IMG/VR virus record: IMGVR_UViG_3300037246_001176
Coordinates: 35,924-99,923 of that record
Direction: 5' to 3' (one strand)
Length of the DNA: 64,000 bases
From: a virus
Shown here: positions 1 through 64,000 of the stretch, one piece after another
Layout of the letters: each line of letters begins with the position of its first letter
How positions within the stretch are numbered: the first letter of the stretch is position 1
Translations under genes and position numbers: made by a program
The notes under the pieces: generated by a model
Told to the model about the DNA's origin: nothing
Databases searched by the model: none
The model's input: only the letters and a program-made list of their open reading frames with translations

Positions 1-447
1 GCTGACGTCGTCGCCGTCCTTATTCTTGACTACAGAACGGTCAACGTCAAGCGCATCGTAGCCATACGACCATTCCCGCACAGCCTTGTCGCGCAGCCGA
101 ATGAAGGCCCCCTTGCCTTCCGGCGTATCCATGAGCATCTGCGTCTGTGCCACGACGCCGCCGGTGGCTTCCGGATATTTGGCGAGTATTTCTTGGGGAA
201 GCTCGTTGCGCCCGACCTCCCTCACCGAGATGGGCGTGCCTATGGCGCGGTTGATGGAATCGGTGTTGTGCATGTCCAGCACCAGGAGCTTGTCGCCGCG
301 CTCCGCCAGGGTTTTAGTCCAGCTGCCGGGGTGCGATATGTCCTCTACGAGATCCAGCACGCCGAAGACGGTGATGACGTGCTCCACGATTCCTTTAACT
401 TCGTCAATGACTTTCGTGCTTGCCGTTGGGAATATTTTGTGTTCCAT
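1..447 (-). CDS. HK97-family prohead protease (3' end truncated by window edge)
   Basis: Not in ORF track; manual translation MEHKIFPTASTKVIDEVKGIVEHVITVFGVLDLVEDISHPGSWTKTL...LDMHN...IG...VREWSYGY with catalytic His/Ser motifs; GAGG RBS; downstream of portal and head genes. Confidence 0.85.
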   Translation of the reverse strand, partial: MEHKIFPTASTKVIDEVKGIVEHVITVFGVLDLVEDISHPGSWTKTLAERGDKLLVLDMHNTDSINRAIGTPISVREVGRNELPQEILAKYPEATGGVVAQTQMLMDTPEGKGAFIRLRDKAVREWSYGYDALDVDRSVVKNKDGDDVS

Positions 448-448
448 T

Positions 449-691
449 TTATTTTACCTCGCTTGGCCCCCAAGTCACGTTTGGCCCAAAAGTAATGTTC
501 GGCACCCTGCTCAACGTTCCTATGCGGCATACGGGACATTCGTATTCTGCCATGAAGCTCTCAAACAAGAGCGCCTCAAATCCGCAATGAGAACACAAAT
601 GTTCAACTTTTCGGTGCGTGAACACATAATGATAACGATATTTTTCCATGTCTGCCGTCGTATGGCCGCCGTCCATAGATTCACCCCACAA
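449..691 (-). CDS. Small zinc-ribbon protein (start uncertain)
   Basis: CSHC...CPVC pairs. Confidence 0.5.
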   Translation of the reverse strand: MWGESMDGGHTTADMEKYRYHYVFTHRKVEHLCSHCGFEALLFESFMAEYECPVCRIGTLSRVPNITFGPNVTWGPSEVK

Positions 692-779
692 AACAAAAAA
701 CGCCCGAATCCTGGGGCGTTCTGTCCTGCCGGTACTGACGCAGGTTCTGACACTCAGGTCGGGCGCTCTGGTCGCTCTG
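691..779 (-). terminator. Long intrinsic terminator/attenuator with upstream tandem repeat
   Basis: CGCCCGA (765-759) / TCGGGCG (707-701) stem with internal hairpins, then T-tract; CAGAGCGAC-CAGAGCGCC repeat (779-762) overlaps the 5' arm. Confidence 0.65.
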
Positions 780-958
780 CTGTTGGGTTTTTAACTTACT
801 TCACTCTCATTTTCTTAATGTCAGTCGGGCCAACACGCTCGCCCAAAACCCACTGTGATATGGGCTATAATGTTGCCTCAGAATTTTGCAATGCTGCCAC
901 CACGAACGGGGAAATAGCAGTATCCGTTTCCATAATGGTCTGCGCTTGAGTTTCACTA

Positions 959-1339
959 TCACTGTCGCCCCTCTACTTCTTTTATGCCTATCAATAACTT
1001 GTCAAAACTAGAAGTGCATCCCATCGTGAATTCTGTCTCTCCGATGCGCCAACGTCGCATGTTAACTTCTTCTGGCCAGTAAGATGTAGGCCCAACAGTA
1101 TTGAAGAGTTTGTTAAACGCCTTATCAGGAAAGTCATGTACTATAGGTACATCAAAACGATCTTTGTCAAACGGAACTTCATAAATTTCTACTTTTTCAA
1201 AGTCTATTTCGGACCACGCGGTCTTGGCCGCCAGTCCCAATCTAATATAATCTAGGCTGTCATCCCGCTCGTATGAAGTCGCCACCACATCCGCTAAGAG
1301 CTTACTTTTCATTTCTAGAAGTTCTTTTTCCGAAATCAT
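959..1339 (-). CDS. Hypothetical protein (N-terminus paralogous to 1520..1954)
   Basis: MISEKELLEMKSKLLADV vs MISENELLEMKAKLSADV. Confidence 0.6.
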   Translation of the reverse strand: MISEKELLEMKSKLLADVVATSYERDDSLDYIRLGLAAKTAWSEIDFEKVEIYEVPFDKDRFDVPIVHDFPDKAFNKLFNTVGPTSYWPEEVNMRRWRIGETEFTMGCTSSFDKLLIGIKEVEGRQ

Positions 1340-1519
1340 CCTTTATGCCTATCAATAATCTGTTGGATTTTAGCTTGTTTTTCTACTGCTGAAGACTCAC
1401 ATATAATGACAGAACCATAACAAAGCGGACACGCATATACTGGGTGTGAGGAAGTCACAAAACTCGGACTCAATCTTATCAATCCGTCACGAGGACATAG
1501 AAGTCCACAATTTCCACAT

Positions 1520-1954
1520 TCATATACAACCTCTCTTGGCCGCATGGGATTGATTTCTACCACATCTGTTATTTTCATCTCCATCAAACCTCTGCAACAT
1601 TTCGGATACGGCGATGGGTATTTCTGCGTCAACCTGCGTTCCCTGCAAACACCTCTTGATGATCTCAAGAGCATCAGCCGCGATGTGCGACCAGGTTCCG
1701 CTGCGCCTGTAATGCGTCAGCGCCGTCAGTGCAATGCCCAGGCTCACCTCAAAGGCTTGGCTTTTCAACTTTAAGGTTGCTACTGTATCTTGTTGCTCAG
1801 CCATCAAGCCTCTATGACGATACGATAAAACCTCATCTATCAACTCAACACCTTGTACAACCAGCCATGTCAAGAATTCTTCCGCATCATCTATAACGTC
1901 TGCCGAGAGTTTAGCTTTCATTTCCAGAAGCTCATTCTCCGAAATCATTTCCAA
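1520..1954 (-). CDS. Hypothetical protein
   Basis: ORF with GAGAGG RBS, co-oriented with neighbours. Confidence 0.5.
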   Translation of the reverse strand: MEMISENELLEMKAKLSADVIDDAEEFLTWLVVQGVELIDEVLSYRHRGLMAEQQDTVATLKLKSQAFEVSLGIALTALTHYRRSGTWSHIAADALEIIKRCLQGTQVDAEIPIAVSEMLQRFDGDENNRCGRNQSHAAKRGCI

Positions 1955-1963
1955 ACCTCTCCC

Positions 1964-2158
1964 TCAACTCGTGGCTAGTAAAAAGCCTTTTTCAGCCATA
2001 AATTCTGAAAACAGTCTGTCTTTCGGCTGTTGCTTCATTTCCTCAATGAACTCATCTATCATGTTACAAGGAATGAGATAACCATTGCCTGTCTCTTGCT
2101 GGCTCATTGATTCTGTTAAGCCTGTCAAGATCTCAAGATCTGTTTCAATCATCCCCAA
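1964..2158 (-). CDS. Hypothetical protein flanked by a 22-bp direct repeat
   Basis: ccaaacctctccctcaactcgt at 1951-1972 and 2155-2176. Confidence 0.55.
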   Translation of the reverse strand: MGMIETDLEILTGLTESMSQQETGNGYLIPCNMIDEFIEEMKQQPKDRLFSEFMAEKGFLLATS

Positions 2159-2360
2159 ACCTCTCCCTCAACTCGTAAATCAGCCCCAGCACCTCCTGCA
2201 GCTGCCCCGGCCTGCACACGGAGGCTAGCAGATCAGCTATGGATATGGCATTGGTGTGGCGTTCACCATGGTGTCTTGATTCTACCACAATTGCGCCGTT
2301 TTGTAAAGTGGCGAAAGGCACGTCACAGGTTCGGCAGCGGAGGTCAACGGTCTCACTCAC
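2145..2360 (-). CDS. Com-like zinc-ribbon regulator
   Basis: LRCRTC...IVVESRHHGERHTN resembles the Mu Com-type zinc ribbon; located after head morphogenesis gene. Confidence 0.45.
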   Translation of the reverse strand: MSETVDLRCRTCDVPFATLQNGAIVVESRHHGERHTNAISIADLLASVCRPGQLQEVLGLIYELRERFGDD

Positions 2361-2527
2361 CTTTGCACTTCCAATTTACCAAGATAATCATTGGGATTAA
2401 AATGGCATAGAATCGCCAATTCCCCAAGTGTATGCCTAATGCTGAAAGCCATAGAATTAGATAAAAGGCGTATCCGCGTTGCTGTAGCCATTGAGCCATA
2501 TCATTGTATGATTGCTTCCAGCTCATC

Positions 2528-2866
2528 CTAGTTGAGCCCATCCAGCTCCGCCTTTGTCTCTGGTGACAGCGCCTTACCTTCTGTATCAAGTTCTTTCGTG
2601 AGCAACGATGTGTCCATGCCTATGTCTGTCAAGACCTGATACAGTCCCGATTCAAGGGGCATTATGACCTTGTTGTTGAGTCCTAAATTGCCATGAAAGT
2701 TAAGCGCTTCCAAAACTTCATGAAGGACTGTAGATTCTCTTTGCTGGCGGGTCAACCCCTCGGCTATTTGTAGAATCTGTCGCTTGGCATGGAATCTCCC
2801 GTAAGCGCCGATTATATCGTCGTCGCCGTCCTCAATCAGTTTGTAATCATACCCCAAGATTTTCAC
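2528..2866 (-). CDS. Phage zincin/ImmA-like metallopeptidase-fold protein
   Basis: G.F....Q.I.I...L....RESTVLHEVLEA (HExxH-like variant). Confidence 0.55.
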   Translation of the reverse strand: MKILGYDYKLIEDGDDDIIGAYGRFHAKRQILQIAEGLTRQQRESTVLHEVLEALNFHGNLGLNNKVIMPLESGLYQVLTDIGMDTSLLTKELDTEGKALSPETKAELDGLN

Positions 2867-3616
2867 GCCTCATCCCTTCCGTCGTCGGGCAGCGGAACCG
2901 GATTCTCAGGCCCAAACAGCCACCATTTCCAGTCTGGAAAATGCTCCCGCCAATAATGCGCCGCCAGCTTTGACTTGTCCCCCGTCTCTTCTGCCTTCAG
3001 AACGATGTCGAGGAATTCTTGTTGTCGCTCAGCCTCGGTTGTCACTCGCCGCTCCCCTGCTCTGCCCCAGTTACGGGGGATTCAAGAACTCCTATCACTG
3101 AACAATTCTCATGCCCAGCCAAGAACCTTATATCGCTGAGAAGTGACTGTAGATAAAGTATCAAGTCAGCATCGCTCCTTGTCTCAAACGCCCTCAAGGC
3201 CAAATCAAGAAAATCGTATCTGTGTCCTGCTGTCACTCGCTGCCCTCCGGCTCTGGTTCTTCCTCTTTGAGTTTGAATCTGACATAGGATCGCCAATCCG
3301 TGAACTCAATGAGTTCAATAAGACCTATTCTTCCCGCCGGAACTTCGTCAGTCCACACTATGGGAAAGCCGAATATGCTTTGCGGCAAGTCTTGCTTGTC
3401 CTGTTCCTGTCCAGCTTCAGTCGTCATCCGCTTCCTCCTCACCCTGTTTTTCCAGCATCGGCAAGTACAATTTAAGAACCAGGCCCAACAGGCCGCCGCC
3501 TGCTTCTTGGCGCTCCATCTCTTTGAGAAATTTGCGTGCTATGTCAGGAGGAACGAGCATTCCCCCTATCATCTCTTGCTGCTCTGACGCATCTGCTTTC
3601 TGCCCATCAATTGCTG

Positions 3617-4555
3617 TCACCCGCCGCCTTCCCGTTCCGCCTCAGCCTCCCGCCTCGCGACCTCTGCGTCCATGTCCGCCCGCGCCGCCGCTACCTCTGC
3701 CTCTGTGCCAGCCCAAGCGTCCATGAAAGGTAAAACGGTGCATCTACACTGGATCGTCTCGCCTGGAGGCCCTGCTGGATCGCCTGGCTGCATCAGCCTC
3801 GCACCACCCACTATGAACGGCTGGCCCATCGGGATCGGGCCAGGGCTGCCCCCCTCGCTATATGCCTGCCATGCGGCGAGATGACTGTCACGTGTCCTAT
3901 CGTCGCTAGTCGCCCACCATTCACGTTTCTCCGCCCCCATCGCCCCGAACAACGCCTGACTTCCTGAGTTGCTGGCCCGCATCGTTTCGGTCCTCGATAT
4001 GCTGTCCCGCCTGTACCTCGGCTGCCTGTCGCAGAACCACCGCTCCTCCTGCGACAAGTCCTCGCGCGAGCAGTCCACCCCCTTGTCGTTGATGTACTTG
4101 TTGAACAAGAGGCCCAAGCCGTCACTCATCTGGCCGATGCCCCATCCCTGCTGCATCGCGTCCAGCAAGATGGACGACACATCTTTCTTGGTGGTATCGT
4201 TTATGTCCTGGGCAAAGACCAACATGTAATCTTCTAGCCACGCCTCGGCCAGCCAGTTGCGGACGTCAAACCGCATCCCCAGCATGGCGTCCCAGCTCTC
4301 GCCCTGCTCCGCCACCAGGCCCTCAACCAGCGGCATGAACTCCTCGCGCCACGACTCGTCGGCGAAATCCTCAAAATACTCGTCCCACTTCCTGCCGATG
4401 ACGGTCCATTCAACAGCCTTCACCTGCATCCGCTTCACCAGCTCGCGCTTGTCATGCCAGAACGCCTTCGCCGCCGCCTTTGAGAACCTCGGATCCCACT
4501 TCCTCGCTATGGCGTCCACCTTGGCGTGCATGGCCTGCTTCTGCCGAAACGTCAA
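3617..4555 (-). CDS. Head morphogenesis protein (SPP1 gp7 / Mu F family)
   Basis: ISRTETMRA, WWATSDDRTRDSH, PGDP...ETIQCRC motifs; follows portal. Confidence 0.9.
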   Translation of the reverse strand: MTFRQKQAMHAKVDAIARKWDPRFSKAAAKAFWHDKRELVKRMQVKAVEWTVIGRKWDEYFEDFADESWREEFMPLVEGLVAEQGESWDAMLGMRFDVRNWLAEAWLEDYMLVFAQDINDTTKKDVSSILLDAMQQGWGIGQMSDGLGLLFNKYINDKGVDCSREDLSQEERWFCDRQPRYRRDSISRTETMRASNSGSQALFGAMGAEKREWWATSDDRTRDSHLAAWQAYSEGGSPGPIPMGQPFIVGGARLMQPGDPAGPPGETIQCRCTVLPFMDAWAGTEAEVAAARADMDAEVARREAEAEREGGG

Positions 4556-5964
4556 ACCGCCAGTTCTTTTTTTTTAGCCGCTGGGAGCAGGAGCATCTTG
4601 CGTGTGTCGTCCTCGGCCTCCGGCGCGCCTTCTTCCGTCGTCTCCGGCTCCACGCTCATGCCGGACGGAATCATGCCCAGCGGGACGTAAGCCACATCGC
4701 CGCCGGGTATACCACCCAGGGCCAGGCCCACTTTGTCCGTGGCCTGGTTCGCAGGGACGCCCATCTGCCATAGCATGTGCGCCGATTCTACTAGCTGTGG
4801 TATGTTTTTCTGCAAGGCGGGGACCCTGCTGTAGTCAAAGGCGACGAAGATGTTGCCGTCTTGGAGATAGTAACTATATTCATCTTCAAACCAGCCCGAC
4901 TCGGCCAGCATAGTGTCTTCCCAAAAGGCGCGTCGCGCTTCCTCATAGGCTTTGCCATAGCTGGAGCGGGTTAGTCCTACCCGAGCCCCCACCAGAATGG
5001 GAGGAACACCAAAGGGTGCCAGGATCCTGGACTCGTTGCGTTCGTCTATCTCCTCAAAGCCCATCTCGTCAAAGGTCAACCCCACCCGCTCATACTTGGC
5101 CGACCTATCTGAGACGAATATCTCCTCAGCCCAGTTTTTATAGCCGCCGTATATCTCCTTCCATCTCTCTTTGGCCCGTGCTATAGCCCCATCGTCTACG
5201 CTGCCCTCGACAGTTATCATTCCGGGAACCATGACACCTTTGTCAAAGAAGAGTTTGAGAAAGTGAGTAACGGCGTTGTCTACGTCTATCGACCGGGCCG
5301 CCGGAGACATGGGGGGCATCCCCTCGCCCATTCCTTCCAACGGGTCGCCGGGGTTGGGGAATTTGGGGTGCATCATGTCTTCCGGCAGGATGGGGAAGAC
5401 GCGGTTCTCGCTCCATGCCGCCCTGCGCTGTGCGTCGTCCCACTTGAGAAAGGCCGACTTGCCTTCGGGAACGTAGATGTAGCCCAGTATTATGCCCTGA
5501 CCGTCTACCGTGCCGGGGACGACGAATACCCGGTCGGGACGCAGGTTATACATCGCTTCCGGCAGTTCTCCCTGGCGCTTCCTGTCTAGGAGTGTAAAGT
5601 TGTTGCCCGATATGTTGAGGTAAACGATGGCTTGCCCCTGAAATTCTTTCCAGCTCTGGTGCGGGTTGGGCCTCGCTATCAGTTGGGCCAGTGGCTCGTC
5701 CACGTCTACCGGCTCGCGCTGTTCATAGCTGCCCGTCCAGGCCCTGAGAGGCGCAAGCGTCATGGCCCTGACCTTGTACATTATAGCAGAATAGACTAAC
5801 GTATTGAGATTAAACCCATCAGCCACATACGCCTGATAGTCAATGAGCTTCCAAGCTGGTCGGCCCTCTCTCCATGCGGGCCATGCGACAGGCAACGCCT
5901 TAACTGCCATCGTTGGCGCTTCCCGCACTGCCCTGATTTGTCGTATCCGCATCAGAATGCTCAT
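4552..5964 (-). CDS. Portal protein (HK97-like)
   Basis: 470 aa; LIARPNP, GNNF, LRPDRV, FGVPPILVG; downstream of TerL. Confidence 0.92.
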   Translation of the reverse strand: MSILMRIRQIRAVREAPTMAVKALPVAWPAWREGRPAWKLIDYQAYVADGFNLNTLVYSAIMYKVRAMTLAPLRAWTGSYEQREPVDVDEPLAQLIARPNPHQSWKEFQGQAIVYLNISGNNFTLLDRKRQGELPEAMYNLRPDRVFVVPGTVDGQGIILGYIYVPEGKSAFLKWDDAQRRAAWSENRVFPILPEDMMHPKFPNPGDPLEGMGEGMPPMSPAARSIDVDNAVTHFLKLFFDKGVMVPGMITVEGSVDDGAIARAKERWKEIYGGYKNWAEEIFVSDRSAKYERVGLTFDEMGFEEIDERNESRILAPFGVPPILVGARVGLTRSSYGKAYEEARRAFWEDTMLAESGWFEDEYSYYLQDGNIFVAFDYSRVPALQKNIPQLVESAHMLWQMGVPANQATDKVGLALGGIPGGDVAYVPLGMIPSGMSVEPETTEEGAPEAEDDTRKMLLLPAAKKKELAV

Positions 5965-6083
5965 TCGCCAAAGCCTGCCATTATCGCGTCCCGCATCAGG
6001 GCGAAGGCTGAGCGCAGTTTCCGCGCCACCCAGCCGACGGCGAAAAACGGGAACAGTATCACGTTGCCTATGATTTCTCTCAT
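5961..6083 (-). CDS. Small hydrophobic protein upstream of portal
   Basis: Manual: MREIIGNVILFPFFAVGWVARKLRSAFALMRDAIMAGFGE; ATGA overlaps at both ends. Confidence 0.55.
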   Translation of the reverse strand: MREIIGNVILFPFFAVGWVARKLRSAFALMRDAIMAGFGE

Positions 6084-6472
6084 TTCCAGACGTTCTCCCA
6101 GGCCCCAGTATGGTCTATGAACTCCTTGCTACCACTTACATAACGAAACATAGACCTGTGAATGAGCTTGTAACATCCTTCACCAGGCAATACCAACAGC
6201 ATCGCCTGGCCGCTGTCAGCCAGTATGGTTATGCGCATCTCGTGACAGATGGACTCACTCAGGGGCAGCAGAAGGTATCGGTCAAAATTGATGAATTCAT
6301 CTCCCGGCCCAAGTCCCCCGATCTTGCCAGCTATGATCGGCATGAAGCCATCGCCCGCAGGGATCACGCAACTGTGCAGATATTTCTCTTCGCCCAAGAG
6401 AACCTTCTGCGCCGCCTCAAAACATTTTTTGCAGTAGATGTACTCGGTCACGAATGAACCGCGCTCACTCAT
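6080..6472 (-). CDS. Hypothetical protein inserted between terL and portal
   Basis: 130 aa ORF flanked by duplicated ATGAGAGAA. Confidence 0.6.
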   Translation of the reverse strand: MSERGSFVTEYIYCKKCFEAAQKVLLGEEKYLHSCVIPAGDGFMPIIAGKIGGLGPGDEFINFDRYLLLPLSESICHEMRITILADSGQAMLLVLPGEGCYKLIHRSMFRYVSGSKEFIDHTGAWENVWK

Positions 6473-6484
6473 CTTTCCCTTCTC

Positions 6485-7819
6485 TCATCCGAAGCTCCAT
6501 GTGCTGCCGCCGCCGTAAGCCAGCGCCCCCGCCGCTATCGTGTCGGGGAGGTATGCATTCTTGCCGCTGCCGTACACGTCATCCACGCTCGCATACCTGT
6601 GCTCGCCCTGCATGAACTTTATCACCGGCGATTCTATCTCCCCGCGCTCAATGCCCGATATGTAATTTGACAGCAAGTCCGACCTCGCTCGGCCTGCCAT
6701 GATGACCGACGTCGCATCGCTCGCCATGTATCCGTCCACCACGTCGCCAAGCCCGGTTCCGTCGTGCGCTGCGTCTCCGCTGTACCGGGCCACTCGTTCG
6801 TCAAACTTGCTCACCATCTGCGGCCACGGCCTCCGGCCCATCCGCTCAAATGCCACCAGGCGCATCGGCTTCACGTCTTTCCTGAGCGTGACAATAATTG
6901 TCCAGTCAACCTTCTTCGCCCAGTCCGCGCCGGTCGAATATCGCGCCCCCTCTTGCGGCGGCTCTATCTCTATGTACTCTCCGTTACGCCCTTCATACAC
7001 CCCTAGTTGCGGCTTGAACATCGCCTCAACTGCTTCTGGCAGTATAGCCCGGCTTTCTGGCGAAGGTTCTTGCAGATCGAATTCTGTATTCCACATCGCC
7101 GCCGTAACTTCATTTCGCTTTCGCGCTATCTCTGACACCGGGAGCCAACCGTGCGGCTCAACGGTTTCGCGCCAGCACCATTCAGAAACTTTCCAGCCCT
7201 TCTCCGTCGCCCGCCGCAGCACCTCCGTCATCGTCCCGTCGGCGTATTGATGAGTACTCGAGAGTACGGTCTGCGCAGGAACATCTCCTGTGCTCATCGT
7301 CTGGCCTAATGCCGCGTCCAGTATCTTTATGTCTAGCTCATCGATTTCGTCAAGTCGTAAACGGGGAACATGCGGCCCTCTGACGGATGTCTGCGAAGCC
7401 AAGAGCGCCTGTATCTTGTTGCCCCATACCAGCCGTGTCTCCCGCTTCAGCGGATCGGACGCGAGCAGCTGCCTCGGTGCGCTGTCGTGCTCCCAAAAGT
7501 CCTCCATGTACCCGTGCACCCGCCGCGCCTGCTCGCCGGAACCGCCCAAGACGTTCACGTCAGTCTTGAGCGTTATCGCCTCCGTCAGTCCCAGGAGCGC
7601 CAGCAGCAGACTTTTTCCCCCGAAGGCTCGACTCGCCTTCCACACCGCCACCGGCGAGCGAGCGAAGTACGCGTCTGCGAAAGCCTGCCAGGGCGTGGCG
7701 TGGTTGGTACATATCTGCGTGTCGGGTATGCTGACGCCAAAGGCCAGGTTTATGAATGTTTTAAGGTTCTGCTCTGTCGTTATCGGTAGCTGAAACTGGT
7801 GCTTTGTCGCTGTCGTCAT
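6485..7819 (-). CDS. terL: Terminase large subunit
   Basis: Walker A-like SRAFGGKS, Walker B LRLDEID, nuclease GADWAK / DGTGLG / PDTIAA; next to portal. Confidence 0.92.
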   Translation of the reverse strand: MTTATKHQFQLPITTEQNLKTFINLAFGVSIPDTQICTNHATPWQAFADAYFARSPVAVWKASRAFGGKSLLLALLGLTEAITLKTDVNVLGGSGEQARRVHGYMEDFWEHDSAPRQLLASDPLKRETRLVWGNKIQALLASQTSVRGPHVPRLRLDEIDELDIKILDAALGQTMSTGDVPAQTVLSSTHQYADGTMTEVLRRATEKGWKVSEWCWRETVEPHGWLPVSEIARKRNEVTAAMWNTEFDLQEPSPESRAILPEAVEAMFKPQLGVYEGRNGEYIEIEPPQEGARYSTGADWAKKVDWTIIVTLRKDVKPMRLVAFERMGRRPWPQMVSKFDERVARYSGDAAHDGTGLGDVVDGYMASDATSVIMAGRARSDLLSNYISGIERGEIESPVIKFMQGEHRYASVDDVYGSGKNAYLPDTIAAGALAYGGGSTWSFG

Positions 7820-8384
7820 GGACTATTATCTCTATAATGTCATAACCGTGCATCGTCCCGCTGACTTCAACCGCCTTGCGCTCCGTCTCCAGCGCCGCTG
7901 CCAGCCGCGAAAGCTCTGTCGCCGCCTTGCCAAACTGGGGGATGTCGCCCTGCCTCCAGCGGACGGGCTTGACCACCGTCACCGCGCCGTCCTCGTCTCT
8001 CGTCATCTCGGCCAGCGGAAAGCGCAGCATCTCCTCTATGCGCCGCTTCAGCTTGTCCGCCATGCCCCATTCCCACTCGCGCTGCTCCTCGCGCCGGGAG
8101 CGCCACAGCGCCTCGCGCTCCAGCCGCTGCATGTCCTGCCAAGCGGCGAGGCGGTCTTGCCAATGGTACTTGACAGACCACGTCTTCAGCGTCGGCAGGC
8201 GGCGCGACGGAGGCTGCTCCTGTGACGCTCTTGACACATTGCAGTAACGTTTCCAGAGCAGCGGCAGCGACCTGCCAGGCCCCATGCCGATGTAGTCCTG
8301 CAAGGCGGCGCTGGCCCTCGCCGTCTCGCCGGGGCAGCGGGCGAGAGGAGCTTCTGGATTCCAGAGAAAGTCGGTGTTAGTCAT
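7761..8384 (-). CDS. terS: Terminase small subunit
   Basis: GETARA..A...Y..MGPGRSL...WSVKYHWQDR pattern typical of TerS; directly upstream of terL. Confidence 0.75.
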   Translation of the reverse strand: MTNTDFLWNPEAPLARCPGETARASAALQDYIGMGPGRSLPLLWKRYCNVSRASQEQPPSRRLPTLKTWSVKYHWQDRLAAWQDMQRLEREALWRSRREEQREWEWGMADKLKRRIEEMLRFPLAEMTRDEDGAVTVVKPVRWRQGDIPQFGKAATELSRLAAALETERKAVEVSGTMHGYDIIEIIVHDDSDKAPVSATDNDRAEP

Positions 8385-8393
8385 GTATCAATC

Positions 8394-8996
8394 TCAACCC
8401 CTCAACCATCTATGACCGCATTTAGGACATTCATTCCACCTCTTTCCATCAGACTCACCTTCACCTTGCTCTGAGGAACTTTTTGGTGTAATGCTCAACA
8501 GCGCGTCTAGGTCGTCCCCGTCCACCCCAACCGGCAGCTCCTCTACCCGCGCCAGGTCTTGCAGCAGGGCCACGTACCGCTCCTCGTCCCACAGCCTGGC
8601 GTAGTCGTGTGTGGTGAAGTCCCTGCCGCCCGCCATAACGAGCAAATTGCAGTCAAGTGCATAGCTCTCCGCTGCCGCCTGGCTGGGCGCATCTACTCCG
8701 AACTGAATGGGCACATACCACATGCCGTCTTTGTCATCTAACATGATCCCGATGGGAGGTTTTTGCTCCTGGTCGTACATCCATCTCAGGGTTTCTACTC
8801 TCCCGTTGCCGTCCACGATAGCTCCACCTTCTTGGAGATTAGTATCAAAAGCCGGAGCATCTCTGAATCCGTGTTTTTTGAACGATTCAGCCAAGTCTGA
8901 AATCGCGTGAAGTTTCGGATTCTTTTTCCAAAGAAGCTCAATAGCTTCGTTCAAGCGGACATATTCAATTCTCAAAACCTTTTCGTCATTTGACAT
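8394..8996 (-). CDS. ParB/Srx-like N-terminal domain protein with C-terminal CPKCG
   Basis: NPKLH...L.ES.KKHGF, IVDGNGRVE; typical position before terS. Confidence 0.75.
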   Translation of the reverse strand: MSNDEKVLRIEYVRLNEAIELLWKKNPKLHAISDLAESFKKHGFRDAPAFDTNLQEGGAIVDGNGRVETLRWMYDQEQKPPIGIMLDDKDGMWYVPIQFGVDAPSQAAAESYALDCNLLVMAGGRDFTTHDYARLWDEERYVALLQDLARVEELPVGVDGDDLDALLSITPKSSSEQGEGESDGKRWNECPKCGHRWLRG

Positions 8997-9018
8997 TTTC
9001 TATAAAATCTTTTATAAT
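8990..9018 (+). promoter_or_regulatory. Sigma70 promoter for the inverted HNH gene
   Basis: TTGACA-17-TATAAT. Confidence 0.75.
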
Positions 9019-9147
9019 ATGCTCGTTCAGGTAACAGTAGCCCATCAAGCGGATTTTGTTTTATCATCATGCCCTCTAAGGCTCAAATGGGTGTTACCTG
9101 AACAATAACGCCGCTGGCCTGCGAGGGCTTCTTTGTTGAGGTAATCT

Positions 9148-9948
9148 ATGCTCAGACATTGCGAAATTTGCAAAGAACCATTTGAAACTATCACGGGCAA
9201 GCAGCGATATTGCAAAGATTGCAAATACGAACGCACTCATTGTCATATCTGCGGGCAATATGTCGCGCCCAAGAAAGAACGCAAGAAAAGGTTGTGTCTT
9301 GCTTGTTATCGCGAACAGGTAAAAGTAGAATACAAATGCATTGATTGCGGTAAGCTTGTAGCCTATGATACTATTTCCAGATGCCGCAATTGTGATACTG
9401 CCTATCGCCGCACTCATTACCGACCATGCCCGCAAGAAACCAGAGAAAAAATACGCCAACGCAACTTTGAGAGGTATCAAGATCCAGAATATAAAGCCAG
9501 GTGGCTTAAGAGTATCCAAGAGAGAAGCCGACGGCCAAGCTGGAAACTTAAACAGCAGATAGGCGCTCAATTTCGGAGCAAGAACCCGATTTATTTGTCT
9601 AATCTGCGTGCAGCTATCCAGAAAACGACTAGTACGCCAGAATGGTATGAAATCATGAAAGACAATCCCTGCTGGCAACGCGGCAAAAACCATCCCTGTT
9701 GGAAAGGCGGAGAACATAGACCAAATCAACGAGCACGCCGTTGGAAAGAGTATCGCGAATGGCGAAATGCGGTTTTTGAACGCGACGATTATGTTTGCCA
9801 ACATTGCAAGCAGCGAGGCGGCCAGTTCCAAGCTCACCATAAAAAATCTTGGGCAGATCATCCCGAATTGAGATTTGAGGTCAGCAACGGCATTACTGTT
9901 TGCGTCAAATGTCATCGGAAAATTCACGGTCACTATATTCCTGCCTAA
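9148..9948 (+). CDS. HNH homing-type endonuclease with N-terminal zinc-finger repeats
   Basis: Multiple CxxC, WKGG, YREWRNAVFERDDYVCQHC...AHH...NGITVCVKCH; GAGG RBS; the only convincing plus-strand gene. Confidence 0.9.
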   Translation: MLRHCEICKEPFETITGKQRYCKDCKYERTHCHICGQYVAPKKERKKRLCLACYREQVKVEYKCIDCGKLVAYDTISRCRNCDTAYRRTHYRPCPQETREKIRQRNFERYQDPEYKARWLKSIQERSRRPSWKLKQQIGAQFRSKNPIYLSNLRAAIQKTTSTPEWYEIMKDNPCWQRGKNHPCWKGGEHRPNQRARRWKEYREWRNAVFERDDYVCQHCKQRGGQFQAHHKKSWADHPELRFEVSNGITVCVKCHRKIHGHYIPA

Positions 9949-9986
9949 ATGGTAAACCTTAAAACGTCGCCCTGCGTCATGCTACC

Positions 9987-10014
9987 ATTATACCACAAAG
10001 GCACAGGTTGTCAA
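9987..10014 (-). promoter_or_regulatory. Sigma70 promoter embedded in an inverted repeat
   Basis: TTGACA-16-TATAAT with TG extension, inside hairpin acaaaggcacaggt/acctgcgcctttgt. Confidence 0.6.
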
Positions 10015-10155
10015 GACCTGCGCCTTTGTTCATACCTGGGCCTGCTTCTGATGGTTAATCTAGTATCGCCATAATGCTGATAGGGAGACGGGCCGTTTTC
10101 GCTTCCGCGCCCGCTTTGCAGGCCATCCTGTTTAAATATTTTGATATCCATCTAA

Positions 10156-10184
10156 ATTATACCACGGTTCGCGCCTCCTGTCAA
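10156..10184 (-). promoter_or_regulatory. Sigma70 promoter
   Basis: TTGACA-17-TATAAT with TG extension. Confidence 0.75.
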
Positions 10185-10893
10185 GCCCTGGGCTGGCGCG
10201 GCGGCTCGCTGCCCGCCACGACGCAGAGCGAGTAGATGAGAATCGCCAAGAGGCAAACCGTAATGAACGCTGTGCAACAAAACGCGACCAGCACCGTGCT
10301 CATATCTCAATCGCCCTCCGCGCAGGGTAGATTCCACCAGATAAACAAGACCGCCGCAACCAAAATGATCACGACGAAAAGCAAGCATCCTGCCACGAAC
10401 CATGCGTTCATTCTATTATTGCTCCTTCATCATGCTACGAATGACTTCAACTGGCACTCTCAATCCACAGTTGCGGCAAACTTTGTGCCGGTGGGTGCGC
10501 CGAATTGGTGCGAATTCTGGATTGTCGCAACAGACGCGGAACTTGCTATCATTGGGGCAACCCCGATTGTCCCTCGTGAGACAGCGCCCATCCCGCACCC
10601 ACTCGCCTTGCGAATTGGTATGCCCACAATCGTGCTCGTTGAAACATGACCGCCAGACACAAAGACGGTCAAGCACTGCAGTGGGGCCGCAATACAAAGA
10701 TTGACCGAAACGATCTTTACCGACCTTCATCCCGCCGCCTCCATCTCCGCCTGCCCGAACACCTCTGCCATGCCGTCGTCAAAGACGATGACCCAAGCCC
10801 CGCCGGGACAGCCCGGCTTCTTAGGATGCAGCAGCTGCCCCTCAATCCTGCGCCCGCCGACCGTGACAGCGACTTTCTGCCCCGGCCTCGGTT

Positions 10894-11388
10894 TCAGTCC
10901 TTCCTGATCGCTTCCCATACATGCCTCCTCTCTTCATGCGTGCAATCAACCAACCCGTCCGCCCCCAGCCGCTTCAGCTGCTCGCGCACTCCCCTTGCCG
11001 TCATCCCCACCAGCCGCGCCAGGTCGGGAGTGGCCGTCGGCCCGTTGCCCCTGAGGACGGCCAGCGTCTTCAGCCTGCGCCGCTTGCCCTCCGCAGCGCG
11101 ATCTCTTGCTGCCGGGGACGCGCCGGCAGTCCTGACGTCGCGTTTATAGACCTCGCGCAAGAAGCTCTTGAATCTCGGCGCGCATCCGGCGCAGAACCTG
11201 CTCTTTCTGGACATCGGCCCCCCGCACAGGGGGCAGGTCTTGCCGCCGCGCATGGCTTCCGTCCGGCTCGCATTGGGCGTAGCGTTCATGCGGCCTCGGA
11301 GTGGTCGTCTCATTCTACAACCTGCCCAAAATATAATCAGGTCGCCGCTGCCCAGGTTGCGGGCAGATGGCCAGAATATGCCAGCCAT
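10894..11388 (-). CDS. Zinc finger plus wHTH protein (true start probably MNATP)
   Basis: CPLCG...CAGC; TPDLARLVGMTARGVREQLKRL. Confidence 0.6.
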   Translation of the reverse strand: MAGIFWPSARNLGSGDLIIFWAGCRMRRPLRGRMNATPNASRTEAMRGGKTCPLCGGPMSRKSRFCAGCAPRFKSFLREVYKRDVRTAGASPAARDRAAEGKRRRLKTLAVLRGNGPTATPDLARLVGMTARGVREQLKRLGADGLVDCTHEERRHVWEAIRKD

Positions 11389-13779
11389 CGTCTAAATCGT
11401 CTTGCAATGCCACCGTGCAATAGTCGGTGCACACCTCAATCTTTTTGATGTGCGCAACGAACCATTCAGGCATGGCGGCTCTCGTCATGCCGTCACTCTC
11501 ATAGGTCGGCTTTGCTGGCAATCCTGATCGTGGTGATGCGATCGCTTGCCGCTCAAGCCGTTGCTCTATTCGTAAAAGCGTGTTGACTATTTCAAGTCCC
11601 TGCGTGGTAGAGACTTCCTCCCCAACTCGGCAAGACACGTCAGGAAACATCCGCTTGAAAGTCACGGGGTTGTCATCAACAGACAGGCTGTATTTTGGCG
11701 ATACGAACCCGTTGCTATCTATGGAAGTTTCACAGTCAATACCATAATGCTGGCACAGCTTCTGCCAGACTTCAGGAGCCACCTTGCTATTCCAATCCAG
11801 CTGATTCGATATATGTCGCTCACCTTATCCTCTTTTCGTTTTTGGGTCATCCCACGGATCGTCATCGTCGCCCCAAACGTTCGCCTTCAGGTCTACCAGG
11901 CCGCCGTCCGCCACGCGCCGCATCTGTCCCTCCCTATCAAGGGAGAACTCAACAGAGTACACCTCGTTCGGACCGTTGTGCATCATGACGACGCCGCAGC
12001 CGATGCCGTACCTGAGCAATGCCTTGAACTGGCCCTTAGTGACCTTGATTCGCCTGTCGTGAAAGCCCATCACTAGTATCCCTCTCCTGGCTCGCTCTTG
12101 ATAGCTGGCCAGTTGGCGAATGATTCAGAAATAGGGTATTCAAATATCTCTGCCCGTTCTTCTAATTCAGCGTGGAGATCTGCGATGATCTGGGTCATTT
12201 TCGCCTGATGTTCAAACACCTCTGCCCGTTTTTCTAATTCGGCAGCATCGCAACTGTATTCGTTGACCGCCATCATGGCTTCACAGTGTTCACCTTCCAA
12301 ATCTATCTGAACACAAATAGCACGAACAATCCTGATTATCACTTGCAAATAGCCTAGCATTGATGTGCCTTGATATATCTTCCAGTTGCGCCAGCCACGG
12401 ATGGTGGCTGTGAACCGACGCTCTGTATCATCATCGCTCACGCTCTCTGAGATAAGTGCTCCTGCAACCCACCTGTGGCGGCCTATCACTCTCCATCTTT
12501 TCCTATGCCCTGTCATCATTTGTCCTCCACGCTGTAAAGTCGGTCGCGTTTTCATCCGCTTGTGCTCTAGGCTTTGAAAGGCCGAAGCACAGGTTTCCAT
12601 TCGCGCAAGTCCACCAACGGCCTGCCCATCATCCTGATTCTTTCCAAGTCGCCAGGGTGACAGATGACGCATTCTGGCGTGAACTCGGTCTCCATGATGT
12701 GATATGCATTGCTGCGCTCAATGTTCTCTTGCGTGACGTAATACAGGATCTCGCACGTTTCCGCCAAGTCCTGCACCAGTTGCTTCCAATTGAGACGTTA
12801 TGTCATCACCAGTACCCTTCCCCTGGCTTGCCCTTCACATCGGGCCAGTTTGAAAATAACTCTCGGAGCCTGTCCAGTTCGTCCAAATCGTCATAGTCGG
12901 TGGCGTCACGGTAAACCTGGTGTTTCCAACGGCCTCCCTGCTGACCAGCCTCTAGCGCATCCTCTAGCCGCCGGAACAGTCGGAGACCACGACAGCGCGC
13001 TCCTCAAGTTCGCCAACCTTCAGCGCAAGCTCGCACCTGGCGGCTTGCAGGAGTTCCTGATAACTCCGAGGTCGCGTGGTGCAATTTACAACATCTTTGT
13101 ACTCTGCGTAACTCAGCACGTCTTTCATCAGTCCAGATCCTTTCCGCACATCTCACAACCTACCTTCTCCACCGTGTGCCAGGTTGATGCCCGCCACCTA
13201 GACGCTGACGGCAGCTCGTCGAATTCGGAGCAGTGGTGCTCATAGCAAAGATCGCGGTAGAGGAAGCCGTGTCTTTCAAGCACGGTTTCTACCGGCCTGT
13301 GAAAGTGCCTCTTGAACAAAGTCTCCACCGCTGCTACGGTCTCCGCCTCCAGCGGCAGCCGCTCAGCCGCCCTCTCCGCCAGGGCCTCCGGGCTGCTGGC
13401 GAGGTACTCCTGCCAGGAGCGGGCGGCGTGGCGACGGTAGTAGGCATCTAGGGACTCTTCGGCCTCGTCGTGCAGTAACTGTCGCCTGTCAACTCCATCC
13501 ATTATCCCTCACTCCCTTCCCGCATCAGCCGTGTCCCAGCGGCCCCTGCGACGACGATGACGTCCGCCCCGTTGCCCGTCAGCTCGCCATCCGTCAACTC
13601 TGTAATGCTCTCTAAATCTCGCCAGTCGTCCGCCAATGTCACGATGCCTTTCCATCTTGGCAATGCAGAGAGGCGACTGAGAGCGTCATGTGCCAACGCT
13701 TCCGCGCCACTCTCGTCTGGAGCTTCCACATGGAGCGTGACCTGGATATTGATCAAGACTTCCCATTTCTTTCCGTTGC

Positions 13780-14445
13780 TCATAGCGCGAAACCCCCTTC
13801 TTGTATCAGTCGCGATCCTGCCGCCGCCGCGACCACGATGGCGTCCGCCTCATGGTCAGTCAGCTCGTTGTTCTCCAGCCACGCCAGCGGATCATCTCCG
13901 CCGTACCTCACCGCCACCCCGGCGACGGCCCTCGCCTTCACCGCATCGCCGCACAGTTTCAGAGCTGCGCCGTGCAGCTGCGACGGGACATGCAGACCGC
14001 CGAGGACGGTTCGCCGCGCCTTCTCGCTCTCCATCGGAACGGGCACGATGCCGAAGTCGGCGCACGCGGCCCAGAGGATACCGCGCAGGTAGCCGTATGC
14101 CAAGAGCGACTTGCTGCTCACTGGCCTGCGCCTCGCCCGCCGCTCCCTGGCAGCTGCTAAGAGCCAGCGCGATGGGTCTTCGTAGGCCACATGGAGCATC
14201 GCGCCGAACGCAGAGGCTGTTATCCTAGCGTCTTGGAGCAGCTTGCGCAGTTCCAGCGACAGGTGGGCCGCCCGCTGCATCTGGACGGATTCGGTGACTT
14301 TGCCGCTGTGTTTCAGGGCGGCTATCGTGCCGAAGCCCAGGATCTCGTCGCCAGGGTATTCTAGGACGGCCCATCCGGTGGGGCTGGCCCAGGCGGGATC
14401 TAGGCCGAGGATGTGGAGCTTGCTCGTTTCAATTGATGCGCTCAT
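13780..14445 (-). CDS. RuvC-like Holliday junction resolvase
   Basis: ILGLDPAW...TGWAV, AYED, DHEADA. Confidence 0.8.
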   Translation of the reverse strand: MSASIETSKLHILGLDPAWASPTGWAVLEYPGDEILGFGTIAALKHSGKVTESVQMQRAAHLSLELRKLLQDARITASAFGAMLHVAYEDPSRWLLAAARERRARRRPVSSKSLLAYGYLRGILWAACADFGIVPVPMESEKARRTVLGGLHVPSQLHGAALKLCGDAVKARAVAGVAVRYGGDDPLAWLENNELTDHEADAIVVAAAAGSRLIQEGGFAL

Positions 14446-16820
14446 ACTTCTACTCCTGCGAACTCAAAAAGGGATTGCCCCTTCTCACTGACCGCTTTCT
14501 GCAAGTTCCTGACCATCTCATCAAAGTATGATTTTTTCAATTCGATCAGTATGGCCCGCCGACCATGCTTCACGGCCACATAACCTTCCGATCCAATTCC
14601 TCCGAAGGGGGACAATATCGTCTCTCCCGGATTGCTGTAAAGCTTGATGCACCGCTCTATGGTTTCCAGCTGCAGCGGGCAGATGTGCTTTTCATCATCG
14701 TGCGCCCGTCCGTGCTTGTACCCATGCTGAAGTACGTTAGTTTCGTTGATGTCATGCCAGATCCCGCAGGCCCACTTTATCCAGAGATCGTTGTCCATCT
14801 CCCGGTTGGCAACCGGCGTTATGGGGATTTGATTGTCACCAGGCTTGCGAAATACGAGCACCTGGTCAAGAAGCGCCGGCCTACTGTGCACGCTGTCCTT
14901 TGAGAGCTGCACGAAAAGCAATCCCTTGGAATGAGTCCGGATCGCCTGAGCTTGAGGATTCTTTGATATCACGATGCGTCCGTGAAAAATCCAGCCTTCG
15001 GCCTCGTAAGCCGCAATGACGCGGCCTGGAAAGTCCTTGATGCCGATGTACCCGTCCTTCTGCGCCAGGGCAGGGATGTCGCTGGTATGGACGCACGTTA
15101 CCCGACCGAGTTTCGTTACTCGCAGAACCTCGCGGATAATATAGGAATAATGCTCAAAGAACTCGTCCCAATTGCGCGAGTTGCCCAGATCACGAAGGCT
15201 AGGAGTGTAAGTATAAAGATCGGCGAATGGCGGCGAATAGATCGACAGGTCAATTGAACCGTCGCCGATTTCGGCCAACCTCTCGCTTGAATCACCCAGC
15301 ATCGCCGTCCAATTTTCCGTCGTGATCTTGTCCTCTCGATACTCCTCTTGCAGTGGCGTGACCATTCCCAACTCCTCCTTCTCAAAACCCTCTAATTGCC
15401 TGATCATCTGCTCGCGCAAGCGGCGCGCCTGCGCATCTTTGCGCATGATGTTATGATAGATGCCGTCCTCGATGTCAGCCAAGATGATATGAACGTTGAC
15501 GGGATGCTCTTGCAAATAACGCCATTCGCGGCGGATGCATTGATAATATTGTTCCCAAGAGTAATTTAGACCAAAGAAGATCATCTCATGCGCCTGTTGC
15601 AGATTGAGCCCGTATCCCAGCACGCGAGGTTTGCTTATAAGGATGCTTTTCTTTTTGTCTAGCCAAAGATCAAGCCGATGGATCTTTTCCTCCGTTGGCA
15701 GTGAACCATGAATAGAAACGCTCTCATCTCCAAACATTTCCGCTAACGCATCCTGTTCCTCATTCAGCCCACACCAGATGACCCATTGTTCATCACCGCC
15801 ATTAACTAATTGTTCTAATCTGCTCAATCTGACAGACAACGTATGCCTTCTAATCTGCGCCTGTTCACGTATACCCCTGATATACGTAAAGAAAAGCCGA
15901 TCATCGGGCCTGTAGTCCGACTCTACAAAGTGCGTATGGATATTGAGTGGGGGAAGAACAAAACCGCCATCATCATATCCCAAATCCGACGGCTTGATCA
16001 TCATAATTGCCCATGATGACAACCAACGAAAAAAAGGATTCTCAGCATGGTGTTTCAATCGCCATTCTGTGCCCGCCTTGTTAGTGCCCTTCTTGCGGTA
16101 TGCCGTACCGTTGATGTAATAGGTATGCTCCTTATTGGCGTTGACGAAAAACTGCGCCAGCATCTCCGAGCGCGAGCAAATGCCGAGAAACTCGGCATGA
16201 TTGCCAAGCTCAATATGGTCGTTCGGCGCAGGAGTGGCCGTGCAACAGAGACGATATGGCACATTGGCGCACATTTCGATCAACTTGCGTTTCGTCTGAC
16301 CGCTTATGGATTTCAGAATGGATGATTCATCCAGCACTACCGCGCCGAATTGCGAGAAGTCAAAGCTACCAATCATCTCGTAATTCGTGATCCAAATCTT
16401 GGCGGAATCGTCAACATCTGCCTGGTTTCTGACGTAGCGCACGGCCAGATCGATCTTTCGCCCCTCTCGTACCGTCTGCCTTCCTACTGAAAGAGGGGCG
16501 ACAATCAGCGTCTTCTCGCCCAAGAGTCGCGCCCATTCCAGCTGGCAGAGGGTCTTGCCCAAGCCGGTATCAAGAAAGATTGCGCATCGGCCCTTGCGGA
16601 TAGCCCATGCCGTCACGTCTTTCTGGAACGGAAAAAGCAGAGGGTGAATATCTTCTATCTCTACCTGCTTTCCATGCGCAACCTGTCTGAAGCGCTTGCT
16701 CTCAATAAATTCACCGTAACTCAGGATGCCCGCAGCAACATTCTCTCTACCAAGTTCGGCGATCGTCGCATATCGTTCCTGAGCCTTAATCATGAGCCAA
16801 TCTCCTCTCATGAAAGTCAC
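14442..16820 (-). CDS. SF2 (SNF2-like) helicase fused to an N4/N6 DNA methyltransferase
   Basis: DTGLGKT, LDESS, TATPAPN, GLNLQ; C-terminal SPPF, HICPLQL, SPFGGIGS. Confidence 0.9.
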   Translation of the reverse strand: MTFMRGDWLMIKAQERYATIAELGRENVAAGILSYGEFIESKRFRQVAHGKQVEIEDIHPLLFPFQKDVTAWAIRKGRCAIFLDTGLGKTLCQLEWARLLGEKTLIVAPLSVGRQTVREGRKIDLAVRYVRNQADVDDSAKIWITNYEMIGSFDFSQFGAVVLDESSILKSISGQTKRKLIEMCANVPYRLCCTATPAPNDHIELGNHAEFLGICSRSEMLAQFFVNANKEHTYYINGTAYRKKGTNKAGTEWRLKHHAENPFFRWLSSWAIMMIKPSDLGYDDGGFVLPPLNIHTHFVESDYRPDDRLFFTYIRGIREQAQIRRHTLSVRLSRLEQLVNGGDEQWVIWCGLNEEQDALAEMFGDESVSIHGSLPTEEKIHRLDLWLDKKKSILISKPRVLGYGLNLQQAHEMIFFGLNYSWEQYYQCIRREWRYLQEHPVNVHIILADIEDGIYHNIMRKDAQARRLREQMIRQLEGFEKEELGMVTPLQEEYREDKITTENWTAMLGDSSERLAEIGDGSIDLSIYSPPFADLYTYTPSLRDLGNSRNWDEFFEHYSYIIREVLRVTKLGRVTCVHTSDIPALAQKDGYIGIKDFPGRVIAAYEAEGWIFHGRIVISKNPQAQAIRTHSKGLLFVQLSKDSVHSRPALLDQVLVFRKPGDNQIPITPVANREMDNDLWIKWACGIWHDINETNVLQHGYKHGRAHDDEKHICPLQLETIERCIKLYSNPGETILSPFGGIGSEGYVAVKHGRRAILIELKKSYFDEMVRNLQKAVSEKGQSLFEFAGVEV

Positions 16821-17225
16821 TCACCGCCCCCACATGCCCGCACAGTACGGTAGCATTGTGCCCGAACCCGATCAGGCACTGGCACTGCTTGTGCTCCAGC
16901 CCCGCCGCGCACAGCCCGTCGGCCAGCATCAGCCGCCGACCGGCGCGGCCAGCCACGGACGACTGCGCCAGCGGGCAGGGATCACCCTCAATGCCGTCCG
17001 TCCAGACGTGGAGCGGAGTGGTCTTGGCGTGGCGTCGTTTCGCCGCTTTCTTACGCTTCGCCATCGGCCAGCTCCCATTCCTCAATCCTAGTAATGAGCA
17101 TGGAGTTGCCCTTCATGAACCGCTCCTGTGCGTCCAAGCGGAACGTCCACGGCAGTCCCTCTTGAAACGAGATTATCTTGCGCCGGACGTGCTGGCGGCG
17201 ACGGTGGCGGATGACGTCGCCGACC

Positions 17226-17786
17226 TCAAGAACCTGATGCCTGGTCTGCGCTTTGCCCATCTGTAATCATCCTTTCCCTGATCCATGCCTCAACTGTCTC
17301 GTAAGGGATCGCCGCGCCCATGCCCCTCGCGGTGGCGACGAACTCCCATTTGAATTCCTGGTGCAGCCGGTAGGCCAGCGTGAAGCATCGCCCGTCAAAG
17401 CACCGCGTCTTCTCGCCCTGGTAATCCATCCGTCGCAGCACGGCCTCAACGATGTTAAGCGCCAGGTCTGCTGGCCCGCTGCCGCCGTACCCGAAGCTGA
17501 AGCCGGTAGGCGAATGATGCACCACCAGGTGAGGAACGTTCGTCACTGTCGCGCCGGTGTCGGCCAACTCCATGACGATGCCGTTCGTGAGCGGTACTCC
17601 TACCAGTTTCAAGTCACAAAAACTATCCTCATTCATCGCGCTGTTCCCTCCATTTACGTTGTACCCCATGCCAGAACATACCGGCCCGATGCCGCGCCCC
17701 ACGCTGACGGGGTGCGTCAGTCCGCGCCCGCAGCAGGAGCAGCGTACACCGGCGCGGCCCCAGAAGGCGGTCTGCTCATTCATCAT
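17226..17786 (-). CDS. Zinc-finger (DUF6011-like) plus DUF6166-like protein
   Basis: CGRGLTHPVSVGRGIGPVC; HHSPTGFSFGYGGSGPADLALNI. Confidence 0.7.
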   Translation of the reverse strand: MMNEQTAFWGRAGVRCSCCGRGLTHPVSVGRGIGPVCSGMGYNVNGGNSAMNEDSFCDLKLVGVPLTNGIVMELADTGATVTNVPHLVVHHSPTGFSFGYGGSGPADLALNIVEAVLRRMDYQGEKTRCFDGRCFTLAYRLHQEFKWEFVATARGMGAAIPYETVEAWIRERMITDGQSADQASGS

Positions 17787-20071
17787 CCTCGCCTATTGCC
17801 CTCATCCCTGCTACATGATCCAGTGCATCAACAGGCGCTAACACCCAGACGTATCCCGCTATTCTCGCCCGCTTCTCCATCTCACGCCATGCTGCTATCG
17901 CGCCTGCTAATTCGTCAACTGATAGAAAACCGAATAGTTCATCCATCTCTCTCTCTACTTCTCTAACCCGCGCCAATAAACCGAAACGCTTATCAATGTC
18001 TAATGTCAAACGATAAGATCCATCCTTCAATTCTACTAAACCCTCTTGCTCTAGCCCAAGAAGAACTTCTTCGCATTTATCACCAGTAATCAACTCCAAA
18101 TAATCAAGCGTGAATGTTTTCAACAACAAAACATTGTGGCTGATTTGTGCCCAAATCTTCTTCTTCATCTCCCTCTACTCTTTCCCTCTTCAAACTATCA
18201 GTTGTTCATGCGCAATCTTCATACCCGCCCGCCTCCGCCACCGGTCGCACGCCTTGCGCCAGATGCGGCGGTTCTTGCGCTGATATGCCGCATCGCCAGA
18301 CGGACGGCCCAAGATGTCGCGCTTTGCGCAGTCGGCGTGGTAGGCTTTGCTCAACTGACCGCAGAGTCTCAGAGCTTCTTTTGATAGTGGCGTAATCGTG
18401 TATGTCATGTTCCCTCCAATCTTAAATGATACCAACCTCAGCCATGATACTGTTCACCATGCCCCAAAAGTTGCCAAGGGCATGTTCATACACATCAGGT
18501 TGGCGCTCTGCCATCTCCTCTGGCGTGATGTTAAACCCGCTGTGCCGGATGAGGATGTCTGACCAAAGCGCACTATCAGCTAGTATAGCCCTCTTTGCTT
18601 TGCCCAACCTCCGACCTGTAACTTTGCGCCCTGTTACCCCGTAACCACCACCGATGCCCTCAAGCGCGAACCGCGCCACGAAATGGTTGAAATATTCGTG
18701 CTTCTTAGCTCTTGTAATCAAGATGTCCCTCCAATCTCAAATAAACCGAATTCTGCCATAAATTCCGCAAACAATGTTTCAACAGTTACATAAGCGTAAG
18801 TCCTGCCCGCCATGTGACCAGCCACGAAACCCGTCTCAAACGCCGCGACGAGACCCTGAAACAACGCATCCTTCAGACACTCGCCCGAAAGCAGAATCTC
18901 TTCTAGCTCCAGAAGGTCGTCAATCCGCTTCTGCGCCGCAACCTTCGCTGCTGCTTTCAGTTCCTTGCTCATGCTGCTTCTCCGATTACCAGCCCCATCT
19001 TCACCGCCACCGCGTCCAGATACATGCATGCTAGAATGTCACTGCTACCCGCCGCCCAGTCCAGCTTCCGCGCCAGGTTCCTGACGCGCTGCGCGAACCC
19101 GTTGCGGCGGGGGCGGCTGTAGAACGGGATTTCTTGACGATGTTCTTGCCAGAGTTGTCGGGCTTTTTCCAGCATAGTTACCTCACCATCCCATGTGGCG
19201 TTCAAACGCAAACTTTGCGCTGAATATATCGCCATAAAGATCTGGGCTTTTATCCAGCATCTCTTCAGCCCGCTTTACAAGCTGTTCCATCATATATGCC
19301 TCGCGATAAATAGATGCTTCCCAGTCTTCAGATACCCAGTCTTTGGTATACTCAACTACCAACTGCTGGGCAAATGACTTGGCGCGTTCCAACCGCTCTC
19401 CATATCGATATGCAAGAAACAAGATGGTCTGATGCTCAACAGAAATATCTGACCACTTCTTAGCACCATAATACTCAGCGATGTCTTGGCGATCATCTTT
19501 TGACCAAGACACCAAGTTGTTAGCCTGCGCCTCGCCGCCGAACTGCTTTGCAACAGCCTTAGCTTTTTCTAGGTCTGCCATTATTATAACTCCTATATCC
19601 TCAAGACCTGAGTATACTCTTTTTCAATCATTCTTATCTCTCTTGGCTGCTCATGTTCCGCGATCTCCCCAAGAAGAATCGCCAAATCCTGCAACTCAGT
19701 ATCGGCTTTTAGTAGACCTGCCTCTTTCGCGAGGTCACTTACTGGGAAATCGCGACAGAGCATTCTTATCTTTTGCACTGATTCAATGATTGATTGACAA
19801 TGTTCAGTTATTGTCATTATCTCCCCCTACAGCTCCACGATGCGTCTGTACTCCTGGTTCAGTCGCTCAATGCCCCTATGCAACCCATCAATACTGGCTA
19901 TCAATCGGTCAATATCGTTCTGCGTCATGGTTGACTGACCAGTACCGTTAGCACCATGAACTCGCAGTTCCTCTTTCCAGAGCCGCAATTGCCGATTCAG
20001 CCTGTCCCTTGAGTTTGCGTCTAGTGTTATCATCTCTGTCTCCCGTCTGCTTGCTTGCTCAACCTATGTAT

Positions 20072-20136
20072 ATTATAGCAGAATATACCAGATTTGTCAA
20101 GCATTTTACGGCATCACAGGAAAAATTTAAGGTCAG
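20072..20136 (-). promoter_or_regulatory. Repeated promoter cassette, copy 1
   Basis: TTGACA-17-TATAAT with TGC extension, upstream ACCTTAAA, leader GTTGAGCAAGCAAG. Confidence 0.8.
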
Positions 20137-20295
20137 GCATCCATCGCCCACAAGCCCACTGCCGCGCCGAGAAGCAGGCCGCCGGCCCACGACAGAATCT
20201 TAACCCCTTCGCCCTCTGCAAAAAACAGCATCGGGATGCTCAATACCGCACCTACAAGCACCATCAGGAGAAACACCCCCCTAAAGTCAATGTCA

Positions 20296-21150
20296 TCAAT
20301 CACTGCTATCTCCTCTCACCGAAACCCTCATCTTTTTTATGATCCGCGCCTGCCACTCAGCCGCCACCGGATCGTCGCCGTCAGCGAACTTGAGCACTGG
20401 GACGCGCACCCGCTCGCCAGTCCCATTGTCGTAGAAAAGTATGACCCAGGAACCGTCGAGGACGAGTTCAGGTTTCGCGCTCCCGTCCGCGACGAACCGC
20501 TCCTGCTCCTGGTTCCACTCCGGCTCCGTCACGCTCATGGCATGGCGGTGCTGCGTCGTGGTATAGCCCGGCGACGTCAGAGTCTCAAGCTGATGGCCTT
20601 GCAGCAAGCCGTGCACTGCGCTGCTTGCCGCCCGCGCTGCTTTATCAATGTTCACCCGCTCCGCCAGCTGCCCCGCGTCGTCCGGATCGACGCCCGCTCG
20701 CTCAAGGCACTCGCGCCCGATGGCCGTGTGCCGGAACACCTGGACGCACCGTTTCCATGCCGACCACGTGCCGTAAGCCCGCCCCGTCAGCATGGAGGCC
20801 CAGTCACTGAAGCTGATGTCGTCCCAGTACCCGCAATCTTGGAACGCGGCGAACCGGCATATCATACGCTGCTTGCCGCTCGGCAAGGGCCACGCCACAA
20901 GCTCATCCATCCACGCCAGGAGAGAACCTATCTGCCACGGGTCAAGCCGCTCTACCCGCTCCGCCCGCTGGCGGTACGCGGCGAACCACGCCTCGTACCC
21001 CTGGGCGATGTTAAGCAGGCTGTCAGGCGACAGGGCTGCCGCGATGTCGCTAGGCCATGCCCGGTCGAGGCTGTTGACCAGGCTCTCGTGGGCTGGCGAA
21101 AGCGGGCACCGTTCGGGCAGCGAATCGTGCACTACTGTTATGACGACCAT
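20296..21150 (-). CDS. Hypothetical protein
   Basis: 284 aa, AGGAG RBS, no motif recognised. Confidence 0.65.
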   Translation of the reverse strand: MVVITVVHDSLPERCPLSPAHESLVNSLDRAWPSDIAAALSPDSLLNIAQGYEAWFAAYRQRAERVERLDPWQIGSLLAWMDELVAWPLPSGKQRMICRFAAFQDCGYWDDISFSDWASMLTGRAYGTWSAWKRCVQVFRHTAIGRECLERAGVDPDDAGQLAERVNIDKAARAASSAVHGLLQGHQLETLTSPGYTTTQHRHAMSVTEPEWNQEQERFVADGSAKPELVLDGSWVILFYDNGTGERVRVPVLKFADGDDPVAAEWQARIIKKMRVSVRGDSSD

Positions 21151-21852
21151 TCCATTTCACTCCTATCATCCATTTACGCTAACACTATCCTGAAAAACCA
21201 AGCCGCCGTCACAGCCGCCAGCAGGACGCCCTGCTGAACTGTATGCTTGTCTGTCGCGCCGCTTTTCTGCCACAGCCGCCAGGCGACGAGGAGCAAGACG
21301 GTTGAGATTATGGCTAATATCGTTGTGTTCATCATCCCTATTCTCCAGCATTGCTTTTATTTCCTCAATCAGCAAGAAACAACCACGGCAAGTAACCTTT
21401 CCTTCAATTACTTCCCCATCGGCTACGCCGTCCTCGCCATCTAGCTGGATTCCGCAAAGAGTCCGTGGCCCCGCATATTGCACTGCAACATGGTACGCCC
21501 CGTCAATCAATGCGGACTCAAAATACTCGTGGTTTTTGTCTGTTGCTATCATCTGGAAAACACGCATCATTTAACCTCCTTAAATTCCACCGGCCCCCAC
21601 CTTGCCGCCGAGGCTTGTTGCCCTTTTCTGTCCCCGCCACCCCCACCACCACGCTTGCCGTGGCTGGTGCTCTGGCGAGAATGGCAAGCCGTGTCCGGCC
21701 CTGCGTCCGGCTGCGGGGCGCTCTTGCGAGCGGGCGTGCTTGCTGGCCTGCCGTGAATTTGATGCTGCTTTTACCGAGTACCTGTTCGTTTTTGCCCGGT
21801 CATTTGTGCCGGGCCATGAGCGCGCACCGCTCCGACACGATGCGCGCCGTCC

Positions 21853-21973
21853 CCCTGCTCCCTGCCTAGCGGATGAATAAAAAGCTACTTTTATCGTCGT
21901 TCCCCTTTGACATCTGATTGCCTCGTTCTGTTCCGCCGCGAGGTTTGACGGCCTCGCTGGCAGGGATGCAGGG
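21853..21973 (-). ncRNA. Novel structured RNA, copy A
   Basis: Closing stem CCCTGCATCCCTGCC/GGCAGGGAGCAGGG; homologous to 37219-37370. Confidence 0.7.
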
Positions 21974-22998
21974 TTACGGATGCGAGCCGTTATGAGGCGG
22001 CTTCGCATCGCTGATCGCTGCCCATTCTGGCACTGTCTCTGCCGCTCTCAGGCTCTCCAGCCTGTCGTCGTTGCCCGCTGCCATTATGAGCCACGTAGAC
22101 TTTGCTTTCGCCATTCTCAGGCTGATCGGGCAGCACAATTTCCTTTCTGGCGCAACAGTCCAAGAACTGCCAGCGGGCATCGTCTTTTTGGGCATTACGA
22201 CCGTCCAACCCCACCTCCCTGATTTTTCTTTAACAAGGTGCAGGACGGTGTGAGAGAAATTGTAATCCTCGCGCCTGACGCTGACGCAAATTCGCTTGCG
22301 CCCGCCATAGGTGGCGGGTTCGCCAAATTCTACCGAGCCTGGTACGTAGCTGTCACTCATCCAGTTCCTCCTTGTCTATGCCAGGACTAACCGCCCATCC
22401 CCCCCTGTGCTGTATCACGACCGCAACCACTCGCCCTTCCGCTTCCTCCGCCGCCAGCACATCACCGAGCGAGCCTGGGGCGTAGCTGTGGCCCTGGAGC
22501 AGGAGCGGTTGTGTTGATGTGGACTCTAGCCAACCGATGCCGTCAATATGAAGATGCTGGCGGTCAAAAACGTGTATGTCGTCCCCCGCCAAATCTTCAC
22601 AATATACGTATGTATTACTGACTAGAGTCACGACGAGCACTGTCTTTTTGTGAGCAGCACCAGGCACAAATTGCACGAAGACTACCTTGTCACCGACTTG
22701 ATATTTCATCACATCGCTGCCTTCTCTGGCGTTGCTAATGAAGCGTGCCACAAAGCAGGTTCAGTCCATTTTAAATCAAAAGTCAACACTTCCTCGCAAG
22801 CCAGGCACTCAAACTCCGTTGATGTTGGCAGATCATACCCGCAGCCCTCCCAGTCATGCGCCGATTCTTTCAGTTTGTCCAACATATCAGCGCCGCAGTA
22901 TGGACAAAGCGCCCCCCATTCTTTGAGCTCCCAGTCCCTATCAAATTTCGCCCTTTTTGCCATGAAAGCATCTACATCAAAAGACATCGCTATCTCCT

Positions 22999-23013
22999 TT
23001 CTGGATTCCAGAA
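22999..23013. repeat. Dispersed palindrome TTCTGGA-N-TCCAGAA
   Basis: Also at 23254-23268, 38356-38370, 42559-42573, 53587-53601, 58744-58758; near match at 8352-8366. Confidence 0.85.
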
Positions 23014-23271
23014 TCACTATACCGACAGCTTGTAGCAAAACCTGAATATGCCGATCCGCAACGATCTGTTACTGCCATATTCAAAATGGTATAATACCCA
23101 TCGGCCTTTGACATCGATCACCTTGATGCAGAAAGACGCACGCCGAAACGGATTGTCCTTCTCGTCAGAATCATCAAAAGTCCATTTCTGCCCAGGCATT
23201 ACTCTCGGCCCGAACCATGAACGCCACAATGCTTTCAACATTGCCATTCTCCTTTCTGGATTCCAGAAACT

Positions 23272-24015
23272 TCACACGAAGCAATATCCTAACGAACACT
23301 GTCCTACATCTTGAAAATTACCGCTATCAATATCCACGTCGGGCAATAATACCCGATCTCTATGCAGCCATATTTCCGAATCCTGTTTGCGCACTAATTC
23401 CTCTAAACCTATTGCCTTGGCCCAATCATCTGGCTGCTCATCTCGCAAATACCGCCATTCGGAATTGTTTCTGTGAGGACAACACCAACAAGCTGACTTC
23501 GCCGGTATCGGTAAGCCTGCATCTTGGATAATCTGCCAACAAGTAGCCCGACTGATCATCAAATCTATGAGCGGAAACTTGCGTCTGAACCACTTTTTCC
23601 GACCTGGCTTAGCACGACGAATCTCGTCATGACTGAATCCCAGCCAAACGTCGCATGATTTAACACCCTGCTGCCGCGCCCACCTCATCATCACATATTC
23701 TTTCCATTCGGAGGAGCAGAAAGTCGGGAACTTGCTGCTAGCGGTATACATCGGCAAGAGCAGATCGCCATTGTGCGCATACAGGTCTACTGTCGCCAAG
23801 CTGTGCGGCGCAATCTCTATTTGTAATCCAATTCCCGACAAAAGCGGAAGTACATACTTACTCAGATATTGCCAAGTAGCTGTTCCTTCTCTGCTGGTGT
23901 CGGCAATGGCGGCGAGGTCTGGACACGGCAACTTTCCTGAAGCAACGAGCACGGCTATAGCCACGCTCTGAACACCACCCCCGTAACTCCAGACAAGAAT
24001 CCTATCAGCCGTCAT
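23272..24015 (-). CDS. PAPS-reductase / adenine nucleotide alpha hydrolase family protein
   Basis: SYGGGVQS PP-loop, ADT, KSACWCCP. Confidence 0.8.
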   Translation of the reverse strand: MTADRILVWSYGGGVQSVAIAVLVASGKLPCPDLAAIADTSREGTATWQYLSKYVLPLLSGIGLQIEIAPHSLATVDLYAHNGDLLLPMYTASSKFPTFCSSEWKEYVMMRWARQQGVKSCDVWLGFSHDEIRRAKPGRKKWFRRKFPLIDLMISRATCWQIIQDAGLPIPAKSACWCCPHRNNSEWRYLRDEQPDDWAKAIGLEELVRKQDSEIWLHRDRVLLPDVDIDSGNFQDVGQCSLGYCFV

Positions 24016-24016
24016 A

Positions 24017-24931
24017 TTACACCGGCCTCCCCAACCTCAAGAAAGTCTCAAATTCCCGCGCCGTTAAGCCCGCCACCAGCATATCGTCGGGTTTCATCGG
24101 AAGGTTCGCCACCCTCACCTTCTCCGCCCCTGCCTGCGACAGCATCTTGCCCAGCCGCCACGCCTGGACTTTGGCGTCCGGGTCGAGCGCCACGAAAACG
24201 TCGTGCCCACGGAACATCGGCAGCCATGCCTCGTCGAACCCCTCCTTGCCCATCTGTGCTACTGTTGGAAAAACCTGCCCGACGACGATGGCTTTCCTGC
24301 AGCCCTCCACAAGCGCCACCCTGCCGTTCTCGCTCAGGACGCTGGCGTTGAACAGTTGCAGGCCCAGGCCCGCCATGTGCGGCCTGTACTTGTCGCCGCT
24401 GTTCGCGCCCTTCAGTCGGTGGCGGATGTTGAGCAGCTCGCCGCCCGCGCCCGTCACTGGGATGGTGTAGCTGGCCCTGCCTTCCACGTCGGTCGGGCAG
24501 CAGAGGCAGAAGCCGAGGCTATAGCTGTAGAATGACTCCATGTTCACGCCCTGGGCCAGCCACCAGTCCAAGGCTCCGGGCGTCACGCCGGCGGCCTTGT
24601 GATATGCTAAATGGTCTTTGTTGTGCGCCATACTCTCTACTGCCTGTAAGCGTTTCTCCTGGTCTTTTTGCTGACGTTCTAGCGTCCGAACGCGCATTTC
24701 CATCAAGTCGGCGGGGGACGGGCGCTTGGCTCCTGCCAGGTCGTCGACCCATCCCTTGCGCCCGCAATGCCCTTCCTCCGGGCTGGGCCTGCACCAGTAA
24801 TTTCCCCGCTCCCAAATGTGATAACGGTCTTTTCCCCCGCACCAAGGACAACTCCCTGCCCACTCATCATGCCCGACCTTTTTGAGTTGGATGCCGAAAT
24901 GAGACTCGATAAAGCCGATGGGGTCAATCAT
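24017..24931 (-). CDS. DNA primase (zinc finger plus TOPRIM)
   Basis: CPWCGGKDR...YWCR, LVEG, ALDPD, KPDD. Confidence 0.85.
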   Translation of the reverse strand: MIDPIGFIESHFGIQLKKVGHDEWAGSCPWCGGKDRYHIWERGNYWCRPSPEEGHCGRKGWVDDLAGAKRPSPADLMEMRVRTLERQQKDQEKRLQAVESMAHNKDHLAYHKAAGVTPGALDWWLAQGVNMESFYSYSLGFCLCCPTDVEGRASYTIPVTGAGGELLNIRHRLKGANSGDKYRPHMAGLGLQLFNASVLSENGRVALVEGCRKAIVVGQVFPTVAQMGKEGFDEAWLPMFRGHDVFVALDPDAKVQAWRLGKMLSQAGAEKVRVANLPMKPDDMLVAGLTAREFETFLRLGRPV

Positions 24932-25770
24932 GGTCGTCCTCCGTTCGGCATCTGGTTCCATTTCTGCCCATCAAGGCGGCGGCCAGCGGCTTTCTTGCCG
25001 ACGCGCCCCATCAGGTTTCTATCGGGCCACCAGTGTAATTTCTGTGGTAAGGGATACCTGGCGTCAGCGGGTATATGTGCCCACGCTCCCCACTGCTTAA
25101 AAAACCGTGCAATCCCGTGCTTGCCCGCCCAGTCCCTCGCGTTTCTGAACCAGTCGGGATGTGCTGGTCTCGCACCTGGCCCGCTCTCACCGCCAAAAAT
25201 CAAAAGGTCGATGAACTCCCATCCTGTCCAATCCACGGGGCCGAGAGCGGGTTCATAAGAAACGAACTTCACGGCGGCGGGGGTAGCCTCAAAATCCCGG
25301 CGGCACGCATCGGCTGCGGCCTGGTTCTCAACGGAGACGCCGAGCCAGATGTGCCGAAACGAACGCAAGCTCAGGCTTGTCTTTTCCTGAAACCACACTA
25401 CAAATTGCAGCATCCTTTCGAGCCTCTTCGTGAGGATCGGAAACGTGTGCCATTCAGCTGCTATGATCGTGGCGAAAATCTCACCTATAACTCCAAAAGA
25501 CACATCCTCGTGAAATAGGTCACCCATGTATTGCGCGCCAATGACAGCAGGCTTCTTTCGCCTCAATGGTTCGTGCAGCCTCAACTCAACCAATACTGGC
25601 GCATCACCAGCGTAGGCCGCCCTCACCGTGGGGCAAAAGACAATATTGTAAGACATCCGGTTGGCCATGCGCAGATGCCAACAGTGCTTGCATCCCTCCG
25701 AGACCTTACTACATCGCATGGCTATTGGATTCCAGGTGAAGTCAAGATATTCTATGCTCGTTCGGTTCAC
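24928..25770 (-). CDS. Gp37/Gp68 (DUF5131) family protein
   Basis: TWNP, CSKVSEGCKHC, MGDLFHE, LTKR, SYEP, GGESG, FFKQWG. Confidence 0.92.
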   Translation of the reverse strand: MNRTSIEYLDFTWNPIAMRCSKVSEGCKHCWHLRMANRMSYNIVFCPTVRAAYAGDAPVLVELRLHEPLRRKKPAVIGAQYMGDLFHEDVSFGVIGEIFATIIAAEWHTFPILTKRLERMLQFVVWFQEKTSLSLRSFRHIWLGVSVENQAAADACRRDFEATPAAVKFVSYEPALGPVDWTGWEFIDLLIFGGESGPGARPAHPDWFRNARDWAGKHGIARFFKQWGAWAHIPADARYPLPQKLHWWPDRNLMGRVGKKAAGRRLDGQKWNQMPNGGRP

Positions 25771-26223
25771 ATCTCACCGCCTTTCCATCGTTCCTCAGCA
25801 TCCGACTCCAGCTCCGCCAGTTTCAGCCACTGCTTTTTGGTCGTTGCATGCCGCCGTTGAGTTGCAATAGCTTATCAATAACCCATCCTAGCGCATCATG
25901 CAATCTGAGTATTTCATCTCCAGAAAAACAAGTGCGTAGCGTTGGCGTCACGATTTCAACGACAGAACCATCAAGCAGTAGCGTGAAAGACGGTCGCTTA
26001 ACTTTCCAATCAGTCATCTGCACTTTCCATTTTCACCAGCCTTTTCAATTCAATCACAAGACCGCCGTGCATTTGGCTTTGCCGCCACGTAAACACCCAC
26101 TCACCACCACCAGGCACATCCTCAGATCGCTTGACAGACTCTATGAGAATATCTTGAATCTCTGACTCTGCAAGACGGTATATCGTTTCCGTAACCGAAC
26201 TGTGCTTCATCACGATTTCCATT

Positions 26224-27234
26224 CTAGTCCTCCCAAACCCTGCTTGCGCCGCACTTCTCTTCAGCGTCCGATTCCAGCTCCGCCAGCTTCAGGTACGGCA
26301 TATCGAAATGAAGCGCCCATGTGTGCCGCCCCGCCTCGCCCCTCTGCTTCAGCATCCGCATCACAAATAATCGTTCGGTGATCGGGAACTGCGTGCCGCG
26401 AATCTCCACGAACTCGTCGTATTTGGCGAGCGCAGAATCATCCTTCGTCTGCCAGGGCCTCCACAGCGCCAGCACCAGGTCCGCGACCTGCTCCACGCTG
26501 GAGGCCCACAGGTTGTCGCGGAGTTCTGGTATCTTCTCCCTACGCCCGTCTACGTCTCTGTTCGCCTGCGACGCCGCCACGGCGGGAACGCCGATGCGCA
26601 GGGCCAGCTCCTTCAGGCGGAAAGGGACTTCCGTGACCTGCTGCACGCGGTCGCGGAAGCCTTGGACGGGCACAATCTGGATGTAATCGAACAGGATCAA
26701 CGTGGGCTTGCGGCCATAGTCCTCGTGCATCGTCTCTATGGCCTGGTAGACGACCTCGGGCGTCATCCGAGGAACTCGCTTCCCGGCCCGCCCGATGCCG
26801 TGACCGATGACCCAAATCGGGGAGGTGACGCGCCGCATCGCATGATAGCTCAATGTGTTGAGATCGACCTTGCCCCATGCAATGTCGGAGATGCTAAGAC
26901 CCTCGCAGGTGAGGAACATAGCGGCCAGGGCCTCGGCAGAGGTTTCCCAAGTGACAAAAACCACGCACTCGCTCTCCTCCATACCCCGCGCCGTGATGCT
27001 GGCAGCTTCCCGTTTCGCCATGACCGCCAGCAAGCTGGACTTGCCGTGCCCTGGCCTGGCGCAGACTACGGCAAATGTGCCAGGACGCAACGGGATGATC
27101 TTCCTGTCCACGGACGGAACGCCAAACTTTATACCAGGCTCGGCCTGCACCTTTTCGGCCCACTGTATCAGGCTAGTGGCGAGGTCGTCTGGCTTGTGGA
27201 TCAGGGCACGAAAGTCGCCGTCGCTCCGTTTCAT
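26224..27234 (-). CDS. DnaB-like replicative helicase
   Basis: ARPGHGKS, LFDYIQ, SQANR, VEQVAD, KQRG. Confidence 0.92.
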   Translation of the reverse strand: MKRSDGDFRALIHKPDDLATSLIQWAEKVQAEPGIKFGVPSVDRKIIPLRPGTFAVVCARPGHGKSSLLAVMAKREAASITARGMEESECVVFVTWETSAEALAAMFLTCEGLSISDIAWGKVDLNTLSYHAMRRVTSPIWVIGHGIGRAGKRVPRMTPEVVYQAIETMHEDYGRKPTLILFDYIQIVPVQGFRDRVQQVTEVPFRLKELALRIGVPAVAASQANRDVDGRREKIPELRDNLWASSVEQVADLVLALWRPWQTKDDSALAKYDEFVEIRGTQFPITERLFVMRMLKQRGEAGRHTWALHFDMPYLKLAELESDAEEKCGASRVWED

Positions 27235-27524
27235 CCAGCCGCCGCCGTCGCACTGTGGCCGCCCAGGGCCAGGTACAGGGCCTCCAGGCGGTCGTGCTCC
27301 ATAATGCAGCCATCAAGTTGTTGCTTGGCGGCCTTGCGGCAAGCAACATGAAAGGGGTCGGTCAGCCTCGCCGCACGGTCTGCCCGCGCCTGTTCCGTCT
27401 CAACCATGCTCTTGGCGAGAGAAGTCATCGCCAGGCCAAGGCCGACGACGCACTTTTCGCAGTATTCAGGTTGGCCGAAGCCGTTGTCCAACGAAGTCAG
27501 TCCGCCGGTGCAGTTGTCACACAT
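27231..27524 (-). CDS. Small zinc-binding protein, first gene of the helicase operon
   Basis: CDNC...CEKC; ATGA overlap with the helicase gene; own promoter. Confidence 0.6.
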   Translation of the reverse strand: MCDNCTGGLTSLDNGFGQPEYCEKCVVGLGLAMTSLAKSMVETEQARADRAARLTDPFHVACRKAAKQQLDGCIMEHDRLEALYLALGGHSATAAAG

Positions 27525-27564
27525 TCTGTCTGTCCTTTCTGTTCTCCTGTTTGCTGTCTGTTAT

Positions 27565-27593
27565 ATTATAGCATGTTACTTCTGTTTTGTCAA
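27565..27593 (-). promoter_or_regulatory. Sigma70 promoter of the helicase/primase operon
   Basis: TTGACA-17-TATAAT with TGC extension. Confidence 0.8.
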
Positions 27594-27784
27594 GTCTGTG
27601 TCGGCAGCTTGTAGACGCGTCTATCCTCAAATTCCTGCCTCTTGCCCACATTCCAAGATTCAATCGGGCGAAGAAATCCCACCACTCTTGACCACACCTG
27701 GCAGGGGATCCTCACGACGGGCTCGCCGCGCGCCTCTGCCTCCGCCTCAGCTCCGCCGGTCGCTGCTGCATCTTTGTCACTCAT
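27590..27784 (-). CDS. Stand-alone NrdD C-terminal glycyl-radical domain
   Basis: CQVWSRVVGFLRPIESWNVGKRQEFEDR. Confidence 0.85.
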   Translation of the reverse strand: MSDKDAAATGGAEAEAEARGEPVVRIPCQVWSRVVGFLRPIESWNVGKRQEFEDRRVYKLPTQT

Positions 27785-28137
27785 CTTCCCTCCATTCAAG
27801 CGCATCGCATCCAAATCTCAACTCGCTGGTAATCTCCATCGGCGTCAACGACTCCTCGCCAAGCCCATGATGCGCCCTGTCAGGCATCGCGAACGACGGA
27901 TCTCTCCATTGGCTGACGGAATAGAGCGGCGTACCGTCGCAATCCCGCCTGTGAGCCACTACCCACACGCGGGCGTGTATCTTCCAGCAAGCGCCTCCCC
28001 CGAACCACTCGTCCCATTTCACTTCCACCAGCGTGCCGATCGGGATGTCGTGCCGCTTCTCCAAATTTTCTTCTTTGTAGGTCTTTCCGGTGTCGGGATT
28101 GACCAGATCGTGAACGGCAAAGAATTTTACCGTCAAG

Positions 28138-28323
28138 CTAATCCTCCTCCGCCTTCCCGTCCTCCCCGATCTGCCGCACGCTGCGACAGTCGGGCCATTG
28201 GGGGCAGCCCCAAAATGGAGGCCAGTCCTGATGCCGCTTCGGCCTGCGCAGTCTCATCCTCGCGCCGCAACTGGGGCAGTGGGGTTCCGGCTTCGTCTGT
28301 ATGCCTGTCATCTCATTCTCCAC
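28138..28323 (-). CDS. Topoisomerase-type C4 zinc ribbon protein
   Basis: CPSCGARMRLR...FWGCPQWPDC. Confidence 0.8.
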   Translation of the reverse strand: MENEMTGIQTKPEPHCPSCGARMRLRRPKRHQDWPPFWGCPQWPDCRSVRQIGEDGKAEED

Positions 28324-28492
28324 TTCATTTTACCATTCACCGCCAGCCTCAACGATAGCATTCTCAAGAGTTAACTCAAGGCGCTCCAGTTGTTTTTGTT
28401 CATGAGGCGTGGTGTTTCTAGTATCTAAACACCCATTATTCAGATGCCACTCGGCTAACTGTTCCGATACTTCTTCTAACGCCTTTAACAAC

Positions 28493-29902
28493 TTACTTCT
28501 CATGATCCTCTTTCCTTTCTAGCATAGATTCCTTGTGGCAAACCGCGATCTGCCGCCCGATCCAGCGGGCCACGGGGACGGCGACAGCGTTTCCAAGTTG
28601 CCGATAACGCGCCGTGTCGCTTGTTCCGCTTACATCCGTCCATCCTCGCGGGAAGCCCTGAAGTAGCTCCGCTTCCGTCGGGGTAAGGCGACGAACTCCC
28701 ATGCTCATCAAGACTGCTGGTGTCTGGCTCGCTTGCAACGCCGACGTTCGCTCGCTGGAGACGTTCAGCCGCACATCTCCGCCAGACTGCCAGTCAAACG
28801 CCACCAGCGCCGCAGGATACCCTTGTCCCGGCTTGCCCCCGCCAGCCGAGACTGGGCTGCTGCACGGCGTCAACCTGAGTTCGCCTTGCTGGTTCCCGCT
28901 CAACCCCTGAACGACAAAGTGCTCGCCGTCAGGGTCGTTGCGCTGGTTGTGTCCAGACAGAGCGTGCTTGACTATATCGTCTCGGACGACCAGCACCTCG
29001 CTTCCCATGCCCGCATCCCCGCCGCTGGCCCTGAGCGTCCCTGGTTGTTGACGATATTCCCCAAAGTTCGCCAGGGCATAGCCGTCAGTCACCACGAACT
29101 CCTCCGCTATAGGCCAGCTTCCACCCGCGCGACGGCTAGGAGAGCTTGCTTTAAGTGGGGCGGTAACGTCTTTCCTCTCGCCTCTGCGCGGCGCAGAATC
29201 CCACGACAGGCTCTCTGGCTCAAAAAGAACTTTTGCAGGTAGTCCTGCCAGTCCTGAAACGTCTTGCCCTGGTTGCGCGCTCCCCAATCCTCCCACGTCT
29301 CCAGAACGTCCGACAATGAACACACGCTCGCGTCGCTGGGCCAGGTTGTAGTATTGAGCATCAAGGCTCCGGAAGACCCACCAATAGCCGAGTTGCCCCA
29401 GCGAAGCGAGGATGGTTTCAAGATCGCTCGTCTCTTCCACTTCCCAGTCGCGCGCCATACTTTCTGCCCATCTTTCAGCGTCACCTCTTTGATCGAAGTC
29501 TCTAACCTGCGCTTCACGAGGCGGCGGTTCTGCGCTGCTCCAAGACGAGCGAAGGCCAGGGACGTTTTCGATGACCACCCATGTCGGGCGGAGTTCCTCA
29601 ATAACTCGAAGCATCTCCCACCAAAGCCCTGACCGCTCTCCTGCCAGGCCAGCACGTCGTCCAGCCACCGAGAAGCCAACGCAGGGAATTCCCCCCGAAA
29701 CAATGTCAACTGGTTCAAGATTATGCCTCCCGACATTCCTTATGTCTCCGAACCGCCGCACATCGGGCCAGTGGTGCGCCAGCACCGCGTTGCACCTGGC
29801 GTCCGTCTCGACCTGCCACAGCGTCTCGATCCCCGCCATATCAAAGCCCCATCCAAAACCTGAGATCCCAGCAAACAGTTCGCCGTGAGTGAGCTTTTTC
29901 AT
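28493..29902 (-). CDS. DNA (cytosine-5) methyltransferase
   Basis: ELFAGISG, GIPC, ENV, QRRERVF, RRLTPTEA..LQGFP, QLGNAV. Confidence 0.93.
   Translation of the reverse strand: MKKLTHGELFAGISGFGWGFDMAGIETLWQVETDARCNAVLAHHWPDVRRFGDIRNVGRHNLEPVDIVSGGIPCVGFSVAGRRAGLAGERSGLWWEMLRVIEELRPTWVVIENVPGLRSSWSSAEPPPREAQVRDFDQRGDAERWAESMARDWEVEETSDLETILASLGQLGYWWVFRSLDAQYYNLAQRRERVFIVGRSGDVGGLGSAQPGQDVSGLAGLPAKVLFEPESLSWDSAPRRGERKDVTAPLKASSPSRRAGGSWPIAEEFVVTDGYALANFGEYRQQPGTLRASGGDAGMGSEVLVVRDDIVKHALSGHNQRNDPDGEHFVVQGLSGNQQGELRLTPCSSPVSAGGGKPGQGYPAALVAFDWQSGGDVRLNVSSERTSALQASQTPAVLMSMGVRRLTPTEAELLQGFPRGWTDVSGTSDTARYRQLGNAVAVPVARWIGRQIAVCHKESMLERKEDHEK
29107..29736 (-). CDS. Nested alternative-frame ORF, M.EcoHK31I beta-subunit-like
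   Basis: CSLSDVLE...FFLSQRACRGILRRAEARGKTLPPHLKQAL; AGGA precedes ATG. Confidence 0.65.
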   Translation of the reverse strand: MSGGIILNQLTLFRGEFPALASRWLDDVLAWQESGQGFGGRCFELLRNSARHGWSSKTSLAFARLGAAQNRRLVKRRLETSIKEVTLKDGQKVWRATGKWKRRAILKPSSLRWGNSAIGGSSGALMLNTTTWPSDASVCSLSDVLETWEDWGARNQGKTFQDWQDYLQKFFLSQRACRGILRRAEARGKTLPPHLKQALLAVARVEAGL

Positions 29903-30616
29903 TTCCTGTGCCTAAGTTCCCTGAAAAGTTTTTCACCCGCCTCAGTCAGCGATAGCTCCAAAAAACTGCTGAAAGCGTATTTTGTGCTCACCCATACGAC
30001 AAGTCCCCGCCTGCGCAGCGCGTTCAAACTGCGCACATCTTGTTTCTCGCCTGTCACGCACGATCTACAAAAATCCTCTCCGCCATATCTGCTGATGCCG
30101 CCTGCAACTGCTATGAGTGCTTTTTCCATTCCTTTCGTCAGAGCAAACGCTGTCATCCCCCTACCCTCCCGCCCTGACCACGCCAGGCTCCCCGCCGCTG
30201 CTCTGCGCCAGCTCTCCCGACAGATCCGGCGGTTCTGGCAAGACAGCCTTCTTCCAAAGGCCGAACGCGCCCGCGTAAATGAAGTGCCCATCGCCTACGT
30301 AGGCGATGGAACTCATCGTCCTATACACTTTCACCAAAATCATCTCTGGTTCGCGACGCGGATATTTCCAGCGCCATCTATAAAACCAGTAACGCCCTGG
30401 CTCCACCGGCCAAACCTCCGTCCACCCATCCTCGGCAGCAAGCATCGCCTCCCATATCGCCTCCGACGCGATGTCCCAAAACCGCCGCCCCAACATGCCG
30501 CTCAAGGCGGTGCGCAGTTCGGGGTCGGGCACGATCTCCAGGTACCGCCCCTCCGACATCGGAAAGATGCTTTTTGGATACGGGTTTGTGGGCCAAAATG
30601 GTGGCTTTTGCATCTG

Positions 30617-32107
30617 CTATCCTCCCACCTGAATCACCCCAGGCTCCCCGCCGCCGCCCTCCGCCGCCAGGAACGCCGGCAGCACGGAAACCAGGCTCTT
30701 CGGACCAGCCACGGTGAAGGTCATCCGCTCGGCCTCGTAATGCCTGTGATACTCATCCAGCGCCCTGATGGTTGCGCCCAGGTTGCCGCCGTTGAGCTCC
30801 AAGAGCCAGCCCGCTGCGCCGCAGTGCGCCTCGATGCTGCCGGGGAACGGGAGCCTGCCGCCGCACCACAGGAGCGCGACACGCTGGCATATCGCGTACT
30901 CGGCATCGGAGACGCTCTCCCAGTGGCGCGGCCTGACGTGGGTGTCGCTGTCGCCGGGCTTCTCGCGCCGGGCGTGGTTGAACAGGTCGGTGAGGTAGTC
31001 GCGCTTCGGGGCAGGCTGTTCTGCCGCGACCTGTGCCTGCTCGTGCCCTTCTTTCTGGGCCAGGTGCTGGCGGTACTGCCGCTCGCGGTTGTTCCAGAAG
31101 GCGGCGGGAACGCCCAACACCTGTTCAAGTCGCAGAGCAATTTCTGGGGTGATGGGCATTTTGCCTTGAACAACCTCGCTGGCTGTCTCCTCGCGCCAAC
31201 TCATCCGTCGGGCCAGTTCGCCCTGGGACATTCCCAGTTCTTCAAGCTTCTCCAGCAGTGTCTCGCCGGGAGGGGAGACGTGGTCCGGCATGTATTCGTG
31301 CGGTTTGGAAAGGATGCCGCCAGCGACAGGAGCATCTATGCCGATGCCGTTGTCAACGAGGTCGCCGGAGGATATGCCGTATTTTTGCTCAAGAACCTGT
31401 AACTCGCGATCTATTTCGGCTAGCACCATCATGCTCGGCACGCCTTCATCATCTTCGTCGTCAGATGTTGCTGGATCGGTATCAAATGGTGGTTCGGGCA
31501 AGAATGGCTCATGGGCTATAGAGAGTTGTGGTTCTAACGGTTCACTATTGGTGACTTGTTCTTGTTGCTGTTCGCCAATTGGGAATTTTGGAGCGGGCGG
31601 ATCTATCTGTGCTGTACTTTCTGCTACAGTCTCTGTTAAGGATGTTACCGTTTCGTCATTTGTAAGTAACGCTTTAGTTTGTTGTAATTCACGCTTTGGT
31701 GAATTGCAATTTTTCTTCCATCTTTCAGACTCTCTTTTGAGCGACGGGAGAAACGCATTCCAGTTGATGCGCCAGTGTGTGGTAGGCGAACCGTTGAATC
31801 GCCACTTCTTGGTGAAAACAAGTCCTTTTTTTACGAGTATCTTGGCTGCCCTGTCTACCTGTCTCGGTTTCAGCCTGGTCTCTGCCCACCATTCCGTGCG
31901 TGCTTTGGCGACCCACAGGTTACCTTCTTTGGAAATTCGCATTTTTGATGTGCCGTGCTTTGTGGGAAGATGCCAATAGACCAATTGACTGAGTAACAAG
32001 CCTGCCATCAAATCGTCTGCCATGTCTACGTAGACGGTTTTGAAGTCTATGGTATCACGCGATGCTGCTTCCCATGCAAAAAAGTCTTGCTGGCTTTGGT
32101 AGTCCAT
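30617..32107 (-). CDS. Replication initiator / replisome organiser (N-terminal wHTH) with internal HigA-like HTH
   Basis: AGLLLSQLVYW...WVAKARTEWWAET; PPGETLLEKLEELGMSQGELARRM...ITPEIALRLEQVLGVPAAFW. Confidence 0.75.
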   Translation of the reverse strand: MDYQSQQDFFAWEAASRDTIDFKTVYVDMADDLMAGLLLSQLVYWHLPTKHGTSKMRISKEGNLWVAKARTEWWAETRLKPRQVDRAAKILVKKGLVFTKKWRFNGSPTTHWRINWNAFLPSLKRESERWKKNCNSPKRELQQTKALLTNDETVTSLTETVAESTAQIDPPAPKFPIGEQQQEQVTNSEPLEPQLSIAHEPFLPEPPFDTDPATSDDEDDEGVPSMMVLAEIDRELQVLEQKYGISSGDLVDNGIGIDAPVAGGILSKPHEYMPDHVSPPGETLLEKLEELGMSQGELARRMSWREETASEVVQGKMPITPEIALRLEQVLGVPAAFWNNRERQYRQHLAQKEGHEQAQVAAEQPAPKRDYLTDLFNHARREKPGDSDTHVRPRHWESVSDAEYAICQRVALLWCGGRLPFPGSIEAHCGAAGWLLELNGGNLGATIRALDEYHRHYEAERMTFTVAGPKSLVSVLPAFLAAEGGGGEPGVIQVGG

Positions 32108-32123
32108 TACGATCTCCTTTTGT

Positions 32124-32696
32124 TCATCCGTCTATCAAATTCTCCCGTTTTAGCCAATGTATAAAATCCAAATCGTCTTGGTTGAGTTTGAACCATTCAT
32201 TTGTTACTAGTTTTTTATCCGTTATATGCTTTTCATCAAACCAAGTTTGTAGATGAGATTCAGCAACTTCCATGTCACAACTTTCTAATATGTAGAGTAT
32301 CTTGACTGGCTTGCCCATTCCATACTGAATTGCAATTCTGCGCTGTGCTACATCAACACTTTGACCGATCTTGTAAATACCGTTACATTCCATCACATAT
32401 ACATATCCATGTCGAGAAATCCCATCCCATCCTTGACTATTCTTATAATGATCGTCATAAGAATAGCGCCACTTAGCTATTAGATTGTAACGAGTTGTAT
32501 CTGCCTTACAGTCGTAAAATTTCCTCACTATGTCAGATAATTTTTGGAAGTCTTCTAAAGATAAAATAGTTCCATCCTTGCGAGTGAGACAAAAATATTC
32601 CTCTTTAGTCACTGGGTCATAAGCGACTGCTCGCATAGACAACAAGTCATAAGGAGCAAGCATCTGACCAATTTCTCGTAATTGTCGGTCTGACAT
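32124..32696 (-). CDS. T5orf172 / GIY-YIG domain protein
   Basis: GYVYVM...YKIGQS...RR...ESHL...NEWF. Confidence 0.85.
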   Translation of the reverse strand: MSDRQLREIGQMLAPYDLLSMRAVAYDPVTKEEYFCLTRKDGTILSLEDFQKLSDIVRKFYDCKADTTRYNLIAKWRYSYDDHYKNSQGWDGISRHGYVYVMECNGIYKIGQSVDVAQRRIAIQYGMGKPVKILYILESCDMEVAESHLQTWFDEKHITDKKLVTNEWFKLNQDDLDFIHWLKRENLIDG

Positions 32697-32974
32697 TTTT
32701 TCTCCTATTCAACAAAAAAGGCATCATTGTCAAGCGGGGTTAGCAGCGAGCGAATTCCCTGTATGCTTCTGGCCGTTCCTGGGGCGAGCCACCGCCCAAT
32801 GCCATCCAACCCGGATCGTTAGTAAAAATGGCATAGCACTTACGCAAGCCGTCTTTGACACCTTGCCAATACTGTTTATCAGATTCGGTTGCCTCTTCCA
32901 ATTGTATTTTGGCATAATTCTGAGCGGCCAAAAAGATTTCAAAAGCCTCTTCCCATTCCATTTTTGCCACTCCT

Positions 32975-33177
32975 CAAATAAAAACCTTCCGCCCTTTTCT
33001 CAGACGGCTTGGCGATTCGGCAGCAGCTTGCGTGTTTTCCAGCACAGGAAAAACACTGCCAAAACCGCCTGAGAAAAACTCAGAAGGTCTTTAGTGCGTT
33101 GCTGCCTAGTTGTTAATCATGGTGGGTGTGCTACTCCCACCTACAAATATTATATCACAAGTTGAATCTGTTGTCAA
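32975..33177 (-). promoter_or_regulatory. Promoter plus structured attenuator leader
   Basis: TTGACA-17-TATAAT (33177-33149); long hairpin 32981-33090 with T-tract. Confidence 0.7.
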
Positions 33178-35460
33178 GCCCCAGCTTCTGGCTCCAGCCC
33201 TGGCTGCTCAACCTCTCCAACGAGACCGTGTTTTCTCAACATGGCTGTAAACAGCTCTAATCCCGCCTGACTATCAATGTGATAGAAAGGAATTGAGTTT
33301 GGGCGCTCAGGCCAATCATGTTGAATATGATAACCGCCAAGCCAATCTTCTGGCGGCGGACGACCGCAATGCCCGACAACGCGCACATCCTTTTTGCCAA
33401 TCTCGTTTGCATAAAGTTCTTGAGCGACGGCGAGCGGAACATCACCCCTGACGACCCAATAATACCAAGCCCTGCGAAACGTGTACTTGCCAAGCTTGCC
33501 CGTCAGGGTATAAGGAACCTCGGAGCAATGCGCTTCCGTAATATGCTCAACGGCAATTCCCGCCCCCGCCAGTTCCGAATTGATGAATTTGTCGCAGTTG
33601 ACGCATCCTGCCAAGTTGATCATGTCATCTCCTTTTTCTAGCTTCTCTGCCCAGTTGTCAAGCCCCAGTTTTAGCCCCTGCATCAGAGGCAACAGGCTGC
33701 GGCTCGAACTAATGGCCTGATAGTTGCAACTTGCAACTCAAATACGGTATGGGAATCCTCCTCTAGATGGTGCCTGGAATCCTCATCGATCACCCAGGCA
33801 TTTGTATCTGGATGATGCCTTACAATCATCAAATATAGATCTTCACGGCTTTCAATCCCGTTGAGAAATCGACAAACCGATTCCCCAACTTCTTGAGAAG
33901 TATGTTCAGTAAACATGAGTACCGTCTCTGCCTTTTCGTTCCCTATGCCAACGACTCGTGTTCTGTCAAACATGATGTAAAACATTTTCCTTTTCCCTTC
34001 TATCACTATGGTTTTCATTCGTCAAGCCCCAGTTCTCGCCCCTCACAGCCCCTCTATCTCCATATCGGTATCCTCACCGCAAACGAACGGCCTAGGAACC
34101 GCAACAGTCGGATGCCGAGATAGACAGTGTTTTTGTGAAAGTGCTCGTGCCTCAAGATTCTAAATTCTAACTTAGTTTTCATTCCAAGCTCCAACGTTCC
34201 CATCGCCAGCGGGAAACGCGCTGCCAACCGTGCTGCGCCAGAAATGCCGCGAGCGTGATCGGGACGCTCTAAAAAGCACCGCAATATCCATAACCCAAGC
34301 CATCCCAGCGTGTCCTGCAATTCAGTCATCAAGCCCCAGTTTCATCCCTGACACGGGCAGCCCAGGCTTCCGTCCGCCCGAATCGTCTCGGTTTCGGGCC
34401 ACGGCTCGCCGCAGTCAGGGCAACTGGCTTCGGGCTCTGGCCGTCCCAAGAACCGCAAGGCTTCGCGCCTGGCATCCTTCACCTGTTCCTGCGCGTCGCC
34501 CGAAAGCTCGTTCCAGCAGTATTCCCATGTCGGATCGTCGTCACGGATGCTGTCGGGCAGCACGGCCAGCAGCATCTCGACGGTTCTCTGGAATCCGGAA
34601 ACGGCGGCGCGCGCGCACCGCTCGATCTCCGCCTCAATCTCCGCCGCGTTGGACGCGTCTTCAAGCGAGAGACCTGTGTATTCCAGCAGGTCTATCACGT
34701 TTCCGCAGACGCACTCGTATGTGACGAAACCGCAGGTGGGCGCGTAGTAGCAATCGTCATCCTGCACCCCGCAGCGGGGACATATCACGCTTATGATGTA
34801 CCGTGTACCCATCATTTTTCCTTTCCGGCATCAAGCCTCAGTTCCAGCCTCGCCCAGTCGCCGCCGCTACTCATCCTCCTCACGGCGTAGAAGACGGGCA
34901 CGTAGCCCGCCTCCAGCGCGTCCCGGAGGTCGGCGGCGCTGTCCTCGTCCAGATCGATCTCGCAACTGAAAGTCGTCCCAGCGTGAAAGTCGCCGGCAGA
35001 GAGTTGGGCTCCAGCCCCGGTGAAATAGACGCGGTTGCCCTCGCTGTCCCGCCAGTCGCTGAAGACTAAATTGATCTTCATGCCCACCCTTCTCTCGCAA
35101 TGATGACTACTACCAGCCAGTCCCTGCCTCTCCCGCTCCAGCTTCGTCCCCGTCGCCGTCACGCAGGATTGGTTATTACCAACTGGTCTCCGTCTGTAAA
35201 GAATTTCATCGCTTGCTCCTCGCCTTCTTCGCCTGCTTGTGCATCTGCTTATGCTTCCGCTCAAAACCGCGCACCTCAACAGCCGTCCAGCCCTGCGCCA
35301 GCGCCGCCCGCTTGAACCAGCCACGGCTGACGGTTCCCGTTCGGTACGCGATCTCCAGGTCGCGCCTGCTCATGTCCGCTCTTTCCCGCATCGTCGTCCT
35401 CCGCCTGTCGCTAAGTGCCTGCCACAGTGACAGCTGAATTAGCCTCGCTTGCGTCACAGT

Positions 35461-36186
35461 TCAATCCAGCACTTCGCTCTGCCTGAACTCTACGTTGTCC
35501 AAATAGAAATCCCCTTGCCAAGCGAAGGCGCTGACCATCTTGAACTGGAGGACGACAGTCTCGCCCCACCAACTCTCTGTGTCAATGCACACCTCATGCC
35601 AGTCGCTCAAGGAAGAATCGCTGTTTGAACGGATCACATCCCAAGACGCCAGCACGGCGTCATCGAAAAGCAGCTCAACCGCATCGCCCCCCTCGTCCTG
35701 CAAGTCTTCCGAATAGACAAGGTATTCAAAGCAGAAAACTGCGCGGGACGGAACCGTCACCGTTTGCTCAATGACGGTTACGCACTCCCAGGGAGGCGGG
35801 TCAAGACGGCCCCTGTCGCCTAGCCATCCCAACCACCTGCCGTACCCCTCAATGCGCTCGATCCCCACGAACTGCAAGTAGGCTATGATCAGCTCGCGAC
35901 CCATGAGAGGGATCGAGGCGTGTTCTGTCCACGAGCCGTCGCTGCCGTTCTCAAAATCTCCGTTGAGCAACTCATACGTCGGTTGGAGGGTAGGATGTGG
36001 CGTAAAAGTCGGCATGGGCAAAGCGGTCGGCCTGGCTATCGGCGTGGCCGTAGGCATGACCGTTGACTGTTTGGAGACGAGGGACAGAAAGATGGCAAAT
36101 GTAGGCGTGACCTCTTGGGCCGACGAACTCGGTATGCAACCGACCAACAGGGTCGTTGCCAGCATAAGTAGTATCGCGCGTTTCAT
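35461..36186 (-). CDS. Lipoprotein with PT-rich linker and carbohydrate-binding-like beta domain
   Basis: Lipobox LVGC, PTATP repeats, LLNGDFENG...W, FYLDNV. Confidence 0.7.
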   Translation of the reverse strand: MKRAILLMLATTLLVGCIPSSSAQEVTPTFAIFLSLVSKQSTVMPTATPIARPTALPMPTFTPHPTLQPTYELLNGDFENGSDGSWTEHASIPLMGRELIIAYLQFVGIERIEGYGRWLGWLGDRGRLDPPPWECVTVIEQTVTVPSRAVFCFEYLVYSEDLQDEGGDAVELLFDDAVLASWDVIRSNSDSSLSDWHEVCIDTESWWGETVVLQFKMVSAFAWQGDFYLDNVEFRQSEVLD

Positions 36187-36198
36187 GTTCGTTCCTCT

Positions 36199-36717
36199 CT
36201 ATTCGTTAGTAACCGCCACCAGCCAGTCGCCGTACCCCGCGCACAGCGGCCTGACCTGGCTCTCCCAGTCAAGCTCGCCAGCCCCGCAGCCGGGGCGCGG
36301 CAGGTAGACTTGCGTCCATCGTTCCCACATCTGCAACTCGGCCAGCTCTTTTAACGACTGCTCTATGAGCGGCAGGGATGCTTTCATCGCCCATCCTGGC
36401 ACGGTGCTGCCCCTGATGTACCTGTTGCGCTGGCTCTTGACGACGTTCTGTCCATCACTGATGTCAGACACAGGCTTGACGGGAAAGGCTATCAAGCCCG
36501 GCCTGAGCAGTCGCACCTTGTTGCCGTCGTCCAGCATGGTGCGACCCAACTCCTTGGCGAGTCTCGGAAAGCGGACGCTGGCCTGCGCCGCCGTGCCACG
36601 ACCCATGACCGCCCTGCCGTCACTTCTGACGAAGCCGTTGGTAGTGATGCAGACAGCATAGTCGCTTGGTTTCTGGAAATCGTAGATTCGCCAGATATCT
36701 ATTATTCGTTCGATCAC
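36199..36717 (-). CDS. Macrodomain (ADP-ribose binding/hydrolase, TARG1/DarG-like)
   Basis: TTNG...VMGRGTA, FPVK, LPRPGCGAGELDW. Confidence 0.85.
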   Translation of the reverse strand: MIERIIDIWRIYDFQKPSDYAVCITTNGFVRSDGRAVMGRGTAAQASVRFPRLAKELGRTMLDDGNKVRLLRPGLIAFPVKPVSDISDGQNVVKSQRNRYIRGSTVPGWAMKASLPLIEQSLKELAELQMWERWTQVYLPRPGCGAGELDWESQVRPLCAGYGDWLVAVTNE

Positions 36718-37218
36718 CCCGCCTCCTTTTCGCACTCGCCGCAGTGGCAAGTGCCCTTGACGCTTCTGACGATGCTGGCCAGCGGGTGGCCGCAGATGGG
36801 GTTGAGCCCAAGAGCCGCCATCCCCGCCTCACGATCCAAACCATCAACGGGCGCTAACACCCATGCGATAGCCCATGTTTGAGGTTCCACTTGCCTGGCT
36901 CGCTTCTCCATCTCCCGCCATGCTGCTATTGCACTTGCTAATTTCTCTGCGGATAAGAACCCAAATAATTCTTGCATCGTCACTCCTCCCATTCCGTTAT
37001 CCCCGTTTGCCGACATCAGGCGTTGAAAAGCTCTTTCATCGCCCGGTCGAACGCCGTGCCCGACGCCTGCGCCCTGCAAGCCCCGCAAAGCACCGGCGGC
37101 GGCCACTTCTCAGTCTCGTGCCAGAATGTCCTGTCGCAATGCTGGCAGGCCACCGGCACGGAGGTTTTCTTGTCCCTGAAAGTTTCTTCGTCTGGCATGG
37201 TTGTCTCCTGTTTGTTTG

Positions 37219-37370
37219 CCCGCATCCCCGCCTGGCGGTGAATTAGTCTTCGTCGTCTTGCTGGTCGTTCCCTTTGATACACCTTTTGTTGGTTGCCTCT
37301 GACGTTGCAGCACCTGCTCTCAGGATGTTCCGCCACAAGCCTAGACTGGACTCGCTGACGGGGATGCGGG
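37219..37370 (-). ncRNA. Novel structured RNA, copy B
   Basis: Closing stem CCCGCATCCCCGTC/GGCGGGGATGCGGG; homologous to 21853-21973. Confidence 0.7.
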
Positions 37371-38615
37371 GTTGCTACCGTTGCATCAGATCTCGAATCG
37401 CGTGACGACCTCTTTGGCCTTTGGCGTGACGATCTCGCCCTTGATGATGAGAGCGAACGGGCCATCCCAATACTGTACGTCTATGGTATCGGGTAGAGCC
37501 GCCAATACGTCTGCTGCCATGAGTTCAATGTCTCCGTGTTCGTCTGGATTCAGTCGTTTTAGCAAGCCGTCCCTGGTTTCACTGGTGATGCGGATGTCTC
37601 CATCCCCATCGGCGCTGATGATAAAATACGTCACTTCTTCCACTATCCACCTCTGTTTCTTTCTCCGTCTCGCTGGCAGGGATGCGGGATTGCTACCCGA
37701 ACTTCCCATGCAGGTCTTGGAAGACCGAAGGCGCTTCTCCGTGCCCCAGCCTCTCCATCTCGCGCGTGGCGTGAATGTGCTGCACCGTCCCAGGGCCGTA
37801 CCAGGCCAGAAGCTCGCGCGCCTGCGCCAGCCGCCGCTTGGTGCTGGCAATTCGTTTCGGCGGCGTTGGCTTTCGCTGTCTGCTCATGACCCTATCCGCC
37901 AACTGCCGAGAAACGCTTTTCTGGACGGCAACGCAGCATCAACGTGCCGATGCCAGCGTCCGACAAGCTGGTGATGATGGTGTAGCCGTGTCCGTCCGTT
38001 ACCACAAAATCCTCGGCCCACGACGGCCAGGCGATAGCCTCGCTTTCCTCCGCACGGTCGCGGGCCTTGTCCCTGCCAGTCCGATAGCAGAAGTTGTCTT
38101 TCCTGCTGCACAGAGCAACGCCCGTGTTGATCACCTGACCACCGTCGTCAAGGATGAGACAGACAGTCATGCCGCCTCTCGGCATAGGCTCCCACGGGGT
38201 TAACCGCTTGCCGTTCTCATCCTTGCCAGACCGGTAATGCGCCAAGATGGTGTCAGCAGATGGTCGGTAACGCTTGTTGCTGTACACCCTGTAATGCCTG
38301 AATGTCGTCCTCATTTGTTCTCCTTTCGTTCGTATGTGCCAAGTGGCATAGTTCGTTCTGGATTCCAGAACTAGGTTTCGTCCCCGACGATCTTGGTGAT
38401 CTCTACTATTACTCCGTCGCCAATCTCAAATATCACAACCTGCCTCTCCGCCGTCACCAGGCTCAGCTCGTCGCCGCGCCAGTAGCAGCTGGCGGCGTAG
38501 TGGGTCGTGCCGTCTATGGTGACGATGTAGTTGGCCCAGGGCGGCGGCGCGGACAGGGCGCAGGCCAAGAGGAGCAGGGAGATGCAGACTATGACAAGCA
38601 GGGTTGTCTTAGCGT

Positions 38616-39896
38616 TCATGCCGCTTCCTCCCTGTCTATCACCGATTCGTCTTCCTTCAAATACCCTTCCAAGAGGCCAAATGTGAATGATTTGGCTTTG
38701 AGTATGCCAAACCATTTTTCGTGTTCGATCCGTATCGCGATGCCCTCACGGATATGATCTCCGAACAGCGACGGCCCCTCGGCCAAAAGCCCGGCCAGAG
38801 ACATCAGTCCTTCCCTGTCGCTCTCTTCATTGACGAAAGATGGCGGCTCGACTTCACGGACGTACTTTACGCCAAGTTCGCTGGCCCGCCTCTTGACAGC
38901 CCACCAAGGAAGTTCTGTTGTTACGCCGTCCTCGTTGTTCATCGTGATTCTGTAAATGTAGAACGCCTGTGTCCCGGTAGGACAGCCATATGTGTAGAAC
39001 ATCTTGTCGCCGTATCTCTCCCGTACAGACTTGTTGCGAAGCCGCGTCGTATCGTGAGCAGGCATGATAGGCGTCTCTGCCCCAGCCCAGCCCACGATCT
39101 CGCCATAAACAACTTCGCCTTTGTGAAGATTGCCCATCAGCCGCCGAGTAGCGTTGACGCGAAATGCTTCATCTCCATACCAAGAATCTCCCGTCCATTT
39201 TTCAAGTATCACTCTGCGCGTTCCCGATAAGTAGCGATAGCCGCGTTCAAGCAGCGGCTTTCTCATCAGGAATTTGTACAGACGGCCAACTAAGCCCCGG
39301 CGCTCGCTTTCATCATAGACGTGGCCGATACGGTGCGATGTGCCGTGCATCTTCTCGGTGACGGTCATCAGACTGCCGAGTGGGATGCGATCCGCCCAGG
39401 CGCGGAACTGCTTGACGTCGAACATCATAGGGAACGTCTTGGTCTCGCGGCGATGCCGGATCCGCCTGTTCCCGGCGGCGCAGGCGGTCGCCTGCGTGAT
39501 GTACTTGTTGCAGATCGGCACGCCGTTGAGCGCGTTGAACTCATCGCCCAGCTTGAGCTTCGCGAGATTCGTGCCCGTAAACTCAAAATAATCCAGCGGA
39601 CACCAGAAGCCATAAGACTTCTCGCCGCGAAAGTTCTGTGCCCGCACGCGCCTGTTCTTGGCGAAGAAGCCGCCTTCGCGTTCTCCCGTCTCGGGATTCT
39701 TTCTCTGGACAAGATCATGTTCGGCGGCAAATGCTTCTGACAGTTGGCCGTCGCTCGGAAAGAAGACACCAACCTCGTCGTCCTCCGTGTCAAGCCCTAC
39801 GACAACCTGATATCCGAGCACCAGTCCCAGCTGGATGCGGTCTGCGTTCGGGTGCGGCCTCGTTTGTATCTTTGTTACCGTAGCTTTGTAGGACAT
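38616..39896 (-). CDS. RNA ligase, DRB0094-like family
   Basis: N-terminal HPNADR OB-like domain; motifs TEKMHG, GEIVG, REGIAIR, LKAKS; start reassigned to MSYKA after AGGAG. Confidence 0.88.
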   Translation of the reverse strand: MSYKATVTKIQTRPHPNADRIQLGLVLGYQVVVGLDTEDDEVGVFFPSDGQLSEAFAAEHDLVQRKNPETGEREGGFFAKNRRVRAQNFRGEKSYGFWCPLDYFEFTGTNLAKLKLGDEFNALNGVPICNKYITQATACAAGNRRIRHRRETKTFPMMFDVKQFRAWADRIPLGSLMTVTEKMHGTSHRIGHVYDESERRGLVGRLYKFLMRKPLLERGYRYLSGTRRVILEKWTGDSWYGDEAFRVNATRRLMGNLHKGEVVYGEIVGWAGAETPIMPAHDTTRLRNKSVRERYGDKMFYTYGCPTGTQAFYIYRITMNNEDGVTTELPWWAVKRRASELGVKYVREVEPPSFVNEESDREGLMSLAGLLAEGPSLFGDHIREGIAIRIEHEKWFGILKAKSFTFGLLEGYLKEDESVIDREEAA

Positions 39897-39922
39897 CCCT
39901 CGTTCTCCTGTTCTCCTGAAAA

Positions 39923-40022
39923 GGCTGCGGGCAGGTCTCGCACCTGCCTGTCCCCGTCGGGCGCTCCCCTTCCGTGTGGGAGCCGTGAGTGCATCAGTAG
40001 TTGTGCCCACGCCGCCACAGCC
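39923..40022 (-). ncRNA. tRNA-like RNA
   Basis: 8-bp acceptor-like stem GGCTGTGG/CCGCAGCC adjacent to T-arm-like GCAGG-TGCGAGA-CCTGC. Confidence 0.55.
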
Positions 40023-40028
40023 TTTTTC

Positions 40029-40149
40029 TAGAATAACACAGGGGCGGAAGTGACTTCGGTACGTTTAAACCCCCTGATCGCACCGCCTCTTTAGGCTCAT
40101 ATAGCCCTTCACGTGACCGCAGGGCTTCAGCCAAGGCTGTGTTATTCTA
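40029..40149 (-). ncRNA. Structured RNA with a 13-bp perfect closing stem
   Basis: tagaataacacag / ctgtgttattcta; internal AGCCCT/AGGGCT. Confidence 0.55.
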
Positions 40150-40151
40150 TT

Positions 40152-40279
40152 TCGCGGTCGGTGGTGGACGTCGCCAGCCCTTACCCACACATCCCGTTAC
40201 CGGTTGCCCGATGGCTCCGTACTCATGCGTCCATTCCAGGCAACTTACCACGTCAATTCGTGGTCTGGCCTGACCGCGA
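40152..40279 (-). ncRNA. Multibranch structured RNA
   Basis: TCGCGGTC/GACCGCGA, GCCAG/CTGGC, ACCACG/CGTGGT, GTTGCC/GGCAAC. Confidence 0.55.
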
Positions 40280-40294
40280 TTCAGCGTCAGAAAC

Positions 40295-41134
40295 TCAAGC
40301 CGCCTGCACCAGCTCAACTTTGGTGAGGTCTCGCCACTTCGGATTCTTCGGGCTGGGAATCCAACTCACCTTCATTGGCATGTGGTATTCCTGCCCCACA
40401 CTTTCAATATCAAAGTGTCCAGCCACATATCCGGCGCTTGCCAATGCGGGGGCAACTTCTAGCAGCTTTGCTCCGCCTCTCTGCCAGCGCACCTCCGGAA
40501 AGTCACGTCCCTTACGTCGAAACTCAACCACGGCCTTACCGTCAGGCGCAGTGATGCGAATGAAATCAATAGGTTCCACCGTCACCTTGTTGACGTTCAC
40601 CGCTGGCACGGCAGCCTGCCCCGGCGCTGGCGGCGTGGTTCCCGGCGCTGCTGGCGGGGGCGGCGCGGCCTGGGCCGGTGCGGGGGGAGGGGAGGCAGAC
40701 AGCGCGGGAGGTTGCTTTGTTTCCTGCGGCTTGTCGTCCTTGCGGCGGGCGTACCGCGCTATCGTCTCGCGGGTATCGCGGCCCAAGACCGGGCCAGCGC
40801 CCAGTTCTTTGAGCCACTTGCTCACATGGCCCATCTCCAAGAGCAGCGCTTTCGTGCCCTCGGCGGTCGCCCCCTCGCGCATGGTGAAATTGATTTCTAC
40901 GCCGCCCAAGAGGAAGGTGGTAAATGCGATGCAAGTCGCCTCACGATGTCCTGGCTCTATCAGTTCTCGCAAGATCTCCCCCGCGCTTTTGTCTTTCTCT
41001 GGCACTTGTTTCTGTTCCTGTCCCCCGCTTGCTTTTGCTTCCTCGCTCACTGTCTGTTCTCCTTTCACTAGTCGTTCTATGGATTGACGTTGACGTACCA
41101 GTCCCGCCAGACTTTCACGGTTTCTGGCGGCCAC
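40295..41134 (-). CDS. Hypothetical two-domain protein with Pro/Ala linker (start uncertain)
   Basis: PPPAPAQAAPPPPAAP linker. Confidence 0.6.
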   Translation of the reverse strand: MAARNRESLAGLVRQRQSIERLVKGEQTVSEEAKASGGQEQKQVPEKDKSAGEILRELIEPGHREATCIAFTTFLLGGVEINFTMREGATAEGTKALLLEMGHVSKWLKELGAGPVLGRDTRETIARYARRKDDKPQETKQPPALSASPPPAPAQAAPPPPAAPGTTPPAPGQAAVPAVNVNKVTVEPIDFIRITAPDGKAVVEFRRKGRDFPEVRWQRGGAKLLEVAPALASAGYVAGHFDIESVGQEYHMPMKVSWIPSPKNPKWRDLTKVELVQAA

Positions 41135-41835
41135 AGCAGCCGCACCTTGTTGCTGACACCGAGGTCAACTAGCATCTTCTGCTCGTGCGCTATGACCGAC
41201 TGGCGCGAAAGACCCACACGCCCCGCTATCGCGGCGTGGGTCAAGCCTTTGAATCCGCTGGCGGGAAAGCGCAGGGCGAATATCACTTCGTCTTTCCGCG
41301 ACCACGGGAGAGAGTTTCGCCCCTGGTCGTCTAGATTCTTATAGGCATTGCGCGGCGACAGCCTCGTCGGCAGCGGCAGGTCGCCCGCTCCTTCTCGGAA
41401 GCTCTTGAGCGCATCGCCGCCGTGCCGCACCGCCGGAAGCAGCCGCGTTATCACCGAGCAGTGCGCGGTGCTCCGAAAGCCCAGGAAGCAGGCAAATTCG
41501 TCCGTGGTCAATGGTTCTGTTGGTAGCGGTTCCGTCATGATGTCGGTCAAATATGCCCGACATGGAGCTAGTACCGCTTTCAGAATACCATACCCTATGT
41601 TACGTTTGTGCTGAACACGGCCAGCCTGCGTTCCACCAAGCTGTGCTATCATTTCCTTGCGCGAAAGACCAGCAACAATGCTCTGGCACGTTACCACATC
41701 GTCAATACTGTAGCCAAGCGTGAGTAATGCTGTCATCTTTGCCTGGATGCATTCCGTGAAAGCGGCAGTACGCTCTGGATCGAGCCGCCACTGCTTTCCA
41801 AAAATTGAGTTCATCTGTCGCCGTCCGATATTCAT
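41077..41835 (-). CDS. Putative HTH / sigma region-4-like regulator
   Basis: LTHAAIAGRVGLSRQSV; own promoter TTGACA-17-TATAAT at 41901-41873. Confidence 0.55.
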   Translation of the reverse strand: MNIGRRQMNSIFGKQWRLDPERTAAFTECIQAKMTALLTLGYSIDDVVTCQSIVAGLSRKEMIAQLGGTQAGRVQHKRNIGYGILKAVLAPCRAYLTDIMTEPLPTEPLTTDEFACFLGFRSTAHCSVITRLLPAVRHGGDALKSFREGAGDLPLPTRLSPRNAYKNLDDQGRNSLPWSRKDEVIFALRFPASGFKGLTHAAIAGRVGLSRQSVIAHEQKMLVDLGVSNKVRLLWPPETVKVWRDWYVNVNP

Positions 41836-41906
41836 TGTGTACCTTCCTACGCGCCTGATTCTGTTTGACTATATTATAGCAGGTGTTTAGTTATTTGTCA
41901 AATTGG

Positions 41907-42428
41907 CTATTGTATCTGTTTCACCCTCGCATATGGAGATGCTGGAGACCTGAGCACCACGCCTGGGACATCGCCCTCGCCTTTGATCCATCCCTGCAAG
42001 TCGGAAGTCGGCCTGACGGTGAGCTTGACCAGACCCAGCCTTTCTTTCAGAGACAAGAAGGATACGAGCGCCGCTGGATCAAGGACTTCCAGCTTCTCCT
42101 TTTTGGGAACGGTGATGCTAACCTTCCAGCCGTTGACTGTTACAGATTGCTTTCCGCCAAATTCCTCGGCGTCATCTTGCCACGCAGCGAGAGCCAGGAA
42201 TTCGGCTTCCCTGCCCATCTCAGCCAAGCGACGGTGCAAGTCTTCCGTCGCCTTTTCCCATTCTTGGCAAAGCCTGGTCTTTTTCCCATCAATTTTAGCC
42301 AGCTGCTGACGAAGAGGTGCTTCTTCATCCTCAAAATCCTTCAGGAGCGCGTCAAGAGCATCGTTGCTGGGTTTCAGTTCCTCTTGGATTGATTCTATAT
42401 CTTGTAACTTGGCGATCAATGCTTGCAT
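41907..42428 (-). CDS. Coiled-coil Gam/Gp157-like protein
   Basis: Coiled coil followed by a beta segment and VPGV C-terminus. Confidence 0.45.
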   Translation of the reverse strand: MQALIAKLQDIESIQEELKPSNDALDALLKDFEDEEAPLRQQLAKIDGKKTRLCQEWEKATEDLHRRLAEMGREAEFLALAAWQDDAEEFGGKQSVTVNGWKVSITVPKKEKLEVLDPAALVSFLSLKERLGLVKLTVRPTSDLQGWIKGEGDVPGVVLRSPASPYARVKQIQ

Positions 42429-42447
42429 TTCAGACTCCCTTTCTAAC

Positions 42448-42557
42448 TTGACAATTATTTTGGTTTGTGGTACAATGACTACACTGTCCTTGAGCGGTTC
42501 TCCCGCTCATCTGTTCTCCTGAAGAAGCTCAGCATTACGCGCCGCTGAGCTTCTTTA
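42448..42557 (+). ncRNA. Small RNA (about 75 nt) with its own promoter and terminator
   Basis: TTGACA-17-TACAAT (42448-42476), hairpin TGAGCGG/CCGCTCA, terminator AAGAAGCTCAGC/GCTGAGCTTCTT plus T-tract. Confidence 0.65.
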
Positions 42558-42781
42558 TTTCTGGACTCCAGAACCGTCAACGGTCTAAAGACGGCTCTGG
42601 CAAGTCAAGCCTGGACGCATAGGCACGCAACCGCACCGCCAGCCGAGTGCGCCAGTGCCGCTGCCACCGAACATGGATTCGCTCCCGTTCCTGGCGTTCT
42701 GCTTCCCTCATCGCCCGCATGCAAACTCGCATCCCCCTGAACACAGGCTCCCAAGCCATGTGTTCCCGCGCTTCCTCAAAA

Positions 42782-43561
42782 TCAAGCGGTATTGACATCA
42801 TTATCCTCCGTCCACCCCATGAACTTGCTCCTCGGCCACGGATCATCCATCCATGACACATCTGGCTCCGGCAGCATCAGAGCTTCCGCCACCGTCAGCA
42901 GCCGCGCATCGTCGCCGTCTTTGAGGATGATGGGTTCCCACGGTGACCTGGTGCGCGTGCCCCTCTTCGTCATCCACCAGAGCTTCTTCTGCGCCAGCAG
43001 CGCCTCGTATGTCTCCGCCGTAGTCCTGGCGTCCTGGGCCACGTACTCCAAGACCTCGTTTTGGGCCTTGCGGCTCTCGGCCCACATCTTCGGAGCTAAC
43101 GCGCCGCTCATGCCCTCGGTCTTGCCCGCCAGCCCCAGCCCGTCCGCCATCGCAGCCAAGCCGACCATAAAGCCTCTCTGACACAGCATCTGGAATGCCA
43201 TGTCAATATGATCCAACGCTAAGATGCGGCAGCTGTCCAGCCACTCGCCGCCGCCGCACTCCTCCTGGAGCACATCGAGATCGAATCCGAGACCGTTGAA
43301 CGTGACGACGCGGAAGCCTTTGCCATACATGGCGCACAGGTAGAACGCCAAGTCCTGGCACTCCTCTGACGTCATCCTGGCCGGGAGCATGACGCTGTCA
43401 AATATCGCGCCTCCCGGCAGCGATCCGTGCCACAGCCGCGTCTCGCCGCTGCTGGTGAGCGTGGCGGCGCAGGAGATGCCGAGGGGGCGGTGGGTCTTCC
43501 AGTCGTCTTCGCCTTCGGGGATTTCTTTGGTGATTTCTAGATCAAACGTGACATGTTTCAT
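42782..43561 (-). CDS. DEDD / RNase H-like 3'-5' exonuclease
   Basis: FDLEI, TFNGLGFDL, HIDM, EYVAQD. Confidence 0.85.
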   Translation of the reverse strand: MKHVTFDLEITKEIPEGEDDWKTHRPLGISCAATLTSSGETRLWHGSLPGGAIFDSVMLPARMTSEECQDLAFYLCAMYGKGFRVVTFNGLGFDLDVLQEECGGGEWLDSCRILALDHIDMAFQMLCQRGFMVGLAAMADGLGLAGKTEGMSGALAPKMWAESRKAQNEVLEYVAQDARTTAETYEALLAQKKLWWMTKRGTRTRSPWEPIILKDGDDARLLTVAEALMLPEPDVSWMDDPWPRSKFMGWTEDNDVNTA

Positions 43562-45268
43562 TTTGCTTCTCCCTCTTGATCTCGTCCTTTAAGATCAATA
43601 ATATGACAGGGCCACCCATCGTAGGCACGGCTCAACACCACTTCCTCATTAGCAGCCAGCATTTCCTTCGCCTGCGCCGCCGCTGCGTCACGGACAGCGA
43701 CTCTTGCTAGCCTCTGGAGACCAGCTCTCTCGCTACCGTATCTTTGGCGCAGGAGCCAGAGATAGCGGGCTGCCTCATCGTCTCTGAATCTGAGCGTTAT
43801 TTCCATGTCACTTCTCTCCTAGCGCCAGTATCGGCACGCCGTCCCGGTTCCACTCCTGCAAGACGGTTGCTATAGCGATGAAAGCCTTTGCCTGTGCAAT
43901 TCCCGCGTTGATCATGGCTCGGCCTCTCCCGCCGCTTTCCGTATCGGCTCTCGCAACATGATCTTTGGCCTCCTGTATCATAGTCTCAATCACAATGGTA
44001 GCAGTGTCTTCATACGTTTTGGTCATGGTTCGCTTCCTTTCCAGATCAGTATGGTCGTCGCGGTTTGCGCCACACTTGCCTGCGATTCAACGATTCGTGC
44101 CGCAACTCCCGCCAAGATAGTCTTGGTGAACGCCTGGTCGGCAGTCTGTGATTCTTGGTGGCGAGCGTGGGCCTGAAGCCTTGCGTCCAAGTCCTCCACA
44201 GTATTAGCAGCATCAATCTCATCATTTCCGTTTACCTCCAATCAAACGATTGTATGATTCCCTCGCGCAGGGCCAGCGACCGCCGCCGATCCTGCGCCAC
44301 GCAAAGGAGGAGAAGATGATGTCATTCTGTCCTCAATAATGCACGGGCCACATCGCGGGCCATAACGTCTATTTCACGGGTCTGCAACACATAGAGCCAC
44401 TCCTGCACAACGCGAAGTTCTTGCTCCGAAAGACTGGCAAACTTATCCTCGTTGTACATTCCTCGAATCCTACCAAGTGTCAGCATCTCCCTAAAAGTTT
44501 TCACTGTTTTCATGCCGCCTCCCAATCCAGCACCCAGCCCCAGTCCCTCGCCGCTGCCGTCACCGCCGCCGGCGTCCAGTCCAAGGACTTGCAAGCCTCA
44601 ATCTGTGCGGCGATGGTGCGGGCCGCCCGCAGCGCGTCGACGGGCCAGGTCATGGTCTCCTCAAACGTCGCCATGAGCTTTTCGAGGAGAGTAACGGCGT
44701 TGGCGGTTATGCGCTCGATTGTCTGTATGGTGATGCGGTGTCGCTTGGTCATTGTCCTGTCTCCAGTCCTGCCTCCTACGCTCCACACTCATTGCATACC
44801 GGCTCCCCAAAGAAGCCGCTGCCGAGCGCCTCACCGCCGCAGTAGTGACATTGCGGCGAGCTGACGGGCACTGGGGGATTGCACTTCTCACAATAGACCG
44901 CGCTGCCTGGGCCTGACCAAGCTGGCCGAAAGGGTTTCTCGCACCTGACGCATTCGCGCGGAGCCTGGGCGGGGTGCGCCTTGTCCCAGGCTTCTTGGAG
45001 CTTCTCACCGGTGTGCTCTTTCCCCGCCACCATTTGGGAGAATGTAGGGAACGGGCCTTCCCAGAGCACATAGTCTAGATAATCCTTCCCACGGATTTGC
45101 CGGGGTGCGACCGTGATGATGCCCCGGTGGCCACCTTCTCTAACCATCACAACAGTGCCCTGGCTGCGCCTCCAGCCGTTGAATAGTTGGACAGTATCTC
45201 CTGTTTGCGTTGTTGCTAAGTTCATCTCTCTGCCTCCCTGTCTGTCTCTTGCTTGCTCAACTGTATAT

Positions 45269-45334
45269 ATTATAGCATATCGTGTTTTGTTTGTCAAACA
45301 AACAGCCGAAAACAGCGAAATATTTAAGGTTAGC
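45269..45334 (-). promoter_or_regulatory. Repeated promoter cassette, copy 2
   Basis: TTGACA-17-TATAAT, upstream CTAACCTTAAA, leader GTTGAGCAAGCAAG; downstream gene starts at 45225. Confidence 0.8.
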
Positions 45335-45388
45335 AGCCCTTTTTCCGTCTCTTGGATGCCCCTCCCGCATCCTGGTCACCGCTCCCAC

Positions 45389-45793
45389 TTAGGGCAGCAT
45401 GTAGAACCTGTGCACCGTTCCCGGCGTCTCTACCAGCCACTCCTCCCGCGCCCACGACGGCAGCTCGTCCAGGTACACCGGCGACCAGAAGTGACTGACC
45501 GCCAGCGGGTCGCCGTCCAGCAGCGCGTCGAGCGCCAGGCCGATCAAGACCTTCATGTCCTCGCCCAGAGGATCCGCGTCCAGCAGGGAAGCGACGGGGA
45601 ACTGGCCCGGAGCGAGCAGGACTTCGCCGACGGTCAGGTCTCGCGCCAGCATCCTGTGCCTGATGGCGGCTGCGACGAAGGGCCTGTCCTGCGCGGCCCA
45701 CGACGGGGCCTCGTAGCCTATGGCGCGGGCGAGCATGGTGACCTGGGCAAAGGAGCAGGCCAGCAGCAGGAAGCGGCGGAGGTCGTCGGTCAT
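45389..45793 (-). CDS. SleB-like cell wall hydrolase (Hydrolase_2)
   Basis: LARAIGYEA, VAAAIRHR, TVGEVLLAPGQF, HFWSP..PSWA, HRFY. Confidence 0.65.
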   Translation of the reverse strand: MTDDLRRFLLLACSFAQVTMLARAIGYEAPSWAAQDRPFVAAAIRHRMLARDLTVGEVLLAPGQFPVASLLDADPLGEDMKVLIGLALDALLDGDPLAVSHFWSPVYLDELPSWAREEWLVETPGTVHRFYMLP

Positions 45794-45914
45794 CAGTAAC
45801 CTCCTCCAACCTATCGCCGTACCTGTCCAAGTAGTAAGAACCAATGAGCGAGATGACGTCTGGCGAAATCTCGATCACGGTGACACTCCGCCGCCAATGG
45901 ATTGGCGCGGCTTC

Positions 45915-47045
45915 TCAGGCTACGCACGAGCCGTTGCTCCACGTTAGCGCCTGACGGGCGTATCCCGCCCGATGCAATATGTTAATCGCGGCGTTCACAT
46001 CCCTATCAAGGTACAATCCGCAACTGCATTTTATTGTTCTGTCTGACAACTTTAGATTCATAAAGACCGCGCCACAGTTTGAGCATGTCTTGGATGTGTA
46101 CGCTGGATTTACTTTGACCACCTCACGACCAGCCTCCGCCGCTTTGTCCATGAGATGCTGCCTAAAGTATCCCCAACTTGCATCCAGTATGCTCTTGCTC
46201 AGACAATGGTTGCGCACCATGTTTTTGATGCGCAAATCCTCTATGACAATGGTGTCATAATCACGTACCAGCGCAAGGACTGCCTTGCGAATGTAGTCTA
46301 TCCTCTGGCTACTGATGTGTTCGTGGGCGCGTTGCAGTTCAAGAACCGCCTTGCGCCGCCTACTGCTTCCTTTTTTACGACGGGATACCTTGCGCTGGAT
46401 TCGACGCAGCCTTGCCTGTCCTTCCCTGTACCAATGCGGATTCTCGTATATCTGTCCGTCGCTCGTCGCCAAGAGATGATGTATGCCAACGTCTATGCCA
46501 ATTGCCCTGTTAGTTTCAGGCAGGGGATCTGGTTCAACCTCGCAGGCAAAACAAGCGTACCACTTTCCAGCCTTGTGCTTGATGCGCAAAGTCTTGATCT
46601 TGCCCTCGATCCGCCTATGCCAGCGGACGGCAACCCGACCGATGCCGAACAGCCGTAGGCGACGACCGTCGATCTTGAATCCGTTGCGGTACTCCTTGAA
46701 CCCGAAGGACTTGAAGCGATCACGACCCTTGAATCTCGGATAGCCTGGCGTCTTCCCTGCCTTCACGCGCCGGAAGAAGGCTTGAAACGCCTTGTCCAAG
46801 TCAGAAACCGCAACTTGCAGCACATGACTGTGCACTCGTTTGGCATAAGGATTCCCTGCCTTGAGGGTCTTGACGCGGCGCATTTGTTCGTATTTGCCCA
46901 CGCTGCGCCGTCCGTCTTGCCAAGCATCCCTGCGCTCTTCCAACAGACTATTGTAGAACAGGCAGCATATTTCAAGCGTTCGGAACATCAATCGTTCTTG
47001 TGGCTTGCTAGGATACAGGCGGTAAACGTAGGTACGAATCATCAT
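45915..47045 (-). CDS. tnpB: TnpB RNA-guided nuclease
   Basis: YVYRLYP, GYPRFK, GIDVG (D), IEDL (E), CSNCG/CSCG, DRDVNAAINI (D); RuvC triad intact. Confidence 0.95.
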   Translation of the reverse strand: MMIRTYVYRLYPSKPQERLMFRTLEICCLFYNSLLEERRDAWQDGRRSVGKYEQMRRVKTLKAGNPYAKRVHSHVLQVAVSDLDKAFQAFFRRVKAGKTPGYPRFKGRDRFKSFGFKEYRNGFKIDGRRLRLFGIGRVAVRWHRRIEGKIKTLRIKHKAGKWYACFACEVEPDPLPETNRAIGIDVGIHHLLATSDGQIYENPHWYREGQARLRRIQRKVSRRKKGSSRRRKAVLELQRAHEHISSQRIDYIRKAVLALVRDYDTIVIEDLRIKNMVRNHCLSKSILDASWGYFRQHLMDKAAEAGREVVKVNPAYTSKTCSNCGAVFMNLKLSDRTIKCSCGLYLDRDVNAAINILHRAGYARQALTWSNGSCVA

Positions 47046-47194
47046 TCCGTGGCTTTTCTTTCCCGTTCAATACGCTCAAGCTCTTGCGCTACCAAGCGAT
47101 CCAGAATGGACACCATGCTCTTGCCCGTCCAAGCATAGAGGAATCGCAACTTCTTGAGCGTCGTTTTCCAAATCTTGAATGTTTGTGTTTCCAT
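47042..47194 (-). CDS. Small ribbon-helix-helix-like protein, leaderless, coupled to tnpB
   Basis: Manual: METQTFKIWKTTLKKLRFLYAWTGKSMVSILDRLVAQELERIE; ATG 6 nt below the -10 box of TTGACA-17-TATAAT (47229-47201). Confidence 0.6.
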   Translation of the reverse strand: METQTFKIWKTTLKKLRFLYAWTGKSMVSILDRLVAQELERIERERKATE

Positions 47195-47225
47195 AGCGTA
47201 ATTATACCATGTTTACCCTTTCCTG

Positions 47226-47387
47226 TCAAGTCAACTTGGTGTAAGTCCCAGCTGGAACTGTTCCGTGCCCATGATGCAGCGCGGCACGCAGCCGCGTGAA
47301 CTTGGCGTCTGCCTCGGACACAGTGAACCGCTCAACGCACCAGGGGCCTGACGTTCCTTCTGGGACGGAAACGGTGTATTTGCTCAT
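47226..47387 (-). pseudogene. 5' fragment of a spermidine-synthase-like SAM methyltransferase; 3' fragment at about 45800-45884
   Basis: MSKYTVSVPEGTSGPWCVERFTVS...GTYTKL and VTVIEISPDVISLIG lie on either side of the TnpB element. Confidence 0.6.
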
Positions 47388-48062
47388 TGCCCTTTTCATC
47401 CTGTTATCCTTTATACTTATGGTATCTGCCCTGCGATACGCAACGCTTCGCAAGCTATCCGGTCTATAGTTTTCTTCGTCTCAGAGACGGGCGGCTGCCC
47501 GTTCATCCAGACGAGCTCTCGGATGGTCTCCAGCACATCCTCTAACGCGGTTGACTTTTCCCGCTCTTTCACCAGCAGCGCGTTCGCTATGTCAAGGTCG
47601 GCCAGCGTCATGTTCAGGACACCATAGACGCTGCCGTAACGCTCGATCGCTTGTTCGATCTGTTCGGTAATATTGAGCGTATCACGGCTGTCTCCTTCAG
47701 CTGCGTCTGTCCCCAGCAGTTGGTAATTCATGATGATGATGTCCTTGCATTCTGGATGCAAATCTCTGATGGCTCCCTCCATTGCTTCAACATCAGTCCA
47801 TTTGGTGATAGGCTGAGCAGCAACAATTCTCGCGCGTCCTGCTCCTGTCGTTGAGAACGGTGACGTTTGATGAAACCTGTAACTTGCGAAATAGGTGTAC
47901 TCTGTCATTATCTCCTCCGTGATTCAAATTCCTGTCAAGCCGCCTACCGCCGCCCCGTCTCCGGTTCAGCACCCGCCGCTGTCTGGCCTGTTACCGGTTT
48001 CGGTCTTCCGGCCAGCTCCCCAATCATGCCCCTCGGCGGCTCTTTTTTGTGACTGTGACTGT

Positions 48063-49142
48063 TTACAGCTCCCGCACCAGGTCGTACAACTGGCCCAGGT
48101 AGTTGCGGATGACTATGGCCTCGCAAGCGTCAAAGACATCGTAGTACCCCTCTTGGCCTTGCACCCCGTTGCACGCCTGGTTGATGAGCCACACAACCAT
48201 AACCTCTTCGCCGATGCCCAGGGCCTCGGCCTCTGCCTCCGCGTCCAATGCCTCCAGTGTCGGGCAGGTGCGGCCTCGCCATTCGGCCTTTTCGTCAAAG
48301 TCGACCGTGAACCCTGGCGCTTCCGTCTCCGCCCGCTCGGTGACGTAGAGCCGCTGTGCGTCGTAGCCGTTGCCGTGGGCGCGCTTTAGGTGACTGGAAC
48401 CGTGGGCCTTGATCCAGTCGGCCTTGTCGGCCTTGCGTTTGGCCTTGCAGGCGATCTTGATGCCCGTTGCCAGCAGGTCAAACAGGGTGCTGGCATGGGG
48501 GGACGGCTTGAAGTCTGCGATGCCCTTCGTCAAGGAGCTGAAAGCCTCCATCGCTTCCAGTTCACCCGATTCTGCCAATGCCTCTATCTCTGGACGCAGT
48601 TTATCATAGATCGCCTGCATCCGCTCGCGCTCTGCCTTCTTCGCGGCCTTGTGCGCCTGCGCCTTGATGCGCTCCGCCGCTTCTGACGCGACATAACCCA
48701 GCATAGTGCTCAGAGACGGCTGGCAGTCAAACGCCAGGCTGCGCGGCTCTAGGTACGTGCTGGGCCGCCTCTCGCTGAAGACGTGGGCCGTCTCAAGCCC
48801 CAAGGTGAAGCAATGCAAGCCAAGGTGCTCAATGAGCGGCTCGCGCTCCTTCTGGGTTAGCCCTTCCATATCAATGATGAACCTGCGCCTCGCGTCTGGC
48901 TTCTCGCCAGTCATCGCGTACTCCCGCTTCTGCAACTTTTCAGAAGCTCTCCATGTTACCGTAATCTGCGTCACTTCCGTTCCTTTCCGCCGCACATGCG
49001 GCATCGTTTCTGTCGCCCCGCCTGCGCCACGCGGCGCTGACCCTGCCCCACCAGCGGCGGCGACGGTGGCAGGATTGGGAGCCTGTGAGGACAGGTCTCC
49101 CGTGTTATATTGGCGGCTAGAGTATACCAATCCTCGCAGCAA
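48063..49142 (-). CDS. Hypothetical protein (true start probably GTG at VTQITV)
   Basis: Long ORF; AAAGGA precedes the internal GTG. Confidence 0.6.
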   Translation of the reverse strand: MLRGLVYSSRQYNTGDLSSQAPNPATVAAAGGAGSAPRGAGGATETMPHVRRKGTEVTQITVTWRASEKLQKREYAMTGEKPDARRRFIIDMEGLTQKEREPLIEHLGLHCFTLGLETAHVFSERRPSTYLEPRSLAFDCQPSLSTMLGYVASEAAERIKAQAHKAAKKAERERMQAIYDKLRPEIEALAESGELEAMEAFSSLTKGIADFKPSPHASTLFDLLATGIKIACKAKRKADKADWIKAHGSSHLKRAHGNGYDAQRLYVTERAETEAPGFTVDFDEKAEWRGRTCPTLEALDAEAEAEALGIGEEVMVVWLINQACNGVQGQEGYYDVFDACEAIVIRNYLGQLYDLVREL

Positions 49143-49348
49143 GGATGCTTGGCAAGCACCGCCATGTCACTGCGCCAATAGCTAAACCTGTACCGCGCCG
49201 CGTATAGACAGCACGGTTGTACTTTCTCAAGTCAGGATGCAAGTACCATGAAGTAGGCCCGGCGTCCCGCCCTATCCAAAGAGCTATTTTTTGCGCCAAT
49301 GATATTCTCACCTTTCAACCCCTTCTACCGGATTCGCTCTCGCTGGCT

Positions 49349-49596
49349 CCGGCGGGCCTGATGCACCACGATTTTGATTTGGTATGCGTGGGTCTACTCC
49401 CCTTCCCCCACGCATTGGACTACCAGGATGCTGTGCCATTGTATCCTCTGCCCATCACACAGGGACTCACCCCGTGAACAGAGAAAGCAAGCCGCTCTCG
49501 CGACACCGATGATATGCACCGATCAGGGGAGCTGGTAGGGGCAGTGACCTACCCAGAGTTCAGGCCCCTGACCGGCGAGTGCAGCGGTCGGGGGCT
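49349..49596 (-). ncRNA. Structured non-coding region in the early cluster
   Basis: Hairpins GGTAGG/CCTACC, ATGCGTGGG/CCCACGCAT, AGGAT/ATCCT between the halves of a repeated intergenic element. Confidence 0.45.
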
Positions 49597-51265
49597 GGGA
49601 CGTATCAGGCACAGGCCTCAAGTTCTGTGACCAGTTCGGCGTACCGTTGTGCCCGCTCACGGTACATTGTGAGCAGGGACTTCTCATTGAGCATTTTCGC
49701 GCCATAGAAGACTTCGTTGTTGGTGCAGATGTCCTCGTACGTTGTCTGTACCGCGACGTAGCCTTCCGGCACCTCGTAAGAACCTGTGACGCCTGTATAG
49801 GTGAGAGCGCCACTCTGCCATCGGAGTGGCTCCTGTTCGTTGAATTCTCCCCAAGGAACCGCAGAAAAATCCCTGGCGATGTGGTATAATGCCTCGTTGT
49901 CTTCACAGGCTGCGCCCTGGATTTTCTTGATGGGAACAAGGCGAATCTCTTGTTTCCCGCTGGAGGGTCTGTATCCTGGGTCAGAACCCATCCCCCAGAC
50001 TTTAACTGCCACTGTCGTTTTCATCTTTCAATCTCCTTTGCCAGATATGGCCCCGGCGGGCCTGATGCCTCCGGCCTGATACGGATGGCCGGGGGCTGAC
50101 GTATAGCTTTATTGCTGGAGATATTCAATCGTCTGTCAGATCAATACGTTTCGGCGATGTCCAACGCCTGCGCCAGAGATATCTCCGCAGCAATGCACAT
50201 GAGAGCGATCCGGGCCTGTGAGTCTGACAGCCTTGCGATCCTCTCTTTCAATTCTTTCAATTCTCTTTCTTCCTTGTCGCTCATTCTCCGACCTCCTCGT
50301 AAGTCCATGCGATGCCCCTCGTGGTACTGTGGCCGGGGGCTAGCGGGGTGGTTAAAGGCTCAACAACTCTCTGGCCTTGACTTGACTGATGGCCTCAAAG
50401 ACTTCTAGCATTTCTTGCGGCCGCGCCGTGCCGTAAGTGCGGAAATACCAAGCTCTTTCAAGAGCCTCGAACTTTTCTCGCTCCCGGATCAACTCCTGTT
50501 CTCGGAGGCGTTGCATGTATGCTTCATATTCCCACGCTGTTCTGAATCTCATCTCCCAATCTCCTTTGCCAGATATGGCCCTGGCTGGCTTTTCTGCCCC
50601 CAGTCAGCGAATGCAAGCGGCCGGGGGCTGGCTGATACAGTTTCAGGCAACTAGTCTTCGTCTCTGGCTACACTGAGCCATTTTGAGTATGCTTCGTGCG
50701 TGGTCTTATCGGCAGACTCACAGTCAGGATGGGAGCGGATGTCTTTAACTCCTTCGCTTGCCAACCTGTCGTAGGTTTGCCAGAACTTGTTTCGGGCTTC
50801 AAGATACTCTTCGTATAACTCATCTGTGGTTTTTGCTACATATTTCTGGTTCATGTTTCTGCTGCCTTTCTCCCAGGCGCTCGCCTAGTGTGCTGCTGTG
50901 GCGGGGCGCTTGCCGCTGCTAGTGGGTGTAATAATAAATGTCCAAGAAAGCCACGTTCTTTGCGCCGCGCTCCTCAATCCTCGCTACTACCAGTGCCGCG
51001 TTGTCTATCGCGGTCTGGCTATCCAGATGCCACCGCAGGCTGTTGAGCTTGTCCAGCGCGGTCTCAATGCGAGCTTGCCGCTTGCGGGGCAGTCTCAGGT
51101 TCCTGGTGTATTCGTTCAATGTCTTGCGGGCAGCGATTGCGTCAAGGGTGAATTGCCGAAGTGTCGTGGTTCTGTTGCCGACTTGCACTTTGTGTCCTGG
51201 CGGGAATTCGTTTTTTGCCATCTTTGCTCTCCTGTCTCCTAATGTTTCCTTGCTCAACTGTGTAT

Positions 51266-51340
51266 ATTATAGCATATCACGTTTTATTTATCAAGCAAAC
51301 AGCCGAATATCGCTGTATTTTTAAGGTTAGAGCCTGTTTC
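51266..51340 (-). promoter_or_regulatory. Repeated promoter cassette, copy 3
   Basis: TTGATA-17-TATAAT, CTAACCTTAAA, GTTGAGCAAG; downstream gene starts at 51221. Confidence 0.75.
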
Positions 51341-51789
51341 CCGCCCCTTTTCCTCCGCCTCTCCGTCTCTGCCTGTCCCCGCCTCTGCCCTCCCTGTGGC
51401 TGGGTAGCTGTTGCAGGCTGCGGCGGCTCTGTTGGCGGGGATATGAGAGGCCCTTGACTTTCAGAGGGAGAGAGTGATAGAGAGACGGATCCCCCCCAGT
51501 AGGGGAGAATCCGTTACTTGACTTTCGTCGGTCGGTCGGTCAGTCGTTCAACGGCCTGCTGTAGCAGGAACAGACTTCAGGGAGAGACCCAGTTGCTGCG
51601 CCAGGTAATTCCCATCGTGTCCAGGCATCCTCTTTTTCCACTTGTCTGTCATCCCTGGCTTTCGCCGGATAGCGGGATATGTCACTAGCTGTGACTCTGG
51701 AGTTTTGTTGGCTGTAAACGCCAACTACCGAAACGTAACCTCTGCCCCGCTTGTCGCAGGGTGGCCAGGGCTTTTAGACCGTATTGTAT

Positions 51790-52170
51790 CTATGACATGG
51801 AGCCTATTCGGTGTCGGCTACAGTTTCTATTACGTCTACGCCGCCGCATTTCTGCTCGTCTTTCTTTGTCAGTCAGAGGTTTAGAACAGAAGGAGCGTTG
51901 AAAATCTTTCAACATTTGAGGGTTTTTACCACGCCGTAACTCATCGGCTACCCAATGGCAAGAACCACATAAAACTATAAGGTCAGTCGTTTCTTCATTA
52001 CCAAGCCGTATGTAATTAAGGTGATGTACGGAAAGTCTTTCTCGCTCACCACACCAAGAACACTTCCAGTTAGCTTCTTCTAATTTAGCTAATCGGCGTT
52101 GTTCCCATACGTTAGATTTTAAGTATCTCTTGTATGTTTTTGAATGATTGCTTAATGTCATACTGCTCAC
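51790..52170 (-). CDS. HNH endonuclease
   Basis: YLKS..W...R...CSWCG...VHHLNY.RLGNE..DLIVLCGSCH. Confidence 0.88.
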   Translation of the reverse strand: MSSMTLSNHSKTYKRYLKSNVWEQRRLAKLEEANWKCSWCGERERLSVHHLNYIRLGNEETTDLIVLCGSCHWVADELRRGKNPQMLKDFQRSFCSKPLTDKERRAEMRRRRRNRNCSRHRIGSMS

Positions 52171-52171
52171 T

Positions 52172-52210
52172 TTAGCAAAACAAAAAGCGCAGCGTAATTT
52201 AGCTGCGCTT
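52172..52210 (-). terminator. Intrinsic terminator
   Basis: AGCGCAGC/GCTGCGCT stem plus T-tract. Confidence 0.7.
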
Positions 52211-52429
52211 TCAAGTGGGCTCTATTCCACTGCCTCTGCACTGGGGACAGGTTATACGACTATTGACGCAATGATAGCAACCGCCGGGAGCCCCGCATTC
52301 AGGACATTCTCCTGAATTGCACCACCCACAGCTTATCTTGCCAACGCCGTCACACGCCAGGCATAATGGTTCCGCCTCTATAAAATCCAGGCCTGCGTCG
52401 TCATTAAGGTCTACCAACAATTTTGACAT
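52211..52429 (-). CDS. DnaJ-type zinc finger protein
   Basis: CLACDGVG, CGWCNSG, CPQCRGSG. Confidence 0.6.
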   Translation of the reverse strand: MSKLLVDLNDDAGLDFIEAEPLCLACDGVGKISCGWCNSGECPECGAPGGCYHCVNSRITCPQCRGSGIEPT

Positions 52430-52661
52430 CGTATCCTCCCAATAAAAAAGGCACACTCGGACTTGTGTCGGTGCCGGCGGCTGTCTACACTGGCAGCGAA
52501 TAGAATTTTGCAAGAACCTCTCTAATATGCTCAAGACTCTTTTCTACTTCAGCAGAGGGGATTAGCTCATTCCCTTCAAGAACCGTGCCGAGATTCCATC
52601 GGGCCTCTTCTATGGCATTCCAAATTGCTGAATATTCTTCCTCTGTCATCTTAATCCTCCC

Positions 52662-52864
52662 AACAAAAAAAGCACCTTTCTAGTCGCTGCCCCTAGACGA
52701 TGGTCATGTCTTGGGCTGGCGGCCCCTATTTCTAGAGGCAGCTACCACAAAGGTGTTTTCTCGCATGACCAACGTCTATTCGGCCCTTCACGGTGCGCCC
52801 GCCACAGTGCACCAGGCTCTCAATTCTTCCTCCCTATTATAACCTAAACTCCAGAATTTGTCAA
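52662..52864 (-). promoter_or_regulatory. Promoter plus structured attenuator leader
   Basis: TTGACA-17-TATAAT (52864-52836); terminator 52671-52757 plus T-tract; 14/15 alternative pairing. Confidence 0.75.
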
Positions 52865-54039
52865 GCCCCGCTCAAAACTCATAGTCCTCACTGTTCGCCA
52901 GAGCCACAATAATGCTCCGCACATCCAGCCCCGCACGCCCAGAGACCGGCTTCTGCCTGGGCCAGAGACGGCGCATCGCCGCGCTCACGGCTTCCCGAAT
53001 CATGGTCCCTATTCTCATCGTCAGTCCCTCACCGGCACGCCGTGCTCCTGCAACACATGCCAGGCCCACTCTTCTTGCGATTCATGGACGGAGAAGACGA
53101 AACCGCTTTCGGGAAACGGCAGGCCCATCCAGCCCCAGCTTTCAACGCCGAAATTCTCAAGCAGCCGTTCCGCGTCCCTGGCAGACCAAGCCCCCCCTTC
53201 TTCCATCGTGAACATCACGGCATCGCCAGCCATGAGATTGCGATACAGTGCCACCGTCGGCGTTATCCAGTCCGTGATCGTCGCCAGCTTCAGCAAGTCC
53301 ATCAACAAGTTCCTTCGAGAAGCATAAAGAGCACACCTAGAATACCGCCAAGGCTAAGCCCCATGCCGAAGCAGGCGTAACAACGCATCGTTCTTAGATT
53401 TTCCACTTCGTCTTTTGTCTCCCCAACCGTCGATCTTCGCCCGAAGGTTCCCGTCGGCCCTGGCCCCTCAACTGTCGAATATTGGCCCGGTAGCTCCTGT
53501 CGGGGGCCGGTTGGCCCTTCCACCGTTGATTTCGCCACTTTGTCTCTCGTTTCTTTGTCATTCATCTTGCAGTCTCCTTTCTCCGTTTCTGGATTCCAGA
53601 ATCGCCATCTCTGCCGGAACTTCCAGCCGCTCCTGCTCCCGCATCGCCAGCCACATTCTGCCAAGAGCGGCCAGAGCTAACAAGTTAGCAGGCTGTGCTG
53701 GCATAGCACGAGATCGTTCTAGATAGTTGGTCAGAATCGGAAATCCGACGAACATCGCCAGGCCAGCAAGACTAGCAAGAATCAAATACGGAAACATCGT
53801 CGCCAGCAACCTGCCAGAAGCGTCAGAACGAATGCTTGCAGACTCGGCAGACGCCAAAGTCCGCGCCGCGTCCGCCTCGCCGCGAGCGCGAACGAGCCGC
53901 GACTCCTCCGCCAAACGCTGCGCCTGCGCGTCCTGCTGGCCGTTCCACGCTTCCACCAGGAACACGCCGCCGACTATGGCGACAGCTACGATCAGGAGTA
54001 TCAGGATTGCTTGAGCCATGCTGTTTTCCTTTCCTATAT

Positions 54040-54474
54040 TTACGCGCTTAATTGTGGCACAGAAACAAACATTTCTGGTATGGCCTGCACCAGATCGGGA
54101 GTAGACATTTCCATAGCGGTCTGGCCGCTGGGAAGCATCAAGAACGAGAAGAATGCACCCCGCGCTCCCAGCACGGCAGAGGAGACGCACTTCGCCTTGA
54201 CGTCATGGTACAGCATCGTTGCCGCCTGAACCTTGGCGGCCTTCTCATTGCCGCTCTTGCTCGGCAGGACGGGCCAGACGACCTTGAATCTGTCCTCTCC
54301 GATCACAAAAGCCAACACGAACGCCGCCCGATTGGTCACTGATTCCCTACTGAATCCCTCCATCAGCACCTGACCGCCCAGTTTTTCGATCTGGCGTTTT
54401 GTTTTTTCTATCCATGTGTCTGAGGATGTTCTGCTGGTTTTCCAATAGTTGACGCTTTCAGCATGGATCATCAA
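54040..54474 (-). CDS. Phage hypothetical protein
   Basis: 144 aa well-formed ORF, co-oriented. Confidence 0.6.
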   Translation of the reverse strand: MMIHAESVNYWKTSRTSSDTWIEKTKRQIEKLGGQVLMEGFSRESVTNRAAFVLAFVIGEDRFKVVWPVLPSKSGNEKAAKVQAATMLYHDVKAKCVSSAVLGARGAFFSFLMLPSGQTAMEMSTPDLVQAIPEMFVSVPQLSA

Positions 54475-54870
54475 GGTCCCCCAATATCCTTATCTCGACG
54501 CGCTTGCCGAGCGCCTGGAGCAGGCACTTGCTTATGAATCCGCCAGGATCCCAGAATGTTATCGTGGCTGTGGGAAGGGGCATACCTCCGCCAAAGTTGA
54601 CTTCTACCTCGCTGATGATAAGTATGATGGGCGAGCTGTCGTCAAATGCAACCGGTGTGAGGCAGTTGGGGCAACATATGGGGTTGTCCCTGTTCGTGTC
54701 TAGTTCGCAGTCGCCGACTGTGCCGCTCCAGCCGCATCCGCAGCGGCATCGGGCATCCGTTATTTTCATGGCTCCTCCCCTACCTTTCCTTGCAGGGTAA
54801 CTCAAAAAACATTGCAAATCGCACCCTACCCCGTTTCACCCTGCTGATTCGACATAATGGCGCGACATAA

Positions 54871-55881
54871 CTAACTACCAAACCCCCGCCAGACAGAGAC
54901 CCTTTCAATAGCCCCCACAGCCAGCATAATGGGCACGCCTGCTGTGAAACCAGTCCTGTTGCCTGCCGAGGTCATCACCGGCATGTCTGCCACCTTGATG
55001 TCGCGCAGCTGGCGGTAGATGTGCCTCACGAAAGCGTCCGTAACTCTCGTTCCCGTGAGCGGCAATGTATGCACCGGCGAGCCGCCAGGCACTAGAGAAT
55101 TGCGACTGTGTCCCAATCCCATCTCCCCCGCCAGCAGAAGCTGCGCCACCGCCAGCTGCCACTGGAGCGGCTGGCGCTGATGCCTGCTGACCTCGGCGGC
55201 GTTGACGAGGGGACGGCTCTGCGCTGCCAGCAGGTCGAGCTTCAGGGCGCTTATCTCCTCTTGTAGTTCGGCTTTCTCGTAAGTCCATGCCCGCTGGTCG
55301 TAATATTTTTCCTTGTCCCACTCCAAGACCTCATGGGCTATGTAGTGCTCCCCCACCAGCTCGTGCGGGGTGACAGTTTCCTTGCCGTACCAGTAGATCC
55401 CGAAACTGCCGCCCACGAACAGTCCTATCGCCAGCATGAACTGCGTGGTATAAAGGCCGATGTTCCCCGTCGCCGCGCTCCATGTTCTCGGCGGCAGCCC
55501 CCACCACGTCTTGCTCAGGCCGCCGACGCCCCATATCAGCGCGGCTATGCCCACGCAGGCTAGGAATGCCGACACCTGGCGGCTTATGTGAAGGCGCACC
55601 GCGTCATCGTCCGTCGCCCGCACCTGTTCGGCTCGCGCCAGCAGGCCCAGCCAGCCGGTGGTCACGAGCCCGCAGGCCAGCGCGAAGACGGCGATGAGCA
55701 ACGCGCTCTTCGGCGGTATGAGCCAGATGAACCATGCGGCTCCCAATCCTGACATGAGGATCGACAGCGGAATCCCGACCAGCGTTCTTAGGAACGGTAC
55801 GGCGAACTGCGCCGCTGGCGTGCTGGGGTCCTGCGAGTATACGCCTGGTATGCGCCCGAATCCCATGCCTCCTCTGCGCAT
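54871..55881 (-). CDS. Multi-pass membrane protein
   Basis: Four hydrophobic segments followed by a soluble domain. Confidence 0.7.
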   Translation of the reverse strand: MRRGGMGFGRIPGVYSQDPSTPAAQFAVPFLRTLVGIPLSILMSGLGAAWFIWLIPPKSALLIAVFALACGLVTTGWLGLLARAEQVRATDDDAVRLHISRQVSAFLACVGIAALIWGVGGLSKTWWGLPPRTWSAATGNIGLYTTQFMLAIGLFVGGSFGIYWYGKETVTPHELVGEHYIAHEVLEWDKEKYYDQRAWTYEKAELQEEISALKLDLLAAQSRPLVNAAEVSRHQRQPLQWQLAVAQLLLAGEMGLGHSRNSLVPGGSPVHTLPLTGTRVTDAFVRHIYRQLRDIKVADMPVMTSAGNRTGFTAGVPIMLAVGAIERVSVWRGFGS

Positions 55882-56693
55882 TATTCGCTCCCTCCATCTT
55901 CCGCAAACCTCCGCCGCCAGTTCGTCGCCGACCGTTGACCAGAAGCAAGACCAGCAGCCACCATCTCCCTGCCGGTCATTCCAGCGACGGTTGCCGCATC
56001 AAGTTTCCGTTCCTGGCACAGAACCGCAAAGTCCGCGTAGCGCGTCGGCGCGTTCCCGTTCGGTTCTGGCATAGGAACTGAAATGCTGGCAGGGTTCGGC
56101 ATGGGTTCCTCTATCACTGGAACAGGCAGGAATCTCGCCGCGAGCCGTTCGGTCAGCGAGAAAGACGCTTCGGCACGCTTGCCCTTTTTGCCGACTTGCC
56201 GCATCGCGTGCCGGAAATGGATCGCAGTGCTAACCGCGAACACCAGCGCTTCCGGTGCGAGCACGATGGCGAACGAGTAGACGCCCAGCGTCCAGGGCTT
56301 CAGCAGCTCCTCCACCGGGACGGAGCGGAACCGCGAGAGCACCCACACCGACTGCACGGCGACGGCCAGCGCCAGCAGCGCGACGAACGAGGCGTACAGC
56401 GTCCACGCACTTTTTAGCCCAGGCGGTTCCGACGGCCTGCGGTTCTTTTTGCCCTGCTCCGCCATGCGCCTGTCGTGCGCTTCCCACTCGGCGCGGTATT
56501 CAGCCCTCATCGCCTGCGTCTGGTGATAGGTGATGATGACGAAGTAAGTGCCGAGGCCCATCGCTAGGCCCATCCCCAAGGCGGTGACGGGCATTCCAGC
56601 GAAAAGATAATCGTCAATGGGACGAAAGGCGCTGGCGAAGCGGGGGACGGTGACGAGCGTGACGAGCAGGATCAGAAATTTGCCGATGTTCAT
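55881..56693 (-). CDS. Membrane protein with C-terminal HTH-like region (DUF2637-like architecture)
   Basis: Four transmembrane segments; MTGREMV...SATNWRRR tail. Confidence 0.6.
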   Translation of the reverse strand: MNIGKFLILLVTLVTVPRFASAFRPIDDYLFAGMPVTALGMGLAMGLGTYFVIITYHQTQAMRAEYRAEWEAHDRRMAEQGKKNRRPSEPPGLKSAWTLYASFVALLALAVAVQSVWVLSRFRSVPVEELLKPWTLGVYSFAIVLAPEALVFAVSTAIHFRHAMRQVGKKGKRAEASFSLTERLAARFLPVPVIEEPMPNPASISVPMPEPNGNAPTRYADFAVLCQERKLDAATVAGMTGREMVAAGLASGQRSATNWRRRFAEDGGSE

Positions 56694-56942
56694 TCCTTAT
56701 CTCCTCGCTTTAGATATTCAACTATTTCAGTATCGCCTTGTTCAACCATAATATCTGCCAGCCAATTGGTAACAATGCCACCGATTTGGATGAGTTCCAT
56801 CCATACAGGATGTTCATGTCGGCCCTGCAAAGCCAAGCTCAATTCAAGCATTTCCTGCGCCAGCATGTGAAATTCTGGCCGGTATTCATCATAACGGTGT
56901 TGACGCGCGTTTGAATCTATGGCGCGTCGGGCCAGGGTTATT

Positions 56943-57302
56943 TTAGGTATCATCCAGTTCCTCCAATTTCTCCAAACGCACGACCGCTACTATCTCTTGT
57001 GGAGCACCGCCAATCAAGAGGATGAACTCCCCCAGTGTCTCTACCATTCCACCCTCGGCAACCAAATCACTTTTCGGCATATCGGCCAATCGCTCCAGGT
57101 AAGGACGGCACGTCAAGCGAAAACGACCGATCTTCTTTCCGCCAAAACGAGGGGACTTGTCCCAGGCGTCATGCTCCAGCTGCCTGGTGTCCCAGAGCCG
57201 CTGCCACATTTCTAGGTGTCTCGGCTTCCAGCGGCGGCGCGTGACGGTCTTGCGCCCGCTCAGGAATTCTTTAGTGGTGAGCGAGAAGCTGATGAGGGCC
57301 AT
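56943..57302 (-). CDS. ASCH domain protein
   Basis: ISF...FLSGRKTVTRR...L.DM...DLVAEG. Confidence 0.75.
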   Translation of the reverse strand: MALISFSLTTKEFLSGRKTVTRRRWKPRHLEMWQRLWDTRQLEHDAWDKSPRFGGKKIGRFRLTCRPYLERLADMPKSDLVAEGGMVETLGEFILLIGGAPQEIVAVVRLEKLEELDDT

Positions 57303-57740
57303 TATTTCTTGTCCTCCGTGTCTGCCGGCGTCAAGTCTTTCAGTCCACAGTTCTCCAGAATTTTTGTTTGACTATACTGAAACTCACTGCCCGCTGATTC
57401 GCGCTCTATCAGCTCTGCTATCGCCCGAACTCTCACTTCCACCGTATGTGCCTTGTAGGTTGCGAGATTAATTTCAGAGCGGCATTGTTTGTATTCGGCC
57501 AATAGCTGCCCAAGCACTTTTTCAAGGATGATGACGGTAGTATCACTCATGCTGTCTTTTCTCATCTTCCGCCAGCGCCAAGTCCGCCAGAAACGGTCGC
57601 AGCAGCTCGCGCAGGGCGGCGACATACTCCATTCGCTCCTTTTTGTTTCTGGTGTCAGTTATCGCCACAAGCAGTTCCTGTACCCGTTCTTTGTCTATCG
57701 TCATTTCGCCTCCGTTGTGGACATTCTGTTAATTTTCCCC

Positions 57741-57805
57741 ATTCTACCACAAATAATAATTCTTGTCAAGTCCAAAGCAAAAGCGCCAGCATCGCGCTGG
57801 CGCTC
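57741..57805 (-). terminator. Terminator after the tRNA, followed by a new promoter
   Basis: AGCGCCAGC/GCTGGCGCT plus T-tract; TTGACA-17-TAGAAT (57769-57741). Confidence 0.7.
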
Positions 57806-57831
57806 TTGTGTAGATAGATGCAACTATTCAG

Positions 57832-57903
57832 CACCCCGGTGAGGGCTTGAACCTCAACTAGCGGGTTTGGAGGCCGCCGTTCTGCCGGTTAAACTACCGG
57901 GGC
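57832..57903 (-). tRNA. tRNA-Trp (CCA)
   Basis: GCCCCGG/CCGGGGT acceptor, anticodon loop CTCCAAA, T-arm TGAGG-TTCAAGC-CCTCA, G73; no encoded CCA end. Confidence 0.88.
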
Positions 57904-58642
57904 TTTGATGCTCCGCTTCGGCCCGTCGGCTGTGCCGTCTGCCACGCTGCGGAGCGAGCGGTTGCTGCTCAATTCACTGGCAAGCCGCAGATGTCGCACT
58001 CGCCGCTCTCTACATACCAATCCTCATTCATTCCGTCGCAGCCACCGTCGCAAAACGGGGCTGCTTCGACTTTAGTTATCTCAACCTCGTCGTCAGGCGC
58101 GAGCCACGAACTGACATGCTTTTGGCCTTTAGGAGATTCCAGGCACTCTTGGAGTTCTCGCTTGGTATGGGCCGTGACGATCACCAGCCCGTCGCACTTG
58201 CGTTTCAGCTCCCAGGTCATCATGCTTCCTCTATCATCTTTACGTATAATTCACGCTGGTCTGGCGAAATATTCAGACCTTGATAATGCACCTTGCTGGA
58301 TAGCCCGAACGCCCGCGCCAGCTCCTCGCAGTCCACGTCGCTGGTGTAGTAGTTTACGCCGTTCTCTCTGACATATTCTATGTACAAGCTCTGTCCTGGC
58401 GGTAGCGGGTAAACCATCCGGTTACATGCGGGGTTTTCTTTGTGCGACACCCGCCGCTTTTTGGGAGCCTGCACGCAGAGCCAGCCCCATGCTGTGCCCC
58501 TGCCGCCGGTCACGCTCCAGGTCTTGCCGGTCTTTTTCTTCAGGGCTGCCTTGATTCTCTTTACCGCGTCTTTTCTTTCGATGTAAGCCATGTCCTGAAT
58601 TCTCTCCTCTTCTGCTTGTCTGCTCTCTCTCAACCTGTATAT

Positions 58643-58717
58643 ATTATAGCACAGTATGTTTTATCTGTCAAGCGTTTACCCGAAAACAGCCAAATATTTA
58701 AGGTTAGAGCCTGTTTC
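58643..58717 (-). promoter_or_regulatory. Repeated promoter cassette, copy 4
   Basis: TTGACA-17-TATAAT, CTAACCTTAAA; downstream gene starts at 58591. Confidence 0.8.
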
Positions 58718-59196
58718 ATGCTCCGTTTCCCCTGCCTTCCCGTTTCTGGATTCCAGAACACCTAGCAACAGATACACAAACGCCCTGGGTTGGTCAGGCC
58801 CAGGGCGTCCGGCGAAAGGAGGAGAAAGATGATTTCTATGGATATGATACTATGTGTACGTTCATCCCCGGCAGCTCCAGCTTCAGCAGCCGCCCGTAGC
58901 TGTCTTGGAACTGCCACGGCTCGTCGCACACTTCCGTCCTGTACGGCCTCTCTGGCCAAATGGGAGCGCCGAGCAAGGAGCCGAGCTGCGCCTTCTCTAT
59001 GAGGTGCGCGAATCCCTGAACCGTCCCCGGATGCGGGAACTGTACAGGCTCACCGTCCCACAAGTCGGGGAACCCCTTCCACCAGCCGTGGTCGTGAATC
59101 ATGAAAATGAGCGGCCTGGGCTTGTCCCGCAGAACATAGTTCAGCCAAATCAAAGAGGAGAACTCGCTACCTTTTCGGAACATCTGCTCTGCCGCG

Positions 59197-59463
59197 TCAA
59201 TCATCATCACTCGCTTTCCATCTGTAAGCGGGCACTATCGTCGACCTGCCCGCGATATCCACGATTCGCGTCCTCACGGGTTCGATTTTGCCCTCGGCAA
59301 TGAGCGGCTTCAATTGCTCGCGCACCCATCGAACCCTGCGCCCGGTCATCTCGGCCAGCTCGTTGGTCGTCAATGCTCCCTTGACTGCATCGTTTGCCGT
59401 CCGCGCCGAGAGCAGCGCGGCCACCAACTCATCTTCGGTGATGGCATCTATTTCCGTGTCCAT
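59197..59463 (-). CDS. Small wHTH protein
   Basis: LTTNELAEMTGRRVRWVREQLKPLIAEGKI; start reassigned after GGAGG. Confidence 0.7.
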   Translation of the reverse strand: MDTEIDAITEDELVAALLSARTANDAVKGALTTNELAEMTGRRVRWVREQLKPLIAEGKIEPVRTRIVDIAGRSTIVPAYRWKASDDD

Positions 59464-60287
59464 GCCGCCCTCCTGACTGGCCTGTAGCTCTGCACATGCA
59501 CTTCCCCGTGCCCGTCCCGGCACACCACCGCGACCCCGCCCACCGGCTCTATTCTGCCAGAAAATCCTATCCGGTGTCCATATGATGTGCATAACTGCCA
59601 CGGCGGAAGGAACAACACCTGAATTGAGTGATTCAGACCAGAGTCCTCCAAATGATGCACATGGGCGCGGACGCCGAACTGTGGCAGTATGTTGCCACTT
59701 TCGGCATATTCCATCACCAGAATTGATGCCTGCCTGAGCGCCCCGCCCCCTTTCGTCCATGGCCTCATGCTCGTGCTCCCTGGGTGGTGAGCCAGGTCGA
59801 ATGTCACGCCCGCTGCTTCCAGCGGGAGCCACCACCAGGAATTGTTGCCCGTGACGTCATCCTTCTCAGCCCCGATCTCTTTGGCGATCAGTTCTTCCAA
59901 CTCGCCGCTACCGCCCGTGTGTGATTCCGTACCCCGAATCACAAACTTAGTGTTGGCTACCTCCAATACTGGTTCCCAGATCATGGCGGCCAAATCTACG
60001 ATGACTGATTTGTTGACAGCGATCAACCCATGCTTTGAGTGTGAGTTGTCATCTACCCCGTCTCCCAGGCAGACGGCCCACACTTCGGCCCTGTGCCGCT
60101 TTTTCAGCTCGGTCACGAACGACCAGAAGTCCAGCCATCGCCGCCAGAGCCACTGTTGCGCCCGGCTCGGCATGTACTTCCCGCCGTCGTCAAAGTCCAC
60201 GCCATCAGGATGCACCAGGCCGACGGTACTGTTCGGGTGAGTGTCCGCAAACAGCGCGACTATCACTGGCTTCTTTCGCTTAAGCAT
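59448..60287 (-). CDS. Calcineurin-like metallophosphoesterase
   Basis: ADTH, LGDGVD, RGTESH, AHH, AHVH. Confidence 0.82.
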   Translation of the reverse strand: MLKRKKPVIVALFADTHPNSTVGLVHPDGVDFDDGGKYMPSRAQQWLWRRWLDFWSFVTELKKRHRAEVWAVCLGDGVDDNSHSKHGLIAVNKSVIVDLAAMIWEPVLEVANTKFVIRGTESHTGGSGELEELIAKEIGAEKDDVTGNNSWWWLPLEAAGVTFDLAHHPGSTSMRPWTKGGGALRQASILVMEYAESGNILPQFGVRAHVHHLEDSGLNHSIQVLFLPPWQLCTSYGHRIGFSGRIEPVGGVAVVCRDGHGEVHVQSYRPVRRAAWTRK

Positions 60288-60346
60288 TTAGGTGTCTACC
60301 TCCTGTCAGAGATGTGTCGGCGAAAACAGGCCGTAAACTATGCTTT

Positions 60347-60859
60347 TCACTCAGGGTGAAGCCCTGTCACGTCCGGCAGCTTGATGCGGTAAGTGTCATC
60401 GGAAACCATCGGCGGGTTGCCTTCCGGCAGGATGGCCCTCAGTATGCCCTCCTCCGCCGTATCCCACAGTCCGGTGAAACTGTCAAACCGCTCTTGCATC
60501 CACCTGGAGAACCTTTCCTCGCCGATGTGCTCCTTCCACCGCCAGTCCATGCCCGCCACCGACACAGCGTCGGGCAGCATCTGGTAGATGAGCCGCGCTA
60601 TCATCATCTTGTCCGCGCCATGTAGCCTCTCGCCCACGGCATCCATGAGCGATTCTGAAGCCTTGTACGCCGCCATGAGCGCCTGGTACAAGAACGGCAG
60701 TAGCGCCTCCTCGATCTCGTCCTCATACGGATAGCCCTGGCGGGCCACCTTGAGCCACCGGTACAGTTTGTTTCCTCCCTGCACTAGCGCTGCCAGCGCC
60801 AAGATCGCGCCGACAACCAATGCTACTGTTCCTGCAGGACTTCGTAAGAATTCCATCAT
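60347..60859 (-). CDS. N-terminally anchored membrane protein (holin-like position)
   Basis: One N-terminal transmembrane segment; lysis-module position. Confidence 0.5.
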   Translation of the reverse strand: MMEFLRSPAGTVALVVGAILALAALVQGGNKLYRWLKVARQGYPYEDEIEEALLPFLYQALMAAYKASESLMDAVGERLHGADKMMIARLIYQMLPDAVSVAGMDWRWKEHIGEERFSRWMQERFDSFTGLWDTAEEGILRAILPEGNPPMVSDDTYRIKLPDVTGLHPE

Positions 60860-60880
60860 CTTTTCCTTTCAACTAGATGT

Positions 60881-61957
60881 TCATTTCGCTCCTGAGAGCG
60901 CCAACCTAAGATATTCTTCTCCTGGCGGAGTTATCATAGTACCACGAATCAGGGCTGTATCCCTTCCCGACGGCCACCAAGCCCACATTGCAATGCCCAG
61001 GTCGTTCTCTATCAATCGCGGGACGATGTCGGCCATGAACTTCAGTGCCAGTTCCGAAGTCACCCAGTCAGGATATTCCCATTCTGGCAACCCGAACTCG
61101 GTCAGCCAATACACCTGTGGCCCCACCCAGGCCCGACCTCGATATGACTCCAGCCAGCTGATCCAATCCACCAGCCCTCGCCAATAATCATCTGGTAGCT
61201 GACCAGGCCACATATACTTATGGACAGTATAAAAATCAACTGGCATAAGTTTGCCAGTCAAACGTAAATAAGCATCCCAAACCGGTACGATTTTAGGACT
61301 CCAAGCTACCGGGCCAAATGGACCCACACGAGCGTTAGGATTCTCCGATTTTATTAACTCCCACGCGTCCCGATACCACCGAGCATATTGTTCGGGGGTC
61401 ACATGAGAATCGCCAATCGGTGTACTGATTGACCGTTCATTGCCTACAATAAAATCCACATCGTCACGGGAACGTACAAACTGCCGGAATCCCGCCTCAT
61501 CTGACCATCGCCCGACCACAGTATCGTATGCGCCCAGCGCCCAGGTGCTGGCGGGCTCGCGGCTTGCCGGGCGCAGAAAGCGAACCGTGTCCGACTCCTC
61601 TGGCTGAGCCCACTGTACGGAATGGTAGCGTCCGTCGTTCGGGAAGCCGAGCAGGAGCATCTGCTCCAGACCGTGCTCGGCTATGCCGAAGCGTCCGTCT
61701 GGCTTTGCTCGGCAGTTCTTGGTGACGAGCGGCAGGTAAACGGGTGATACTAAAGCAACGTCCAGCGGCGACACGAACAGCCGATAGACATGCGGGCAGG
61801 CTGCCGCTGTCACCAGCATAGCGGCGATGACGGCAACTACTATCAGCGATATCAGGTTCCGGCGACGCAGAGGAGATCCAGCTATTTTGTTTCCTCCTCT
61901 GGGTGGAGCAGCTTGTACAGCGGTTCGATCGCCACCGCCTTGCTGGCGGTATCGCAC
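60881..61957 (-). CDS. Secreted clan GH-A glycoside hydrolase (start uncertain)
   Basis: Signal-like segment, VYLPLV, IVGNE (acid/base), DFYTVHKY, WLTEFG (nucleophile), WAWW. Confidence 0.75.
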   Translation of the reverse strand: MRYRQQGGGDRTAVQAAPPRGGNKIAGSPLRRRNLISLIVVAVIAAMLVTAAACPHVYRLFVSPLDVALVSPVYLPLVTKNCRAKPDGRFGIAEHGLEQMLLLGFPNDGRYHSVQWAQPEESDTVRFLRPASREPASTWALGAYDTVVGRWSDEAGFRQFVRSRDDVDFIVGNERSISTPIGDSHVTPEQYARWYRDAWELIKSENPNARVGPFGPVAWSPKIVPVWDAYLRLTGKLMPVDFYTVHKYMWPGQLPDDYWRGLVDWISWLESYRGRAWVGPQVYWLTEFGLPEWEYPDWVTSELALKFMADIVPRLIENDLGIAMWAWWPSGRDTALIRGTMITPPGEEYLRLALSGAK

Positions 61958-62164
61958 AGTTCGCGGACGACATTTTCCAGCGCGTCAAGCCGGGTTGAGA
62001 ATTTCCTCAGATCCTCCGTGACTTGCTGGACGTCCTGGTCTAGCACATCGGCTTTGTTCCTGATGGTCTCGGTGATGCCGCGCAATTCCTTGACCAGTTC
62101 AAACAGTTCCACCGGTAGAGATTGCATCAGGCCCAAGATGTATTCCTGCGTTCGCTTGTCGCTT

Positions 62165-62650
62165 TTAGTCGTGACTAGTTTTCTTGTCCGCGTCATTATA
62201 CACTCCTACCCTGACGGCGATGCGGCCCAGCACTCTGGACACATTCCGCATGACCTCGCTGATGTCCCGCAGCGCCTCAACGATCTGCGCATCGAGCTGC
62301 TCGTGCCTTTCAATGATCTTATAGAGCCGTTCCTTGTCCAGCCGCCGTTCCACCTGCTCATCGCGCAGCGATTCGCGGACTAGGCGGAGCATCTCCTTGA
62401 GCGCCATGATCGTGTCTGTCCGCTCGGCTACCGCCGCTGCCTGTTCCAGCTCCAGCCGCTGCCGTTCCGCGAGACGCCCGTTCGCCGCCGTCAGGCGTTC
62501 CAGCTTCAGCCGCCGCTGCTCCGCGAACGTCGGCCATGCTTTGGAGAGCATCCGTTCCGCAAAAGCGAGGATGCCCTTGATGTGAGACGCCAGCAGCAGA
62601 AACAAGGCCGTCGGGAATCCGTAATCGTTCAGGAGCTTCGCCCAGTCCAT
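62165..62650 (-). CDS. Holin-like / coiled-coil membrane protein
   Basis: MDWAKLLNDYGFPTALFLLL (BhlA/UviB-like start) followed by a coiled coil. Confidence 0.5.
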   Translation of the reverse strand: MDWAKLLNDYGFPTALFLLLASHIKGILAFAERMLSKAWPTFAEQRRLKLERLTAANGRLAERQRLELEQAAAVAERTDTIMALKEMLRLVRESLRDEQVERRLDKERLYKIIERHEQLDAQIVEALRDISEVMRNVSRVLGRIAVRVGVYNDADKKTSHD

Positions 62651-62654
62651 ACTC

Positions 62655-62975
62655 CTACACTCCGAGCTTGTCCAGCAATGCGCCCACCCGGCGGTCGGTG
62701 GGCCAGCCGCTGAAAGAGGTCACGGCTGCCAGCAGCGTGTCCCAGTCCGCATCCTCGAACGACAGCTCGAAATCCCGTTCGTGCTTCCAGTCGAAGTCCA
62801 GCCGCCCGTCGGTCACGGTGGCCTCGTAGCCCACCGCTTCCCGTTCGTCCTCGTTCAGTTCCACTACGTCCAAGACGCGGATGGACTTCCGATACTGCTG
62901 CGGGTTGCCGCGCTGCTGGGCCATGAGCGTTGTCAGCTGCACGCGCTCCCAGATGTTCAGGTTGAGTGTTTTCAT
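62655..62975 (-). CDS. Small protein after tail fibre (possible chaperone)
   Basis: AAAGGA RBS before MKTLNL; promoter TTGACA-17-TATAAT at 63047-63019. Confidence 0.55.
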   Translation of the reverse strand: MKTLNLNIWERVQLTTLMAQQRGNPQQYRKSIRVLDVVELNEDEREAVGYEATVTDGRLDFDWKHERDFELSFEDADWDTLLAAVTSFSGWPTDRRVGALLDKLGV

Positions 62976-63090
62976 TCTGTTTCCTTTCAAGCATGTTGCA
63001 TCAATCACAAAGCATCTTATTATAGTCAAGATTCGGTTTGGTGTCAACAGCTGAATTTCGGAAAGAAGCGTAAAAAGTTTTGCCGACTTC

Positions 63091-64000
63091 CTATGCACTC
63101 AAGGAATATATTGGAACAAAGTAAGGCTGGTCTGTTATCTGATTTCCGTCATCTCTCACATAAACCTTTAGCCATCCTTCGCGCGTCTCGCTAGCTTGAT
63201 CACCCTCATCTACGATGGAACGAGTTAAGTCTGCTGCCGCTGCTGTCCCCCGGAACTCGATGAACGGCTGATCCACATCCATCTGCCACAACCGTAATAC
63301 CTCAACCCCTCCGTCGGTGGCTTTCTGGTAGAAGTTGGCAACGGGATTGGTCACTGGGCCGATATCCAAGAGCCCGTAGAAACAAGGCCCGAAAGTATTC
63401 GGCGTTGAACGTATCGTTCCATAGCCTTCGATTTTAGCAACAGAAGCTGCACCGTCATAGAAATCAGCCAAAAATCCAGTACCATCCTGCCGGACACGGA
63501 GTGCTGTCCCCCAATCGGTGGCGTTATCCAAGAAAATTTCAACGCCGTTGACCCCTCCTGGGCCTACTGCAGCATCGCGGTAGAAATAAGCTATGACACC
63601 ATTAGCTGAGCTATTATTTCTAACAACTAGTCTGCCTTCCGTCGGTGTCACATCTGCTATGCCAACGTTGCCATTCCAAATTGACATTGCTGTCGCTGCT
63701 GCTGCATCAGCCGTCATCACTCCGAAGTTCAGCCGCCCATCCGCAGATGCGCCCTCACCTGCGTCCTGCCAGTCTGCGATGATGTAGGCCGCTACCCTGT
63801 TCGTACCGTCATTCTCTTCCAGCTCAAATTCTATGCCAACTCCAAATCCTGCCACGGCTGGATTGCTGGTGATATGCGTCAGCCGCTGAGCATAGGTGAC
63901 GGCGGCTGTCACTGCGTCGGAGATCTCAACGTGGAAAAGGCGGTCGGGTGGGGATGCCTTAATGCCGACAAAGCCGCCAGGATTCATCAAGATGTTGCCG
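63091..64000 (-). CDS. Tail fibre / virion structural protein, C-terminal part (5' truncated)
   Basis: Frame open to the window edge; GNVGI / GFVGI beta-repeats. Confidence 0.65.
   Translation of the reverse strand, partial: GNILMNPGGFVGIKASPPDRLFHVEISDAVTAAVTYAQRLTHITSNPAVAGFGVGIEFELEENDGTNRVAAYIIADWQDAGEGASADGRLNFGVMTADAAAATAMSIWNGNVGIADVTPTEGRLVVRNNSSANGVIAYFYRDAAVGPGGVNGVEIFLDNATDWGTALRVRQDGTGFLADFYDGAASVAKIEGYGTIRSTPNTFGPCFYGLLDIGPVTNPVANFYQKATDGGVEVLRLWQMDVDQPFIEFRGTAAAADLTRSIVDEGDQASETREGWLKVYVRDDGNQITDQPYFVPIYSLSA

Follow-up and report, generated by a model that had tools for sequence, protein, structure and literature searches.

The early mRNA of phage T7 carries RNase III signals (R0.3 to R1.3), a set of diverged paralogous structured sites in intergenic positions that have conserved unpaired nucleotides and act in cis on the processing and stability of the transcript. 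Orphan structured-RNA motifs have also been predicted in phage metagenomes, on the basis of covariation among numerous representatives (e.g., PMC10690425; Weinberg et al. 2017, PMC5737381). Here, we describe an intergenic element of 120 to 150 nt from an uncultured phage with a genome of ~100 kb (99.9 kb, complete), in which it is present as two diverged full copies and one broken copy (a copy number of 2.5).

Two full copies and a truncated relic

Both full copies, here copy A and copy B, lie on the minus strand exactly where the initial annotation had placed them, and every motif that it quoted, from the closing stems through the side hairpins (GCGAGG/CCTCGC in A, GCGAGTC/GGCTTGT in B) to the core blocks, is present in the same order. 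Their common fold is a three-way junction in which a GC-rich closing stem of 14 bp (P1), a hairpin of 6 to 7 bp (P2), and a stem of 5 bp (P3, GGCGG/CCGCY) are joined by linkers of single A residues. P3 is the pairing of the final block back to GGCGG that had been proposed, and we recover it in both copies. The invariant unpaired blocks lie inside P3, separated by spacers that differ in length. Their order is identical in copies A and B (GGCGGAACA, GAGGCAA, TCAAAGGG(G)AACGAC, ATTCA(T)CCGC), and those displayed in the fold are purine-rich (AACA, GAGGCAA, UCAAAGGG(G)AACGAC, AUUCA). The parts of copy A and the gene before it are as follows.

21853..21973, minus strand: copy A, 121 nt; the shared fold is its minimum free energy (MFE) structure
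21973-21959 with 21866-21853, minus strand: P1 of copy A, 14 bp with a bulged A at 21967
21958 and 21867, minus strand: first and second junction A residues of copy A
21957-21938, minus strand: P2 hairpin of copy A, GCGAGG/CCTCGC
21937-21933 with 21872-21868, minus strand: P3 of copy A
21932-21873, minus strand: interior of copy A
21896..21924, minus strand: conserved core of copy A, predicted to be mostly unpaired, with GAGGCAA at 21924-21918 and UCAAAGGGGAACGAC at 21910-21896
21974-22360, minus strand: gene upstream of copy A, 128 aa; its UAA abuts P1

The MFE of copy A is -52.5 kcal/mol (z -5.19), a value that none of 200 shuffled sequences equaled. Homologues of the 128-aa upstream gene are 113 to 128 aa long and align across residues 2-115; the gene has no Pfam or PHROG match. 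On the other side, copy A is followed by a further 280 nt of non-coding sequence before the next gene.

Copy B has the same layout, with a larger interior.

37219..37370, minus strand: copy B, 152 nt
37370-37357 with 37232-37219, minus strand: P1 of copy B, 14 bp
37356, minus strand: junction A of copy B
37355-37335, minus strand: P2 of copy B, 7 bp with three G-U pairs, GCGAGTC/GGCTTGT
37334-37330 with 37238-37234, minus strand: P3 of copy B
37329-37239, minus strand: interior of copy B, which holds an extra CCUG-AGAG-CAGG hairpin
37264..37299, minus strand: conserved core of copy B, with GAGGCAA at 37299-37293 and UCAAAGGGAACGAC at 37277-37264
37386..37643, minus strand: gene Y, upstream of copy B; 85 aa, GTG start, RBS GAGGUGG
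37016..37198, minus strand: small zinc-ribbon-like gene, 60 aa, CxxC...CxxC; RBS CAGGAGA

Copy B also folds stably (z -3.95), with the shared three-helix fold at most 0.8 kcal/mol from its MFE, and its core blocks are identical to those of copy A apart from a 1-nt G indel. The RBS of the zinc-ribbon-like gene begins 8 nt past the 3' end of copy B, outside the RNA fold. That 3' end bears a likeness to a type I-E CRISPR repeat, which we set aside: it is seen in copy B only, and Rfam gives no CRISPR-DR match. The 154-aa ORF listed upstream of copy B is not the gene, because homologues of gene Y are mostly 78 to 96 aa long (one called protein has 133 aa) and are colinear with gene Y; the region of this ORF in reality holds two genes.

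The initial annotation had counted two copies. Both stand as full copies, and to these we add a truncated third (C'), which, together with the resolution of the 154-aa ORF into two genes, is new.

37669..37697, minus strand: truncated copy C', 5' half only; found by repeat search, exact and fuzzy matching, and blastn (E=0.01)
37693..37887, minus strand: gene X, 64 aa; its UAG at 37695-37693 is the stop codon inside C'

This remnant, 'GGUAGCAAUCCCGCAUCCCUGCCAGCGAG', comprises the stop-codon context, the 5' strand of P1, and the beginning of P2, and it has no local fold (z +0.55). It sits at another gene junction, that of genes X and Y, and precedes copy B by 318 nt. The full copies had both been described as starting just after a stop codon. 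This holds for copy A, which directly follows UAA, but copy B begins 15 nt beyond the true stop of gene Y and retains a relic, 'GGUAGCAA', alignable with the stop-codon context in the other copies.

Pairing, strand, and relatives of the element

The two full copies can be connected by sequence and by structure. A blastn search of the 99.9-kb genome with copy A found the 5' 45 nt of copy B (E=7e-5), and a covariance model built from copy A alone retrieved copy B with 22.8 bits (E=0.0019 over the window, the 64,000-nt stretch of DNA analyzed here). Copy B was the sole other significant minus-strand match of this model in the window, and the remaining 36 kb of the genome gave none.

Between copies A and B, three pairs have changed on both sides and four show one-sided, compatible exchanges between G-C and G-U. 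Of 25 pairs, 24 survive the 11 substitutions that fall on the 50 paired bases, whereas simulations that placed 11 substitutions randomly on these bases kept at least 24 of the 25 pairs in 3e-5 to 9e-3 of trials. Helix cells are paired in 98% of cases, compared with 44 to 48% in a control with partners slid by 1 to 3 columns. The blocks contribute 49 anchored invariant nucleotides; the spacers cannot be aligned, and their lengths differ between A and B by -1, +1, +22, +8, -1, +3, and -1. The main claims of the initial annotation (pairing kept despite sequence change, conserved unpaired motifs, segments of variable length between them) are thereby borne out. Its phrase "signature of a functional ncRNA" fits insofar as the element behaves as a structured RNA, while the claim itself rests on two sequences. 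The comparison is one of two full copies in a single genome, and, judged from the covariation between these two, selection has preserved the pairing.

A conserved ORF can be excluded because six of the seven spacer indels are not multiples of three. Indels of 1 nt fall even within the conserved blocks and translations differ in all three frames, so that a check for codon-type conservation of an overlapping ORF, which had been suggested at the outset, found none. A small-peptide reading, based on a Shine-Dalgarno sequence and AUG within copy A, was likewise ruled out by frame analysis. There are five G-U pairs in copy B and one in copy A, and the folds of the plus strand are weaker (z -1.80 versus -3.95 for copy B and -4.41 versus -5.19 for copy A). 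Both kinds of evidence, G-U pairs and fold z-scores, indicate an RNA of the gene-sense strand.

The view that the family is unrecognized also stands, since no Rfam 15 family matches: at the gathering threshold, only a tRNA at 57832-57903 passes in the whole window, and a permissive search of both loci returned unrelated families at chance level (E 0.08 to 9). We found no homologue of the element in INPHARED, IMG/VR, JGI metagenomes, or GTDB genomes. Megablast and blastn searches against 50,697 phage records gave nothing, and four motif patterns run across IMG/VR, JGI metagenomes, and GTDB genomes (596 Gb) gave only false matches in coding sequence (a capsid-like gene, purA, mnmG, and an Eremiobacterota contig). 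These large-database scans used exact patterns, that of the JGI metagenomes being a single pattern with one false match. Close relatives of the phage exist (81 to 100% identical), among them a JGI contig that encodes gene Y at 90% identity or more, and we sought relatives through the RNA ligase, gene Y, and the gene upstream of copy A; no orthologous element was retrieved. Eighty RNA ligase loci from IMG/VR have the ligase alone in common and contain no covariance-model match, nor do four gene-Y loci; in IMG/VR locus L089, the gene-Y homologue is directly followed by another gene. Within the genome, an RNA at 40027-40151 has the same three-way-junction topology and also a GGCGG/CCGCC stem. We rejected it as a family member: the model does not match it, and it does not align.

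Taken together, the copies are two diverged paralogues and one truncated relic of a real structured RNA, which lies on the gene-sense (minus) strand and is restricted to the phage lineage. As a candidate whose pairing evidence comes from two sequences, the RNA appears real but orphan.

Genomic context and possible functions

The genes around both elements are all co-oriented. In the scanned regions, no sigma-70-like promoter adjoins either copy, a single weak match lying ~350 nt upstream of copy A within the neighboring gene, and neither region contains an intrinsic terminator. With no promoter or terminator of its own, the element is therefore made within an early or middle polycistronic mRNA, in an intergenic position immediately 3' of a cistron. 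It is not the only repeated intergenic element, the genome also having the hairpin families D1 and D6. Copy B is located 1.2 kb from an Rnl-type RNA ligase gene (PF09414) and beside a phosphatase-like gene; just upstream of the ligase are three further stable folds, one of them cloverleaf-like. Copy A is 15 kb away from the ligase. In the complete 99.9-kb genome, there is no match to reverse transcriptase (PF00078) at E<=1 and no tyrosine recombinase (PF00589) or Y1/HUH transposase, and the phage has no TROVE/Ro (PF05731), RNase III, or dsRBD protein gene.

Our favored, though tentative, explanation, which we put at somewhat short of an even chance, is that the element is an intergenic RNA module of early polycistronic mRNA, recognized by a protein and acting in processing or stabilization. 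As a form of "punctuation," the module would present its displayed blocks to a host or phage protein, and its stable scaffold would direct endonucleolytic processing and/or shield the flanking cistrons from exonucleases. A stable RNA of ~120 to 150 nt could be released from the transcript. For this explanation, copy A abuts the stop of a real gene and C' overlaps the stop codon of another gene at a different junction. Against it, the sites number two among ~150 genes, with other junctions carrying simpler hairpins; the 14 bp of P1 by themselves fall short of a classical RNase III substrate; and neither a nuclease nor an RNA-binding partner emerged, the phage being without an RNase III or dsRBD gene. 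In the predicted fold, P1 and P2 could stack to 20 to 21 bp.

Other functions at the RNA level would also be compatible with a conserved fold. The initial annotation had suggested a protein-binding decoy or a scaffold. Along those lines, the RNA may be a stable small RNA that is excised and acts in trans as a ribonucleoprotein scaffold or decoy, for example, for a host defense or RNA-repair factor, and that would then be one of several structured RNAs clustered near the genes for the RNA ligase and phosphatase. Stable noncoding RNAs typically have both ends protected by a long closing stem, the single-stranded blocks are invariant, and both the genes and the folds near copy B are in keeping with such a cluster; we nevertheless consider a trans-acting role unlikely, given the missing promoter and terminator, the 15 kb between copy A and the ligase, and a phage that encodes neither a Ro/TROVE nor a reverse transcriptase partner. 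Its targets, moreover, are not apparent in the phage. The variable segments had been thought guide-like, but they show no complementarity of at least 12 nt to the gene-sense (minus-strand) transcripts of the phage; beyond that length, the spacers match just one site, 14 nt on the plus strand, roughly as expected by chance, and one variable spacer is simply the extra local hairpin of copy B. It is less probable still that the element is the first of a new class of noncoding RNAs in phages, excised from the early transcript to serve as a decoy or scaffold in trans alongside the stable RNAs clustered with the ligase and phosphatase genes; such an RNA might, by mimicry of the retron-msr or tRNA/Y-RNA type, titrate a host defense or RNA-repair factor. 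Small ribozymes are common in phage transcripts, and the element could be a self-cleaving ribozyme from a class not yet described, with its cut separating cistrons of the polycistronic transcript: it lies between genes of a phage operon, and its multi-helix junction combines strict conservation of unpaired nucleotides with tolerance of variable insertions. This, however, seems very improbable: no Rfam ribozyme model matches, even when E<=10 is allowed over a search space of 300 nt, inspection by eye reveals no hammerhead, twister, or HDV core, and the element is larger than most small self-cleavers. We assign the lowest probability to control of the downstream gene by the element as a riboswitch aptamer that senses a ligand. 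Helices do frame a conserved unpaired core, and copy B does end 8 nt before the RBS of the zinc-ribbon gene, but a GC-rich P1 of 14 bp is too stable for switching, there is no terminator or RBS-sequestering platform, 280 nt of non-coding sequence follow copy A, the genes downstream of A and B are unrelated, and no Rfam aptamer matches.

The remaining explanations dispense with a functional RNA. The element could act as DNA, as a recombination site at a cassette boundary or a MITE-like insertion, with terminal inverted repeats making up P1 and an RNA fold that is incidental. A 14-bp inverted repeat does lie at each end, and C' and the relic stop-codon context upstream of copy B show that recombination has occurred at the element's 5' edge, which favors this idea. 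Yet pairing is kept by G-U pairs that would be A·C mismatches on the opposite strand, the pairing of P2 and P3 is preserved with compensation as well, and we found no target-site duplications, attC R''/R' boxes, tyrosine recombinase, or Y1/HUH transposase, and motif scans of IMG/VR and of GTDB genomes (596 Gb) gave no copies. A DNA-level role is quite improbable. We also doubt strongly that the copies are a recent duplicate in decay without present function, whose shared blocks are stretches not yet mutated. There are only two copies in a single genome, with one copy already truncated, and some identical runs are expected because the flanking 5' and 3' parts are ~78 to 80% identical; however, under random decay, several of the 25 pairs should be broken by now (P<=0.009), conservation is bimodal (49 invariant anchored nucleotides against unalignable spacers), and both copies fold far better than shuffled sequences.

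If real, the element would give phage biology a new structured-RNA family, an intergenic three-way junction in which helices and displayed single-stranded blocks are under selection, within a genome unusually rich in stable intergenic RNAs beside an RNA-repair module. It could show how large uncultured phages punctuate or protect their early polycistronic mRNAs, or be a new RNA decoy. For now, it stands as a well-defined two-copy orphan candidate for probing and a query for related contigs.

Comparison with known systems

Retron msr-msd RNAs resemble the element in having a long closing stem of terminal inverted repeats (like a1/a2), then A-G-C, and then a short hairpin. A retron has its branching G directly 3' of the stem. 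In both copies, A-G-C follows the 14-bp closing stem, with its G predicted to be paired in P2, and we presume, as a lead, that the element's AGCGAG resembles the Ec86 retron. Unlike a retron, the element comes from a phage without a reverse transcriptase, has no long msd hairpin, and does not match Rfam. Bacterial and phage Y RNAs (YrlA, linked to operons of Ro/Rsr and RNA ligase) are similar in length (~100 to 150 nt), in their long 5'/3' closing stem, and in their location near RNA-repair genes; here, however, a TROVE/Ro gene is missing, A and B show no tRNA-like T-arm module, Rfam yields no Y-RNA match, and the ligase is of the Rnl type (PF09414) rather than RtcB.

Integron attC sites and Correia-type MITEs share with the element a length within 57 to 160 nt, a position directly 3' of a cassette ORF, terminal inverted repeats that are imperfect and contain an extrahelical base, and a center that varies. 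The element differs from attC in that the RYYYAAC/GTTRRRY boxes (R''/R') and an integrase are missing, its flanks being CCGTAAC/GGACGG in copy A and TAGCAAC/CAAACAA in copy B, and in that its pairing depends on one-strand G-U pairs. It differs from Correia- or ERIC-like MITEs in having no target-site duplication at its ends and no multicopy spread. Like the orphan motifs of phage metagenomes, it is a candidate intergenic phage RNA known from sequence only, although it has two representatives and matches no motif now in Rfam 15.

The T7 R0.3-R1.3 sites are single irregular hairpins of ~60 nt with a coaxial helix of ~20 bp, whereas the element is a three-way junction of 121 to 152 nt with a large, partly unpaired arm, described by its sequence and predicted fold alone. 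What the two have in common is that several paralogous structured sites are spread over intergenic spacers of an early polycistronic transcript.

A duplicated three-way junction in a complete phage genome

The element lies in an IMG/VR phage record that is complete at 99,923 bp and carries direct terminal repeats; the window covers bases 35924-99923 of this record. The initial annotation placed copy A at 21853-21973 and copy B at 37219-37370, both on the minus strand; these positions are correct, and every motif it quoted was found in the sequence. Anchoring on the blocks common to both copies gave the following layout, in which P1 is the closing stem, P2 a short hairpin, and P3 the GGCGG/CCGCY stem.

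Layout of copies A and B.
1 (5' end): P1 5' strand
2: A-GCGAG, junction A plus P2 start; the remaining P2 and its loop vary between copies
3: GGCGG-AACA
4: spacer, 4 nt in copy A and 26 nt in copy B
5: GAGGCAA
6: spacer, 7 nt in copy A and 15 nt in copy B
7: UCAAAGGG(G)AACGAC
8: spacer, 17 nt in copy A and 20 nt in copy B
9: AUUCA(U)CCGC(U/C)
10 (3' end): A-GGC..., P1 3' strand

The anchored blocks contain 49 invariant nucleotides, and the spacers are not alignable. The minimum free energy structure of copy A is exactly a three-way junction (a 14-bp P1 with a single bulged A, a 6-bp P2, and a 5-bp P3) at -52.5 kcal/mol, and 0 of 200 shuffles folded as well. Enforcing the three helices on copy B gives -58.9 kcal/mol, versus -59.7 kcal/mol unconstrained. 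Most of the UCAAAGGG(G)AAC block is predicted to be single-stranded in each copy.

Pairing, strand, and coding potential

When the three helices were imposed on a MAFFT alignment of the two copies, 98% of helix cells formed standard pairs. Both partners were substituted in three pairs (U-A became C-G at two positions in P1, and G-C became U-G at one in P2), four pairs differ by a single base that exchanges G-C and G-U, and one terminal pair is missing in copy B. With partners slid by 1 to 3 columns as a control, pairing fell to 44 to 48% with zero double changes. Because a two-row shuffle control has a floor of ~0.1, we instead ran a simulation in which the 11 observed substitutions fell randomly across copy A's 50 paired bases. 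No fewer than 24 of the 25 pairs stayed canonical in 3e-5 of trials without transition bias and in 9e-3 at a kappa of 10, which is evidence for selection on pairing as judged from one pairwise sequence comparison.

Copy B has five G-U pairs and copy A has one, and their plus-strand equivalents are A·C mismatches. The plus strand also folds more weakly than the gene-sense strand (z of -4.41 versus -5.19 for copy A and -1.80 versus -3.95 for copy B). Together, these observations argue that the molecule is a gene-sense-strand RNA or, formally, single-stranded DNA. A coding explanation is ruled out by spacer length differences between the copies (-1, +1, +22, +8, -1, +3, and -1), single-base indels within conserved blocks, and unrelated three-frame translations; the long open reading frames (ORFs) overlapping the elements (21580-22008 and 37016-37465) are artifacts of GC-rich sequence.

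Relatives, copy number, and genomic neighborhood

A search of Rfam returned no match, in agreement with the initial annotation's description of the RNA as unrecognized. No match was found among INPHARED phage records, and pattern scans of IMG/VR, JGI metagenomes, and GTDB genomes gave only false matches in coding sequence. Close phage relatives do exist: RNA ligase homologues 81 to 86% identical are encoded by contigs as long as 104,666 bp, and gene Y, which flanks copy B, occurs at ≥90% identity on JGI and Logan contigs. The 80 IMG/VR loci with ligase homologues have the ligase alone in common, and a covariance model built from copy A matches none of them; the element is also absent from four IMG/VR loci with gene Y homologues.

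Within the genome, this model recovers copy B (22.8 bits, E = 0.0019) and yields no further credible match in the window, with filters off, or in the other 36 kb. A repeat search revealed a third, truncated copy, C' (repeat family D4; blastn E = 0.01), and through it we corrected the gene map: the mechanically called "154-aa ORF" at 37386-37850 is two genes, X and Y.

Truncated copy C' and its flanking genes.
37693-37887, minus strand: gene X, 64 aa; its UAG falls within C'
37697-37669, minus strand: C', reads GGUAGCAAUCCCGCAUCCCUGCCAGCGAG
37386-37643, minus strand: gene Y, 85 aa, GTG start; homologues mostly 78 to 96 aa

C' spans the stop-codon context, the 5' strand of P1, and the beginning of P2; the similarity goes no further. 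Upstream of copy B, the same "GGUAGCAA" is retained, no longer as a stop codon, and the UAA of a real gene directly abuts copy A. These three contexts indicate that the 5' edge of the element has repeatedly been a cassette recombination junction.

All genes around copies A and B are on the minus strand. No sigma-70-like promoter was found beside either copy, one weak match lies ~350 nt upstream of copy A within the neighboring gene, and neither scanned region contains an intrinsic terminator. Copy B is flanked by gene Y and a 60-aa zinc-ribbon-like gene and adjoins a phosphatase-like gene. An Rnl-type RNA ligase, which matches PF09414 and, below threshold, the PHA02142 OB-fold domain, lies 1.2 kb upstream of the copy. 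The ligase ORF (38616-40010, minus strand) is listed as 464 aa; all homologues are ~420 to 430 aa and cover 92% of it, so that the real start is near 39896 and the upstream noncoding interval correspondingly longer. Three more stable folds occur just upstream of the ligase at 39918-40285 (minus strand). These include a cloverleaf-like RNA (39918-40024, minus strand; z, -3.03) and a three-way junction (40027-40151, minus strand; z, -3.83). The junction, closed by a 13-bp stem and carrying a GGCGG/CCGCC arm, has the topology of copies A and B with no detectable homology.

Copy A lies 15 kb beyond copy B in the same transcriptional direction, preceded by a replication module (initiator, methyltransferase, DnaB-like helicase, and primase) and followed by ~280 nt of GC-rich, structured noncoding sequence (21571-21852, minus strand; z, -2.81). 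This stretch includes a 12-bp hairpin (GGCGCGCAUCGUG...) and precedes the ribosome binding site (RBS) of gene 21166-21570. The genes flanking A and B share no similarity.

Other sequence features were noted in the phage. The DNA methyltransferase gene (28493-29902, minus strand) contains 16 nt identical to the copy B P1 3' strand (GGCGGGGAUGCGGGCA; 29008-29024, minus strand), which could be chance or a relic; its product has ~165 extra middle residues relative to PHROG profiles (459 aa versus 294 profile positions) that may be an inserted domain. An intergenic hairpin-plus-RBS motif, UUCUGGAAUCCAGAA then AGGAGA on the minus strand, occurs at three gene junctions (22987-23013, 23242-23268, and 38344-38370). 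A 27-nt repeat is present five times at 33166-34849, once per small gene at a spacing of 307 to 502 nt; it contains CTTGAC on the minus strand and, by sequence, looks like a reiterated early promoter.

Candidate roles of the element

The gene-sense RNA forms a stable three-way junction under selection, directly follows a cistron within a polycistronic early/middle mRNA, and has unpaired purine-rich blocks strictly conserved between copies. The earlier proposal of a functional, unrecognized RNA is reasonable but is based on two sequences. Its suggestion of guide-like variable segments is unsupported, as no target with 12 nt or more of complementarity to these segments was found among the phage's gene-sense transcripts. 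Other known classes are likewise excluded or lack support: the genome encodes no reverse transcriptase for a retron and no Ro for a Y RNA, and an attC site or MITE does not fit an element lacking core boxes, duplication, and an integrase or Y1 transposase, whose pairing relies on G-U.

Among the remaining explanations, an RNA acting in trans, as a ribonucleoprotein or decoy, is unlikely but deserves the most weight. A boundary element operating at the DNA level is less probable, and a decaying duplicate slightly less so again. We consider a new self-cleaving ribozyme quite improbable and a riboswitch the least plausible, since there is no expression platform, P1 is too stable, and copy A is distant from any gene.

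We tentatively favor an intergenic module that a protein would recognize and that would direct processing of the flanking cistrons and/or shield them; a stable RNA could also be released from the transcript. The element qualifies as an orphan candidate, not yet as an established new class. A model for the proposed processing or protection role is provided by the T7 early mRNA, with its paralogous RNase III sites.

What the first reader, a model, noticed from the sequence alone, without database searches (positions are those of the whole stretch)
39918..40285. Three back-to-back structured RNAs, one tRNA-like, directly upstream of an RNA ligase
The interval between the 40295 ORF and the ligase RBS is tiled by three self-contained folds. 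(1) 40279-40152: multibranch with four stems. (2) 40149-40029: perfect 13-bp closing stem. (3) 40022-39923: 8-bp acceptor-like stem next to a 5-bp T-arm (loop TGCGAGA), with an expanded D-like arm and a GCTCCC/GGGAGC arm lacking a normal 7-nt anticodon loop. Established: phage RNA ligases repair nuclease-cut tRNAs, and bacterial Y RNAs are tRNA mimics found near RNA-repair genes. Inference: an RNA-decoy/repair module, or RNAs that the ligase circularises, since their ends are juxtaposed by the closing stems.
Basis: partly seen in the sequence, partly recalled or inferred. Interest (0 to 1): 0.8.

Follow-up and report, generated by a model that had tools for sequence, protein, structure and literature searches.

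The report
Anticodon-less tRNA-shaped phage RNA array
The gene-free 398 bases in front of this marine phage's RNA ligase gene encode three folded RNA modules. The last is a tRNA-shaped RNA with no anticodon, from an undescribed family kept in three otherwise unrelated phages; its job is unknown and its tie to the ligase is only partial.

Summary
The ligase starts at ATG 39896, so 39897-40294 is non-coding. On the gene (minus) strand it folds into three stem-closed modules at the stated coordinates (z -2.4 to -3.3).

Module 3 (40022-39923) is a real RNA family. A covariance model built only from two other phages hits it at 47 bits (E about 3e-10). Six of the 12 pairs in helices P1 and P2 changed on both sides. 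The fold is a tRNA-type cloverleaf without an anticodon loop. It matches no Rfam family and ARAGORN does not call it.

Module 1 is kept in a co-occurring strain variant with two compensatory pairs. Module 2 is replaced in that variant.

The link to the ligase is partial. The RNA lies upstream of the ligase in two distantly related phages. A third, complete phage has the RNA but no ligase. Twenty-two other ligase-bearing viral records lack the RNA. No Ro60, RtcB or AAA_33-type kinase domain is encoded.

Best reading: co-transcribed, non-decoding tRNA-shaped RNAs that bind a host factor. The function is inferred, not shown.

This scan has noted other stem-closed tRNA-like phage RNAs near RNA ligases on other DNA. 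None is a sequence look-alike of this one.

The parts
40152..40279 (-). Unit 1: 128-nt four-way junction RNA module. An 8-bp closing stem (40279-40272 with 40159-40152) surrounds three hairpins.
   Evidence: Fold (z -2.40); closing arms (I6). A variant contig in run X1 keeps it with 13 listed substitutions: two double compensatory pairs (C-G to U-A, U-A to C-G), three wobble-compatible changes, and none breaking a main helix. No homologue in G001 or G002 by a single-sequence model.
40029..40149 (-). Unit 2: 121-nt three-way junction module with a perfect 13-bp closing stem. It is variable or dispensable.
   Evidence: Fold (z -3.34); arms (I2). In the X1 variant contig, 39988-40149 is replaced by 97 other letters. 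Contigs about 90% alike exist in a second marine run, X2. Two listed substitutions there break predicted inner pairs, so the inner fold is unconfirmed.
39923..40022 (-). Unit 3: 100-nt anticodon-less cloverleaf RNA, member of a new phage RNA family. P1 40022-40016/39929-39923; P2 40011-40006/39989-39984; P3 39983-39978/39969-39964; P4 39961-39959/39954-39952; P5 39948-39942/39936-39930.
   Evidence: Model R1, built from L005 and L054 only, hits it at 47 bits, E 3.4e-10. Covariation: 98% of cells paired, 6 pairs changed on both sides, 0/500 shuffles reach the observed values. One copy per genome in G000, G001 and G002. Variants in runs X1/X2 keep P4 and P5 through wobble or compensatory changes.
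39919..40026 (-). Extended closing helix of unit 3 (four A-U pairs added to P1, 12 bp in all).
   Evidence: I3. The L005 homologue can also extend P1 to about 12 bp (read).
39897..39918 (-). Ligase ribosome-binding region: two copies of CAGGAGAAC, with GGAG 8 nt before the ATG.
   Evidence: Sequence.
38616..39896 (-). RNA ligase gene (426 aa): N-terminal OB fold plus adenylyltransferase domain, Rnl5/DRB0094-like build.
   Evidence: Pfam PF09414 and PF21189. TIGR02306 at 37.5 bits, below its 151-bit cut-off. Homologues of 426 aa align from residue 1.
40295..41134 (-). Upstream 279-aa ORF of unknown function whose stop precedes unit 1 by 15 nt. Not conserved with the RNA.
   Evidence: No Pfam, PHROG or NCBIfam match. 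No homologue near the RNA in L005 or L054.

Best explanation
**Shown.** The 398-nt interval is an ORF-free stretch on the gene strand, made of three stem-closed structured RNA modules.

Module 3 belongs to a previously undescribed phage RNA family of 83-103 nt. Its layout is:
- a 7-bp terminal helix P1
- a 4-nt joiner GCGR
- a 6-bp arm P2 with a 15-16-nt loop
- one or two central arms (P3, and P4 capped by GACG)
- a hairpin P5, GGCAGGU-GNRAG-ACCUGCC, that abuts the 3' strand of P1

This is the connectivity of a class II tRNA, but it has no anticodon loop and no canonical D or T loop. The RNA is the only detectable feature shared by three otherwise unrelated phage genomes.

**Inferred.**
- No promoter-like or terminator-like signal was found inside the interval, so the modules are probably transcribed with the surrounding operon.
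- Module 3 probably acts as a non-decoding tRNA-shaped RNA that binds a host-encoded factor through its invariant P5 hairpin and P2 loop. The partner would be a tRNA-recognising enzyme or nuclease. The RNA would serve as a mimic or decoy, not as a regulator of the ligase.
- The ligase is a facultative neighbour, co-inherited in one lineage. It may keep such RNAs or host tRNAs intact.
- Modules 1 and 2 are lineage-specific, swappable companions.
For: - **Non-coding interval.**; indels in the variant.
- **Folds and energies.**
- **Homology of unit 3.** An independent model hits it at 47 bits, E 3.4e-10. There is one hit per genome in G000, G001 and G002.
- **Covariation in P1 and P2.** Six of 12 pairs changed on both sides, 98% of cells paired, 0/500 shuffles reach this.
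- **Variant reads.** P5 appears as GGUGGU-GAGAG-ACCACC, and a C-to-U change in P4 gives a wobble pair.
- **Unit 1.** Compensatory changes.
- **Strand.** Nine G-U pairs on the gene strand.
- **Transcription signals.** No sigma-70-like promoter in 38400-41400, and no minus-strand terminator-like site between the upstream stop (40295) and the ligase start.
- **Partner is not a shared phage protein.** G001 shares no protein with G000 and one weak hit with G002. G000 and G002 share only about five.
- **Link to stable-RNA genes.** In G002 the ligase sits between 830 nt of structured RNA and that phage's only three tRNA genes. That stretch includes a second anticodon-less tRNA-like element with a canonical T arm.
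- **Local conservation.** The RNA and the ligase are the only features detectably shared within about 4 kb on either side in G000 and G002.
Against: - There is no expression, end-mapping or binding data of any kind.
- The family has only three full members plus read-level variants, so the covariation statistics are thin. P5 never varies among the three full members.
- The tRNA model of Rfam and ARAGORN do not recognise the RNA.
- The loop UGNRAGA lacks the tRNA U55-C56.
- The terminal helix extends to 11-12 bp in two members. That does not suit RNase P or the CCA-adding enzyme.
- High sequence constancy of P5 could equally reflect an RNA-RNA or cis-acting role.
- A host partner is inferred only from the absence of a shared phage protein at BLAST sensitivity.
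Confidence: 0.4

Rival explanations
1. The modules are cis-acting intercistronic elements. They stay in the polycistronic mRNA and set its processing, stability or the translation of downstream genes (here the ligase), much as tRNA-like or stem-loop punctuation marks do in other systems.
For: All copies lie on the coding strand in intergenic gaps. No promoter or terminator was found inside the interval. Every module, also in L005, is clamped by a long terminal helix. The genome holds several other strongly structured intergenic gaps. A 9-nt alternative pairing links units 2 and 3 (I5).
Against: In G002 unit 3 lies about 570 nt from the ligase start with other modules between. In G001 the downstream gene is an unrelated 87-aa ORF. 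A mere stability element would not keep a 16-nt hairpin sequence and loop motifs invariant across phages that share no proteins.
Confidence: 0.25
2. The interval is one large multi-domain non-coding RNA with a conserved core (unit 3) and variable domains, of the GOLLD/ROOL kind of large phage RNAs that sit beside tRNA genes. It would not be three separate RNAs.
For: The units are tiled with 2-6-nt linkers and the whole-region fold is stable. One domain is swapped in a strain variant. The G002 counterpart is 830 nt of continuous structure next to tRNA genes.
Against: No Rfam match to GOLLD, ROOL or any large RNA at E up to 10. Only unit 3 is shared between phages. In G001 unit 3 stands alone, as the only model match in a 199-nt intergenic gap.
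Confidence: 0.1
3. The RNAs are substrates or cofactors of the adjacent ligase. They would be cut and resealed, circularised, or used as a splint or guide.
For: Unit 3 and the ligase are the only features shared locally by two distantly related phages. The ligase is their best-conserved protein at 56% identity.
Against: A complete phage has the RNA without the ligase. None of 22 other ligase-bearing records has the RNA. No end-healing enzyme was found. Characterised ligases of this build seal nicks in duplexes (PMC1807946, PMC5397189), and a closing stem does not present its ends as a nick.
Confidence: 0.1
4. Unit 3 and its neighbours are decaying remnants of a phage tRNA gene cluster, without function.
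For: Cloverleaf topology with a class II-like extra arm. In G002 the region adjoins real tRNA genes, including the class II tRNA-Tyr and tRNA-Leu.
Against: Helices are maintained by compensatory changes across phages that share no proteins. The conserved motifs are not tRNA motifs. No tRNA-model signal is left.
Confidence: 0.05
5. The RNAs are bacterial-type Y RNAs (YrlA class) that work with a Ro60 protein.
For: YrlA RNAs are tRNA mimics. They occur in tandem and can sit beside RNA ligase genes (PMC4201824, PMC7790460).
Against: No TROVE gene in any of the three phages, although the control genomes gave hits. No GNCGAAN0-1G motif. No Rfam hit. The arm order is the native tRNA order, not the permuted T-acceptor-D order of YrlA.
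Confidence: 0.03

Closest known systems
Class II tRNA (Rfam RF00005)
   Same: Same helix connectivity: a 7-bp terminal helix stacked directly on the last hairpin (0-1 nt between), a first arm with a large loop, a central arm, and an optional extra 'variable' arm. The last loop has U at position 1, a purine at 4, A at 5 and a G-C closing pair.
   Different: No 7-nt anticodon loop. The joiner is 4 nt, not 2. The first arm is 6 bp with a 15-16-nt loop and has no tRNA-type GG dinucleotide conserved in all members. The last loop is UGNRAGA, not UUCRANY. The terminal helix extends to 11-12 bp. No CCA is encoded. The tRNA covariance model and ARAGORN do not detect it.
YrlA-type Y RNAs of bacteria and phages (Chen et al. 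2014, PMC4201824)
   Same: Non-decoding tRNA mimics, often several in tandem, sometimes next to RNA ligase genes. The modules are closed by a long helix formed by the 5' and 3' ends.
   Different: YrlA is defined by adjacency to Ro60, a Ro-binding stem with the GNCGAAN0-1G motif, canonical T and D loops and a permuted arm order. None of these was found here.
Phage T4 stable RNAs 'species 1 and 2' (rnaC, rnaD) in the tRNA gene cluster (recalled from memory, not checked in a paper here)
   Same: Small stable phage RNAs of unknown function, encoded among tRNA genes and co-transcribed with them. The G002 arrangement (structured RNAs, ligase, tRNAs) is analogous.
   Different: The window's phage has no tRNA gene nearby.
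Rnl5 nick-sealing RNA ligases DraRnl and NgrRnl (PMC1807946, PMC4408790, PMC5397189), for the neighbouring protein
   Same: N-terminal OB module followed by an adenylyltransferase domain (PF21189 plus PF09414).
   Different: 426 aa against about 340. The TIGR02306 score is far below its cut-off. No sequence-level hit to solved structures. No RNA partner is described for that family.
Other stem-closed tRNA-like phage RNAs noted by this scan (e.g. e1-5341507, upstream of an RNA ligase in a jumbo phage)
   Same: The same theme: a long closing helix around hairpins, tRNA-like features, an RNA ligase nearby.
   Different: That RNA carries a near-canonical T arm. The sequence look-up found no look-alike of unit 3 among earlier windows. 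These are unchecked AI notes.

Membership tests
tRNA (RF00005) | Detected by tRNA covariance model or ARAGORN | tested here: not met
   No tRNA hit at E up to 10 in 39800-40400. ARAGORN finds only tRNA-Trp at 57831-57903. Relaxed ARAGORN gives only implausible intron-containing calls with mismatched acceptor stems.
tRNA (RF00005) | Cloverleaf connectivity with the acceptor helix stacked on the T arm | tested here: met
   P1 is 7 bp, with 0-1 nt between P5 and the 3' strand of P1, in all three members.
tRNA (RF00005) | 5-bp anticodon stem with a 7-nt loop | tested here: not met
   P3 has a 6-bp stem with an 8-nt loop in the window, a different arm in L005, and one central arm is missing in L054.
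tRNA (RF00005) | Canonical T loop (UUCRANY) and D loop (GG) | tested here: not met
   The loop is UGCGAGA, UGAAAGA or UGAGAGA. The P2 loop consensus is CA.AA...RYGCA.
YrlA Y RNA | Encoded next to a Ro60/TROVE protein | tested here: not met
   PF05731 is absent from G000, G001 and G002, while Deinococcus and Bacteroides controls gave hits. A host-encoded Ro60 cannot be excluded.
YrlA Y RNA | Ro-binding stem motif GNCGAAN0-1G | tested here: not met
   No occurrence in the window interval, in L005:3170-4000 or in L054:8746-8944.
YrlA Y RNA | Match to an Rfam Y-RNA-type model | tested here: not met
   No Rfam family at E up to 10 other than chance-level matches to unrelated families.
tmRNA | tRNA-like domain plus tag reading frame, detected by ARAGORN or Rfam | tested here: not met
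   ARAGORN tmRNA mode and Rfam found none.
GOLLD / ROOL large phage RNAs | Match to the Rfam models | tested here: not met
   No hit in the window interval or in the 830-nt L005 stretch.
New family defined here (unit 3 type) | P1, GCGR joiner, P2 with its loop motif, and P5 hairpin GGCAGGU-GNRAG-ACCUGCC abutting P1 | tested here: met
   A model built from L005 and L054 finds the window copy at 47 bits.
Rnl5 / DRB0094 RNA ligase (the neighbouring protein) | N-terminal OB module plus adenylyltransferase domain; TIGR02306 above its cut-off | tested here: inconclusive
   The domain order is met. TIGR02306 scores 37.5 bits against a cut-off of 151. So it is a relative of the clade, not an equivalog.

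The most novel reading that the evidence does not exclude
Unit 3 and the ligase form a transferable two-part counter-defence cassette. The phage would make an anticodon-less, tRNA-shaped RNA that soaks up or misdirects a host tRNA-targeting defence enzyme. The nick-sealing ligase would keep this decoy, or the host tRNAs, intact. Phages such as G001 would carry the decoy alone.
Probability: 0.12. Interest if true: 0.8.

Novelty: new variant of a known kind. Interest (0 to 1): 0.5.

Why it matters
Non-decoding tRNA look-alikes are turning up repeatedly in phage genomes, but almost none has a known job. This one is a clean case. It is a small RNA that Rfam and tRNA finders do not recognise. Its helices are kept by compensatory mutation. 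It is the only detectable feature shared by three phages with otherwise unrelated gene sets, which points to a host target. In one lineage it travels with a nick-sealing RNA ligase whose own biological role is uncharted. It is short enough (83-103 nt) for direct biochemistry such as pull-down, RNase P/Z and CCA-adding assays, or structure determination. It could therefore give a handle on what such mimics do and on why phages carry Rnl5-like ligases.

Tried and rejected
**Tool failures and limits**
The contigs of the closest ligase relatives (P0002-P0004, 81-86% identity) could not be fetched.
- The single metagenome scan returned only distant ligase loci without the RNA.

**Searches that found nothing or only chance matches**
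- GenBank phage blastn with the interval: no match.
- Single-protein scans of IMG/VR with the ligase and the upstream ORF: nothing.
- IMG/VR motif scans. The P5 motif gave 25 hits, of which only L005 and L054 are real. The 5' motif gave 16 hits with no new member. A unit-1 19-mer gave one chance hit in a coding region. The variant P5 24-mer gave none.
- GTDB species genomes: a strict motif gave 0 hits, and a looser one gave 2 chance hits of 14-17 bits.
- Unit 1 single-sequence model: no hit in G001 or G002.
- blastn of units 1 and 2 against all ligase loci: nothing.
- Sequence look-up among earlier findings: nothing.

**Readings considered and dropped**
- Relaxed ARAGORN proposed a tRNA-Gly split by a 304-nt intron. 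I rejected it because its acceptor has two mismatches, while unit 3's own P1 covaries.
- The single-sequence minimum-energy folds of L005 and L054 give an alternative P2. I rejected it because it is not shared by the window copy, whereas the consensus P2 covaries.
- Other ligase loci with gaps of 100-560 nt upstream show no comparable structured array or T-arm.

**No information**
- Sequencing runs: no RNA holder listed.
- Parts of the interval without cover in X2, and the incomplete list of differences in unit 2, allow no conclusion.

Full report
**Setting.** The window is part of an IMG/VR virus record of 99,923 bp with direct terminal repeats. It was assembled from a marine sediment metagenome. 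The genes in and around this part of the window lie on the minus strand.

The ORF downstream of the finding is an RNA ligase with an N-terminal OB module (PF21189) and an adenylyltransferase domain (PF09414). This is the domain order of the nick-sealing Rnl5/DRB0094 clade (PMC1807946, PMC5397189). It reaches only 37.5 bits on TIGR02306, whose cut-off is 151.

The longest ORF starts at GTG 40010, but the real start is ATG 39896:
- Homologues of 421-426 aa align from residue 1 at 81-86% identity.
- The OB domain begins five residues after that ATG.
- GGAG lies 8 nt upstream.

**The observation.** On the minus strand the three units fold as described:

| Unit | Coordinates | Architecture | z-score |
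|---|---|---|---|
| 1 | 40279-40152 | 8-bp closing stem, three hairpins | -2.40 |
| 2 | 40149-40029 | perfect 13-bp closing stem, two hairpins | -3.34 |
| 3 | 40022-39923 | cloverleaf-like | -2.62 |

The whole stretch keeps these domains (z -3.37). The closing arms are confirmed as inverted repeats. The opposite strand folds about as well. However, nine G-U pairs in the helices, and further wobble pairs in relatives, favour the gene strand as the RNA strand.

Rfam gives nothing at gathering thresholds or at E up to 10. ARAGORN finds no tRNA or tmRNA here. No sigma-70-like promoter lies in 38400-41400, and no minus-strand terminator-like site lies between the upstream stop (40295) and the ligase start. 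Co-transcription with the flanking genes is therefore the simplest assumption.

**Unit 3 is a conserved RNA family.** The closest retrievable ligase relative (L005, record G002, 56% identity) has 830 nt without a credible ORF upstream of its ligase. A stretch there (L005:3328-3430) has the same helix plan as unit 3.

A motif scan of IMG/VR with the shared hairpin found 25 places. Only L005 and L054 (record G001) carried the full structure.

I built a covariance model from L005 and L054 alone, with helices P1, P2 and P5. It finds the window copy, which was not in the model, at 47 bits, E 3.4e-10 in 324 kb. It finds exactly one copy in each of the three genomes.

On the model-guided alignment of the three members:
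- 98% of cells pair.
- Six of the 12 pairs in P1 and P2 changed on both sides.
- None of 500 shuffles reaches the observed values.
- Sliding the partners destroys pairing.
- P5 is invariant among these three.

Contigs of relatives in two marine runs add further support. They show P5 as GGUGGU-GAGAG-ACCACC, which is a flipped pair plus a lost pair. They also show a C-to-U change in P4 that keeps a wobble pair, and a 2-nt insertion in the P2 loop.

**Anatomy of unit 3.** The plan, 5' to 3', is:
- P1, 7 bp
- a joiner GCGR
- P2, 6 bp, with a 15-16-nt loop (CA.AA at its 5' side, RYGCA at its 3' side)
- a central arm P3
- a short arm P4 capped by GACG (window and L005; L054 has a single central arm with an ACGG-containing loop)
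- 2-3 nt
- P5, which abuts the 3' strand of P1

It fails every sequence-level tRNA criterion:
- There is no 7-nt anticodon loop.
- The last loop is UGNRAGA, not UUCRANY.
- There is no D-loop signature.
- The terminal helix can extend to 11-12 bp in the window and in L005.

**Units 1 and 2.** A second, lower-depth contig in the source run X1 covers 40150-40302 with 13 listed substitutions, a 1-nt insertion and a 3-nt deletion. I mapped these on the fold by script:
- Four substitutions form two double compensatory pairs (C-G to U-A, U-A to C-G).
- Three are wobble-compatible.
- Four lie in loops.
- Two touch 2-bp helices that are probably not real.
- None breaks a main helix.

Unit 1 is therefore a constrained RNA structure, and the indels exclude coding. 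I found no homologue of it in G001 or G002 with a single-sequence model.

The same contig replaces 39988-40149, which is unit 2 plus the 5' part of unit 3, with 97 other letters. Unit 2 is thus swappable. Contigs about 90% alike exist in a run of another study, X2. Two of the listed changes there break predicted inner pairs, and the list was truncated. Only the closing stem of unit 2 is secure.

**Relation to the ligase.**

*For a link.* G000 and G002 share only about five proteins, of which the ligase is the best conserved. Nothing else within about 4 kb of the ligase is shared. Yet in both, unit 3 lies upstream of the ligase on the same strand: 26 nt upstream in the window and about 570 nt upstream in G002.

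*Against an obligatory link.*
- G001 is rated complete. It has the RNA among small early ORFs but no ligase.
- None of 22 other ligase-bearing viral records has a model hit, six of them at least 90% complete. G000-G002 served as positive controls.
- In most ligase loci the upstream gene runs right up to the ligase. The few longer gaps hold nothing comparable.
- None of the three phages encodes Ro60/TROVE, RtcB or an AAA_33-type kinase domain.

There is therefore no recognisable Ro60-, RtcB- or kinase-based healing-and-sealing or Ro-Y RNA system. The association is best described as facultative co-inheritance in one ligase sub-lineage.

**What else the relatives show.** In G002 the ligase is embedded in a cluster of stable-RNA genes. 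Upstream lie 830 nt of stem-closed modules. Directly downstream lie that phage's only three tRNA genes, Phe, Leu and Tyr.

One upstream module (about L005:3797-3923) is a second anticodon-less tRNA look-alike. It has:
- a canonical T arm
- a 7-bp acceptor with G3-U70 and A73
- a long extra arm
- an 8-bp stem with a tetraloop in place of the anticodon arm

Both phages thus carry arrays of clamped, tRNA-derived or tRNA-shaped modules.

G001 shares no detectable protein with G000 and only one weak hit with G002. The RNA is therefore the only common denominator. I take this as indirect evidence that its partner is host-encoded or that it acts on its own.

Two motif scans of one genome per prokaryote species found no cellular copy.

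**Mechanism.**

*Shown:* a conserved, gene-strand, non-coding, tRNA-shaped RNA, with lineage-specific companion modules.

*Inferred:* the modules are transcribed with the operon. Unit 3 uses its invariant P5 hairpin and P2 loop to bind a host factor that normally recognises tRNA-like shapes, acting as a mimic or decoy. I put this at about 0.4.

*Rivals:*
- cis-acting punctuation or stability elements (0.25)
- a single large multi-domain RNA (0.1)
- a ligase substrate or cofactor, including circularisation (0.1). This is disfavoured because enzymes of this build seal nicks in duplexes, and closing stems do not present a nick.
- decayed tRNA genes (0.05). This is contradicted by the covariation.
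- YrlA-type Y RNA (0.03). All the defining features I tested are unmet.

**Novelty and verdict.** The kind of thing, a non-decoding tRNA mimic in a phage, is known (YrlA, PMC4201824). This scan has repeatedly noted similar stem-closed tRNA-like RNAs near phage RNA ligases on other DNA (unchecked notes). This particular family matches no Rfam model, no GenBank phage record and no earlier window. I rate it a new variant of a known kind.

Interest is moderate.

Noticed in passing
L005:3797-3923 (record G002): A second anticodon-less tRNA look-alike. It has a 7-bp acceptor with G3-U70 and A73 (alanine-type identity marks), a canonical T arm GGGAG-UUCAAGU-CUCCC, a D-like arm and a long extra arm. 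The anticodon arm is replaced by an 8-bp stem with a GGCA tetraloop, and four outer pairs bulge out ACUA. Default ARAGORN and Rfam do not call it.
   Followed up: partly
L005:3170-4000: An 830-nt ORF-poor, highly structured stretch (z -3.2) made of several stem-closed modules. One (3176-3296) has a 15-bp closing stem (z -3.9). The stretch lies between small ORFs and the ligase, and the phage's only three tRNA genes (Phe, Leu, Tyr) lie just after the ligase.
   Followed up: partly
window 40133-40141 with 40016-40024: A perfect 9-nt complementarity between the 5' side of unit 2 and the 5' strand of unit 3's closing helix. It would compete with both closing stems. It may be chance (roughly 0.2-0.3 expected in this stretch) or an alternative conformer.
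   Followed up: no
I read the sequences only. One copy lies 1.2 kb downstream of the ligase. There is no Rfam hit at gathering threshold.
   Followed up: partly
window 36199-36750, minus strand: A 183-aa protein with a weak macrodomain-like signal (DarG-type ADP-ribosyl glycohydrolase model, 25 bits; PHROG 335 'phosphatase', E 1.6e-12), about 1.9 kb downstream of the ligase. It has no Pfam hit.
   Followed up: no
window 42429-42604, 32971-33173, 58634-58835: Other intergenic gaps with strongly negative folding z-scores on the gene strand (-4.8, -3.8, -3.4, from 30 shuffles each). The phage seems rich in structured intergenic RNA.
   Followed up: no
L054:8750-8773: In record G001 the RNA starts immediately after a terminator-like hairpin (CCGCC...GGCGG followed by a U-run) that ends the upstream gene. 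That copy would need read-through or its own promoter.
   Followed up: no
window 42782-43561 and 24928-25770, minus strand: Apart from the ligase, the best-conserved proteins between G000 and G002 are a 259-aa RNase H-fold/PolB-type exonuclease (40% identity) and a 280-aa protein (44% identity; genome 60851-61693).
   Followed up: no
window 32124-32696, minus strand: A 190-aa protein with a T5orf172/MUG113 (GIY-YIG-related) domain.
   Followed up: no

Follow-up and report, generated by a model that had tools for sequence, protein, structure and literature searches.

Most of what is known about regulatory RNAs in phages comes from a small number of temperate model phages, and RNAs acting in trans on the replication genes of the phage that encodes them are rare. 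Among the antisense RNAs of temperate phages, sar blocks the translation of ant and OOP pairs with the cII mRNA (PMC12197685). In the C4 system of P1 and P7, two segments of a structured RNA of ~77 nt pair around the ribosome-binding site (RBS) and block translation (PMC12197685; Citron and Schuster 1992, cited in PMC8546580). In the R1 CopA/Tap/RepA, IncI repY-repZ and repR-repA systems, the antisense RNA blocks a leader ORF of 19-29 codons that abuts or overlaps the downstream start (PMC8053102). Control of many start sites by a single factor is represented by T4 RegA, a competitor of ribosomes for the start sites of numerous early mRNAs, including those of replication genes (PMC3014915).

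The locus described here lies in the genome of an uncultured phage of ~100 kb, and a marine-sediment DNA metagenome, probably the source of the record, is the only public run containing it. The virus record is rated 100% complete and has direct terminal repeats, the first 127 bases of its 99,923-bp sequence being repeated at its end. The stretch analysed (the window, 64,000 bases) comprises bases 35924-99923; positions given below are those of the window unless they are marked as genome positions. GC skew is negative along the entire plus strand and nearly all long ORFs lie on the minus strand, indicating a single direction of transcription. Integrase, resolvase and ParB are absent from this genome, rated 100% complete, so that the phage is probably virulent and a role in immunity does not apply to a small RNA encoded by it. 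Over the whole window, the only Rfam match at the gathering threshold is a tRNA, with a tRNA gene at 57832-57903 (minus strand, 53.7 bits).

Within a minus-strand operon of this genome, a plus-strand unit is predicted to encode a small RNA complementary to translation start sites (Table 1). From its promoter, fold and complementarity, it appears reasonably likely that this RNA exists and that it controls one or more of the start sites through base pairing. Its ends are inferred, the 5' end at 42483 +/- 2 nt and the 3' end at about 42562. The 80-nt RNA has a minimum free energy of -32.8 kcal/mol (z -6.25) and is predicted to fold into two hairpins and two single-stranded stretches. The sequence of stem-loop 1 is unique in the window, and the terminator hairpin was overlooked by a simple scan because the loop limit of that scan was 8 nt. 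The 10-nt loop and the interrupted U tract of this hairpin are points against a functional RNA.

Table 1. Positions of the predicted small RNA, its parts, its candidate partners and neighbouring features in the window.
Feature	Position	Strand	Remarks
Small-RNA promoter	42448..42476	+	TTGACA, 17-nt spacer with extended -10 TG, TACAAT; 11/12 positions
Predicted small RNA, ~80 nt	42483..42562	+	Start placed 7 nt after the -10; end in U-rich tract
5' single-stranded seed, 8 nt	42484..42491	+	Identical to 27530-27537; unpaired in MFE fold
Stem-loop 1	42491..42509	+	7-bp stem; 5-nt loop with second anti-Shine-Dalgarno motif
Linker seed, 12 nt	42510..42521	+	Anti-Shine-Dalgarno, pyrimidine-rich; exact at 27538-27549
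Terminator hairpin	42520..42562	+	12-14 bp, 10-nt loop, interrupted U tract
26-codon ORF	42430..42510	-	Family-type RBS well placed; putative, read from sequence
173-aa gene, Mu Gam / Gp157-like lead	41907..42428	-	Directly downstream on operon mRNA
Helicase-operon promoter (27593-27565) and ~34-nt T-free leader	27525..27593	-	Consensus promoter; 20-nt target 27530-27549
97-aa Cys-rich ORF (27231-27524) and DnaB-like helicase (26224-27234)	26224..27524	-	4-nt overlap
251-aa gene start site (GTG at 41050)	41018..41063	-	Second candidate trans target; co-fold ddG -31.3
RNA ligase RBS, tandem Shine-Dalgarno motifs	39908..39920	-	13-nt perfect partner of linker seed
140-aa gene start site	38306..38324	-	9-nt and 7-nt seed partners, 3 nt apart, flanking ATG
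Palindrome TTCTGGAATCCAGAA copies	58744-58758, 53587-53601, 42559-42573, 38356-38370, 23254-23268, 22999-23013		Gene junctions

On the minus strand, the stop codon of a small ORF (42577) is followed by a 15-bp palindrome, the large hairpin, the RBS and 26-codon ORF, and the 173-aa gene; the gene preceding the small ORF encodes a 3'-5' exonuclease-like protein. The 26-codon ORF includes the small hairpin and the entire antisense promoter, and 1 nt separates its stop codon (42430-42432) from the next ATG (42426-42428). The small RNA covers the RBS, the ATG and the first 9 codons of this ORF and is complementary to the operon mRNA at 80 of 80 positions; as predicted, it is first of all a cis-antisense RNA over a start site upstream of the Gam-like gene. 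The 173-aa protein has no Pfam or PHROG match. Its likeness to Mu Gam / Gp157, which comes from comparison with Phage_Mu_Gam clusters (Atlas feature score 0.92, TM 0.54), is taken as a lead only; a single-sequence AF2 model of the protein was poor (pLDDT 59.5). This gene has a Shine-Dalgarno (SD) motif 6 nt before the ATG, and the centroid fold of the minus-strand RNA leaves this motif unpaired; with an accessible SD of its own the gene does not require control via the 26-codon ORF. The product of the first gene of the next operon (41077-41835, minus strand) weakly matches GerE and sigma-70 region 4 at its C terminus (E about 0.01-0.02, short of the cut-off) and may be a transcription factor for later genes.

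The preliminary description had reported that, with the hairpin looped out, two segments of 8 and 12 nt are identical to 27530-27549 and 20/20 complementary to the mRNA of an ORF coupled to a DnaB helicase, and this was borne out in every letter and coordinate. The segments 42484-42491 and 42510-42521 together make up the contiguous 20-mer, at -6 to -25 relative to the ATG at 27524. The coupling is supported by the 4-nt overlap of the ORFs, and the DnaB_C assignment holds (E 7.8e-26; phrog_19 E 5e-33); a weak primase zinc-ribbon match lies further down the same operon. The target occupies +10 to +29 of the leader, SD included, and no further match to the 20-mer was found at up to 3 mismatches.

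The helicase leader is the only perfect 20/20 trans partner. In a genome-wide seed-only duplex scan (genome mean -9.0, sd 4.5), the joined seeds reach -37.6 kcal/mol with this leader, compared with -28.8 for the next best site (z about -6.4). When the whole RNA is co-folded with the leader (ddG -26.1 kcal/mol), stem-loop 1 and the terminator are kept and a three-way junction is formed. The match begins 0-3 nt from the inferred 5' end and covers almost all non-hairpin bases and none of the hairpin interior, so that the borders of the identity coincide with the structural borders of the RNA, and the flanks of the cis locus and the leader have no residual similarity. A specific 12-mer is expected elsewhere in 100 kb about 0.01 times and, given the 12-mer, the chance of also finding the 8-mer next to it is about 4^-8 for each spacing allowed, giving p < 1e-3 by our own arithmetic. 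The promoter, the two hairpins and the split 8+12 identity are not the product of chance. Repression of the helicase operon by the small RNA, as predicted from this pairing, falls somewhat short of being probable.

The 12-mer belongs to a repeated start-site motif, and that part of the match is therefore not specific to the helicase leader. The genome contains five copies of the 9-mer core of the motif (AGGAGAACA), every one of them on the sense strand at a start site within 27.5-42.5 kb, namely at the 26-codon ORF, the helicase-operon leader, the RNA ligase (phrog_968, E 2.8e-50), the 251-aa gene and the 140-aa gene. The extension of the motif beyond the SD is not complementary to the usual 3' end of 16S rRNA. 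Exact matches to the small RNA of at least 11 nt elsewhere in the genome are limited to the ligase (13 nt), helicase (12 nt) and gene-251 (11 nt) sites, all of which involve the linker and are start sites. The ligase match, first put at 11 nt (39908-39918), is present and extends to 13 nt (39908-39920). The preliminary description had also considered that the whole match might be only a duplicated RBS serving the 26-codon ORF, and this is partly true for the 12-mer, which belongs to the five-copy start-site motif.

Co-folding extends the set of predicted partners. A duplex scan with the whole RNA, which ignores the cost of unfolding and puts GC-rich coding regions first, was replaced by the seed-only scan and by an accessibility-aware co-fold scan of the entire sense transcriptome (mean -6.0, sd 3.9). 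The best trans value of the latter belongs to the gene-251 site (-31.3, as against -26.4 for the helicase leader), where stem-loop 1 is opened rather than kept; the helicase leader is thus the top site when seeds alone are scanned, but not the top trans match when accessibility is taken into account. The co-fold ddG is -19.3 at the 140-aa gene and only -13 to -15 at the RNA ligase. The 5' seed finds partners in the co-folds with the helicase leader, the gene-251 site and the gene-140 site, and both seeds pair in the same order at spacings of 0 (helicase leader), 3 nt (gene 140), 18 (cis locus) and 27 (gene 251). A purine-rich non-coding tract at 51334-51393 (minus strand) is predicted to form a strong, GU-rich duplex with the small RNA (scan value -29.0, and -21.6 after re-folding), which is probably an effect of composition.

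The preliminary description had proposed a trans-acting switch on phage DNA replication. The bipartite unit and its complementarity to the helicase leader hold by sequence, fold and energy, whereas the role as a replication switch is only partly supported: the linker fits five sites, the gene-251 site co-folds better, and the RNA is primarily antisense to its own locus. Its structure and predicted partners fit those of a seed-type trans-acting small RNA, though the partners are mutually related in sequence. The five start sites align as a family, with mutual local scores of 20-25 compared with 24-28 against the cis locus. What the cis locus has in common with the others differs from site to site: with the ligase site it is 19 nt upstream, with the helicase leader the 8-mer, and with genes 251 and 140 the start codon plus the bases after it, 11 + 6 + 3 nt being shared with the gene-251 site. 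The start site of the 26-codon ORF resembles those of genes 251 and 140, and the start of the ORF resembles a shortened copy of the start of gene 251.

This mutual similarity bears directly on a more restricted reading, in which the RNA is real and acts only locally, as a cis-antisense RNA or through a convergent promoter, the Gam-like gene being expressed less as a result of duplex formation and cleavage, of a block of the 26-codon ORF or of transcriptional interference, and in which the trans matches are inherited similarity among duplicated RBS cassettes with no regulatory use. The sites resemble one another, and short exact repeats are common at gene junctions (178 pairs of at least 14 nt, compared with about 20 expected), so that the trans complementarity could largely be a by-product of paralogous RBS cassettes, and the likeness of the 26-codon ORF to gene 251 suggests a duplicated gene start. 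Complementarity also extends over 80/80 positions in cis compared with at most 20 in trans (-74.8 versus -26 to -31), and the known phage examples sar and OOP act in cis (PMC12197685). However, simple duplication does not account for the exact 8+12-nt identity with the helicase leader, nor for the end of that identity exactly at the hairpin borders and the transcript start between flanks that have no residual similarity, and, were both RNAs present in the cell, formation of a perfect 20-bp duplex between the small RNA and the unstructured leader (ddG -26) could hardly be prevented. A purely local action is therefore considered unlikely. Whatever the origin of the similarity, an RNA of this sequence, if made, would be expected to pair with the start sites of the family.

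The promoter proposed for this RNA (TTGACA-17-TACAAT, plus strand) was recovered by a promoter scan with the letters and coordinates first given (-35 at 42448-42453, TG at 42468-42469, -10 at 42471-42476), and it belongs to a family. TTGACA-17-TAnAAT occurs 14 times genome-wide, compared with 0.01 expected from Markov simulations, and 11 of the 14 sites carry the TG. Eleven of the 14 (13 if spacers of 16-18 nt are allowed) are on the minus strand upstream of genes, and three are on the plus strand of a genome whose genes essentially all run on the minus strand. In the window, near-perfect sigma-70 promoters are found on the minus strand at 63047, 58671, 57769, 52864, 47229, 45297, 41901, 33177, 27593, 20100, 10184 and 10014 and on the plus strand at 8990 and 42448. 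The leaders of the family are purine-rich and nearly T-free, and several promoters have leader starts in common (for example 20050/45248 and 45261/58635), indicating that promoter-plus-leader cassettes appear to have been duplicated.

The other plus-strand units differ in what follows the promoter. The unit at 8990-9147 has a perfect consensus promoter and a structured leader of ~80 nt closed by an 11-bp stem, behind which lies one of the very few plus-strand genes (ORF 9148-9948). The sibling unit at genome 10926-11075, outside the window and between two minus-strand ORFs, has a consensus promoter and a strong GC-rich terminator, with ~105 nt in between in which TTTGGT repeats abound; its RNA is without extended complementarity to any start site, its matches being scattered as by chance. 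The promoters at 42448 and genome 10926 are each followed, within a minus-strand operon, by ~80-115 nt of structured sequence that contains no ORF and closes with a terminator-like hairpin. Taken together, the promoter family, the sibling unit and the hairpin-ended ORF-free sequence indicate that the small-RNA promoter is almost certainly functional, and an RNA of ~80 nt is likely to exist.

These observations also weigh on the reading in which there is no regulatory RNA, the plus-strand promoter being silent, a relic or in other use such as priming or activating replication, the hairpins being intercistronic structure of the minus strand, and the 20-mer being a duplicated RBS split by a hairpin. 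The minus-strand intergenic RNA is itself highly structured (z -5.27), hairpin-plus-RBS elements occur at other junctions as well, and the minus-strand RBS is well placed for the 26-codon ORF. On the other hand, a chance origin of the promoter is very unlikely, since TTGACA-17-TGnTAnAAT is expected ~0.01 times per genome, and the large hairpin is followed at the right distance by a U-rich tail on the plus strand only; the minus strand has no such tract, so that read-through of the operon mRNA is expected there. The ORF list contains no plus-strand ORF downstream of the 42448 promoter, and no AT-rich unwinding region, iterons or GC-skew switch lie nearby. The absence of any regulatory RNA is accordingly regarded as quite improbable. 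Other readings were rejected as well. The hydrophilic nature of the 26-aa peptide speaks against a type I toxin-antitoxin system; a TnpB guide RNA is at odds with the 3.4 kb between the unit and tnpB and with the hairpin that interrupts the match; and a role as replication origin or primer was dismissed for want of a skew switch or iterons.

Searches for relatives of the locus covered both proteins and DNA. The 173-aa protein, which a second contig also carries, matched only itself among 5.8 billion proteins and had no match in phage records, and protein-seeded scans with the neighbouring-gene proteins against viral, metagenome and genome contigs returned nothing. The DnaB-like protein has only relatives of 50-55% identity, which have a different upstream gene and no comparable leader, and its best matches among cultured phages are below 30% identity. 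With a DNA pattern of the two seeds, just two matches came up, both of them by chance in coding sequence of unrelated contigs, and blastn against phage records gave no match. Contigs of the source run contain strain variants of 80-90% identity elsewhere in 27.3-42.7 kb, with none at the small RNA among the matches listed; at 27405-27480, two or three of these contigs (~80-90% identity) run into the 5' part of the 97-aa ORF and diverge before 27405. Related strains thus exist, though only as short pieces.

The 15-bp perfect palindrome (TTCTGGAATCCAGAA) is present between a stop codon and the next RBS at at least six gene junctions, the copy at 42559..42573 carrying one central mismatch, and variants of it are found at 8352-8366 and at genome 32477-32491. 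Its possible roles include those of a small RNA hairpin, an operator for a protein and a joint for recombination. The 140-aa gene has its family-type RBS within the 60 nt at 38315-38374, together with a hairpin and a copy of the palindrome, and a lower-depth contig of the source metagenome skips all of these 60 nt, indicating that strain variants differ in their junction modules.

In the preferred reading, the RNA is made and acts by base pairing with translation-initiation regions. Host RNA polymerase would transcribe 42483-42562 as a non-coding RNA of ~80 nt, against the single direction of transcription of the phage, with a free 5' tail, a small hairpin with an anti-SD loop, a free pyrimidine-rich linker and a terminator hairpin. 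In cis, it would pair with the operon mRNA over the RBS and first codons of the 26-codon ORF, which ends 1 nt before the Gam-like start. In trans, it would pair 20/20 with the short unstructured helicase leader, looping out the hairpin as a three-way junction, and less perfectly with the start sites of the 251-aa, RNA-ligase and 140-aa genes. Ribosomes would be excluded, possibly followed by mRNA decay, and as the RNA accumulates a set of early DNA-metabolism genes would be turned down, while operon mRNA with its perfect 80-nt site may compete with the trans targets. As the phage appears virulent, the likely role would lie in the timing or dosage of early DNA-metabolism functions rather than in immunity, which would make the RNA a counterpart of the T4 RegA protein (PMC3014915).

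A more far-reaching version, which we advance tentatively and hold to be rather unlikely, is that this virulent phage uses a single 80-nt RNA as its equivalent of T4 RegA for repressing a family of start sites, those of the helicase operon, of the RNA ligase and of two further genes. On the helicase leader, the two seeds flanking the hairpin would close on the contiguous 20-nt target in an unusual three-way junction; the origin of the RNA would lie in a consensus promoter that came to read an additional start-site copy backwards; and the operon mRNA with its perfect cis site would act as a sponge that times release.

The prediction is a clear one, in that promoter, terminator, seeds and target are each short and explicitly defined, and because the promoters are of the E. 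coli type the RNA-target pair can be tested with synthetic DNA even though phage and host are uncultured. Antisense transcription of a duplicated start site is suggested as a route by which such RNAs may originate, and lone consensus promoters on the opposite strand of genomes transcribed in one direction are suggested as a search pattern for metagenomic phages.

In comparison with the described systems, the small RNA belongs to none of the sar/OOP, C4 or CopA/Tap types. Like P22 sar and lambda OOP, it would be a short RNA (~70-80 nt) driven by a promoter of its own that faces an early operon, encoded between two cistrons and overlapping an RBS (PMC12197685), and sequence prediction indicates its own convergent promoter, an intrinsic terminator and an intercistronic RBS overlap. 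Those RNAs, however, belong to temperate phages and serve in the lysis-lysogeny decision, whereas the present genome lacks integrase, resolvase and ParB and its RNA has a perfect trans partner 15 kb away together with a family of partial partners; sar and OOP have no sequence or Rfam relation to it.

The resemblance to P1 C4 claimed in the preliminary description stands as an analogy only. It holds for two short segments complementary to an RBS-covering target (here 8 + 12 nt at 27530-27549), and not for family membership, processing or immunity. The C4 covariance model gave no match at E <= 10 in 42380-42640 (three chance cmscan matches, none of them C4). C4 is processed from the operon transcript that it controls and is part of prophage immunity, whereas the present RNA has its own opposite-strand promoter and terminator in a phage that is probably virulent; its segments flank a hairpin rather than sit in loops, and its target segments are contiguous. 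The site blocked by C4 serves a small upstream ORF (icd), to which expression of ant is coupled.

As in CopA/Tap, a short leader ORF (26 codons here) lies under an antisense RNA with its stop abutting the next start, but the downstream gene is a Gam-like lead rather than a replication initiator, its own accessible SD does not indicate obligatory coupling, and the arrangement is not a plasmid copy-number circuit. The likeness to T4 RegA, a 122-aa protein whose A+U-rich sites have no strict consensus where the present RNA would use Watson-Crick pairing, is a functional analogy only: RegA is one phage factor acting at many start sites, and the proposed trans action of the small RNA on four sites would follow the same logic.
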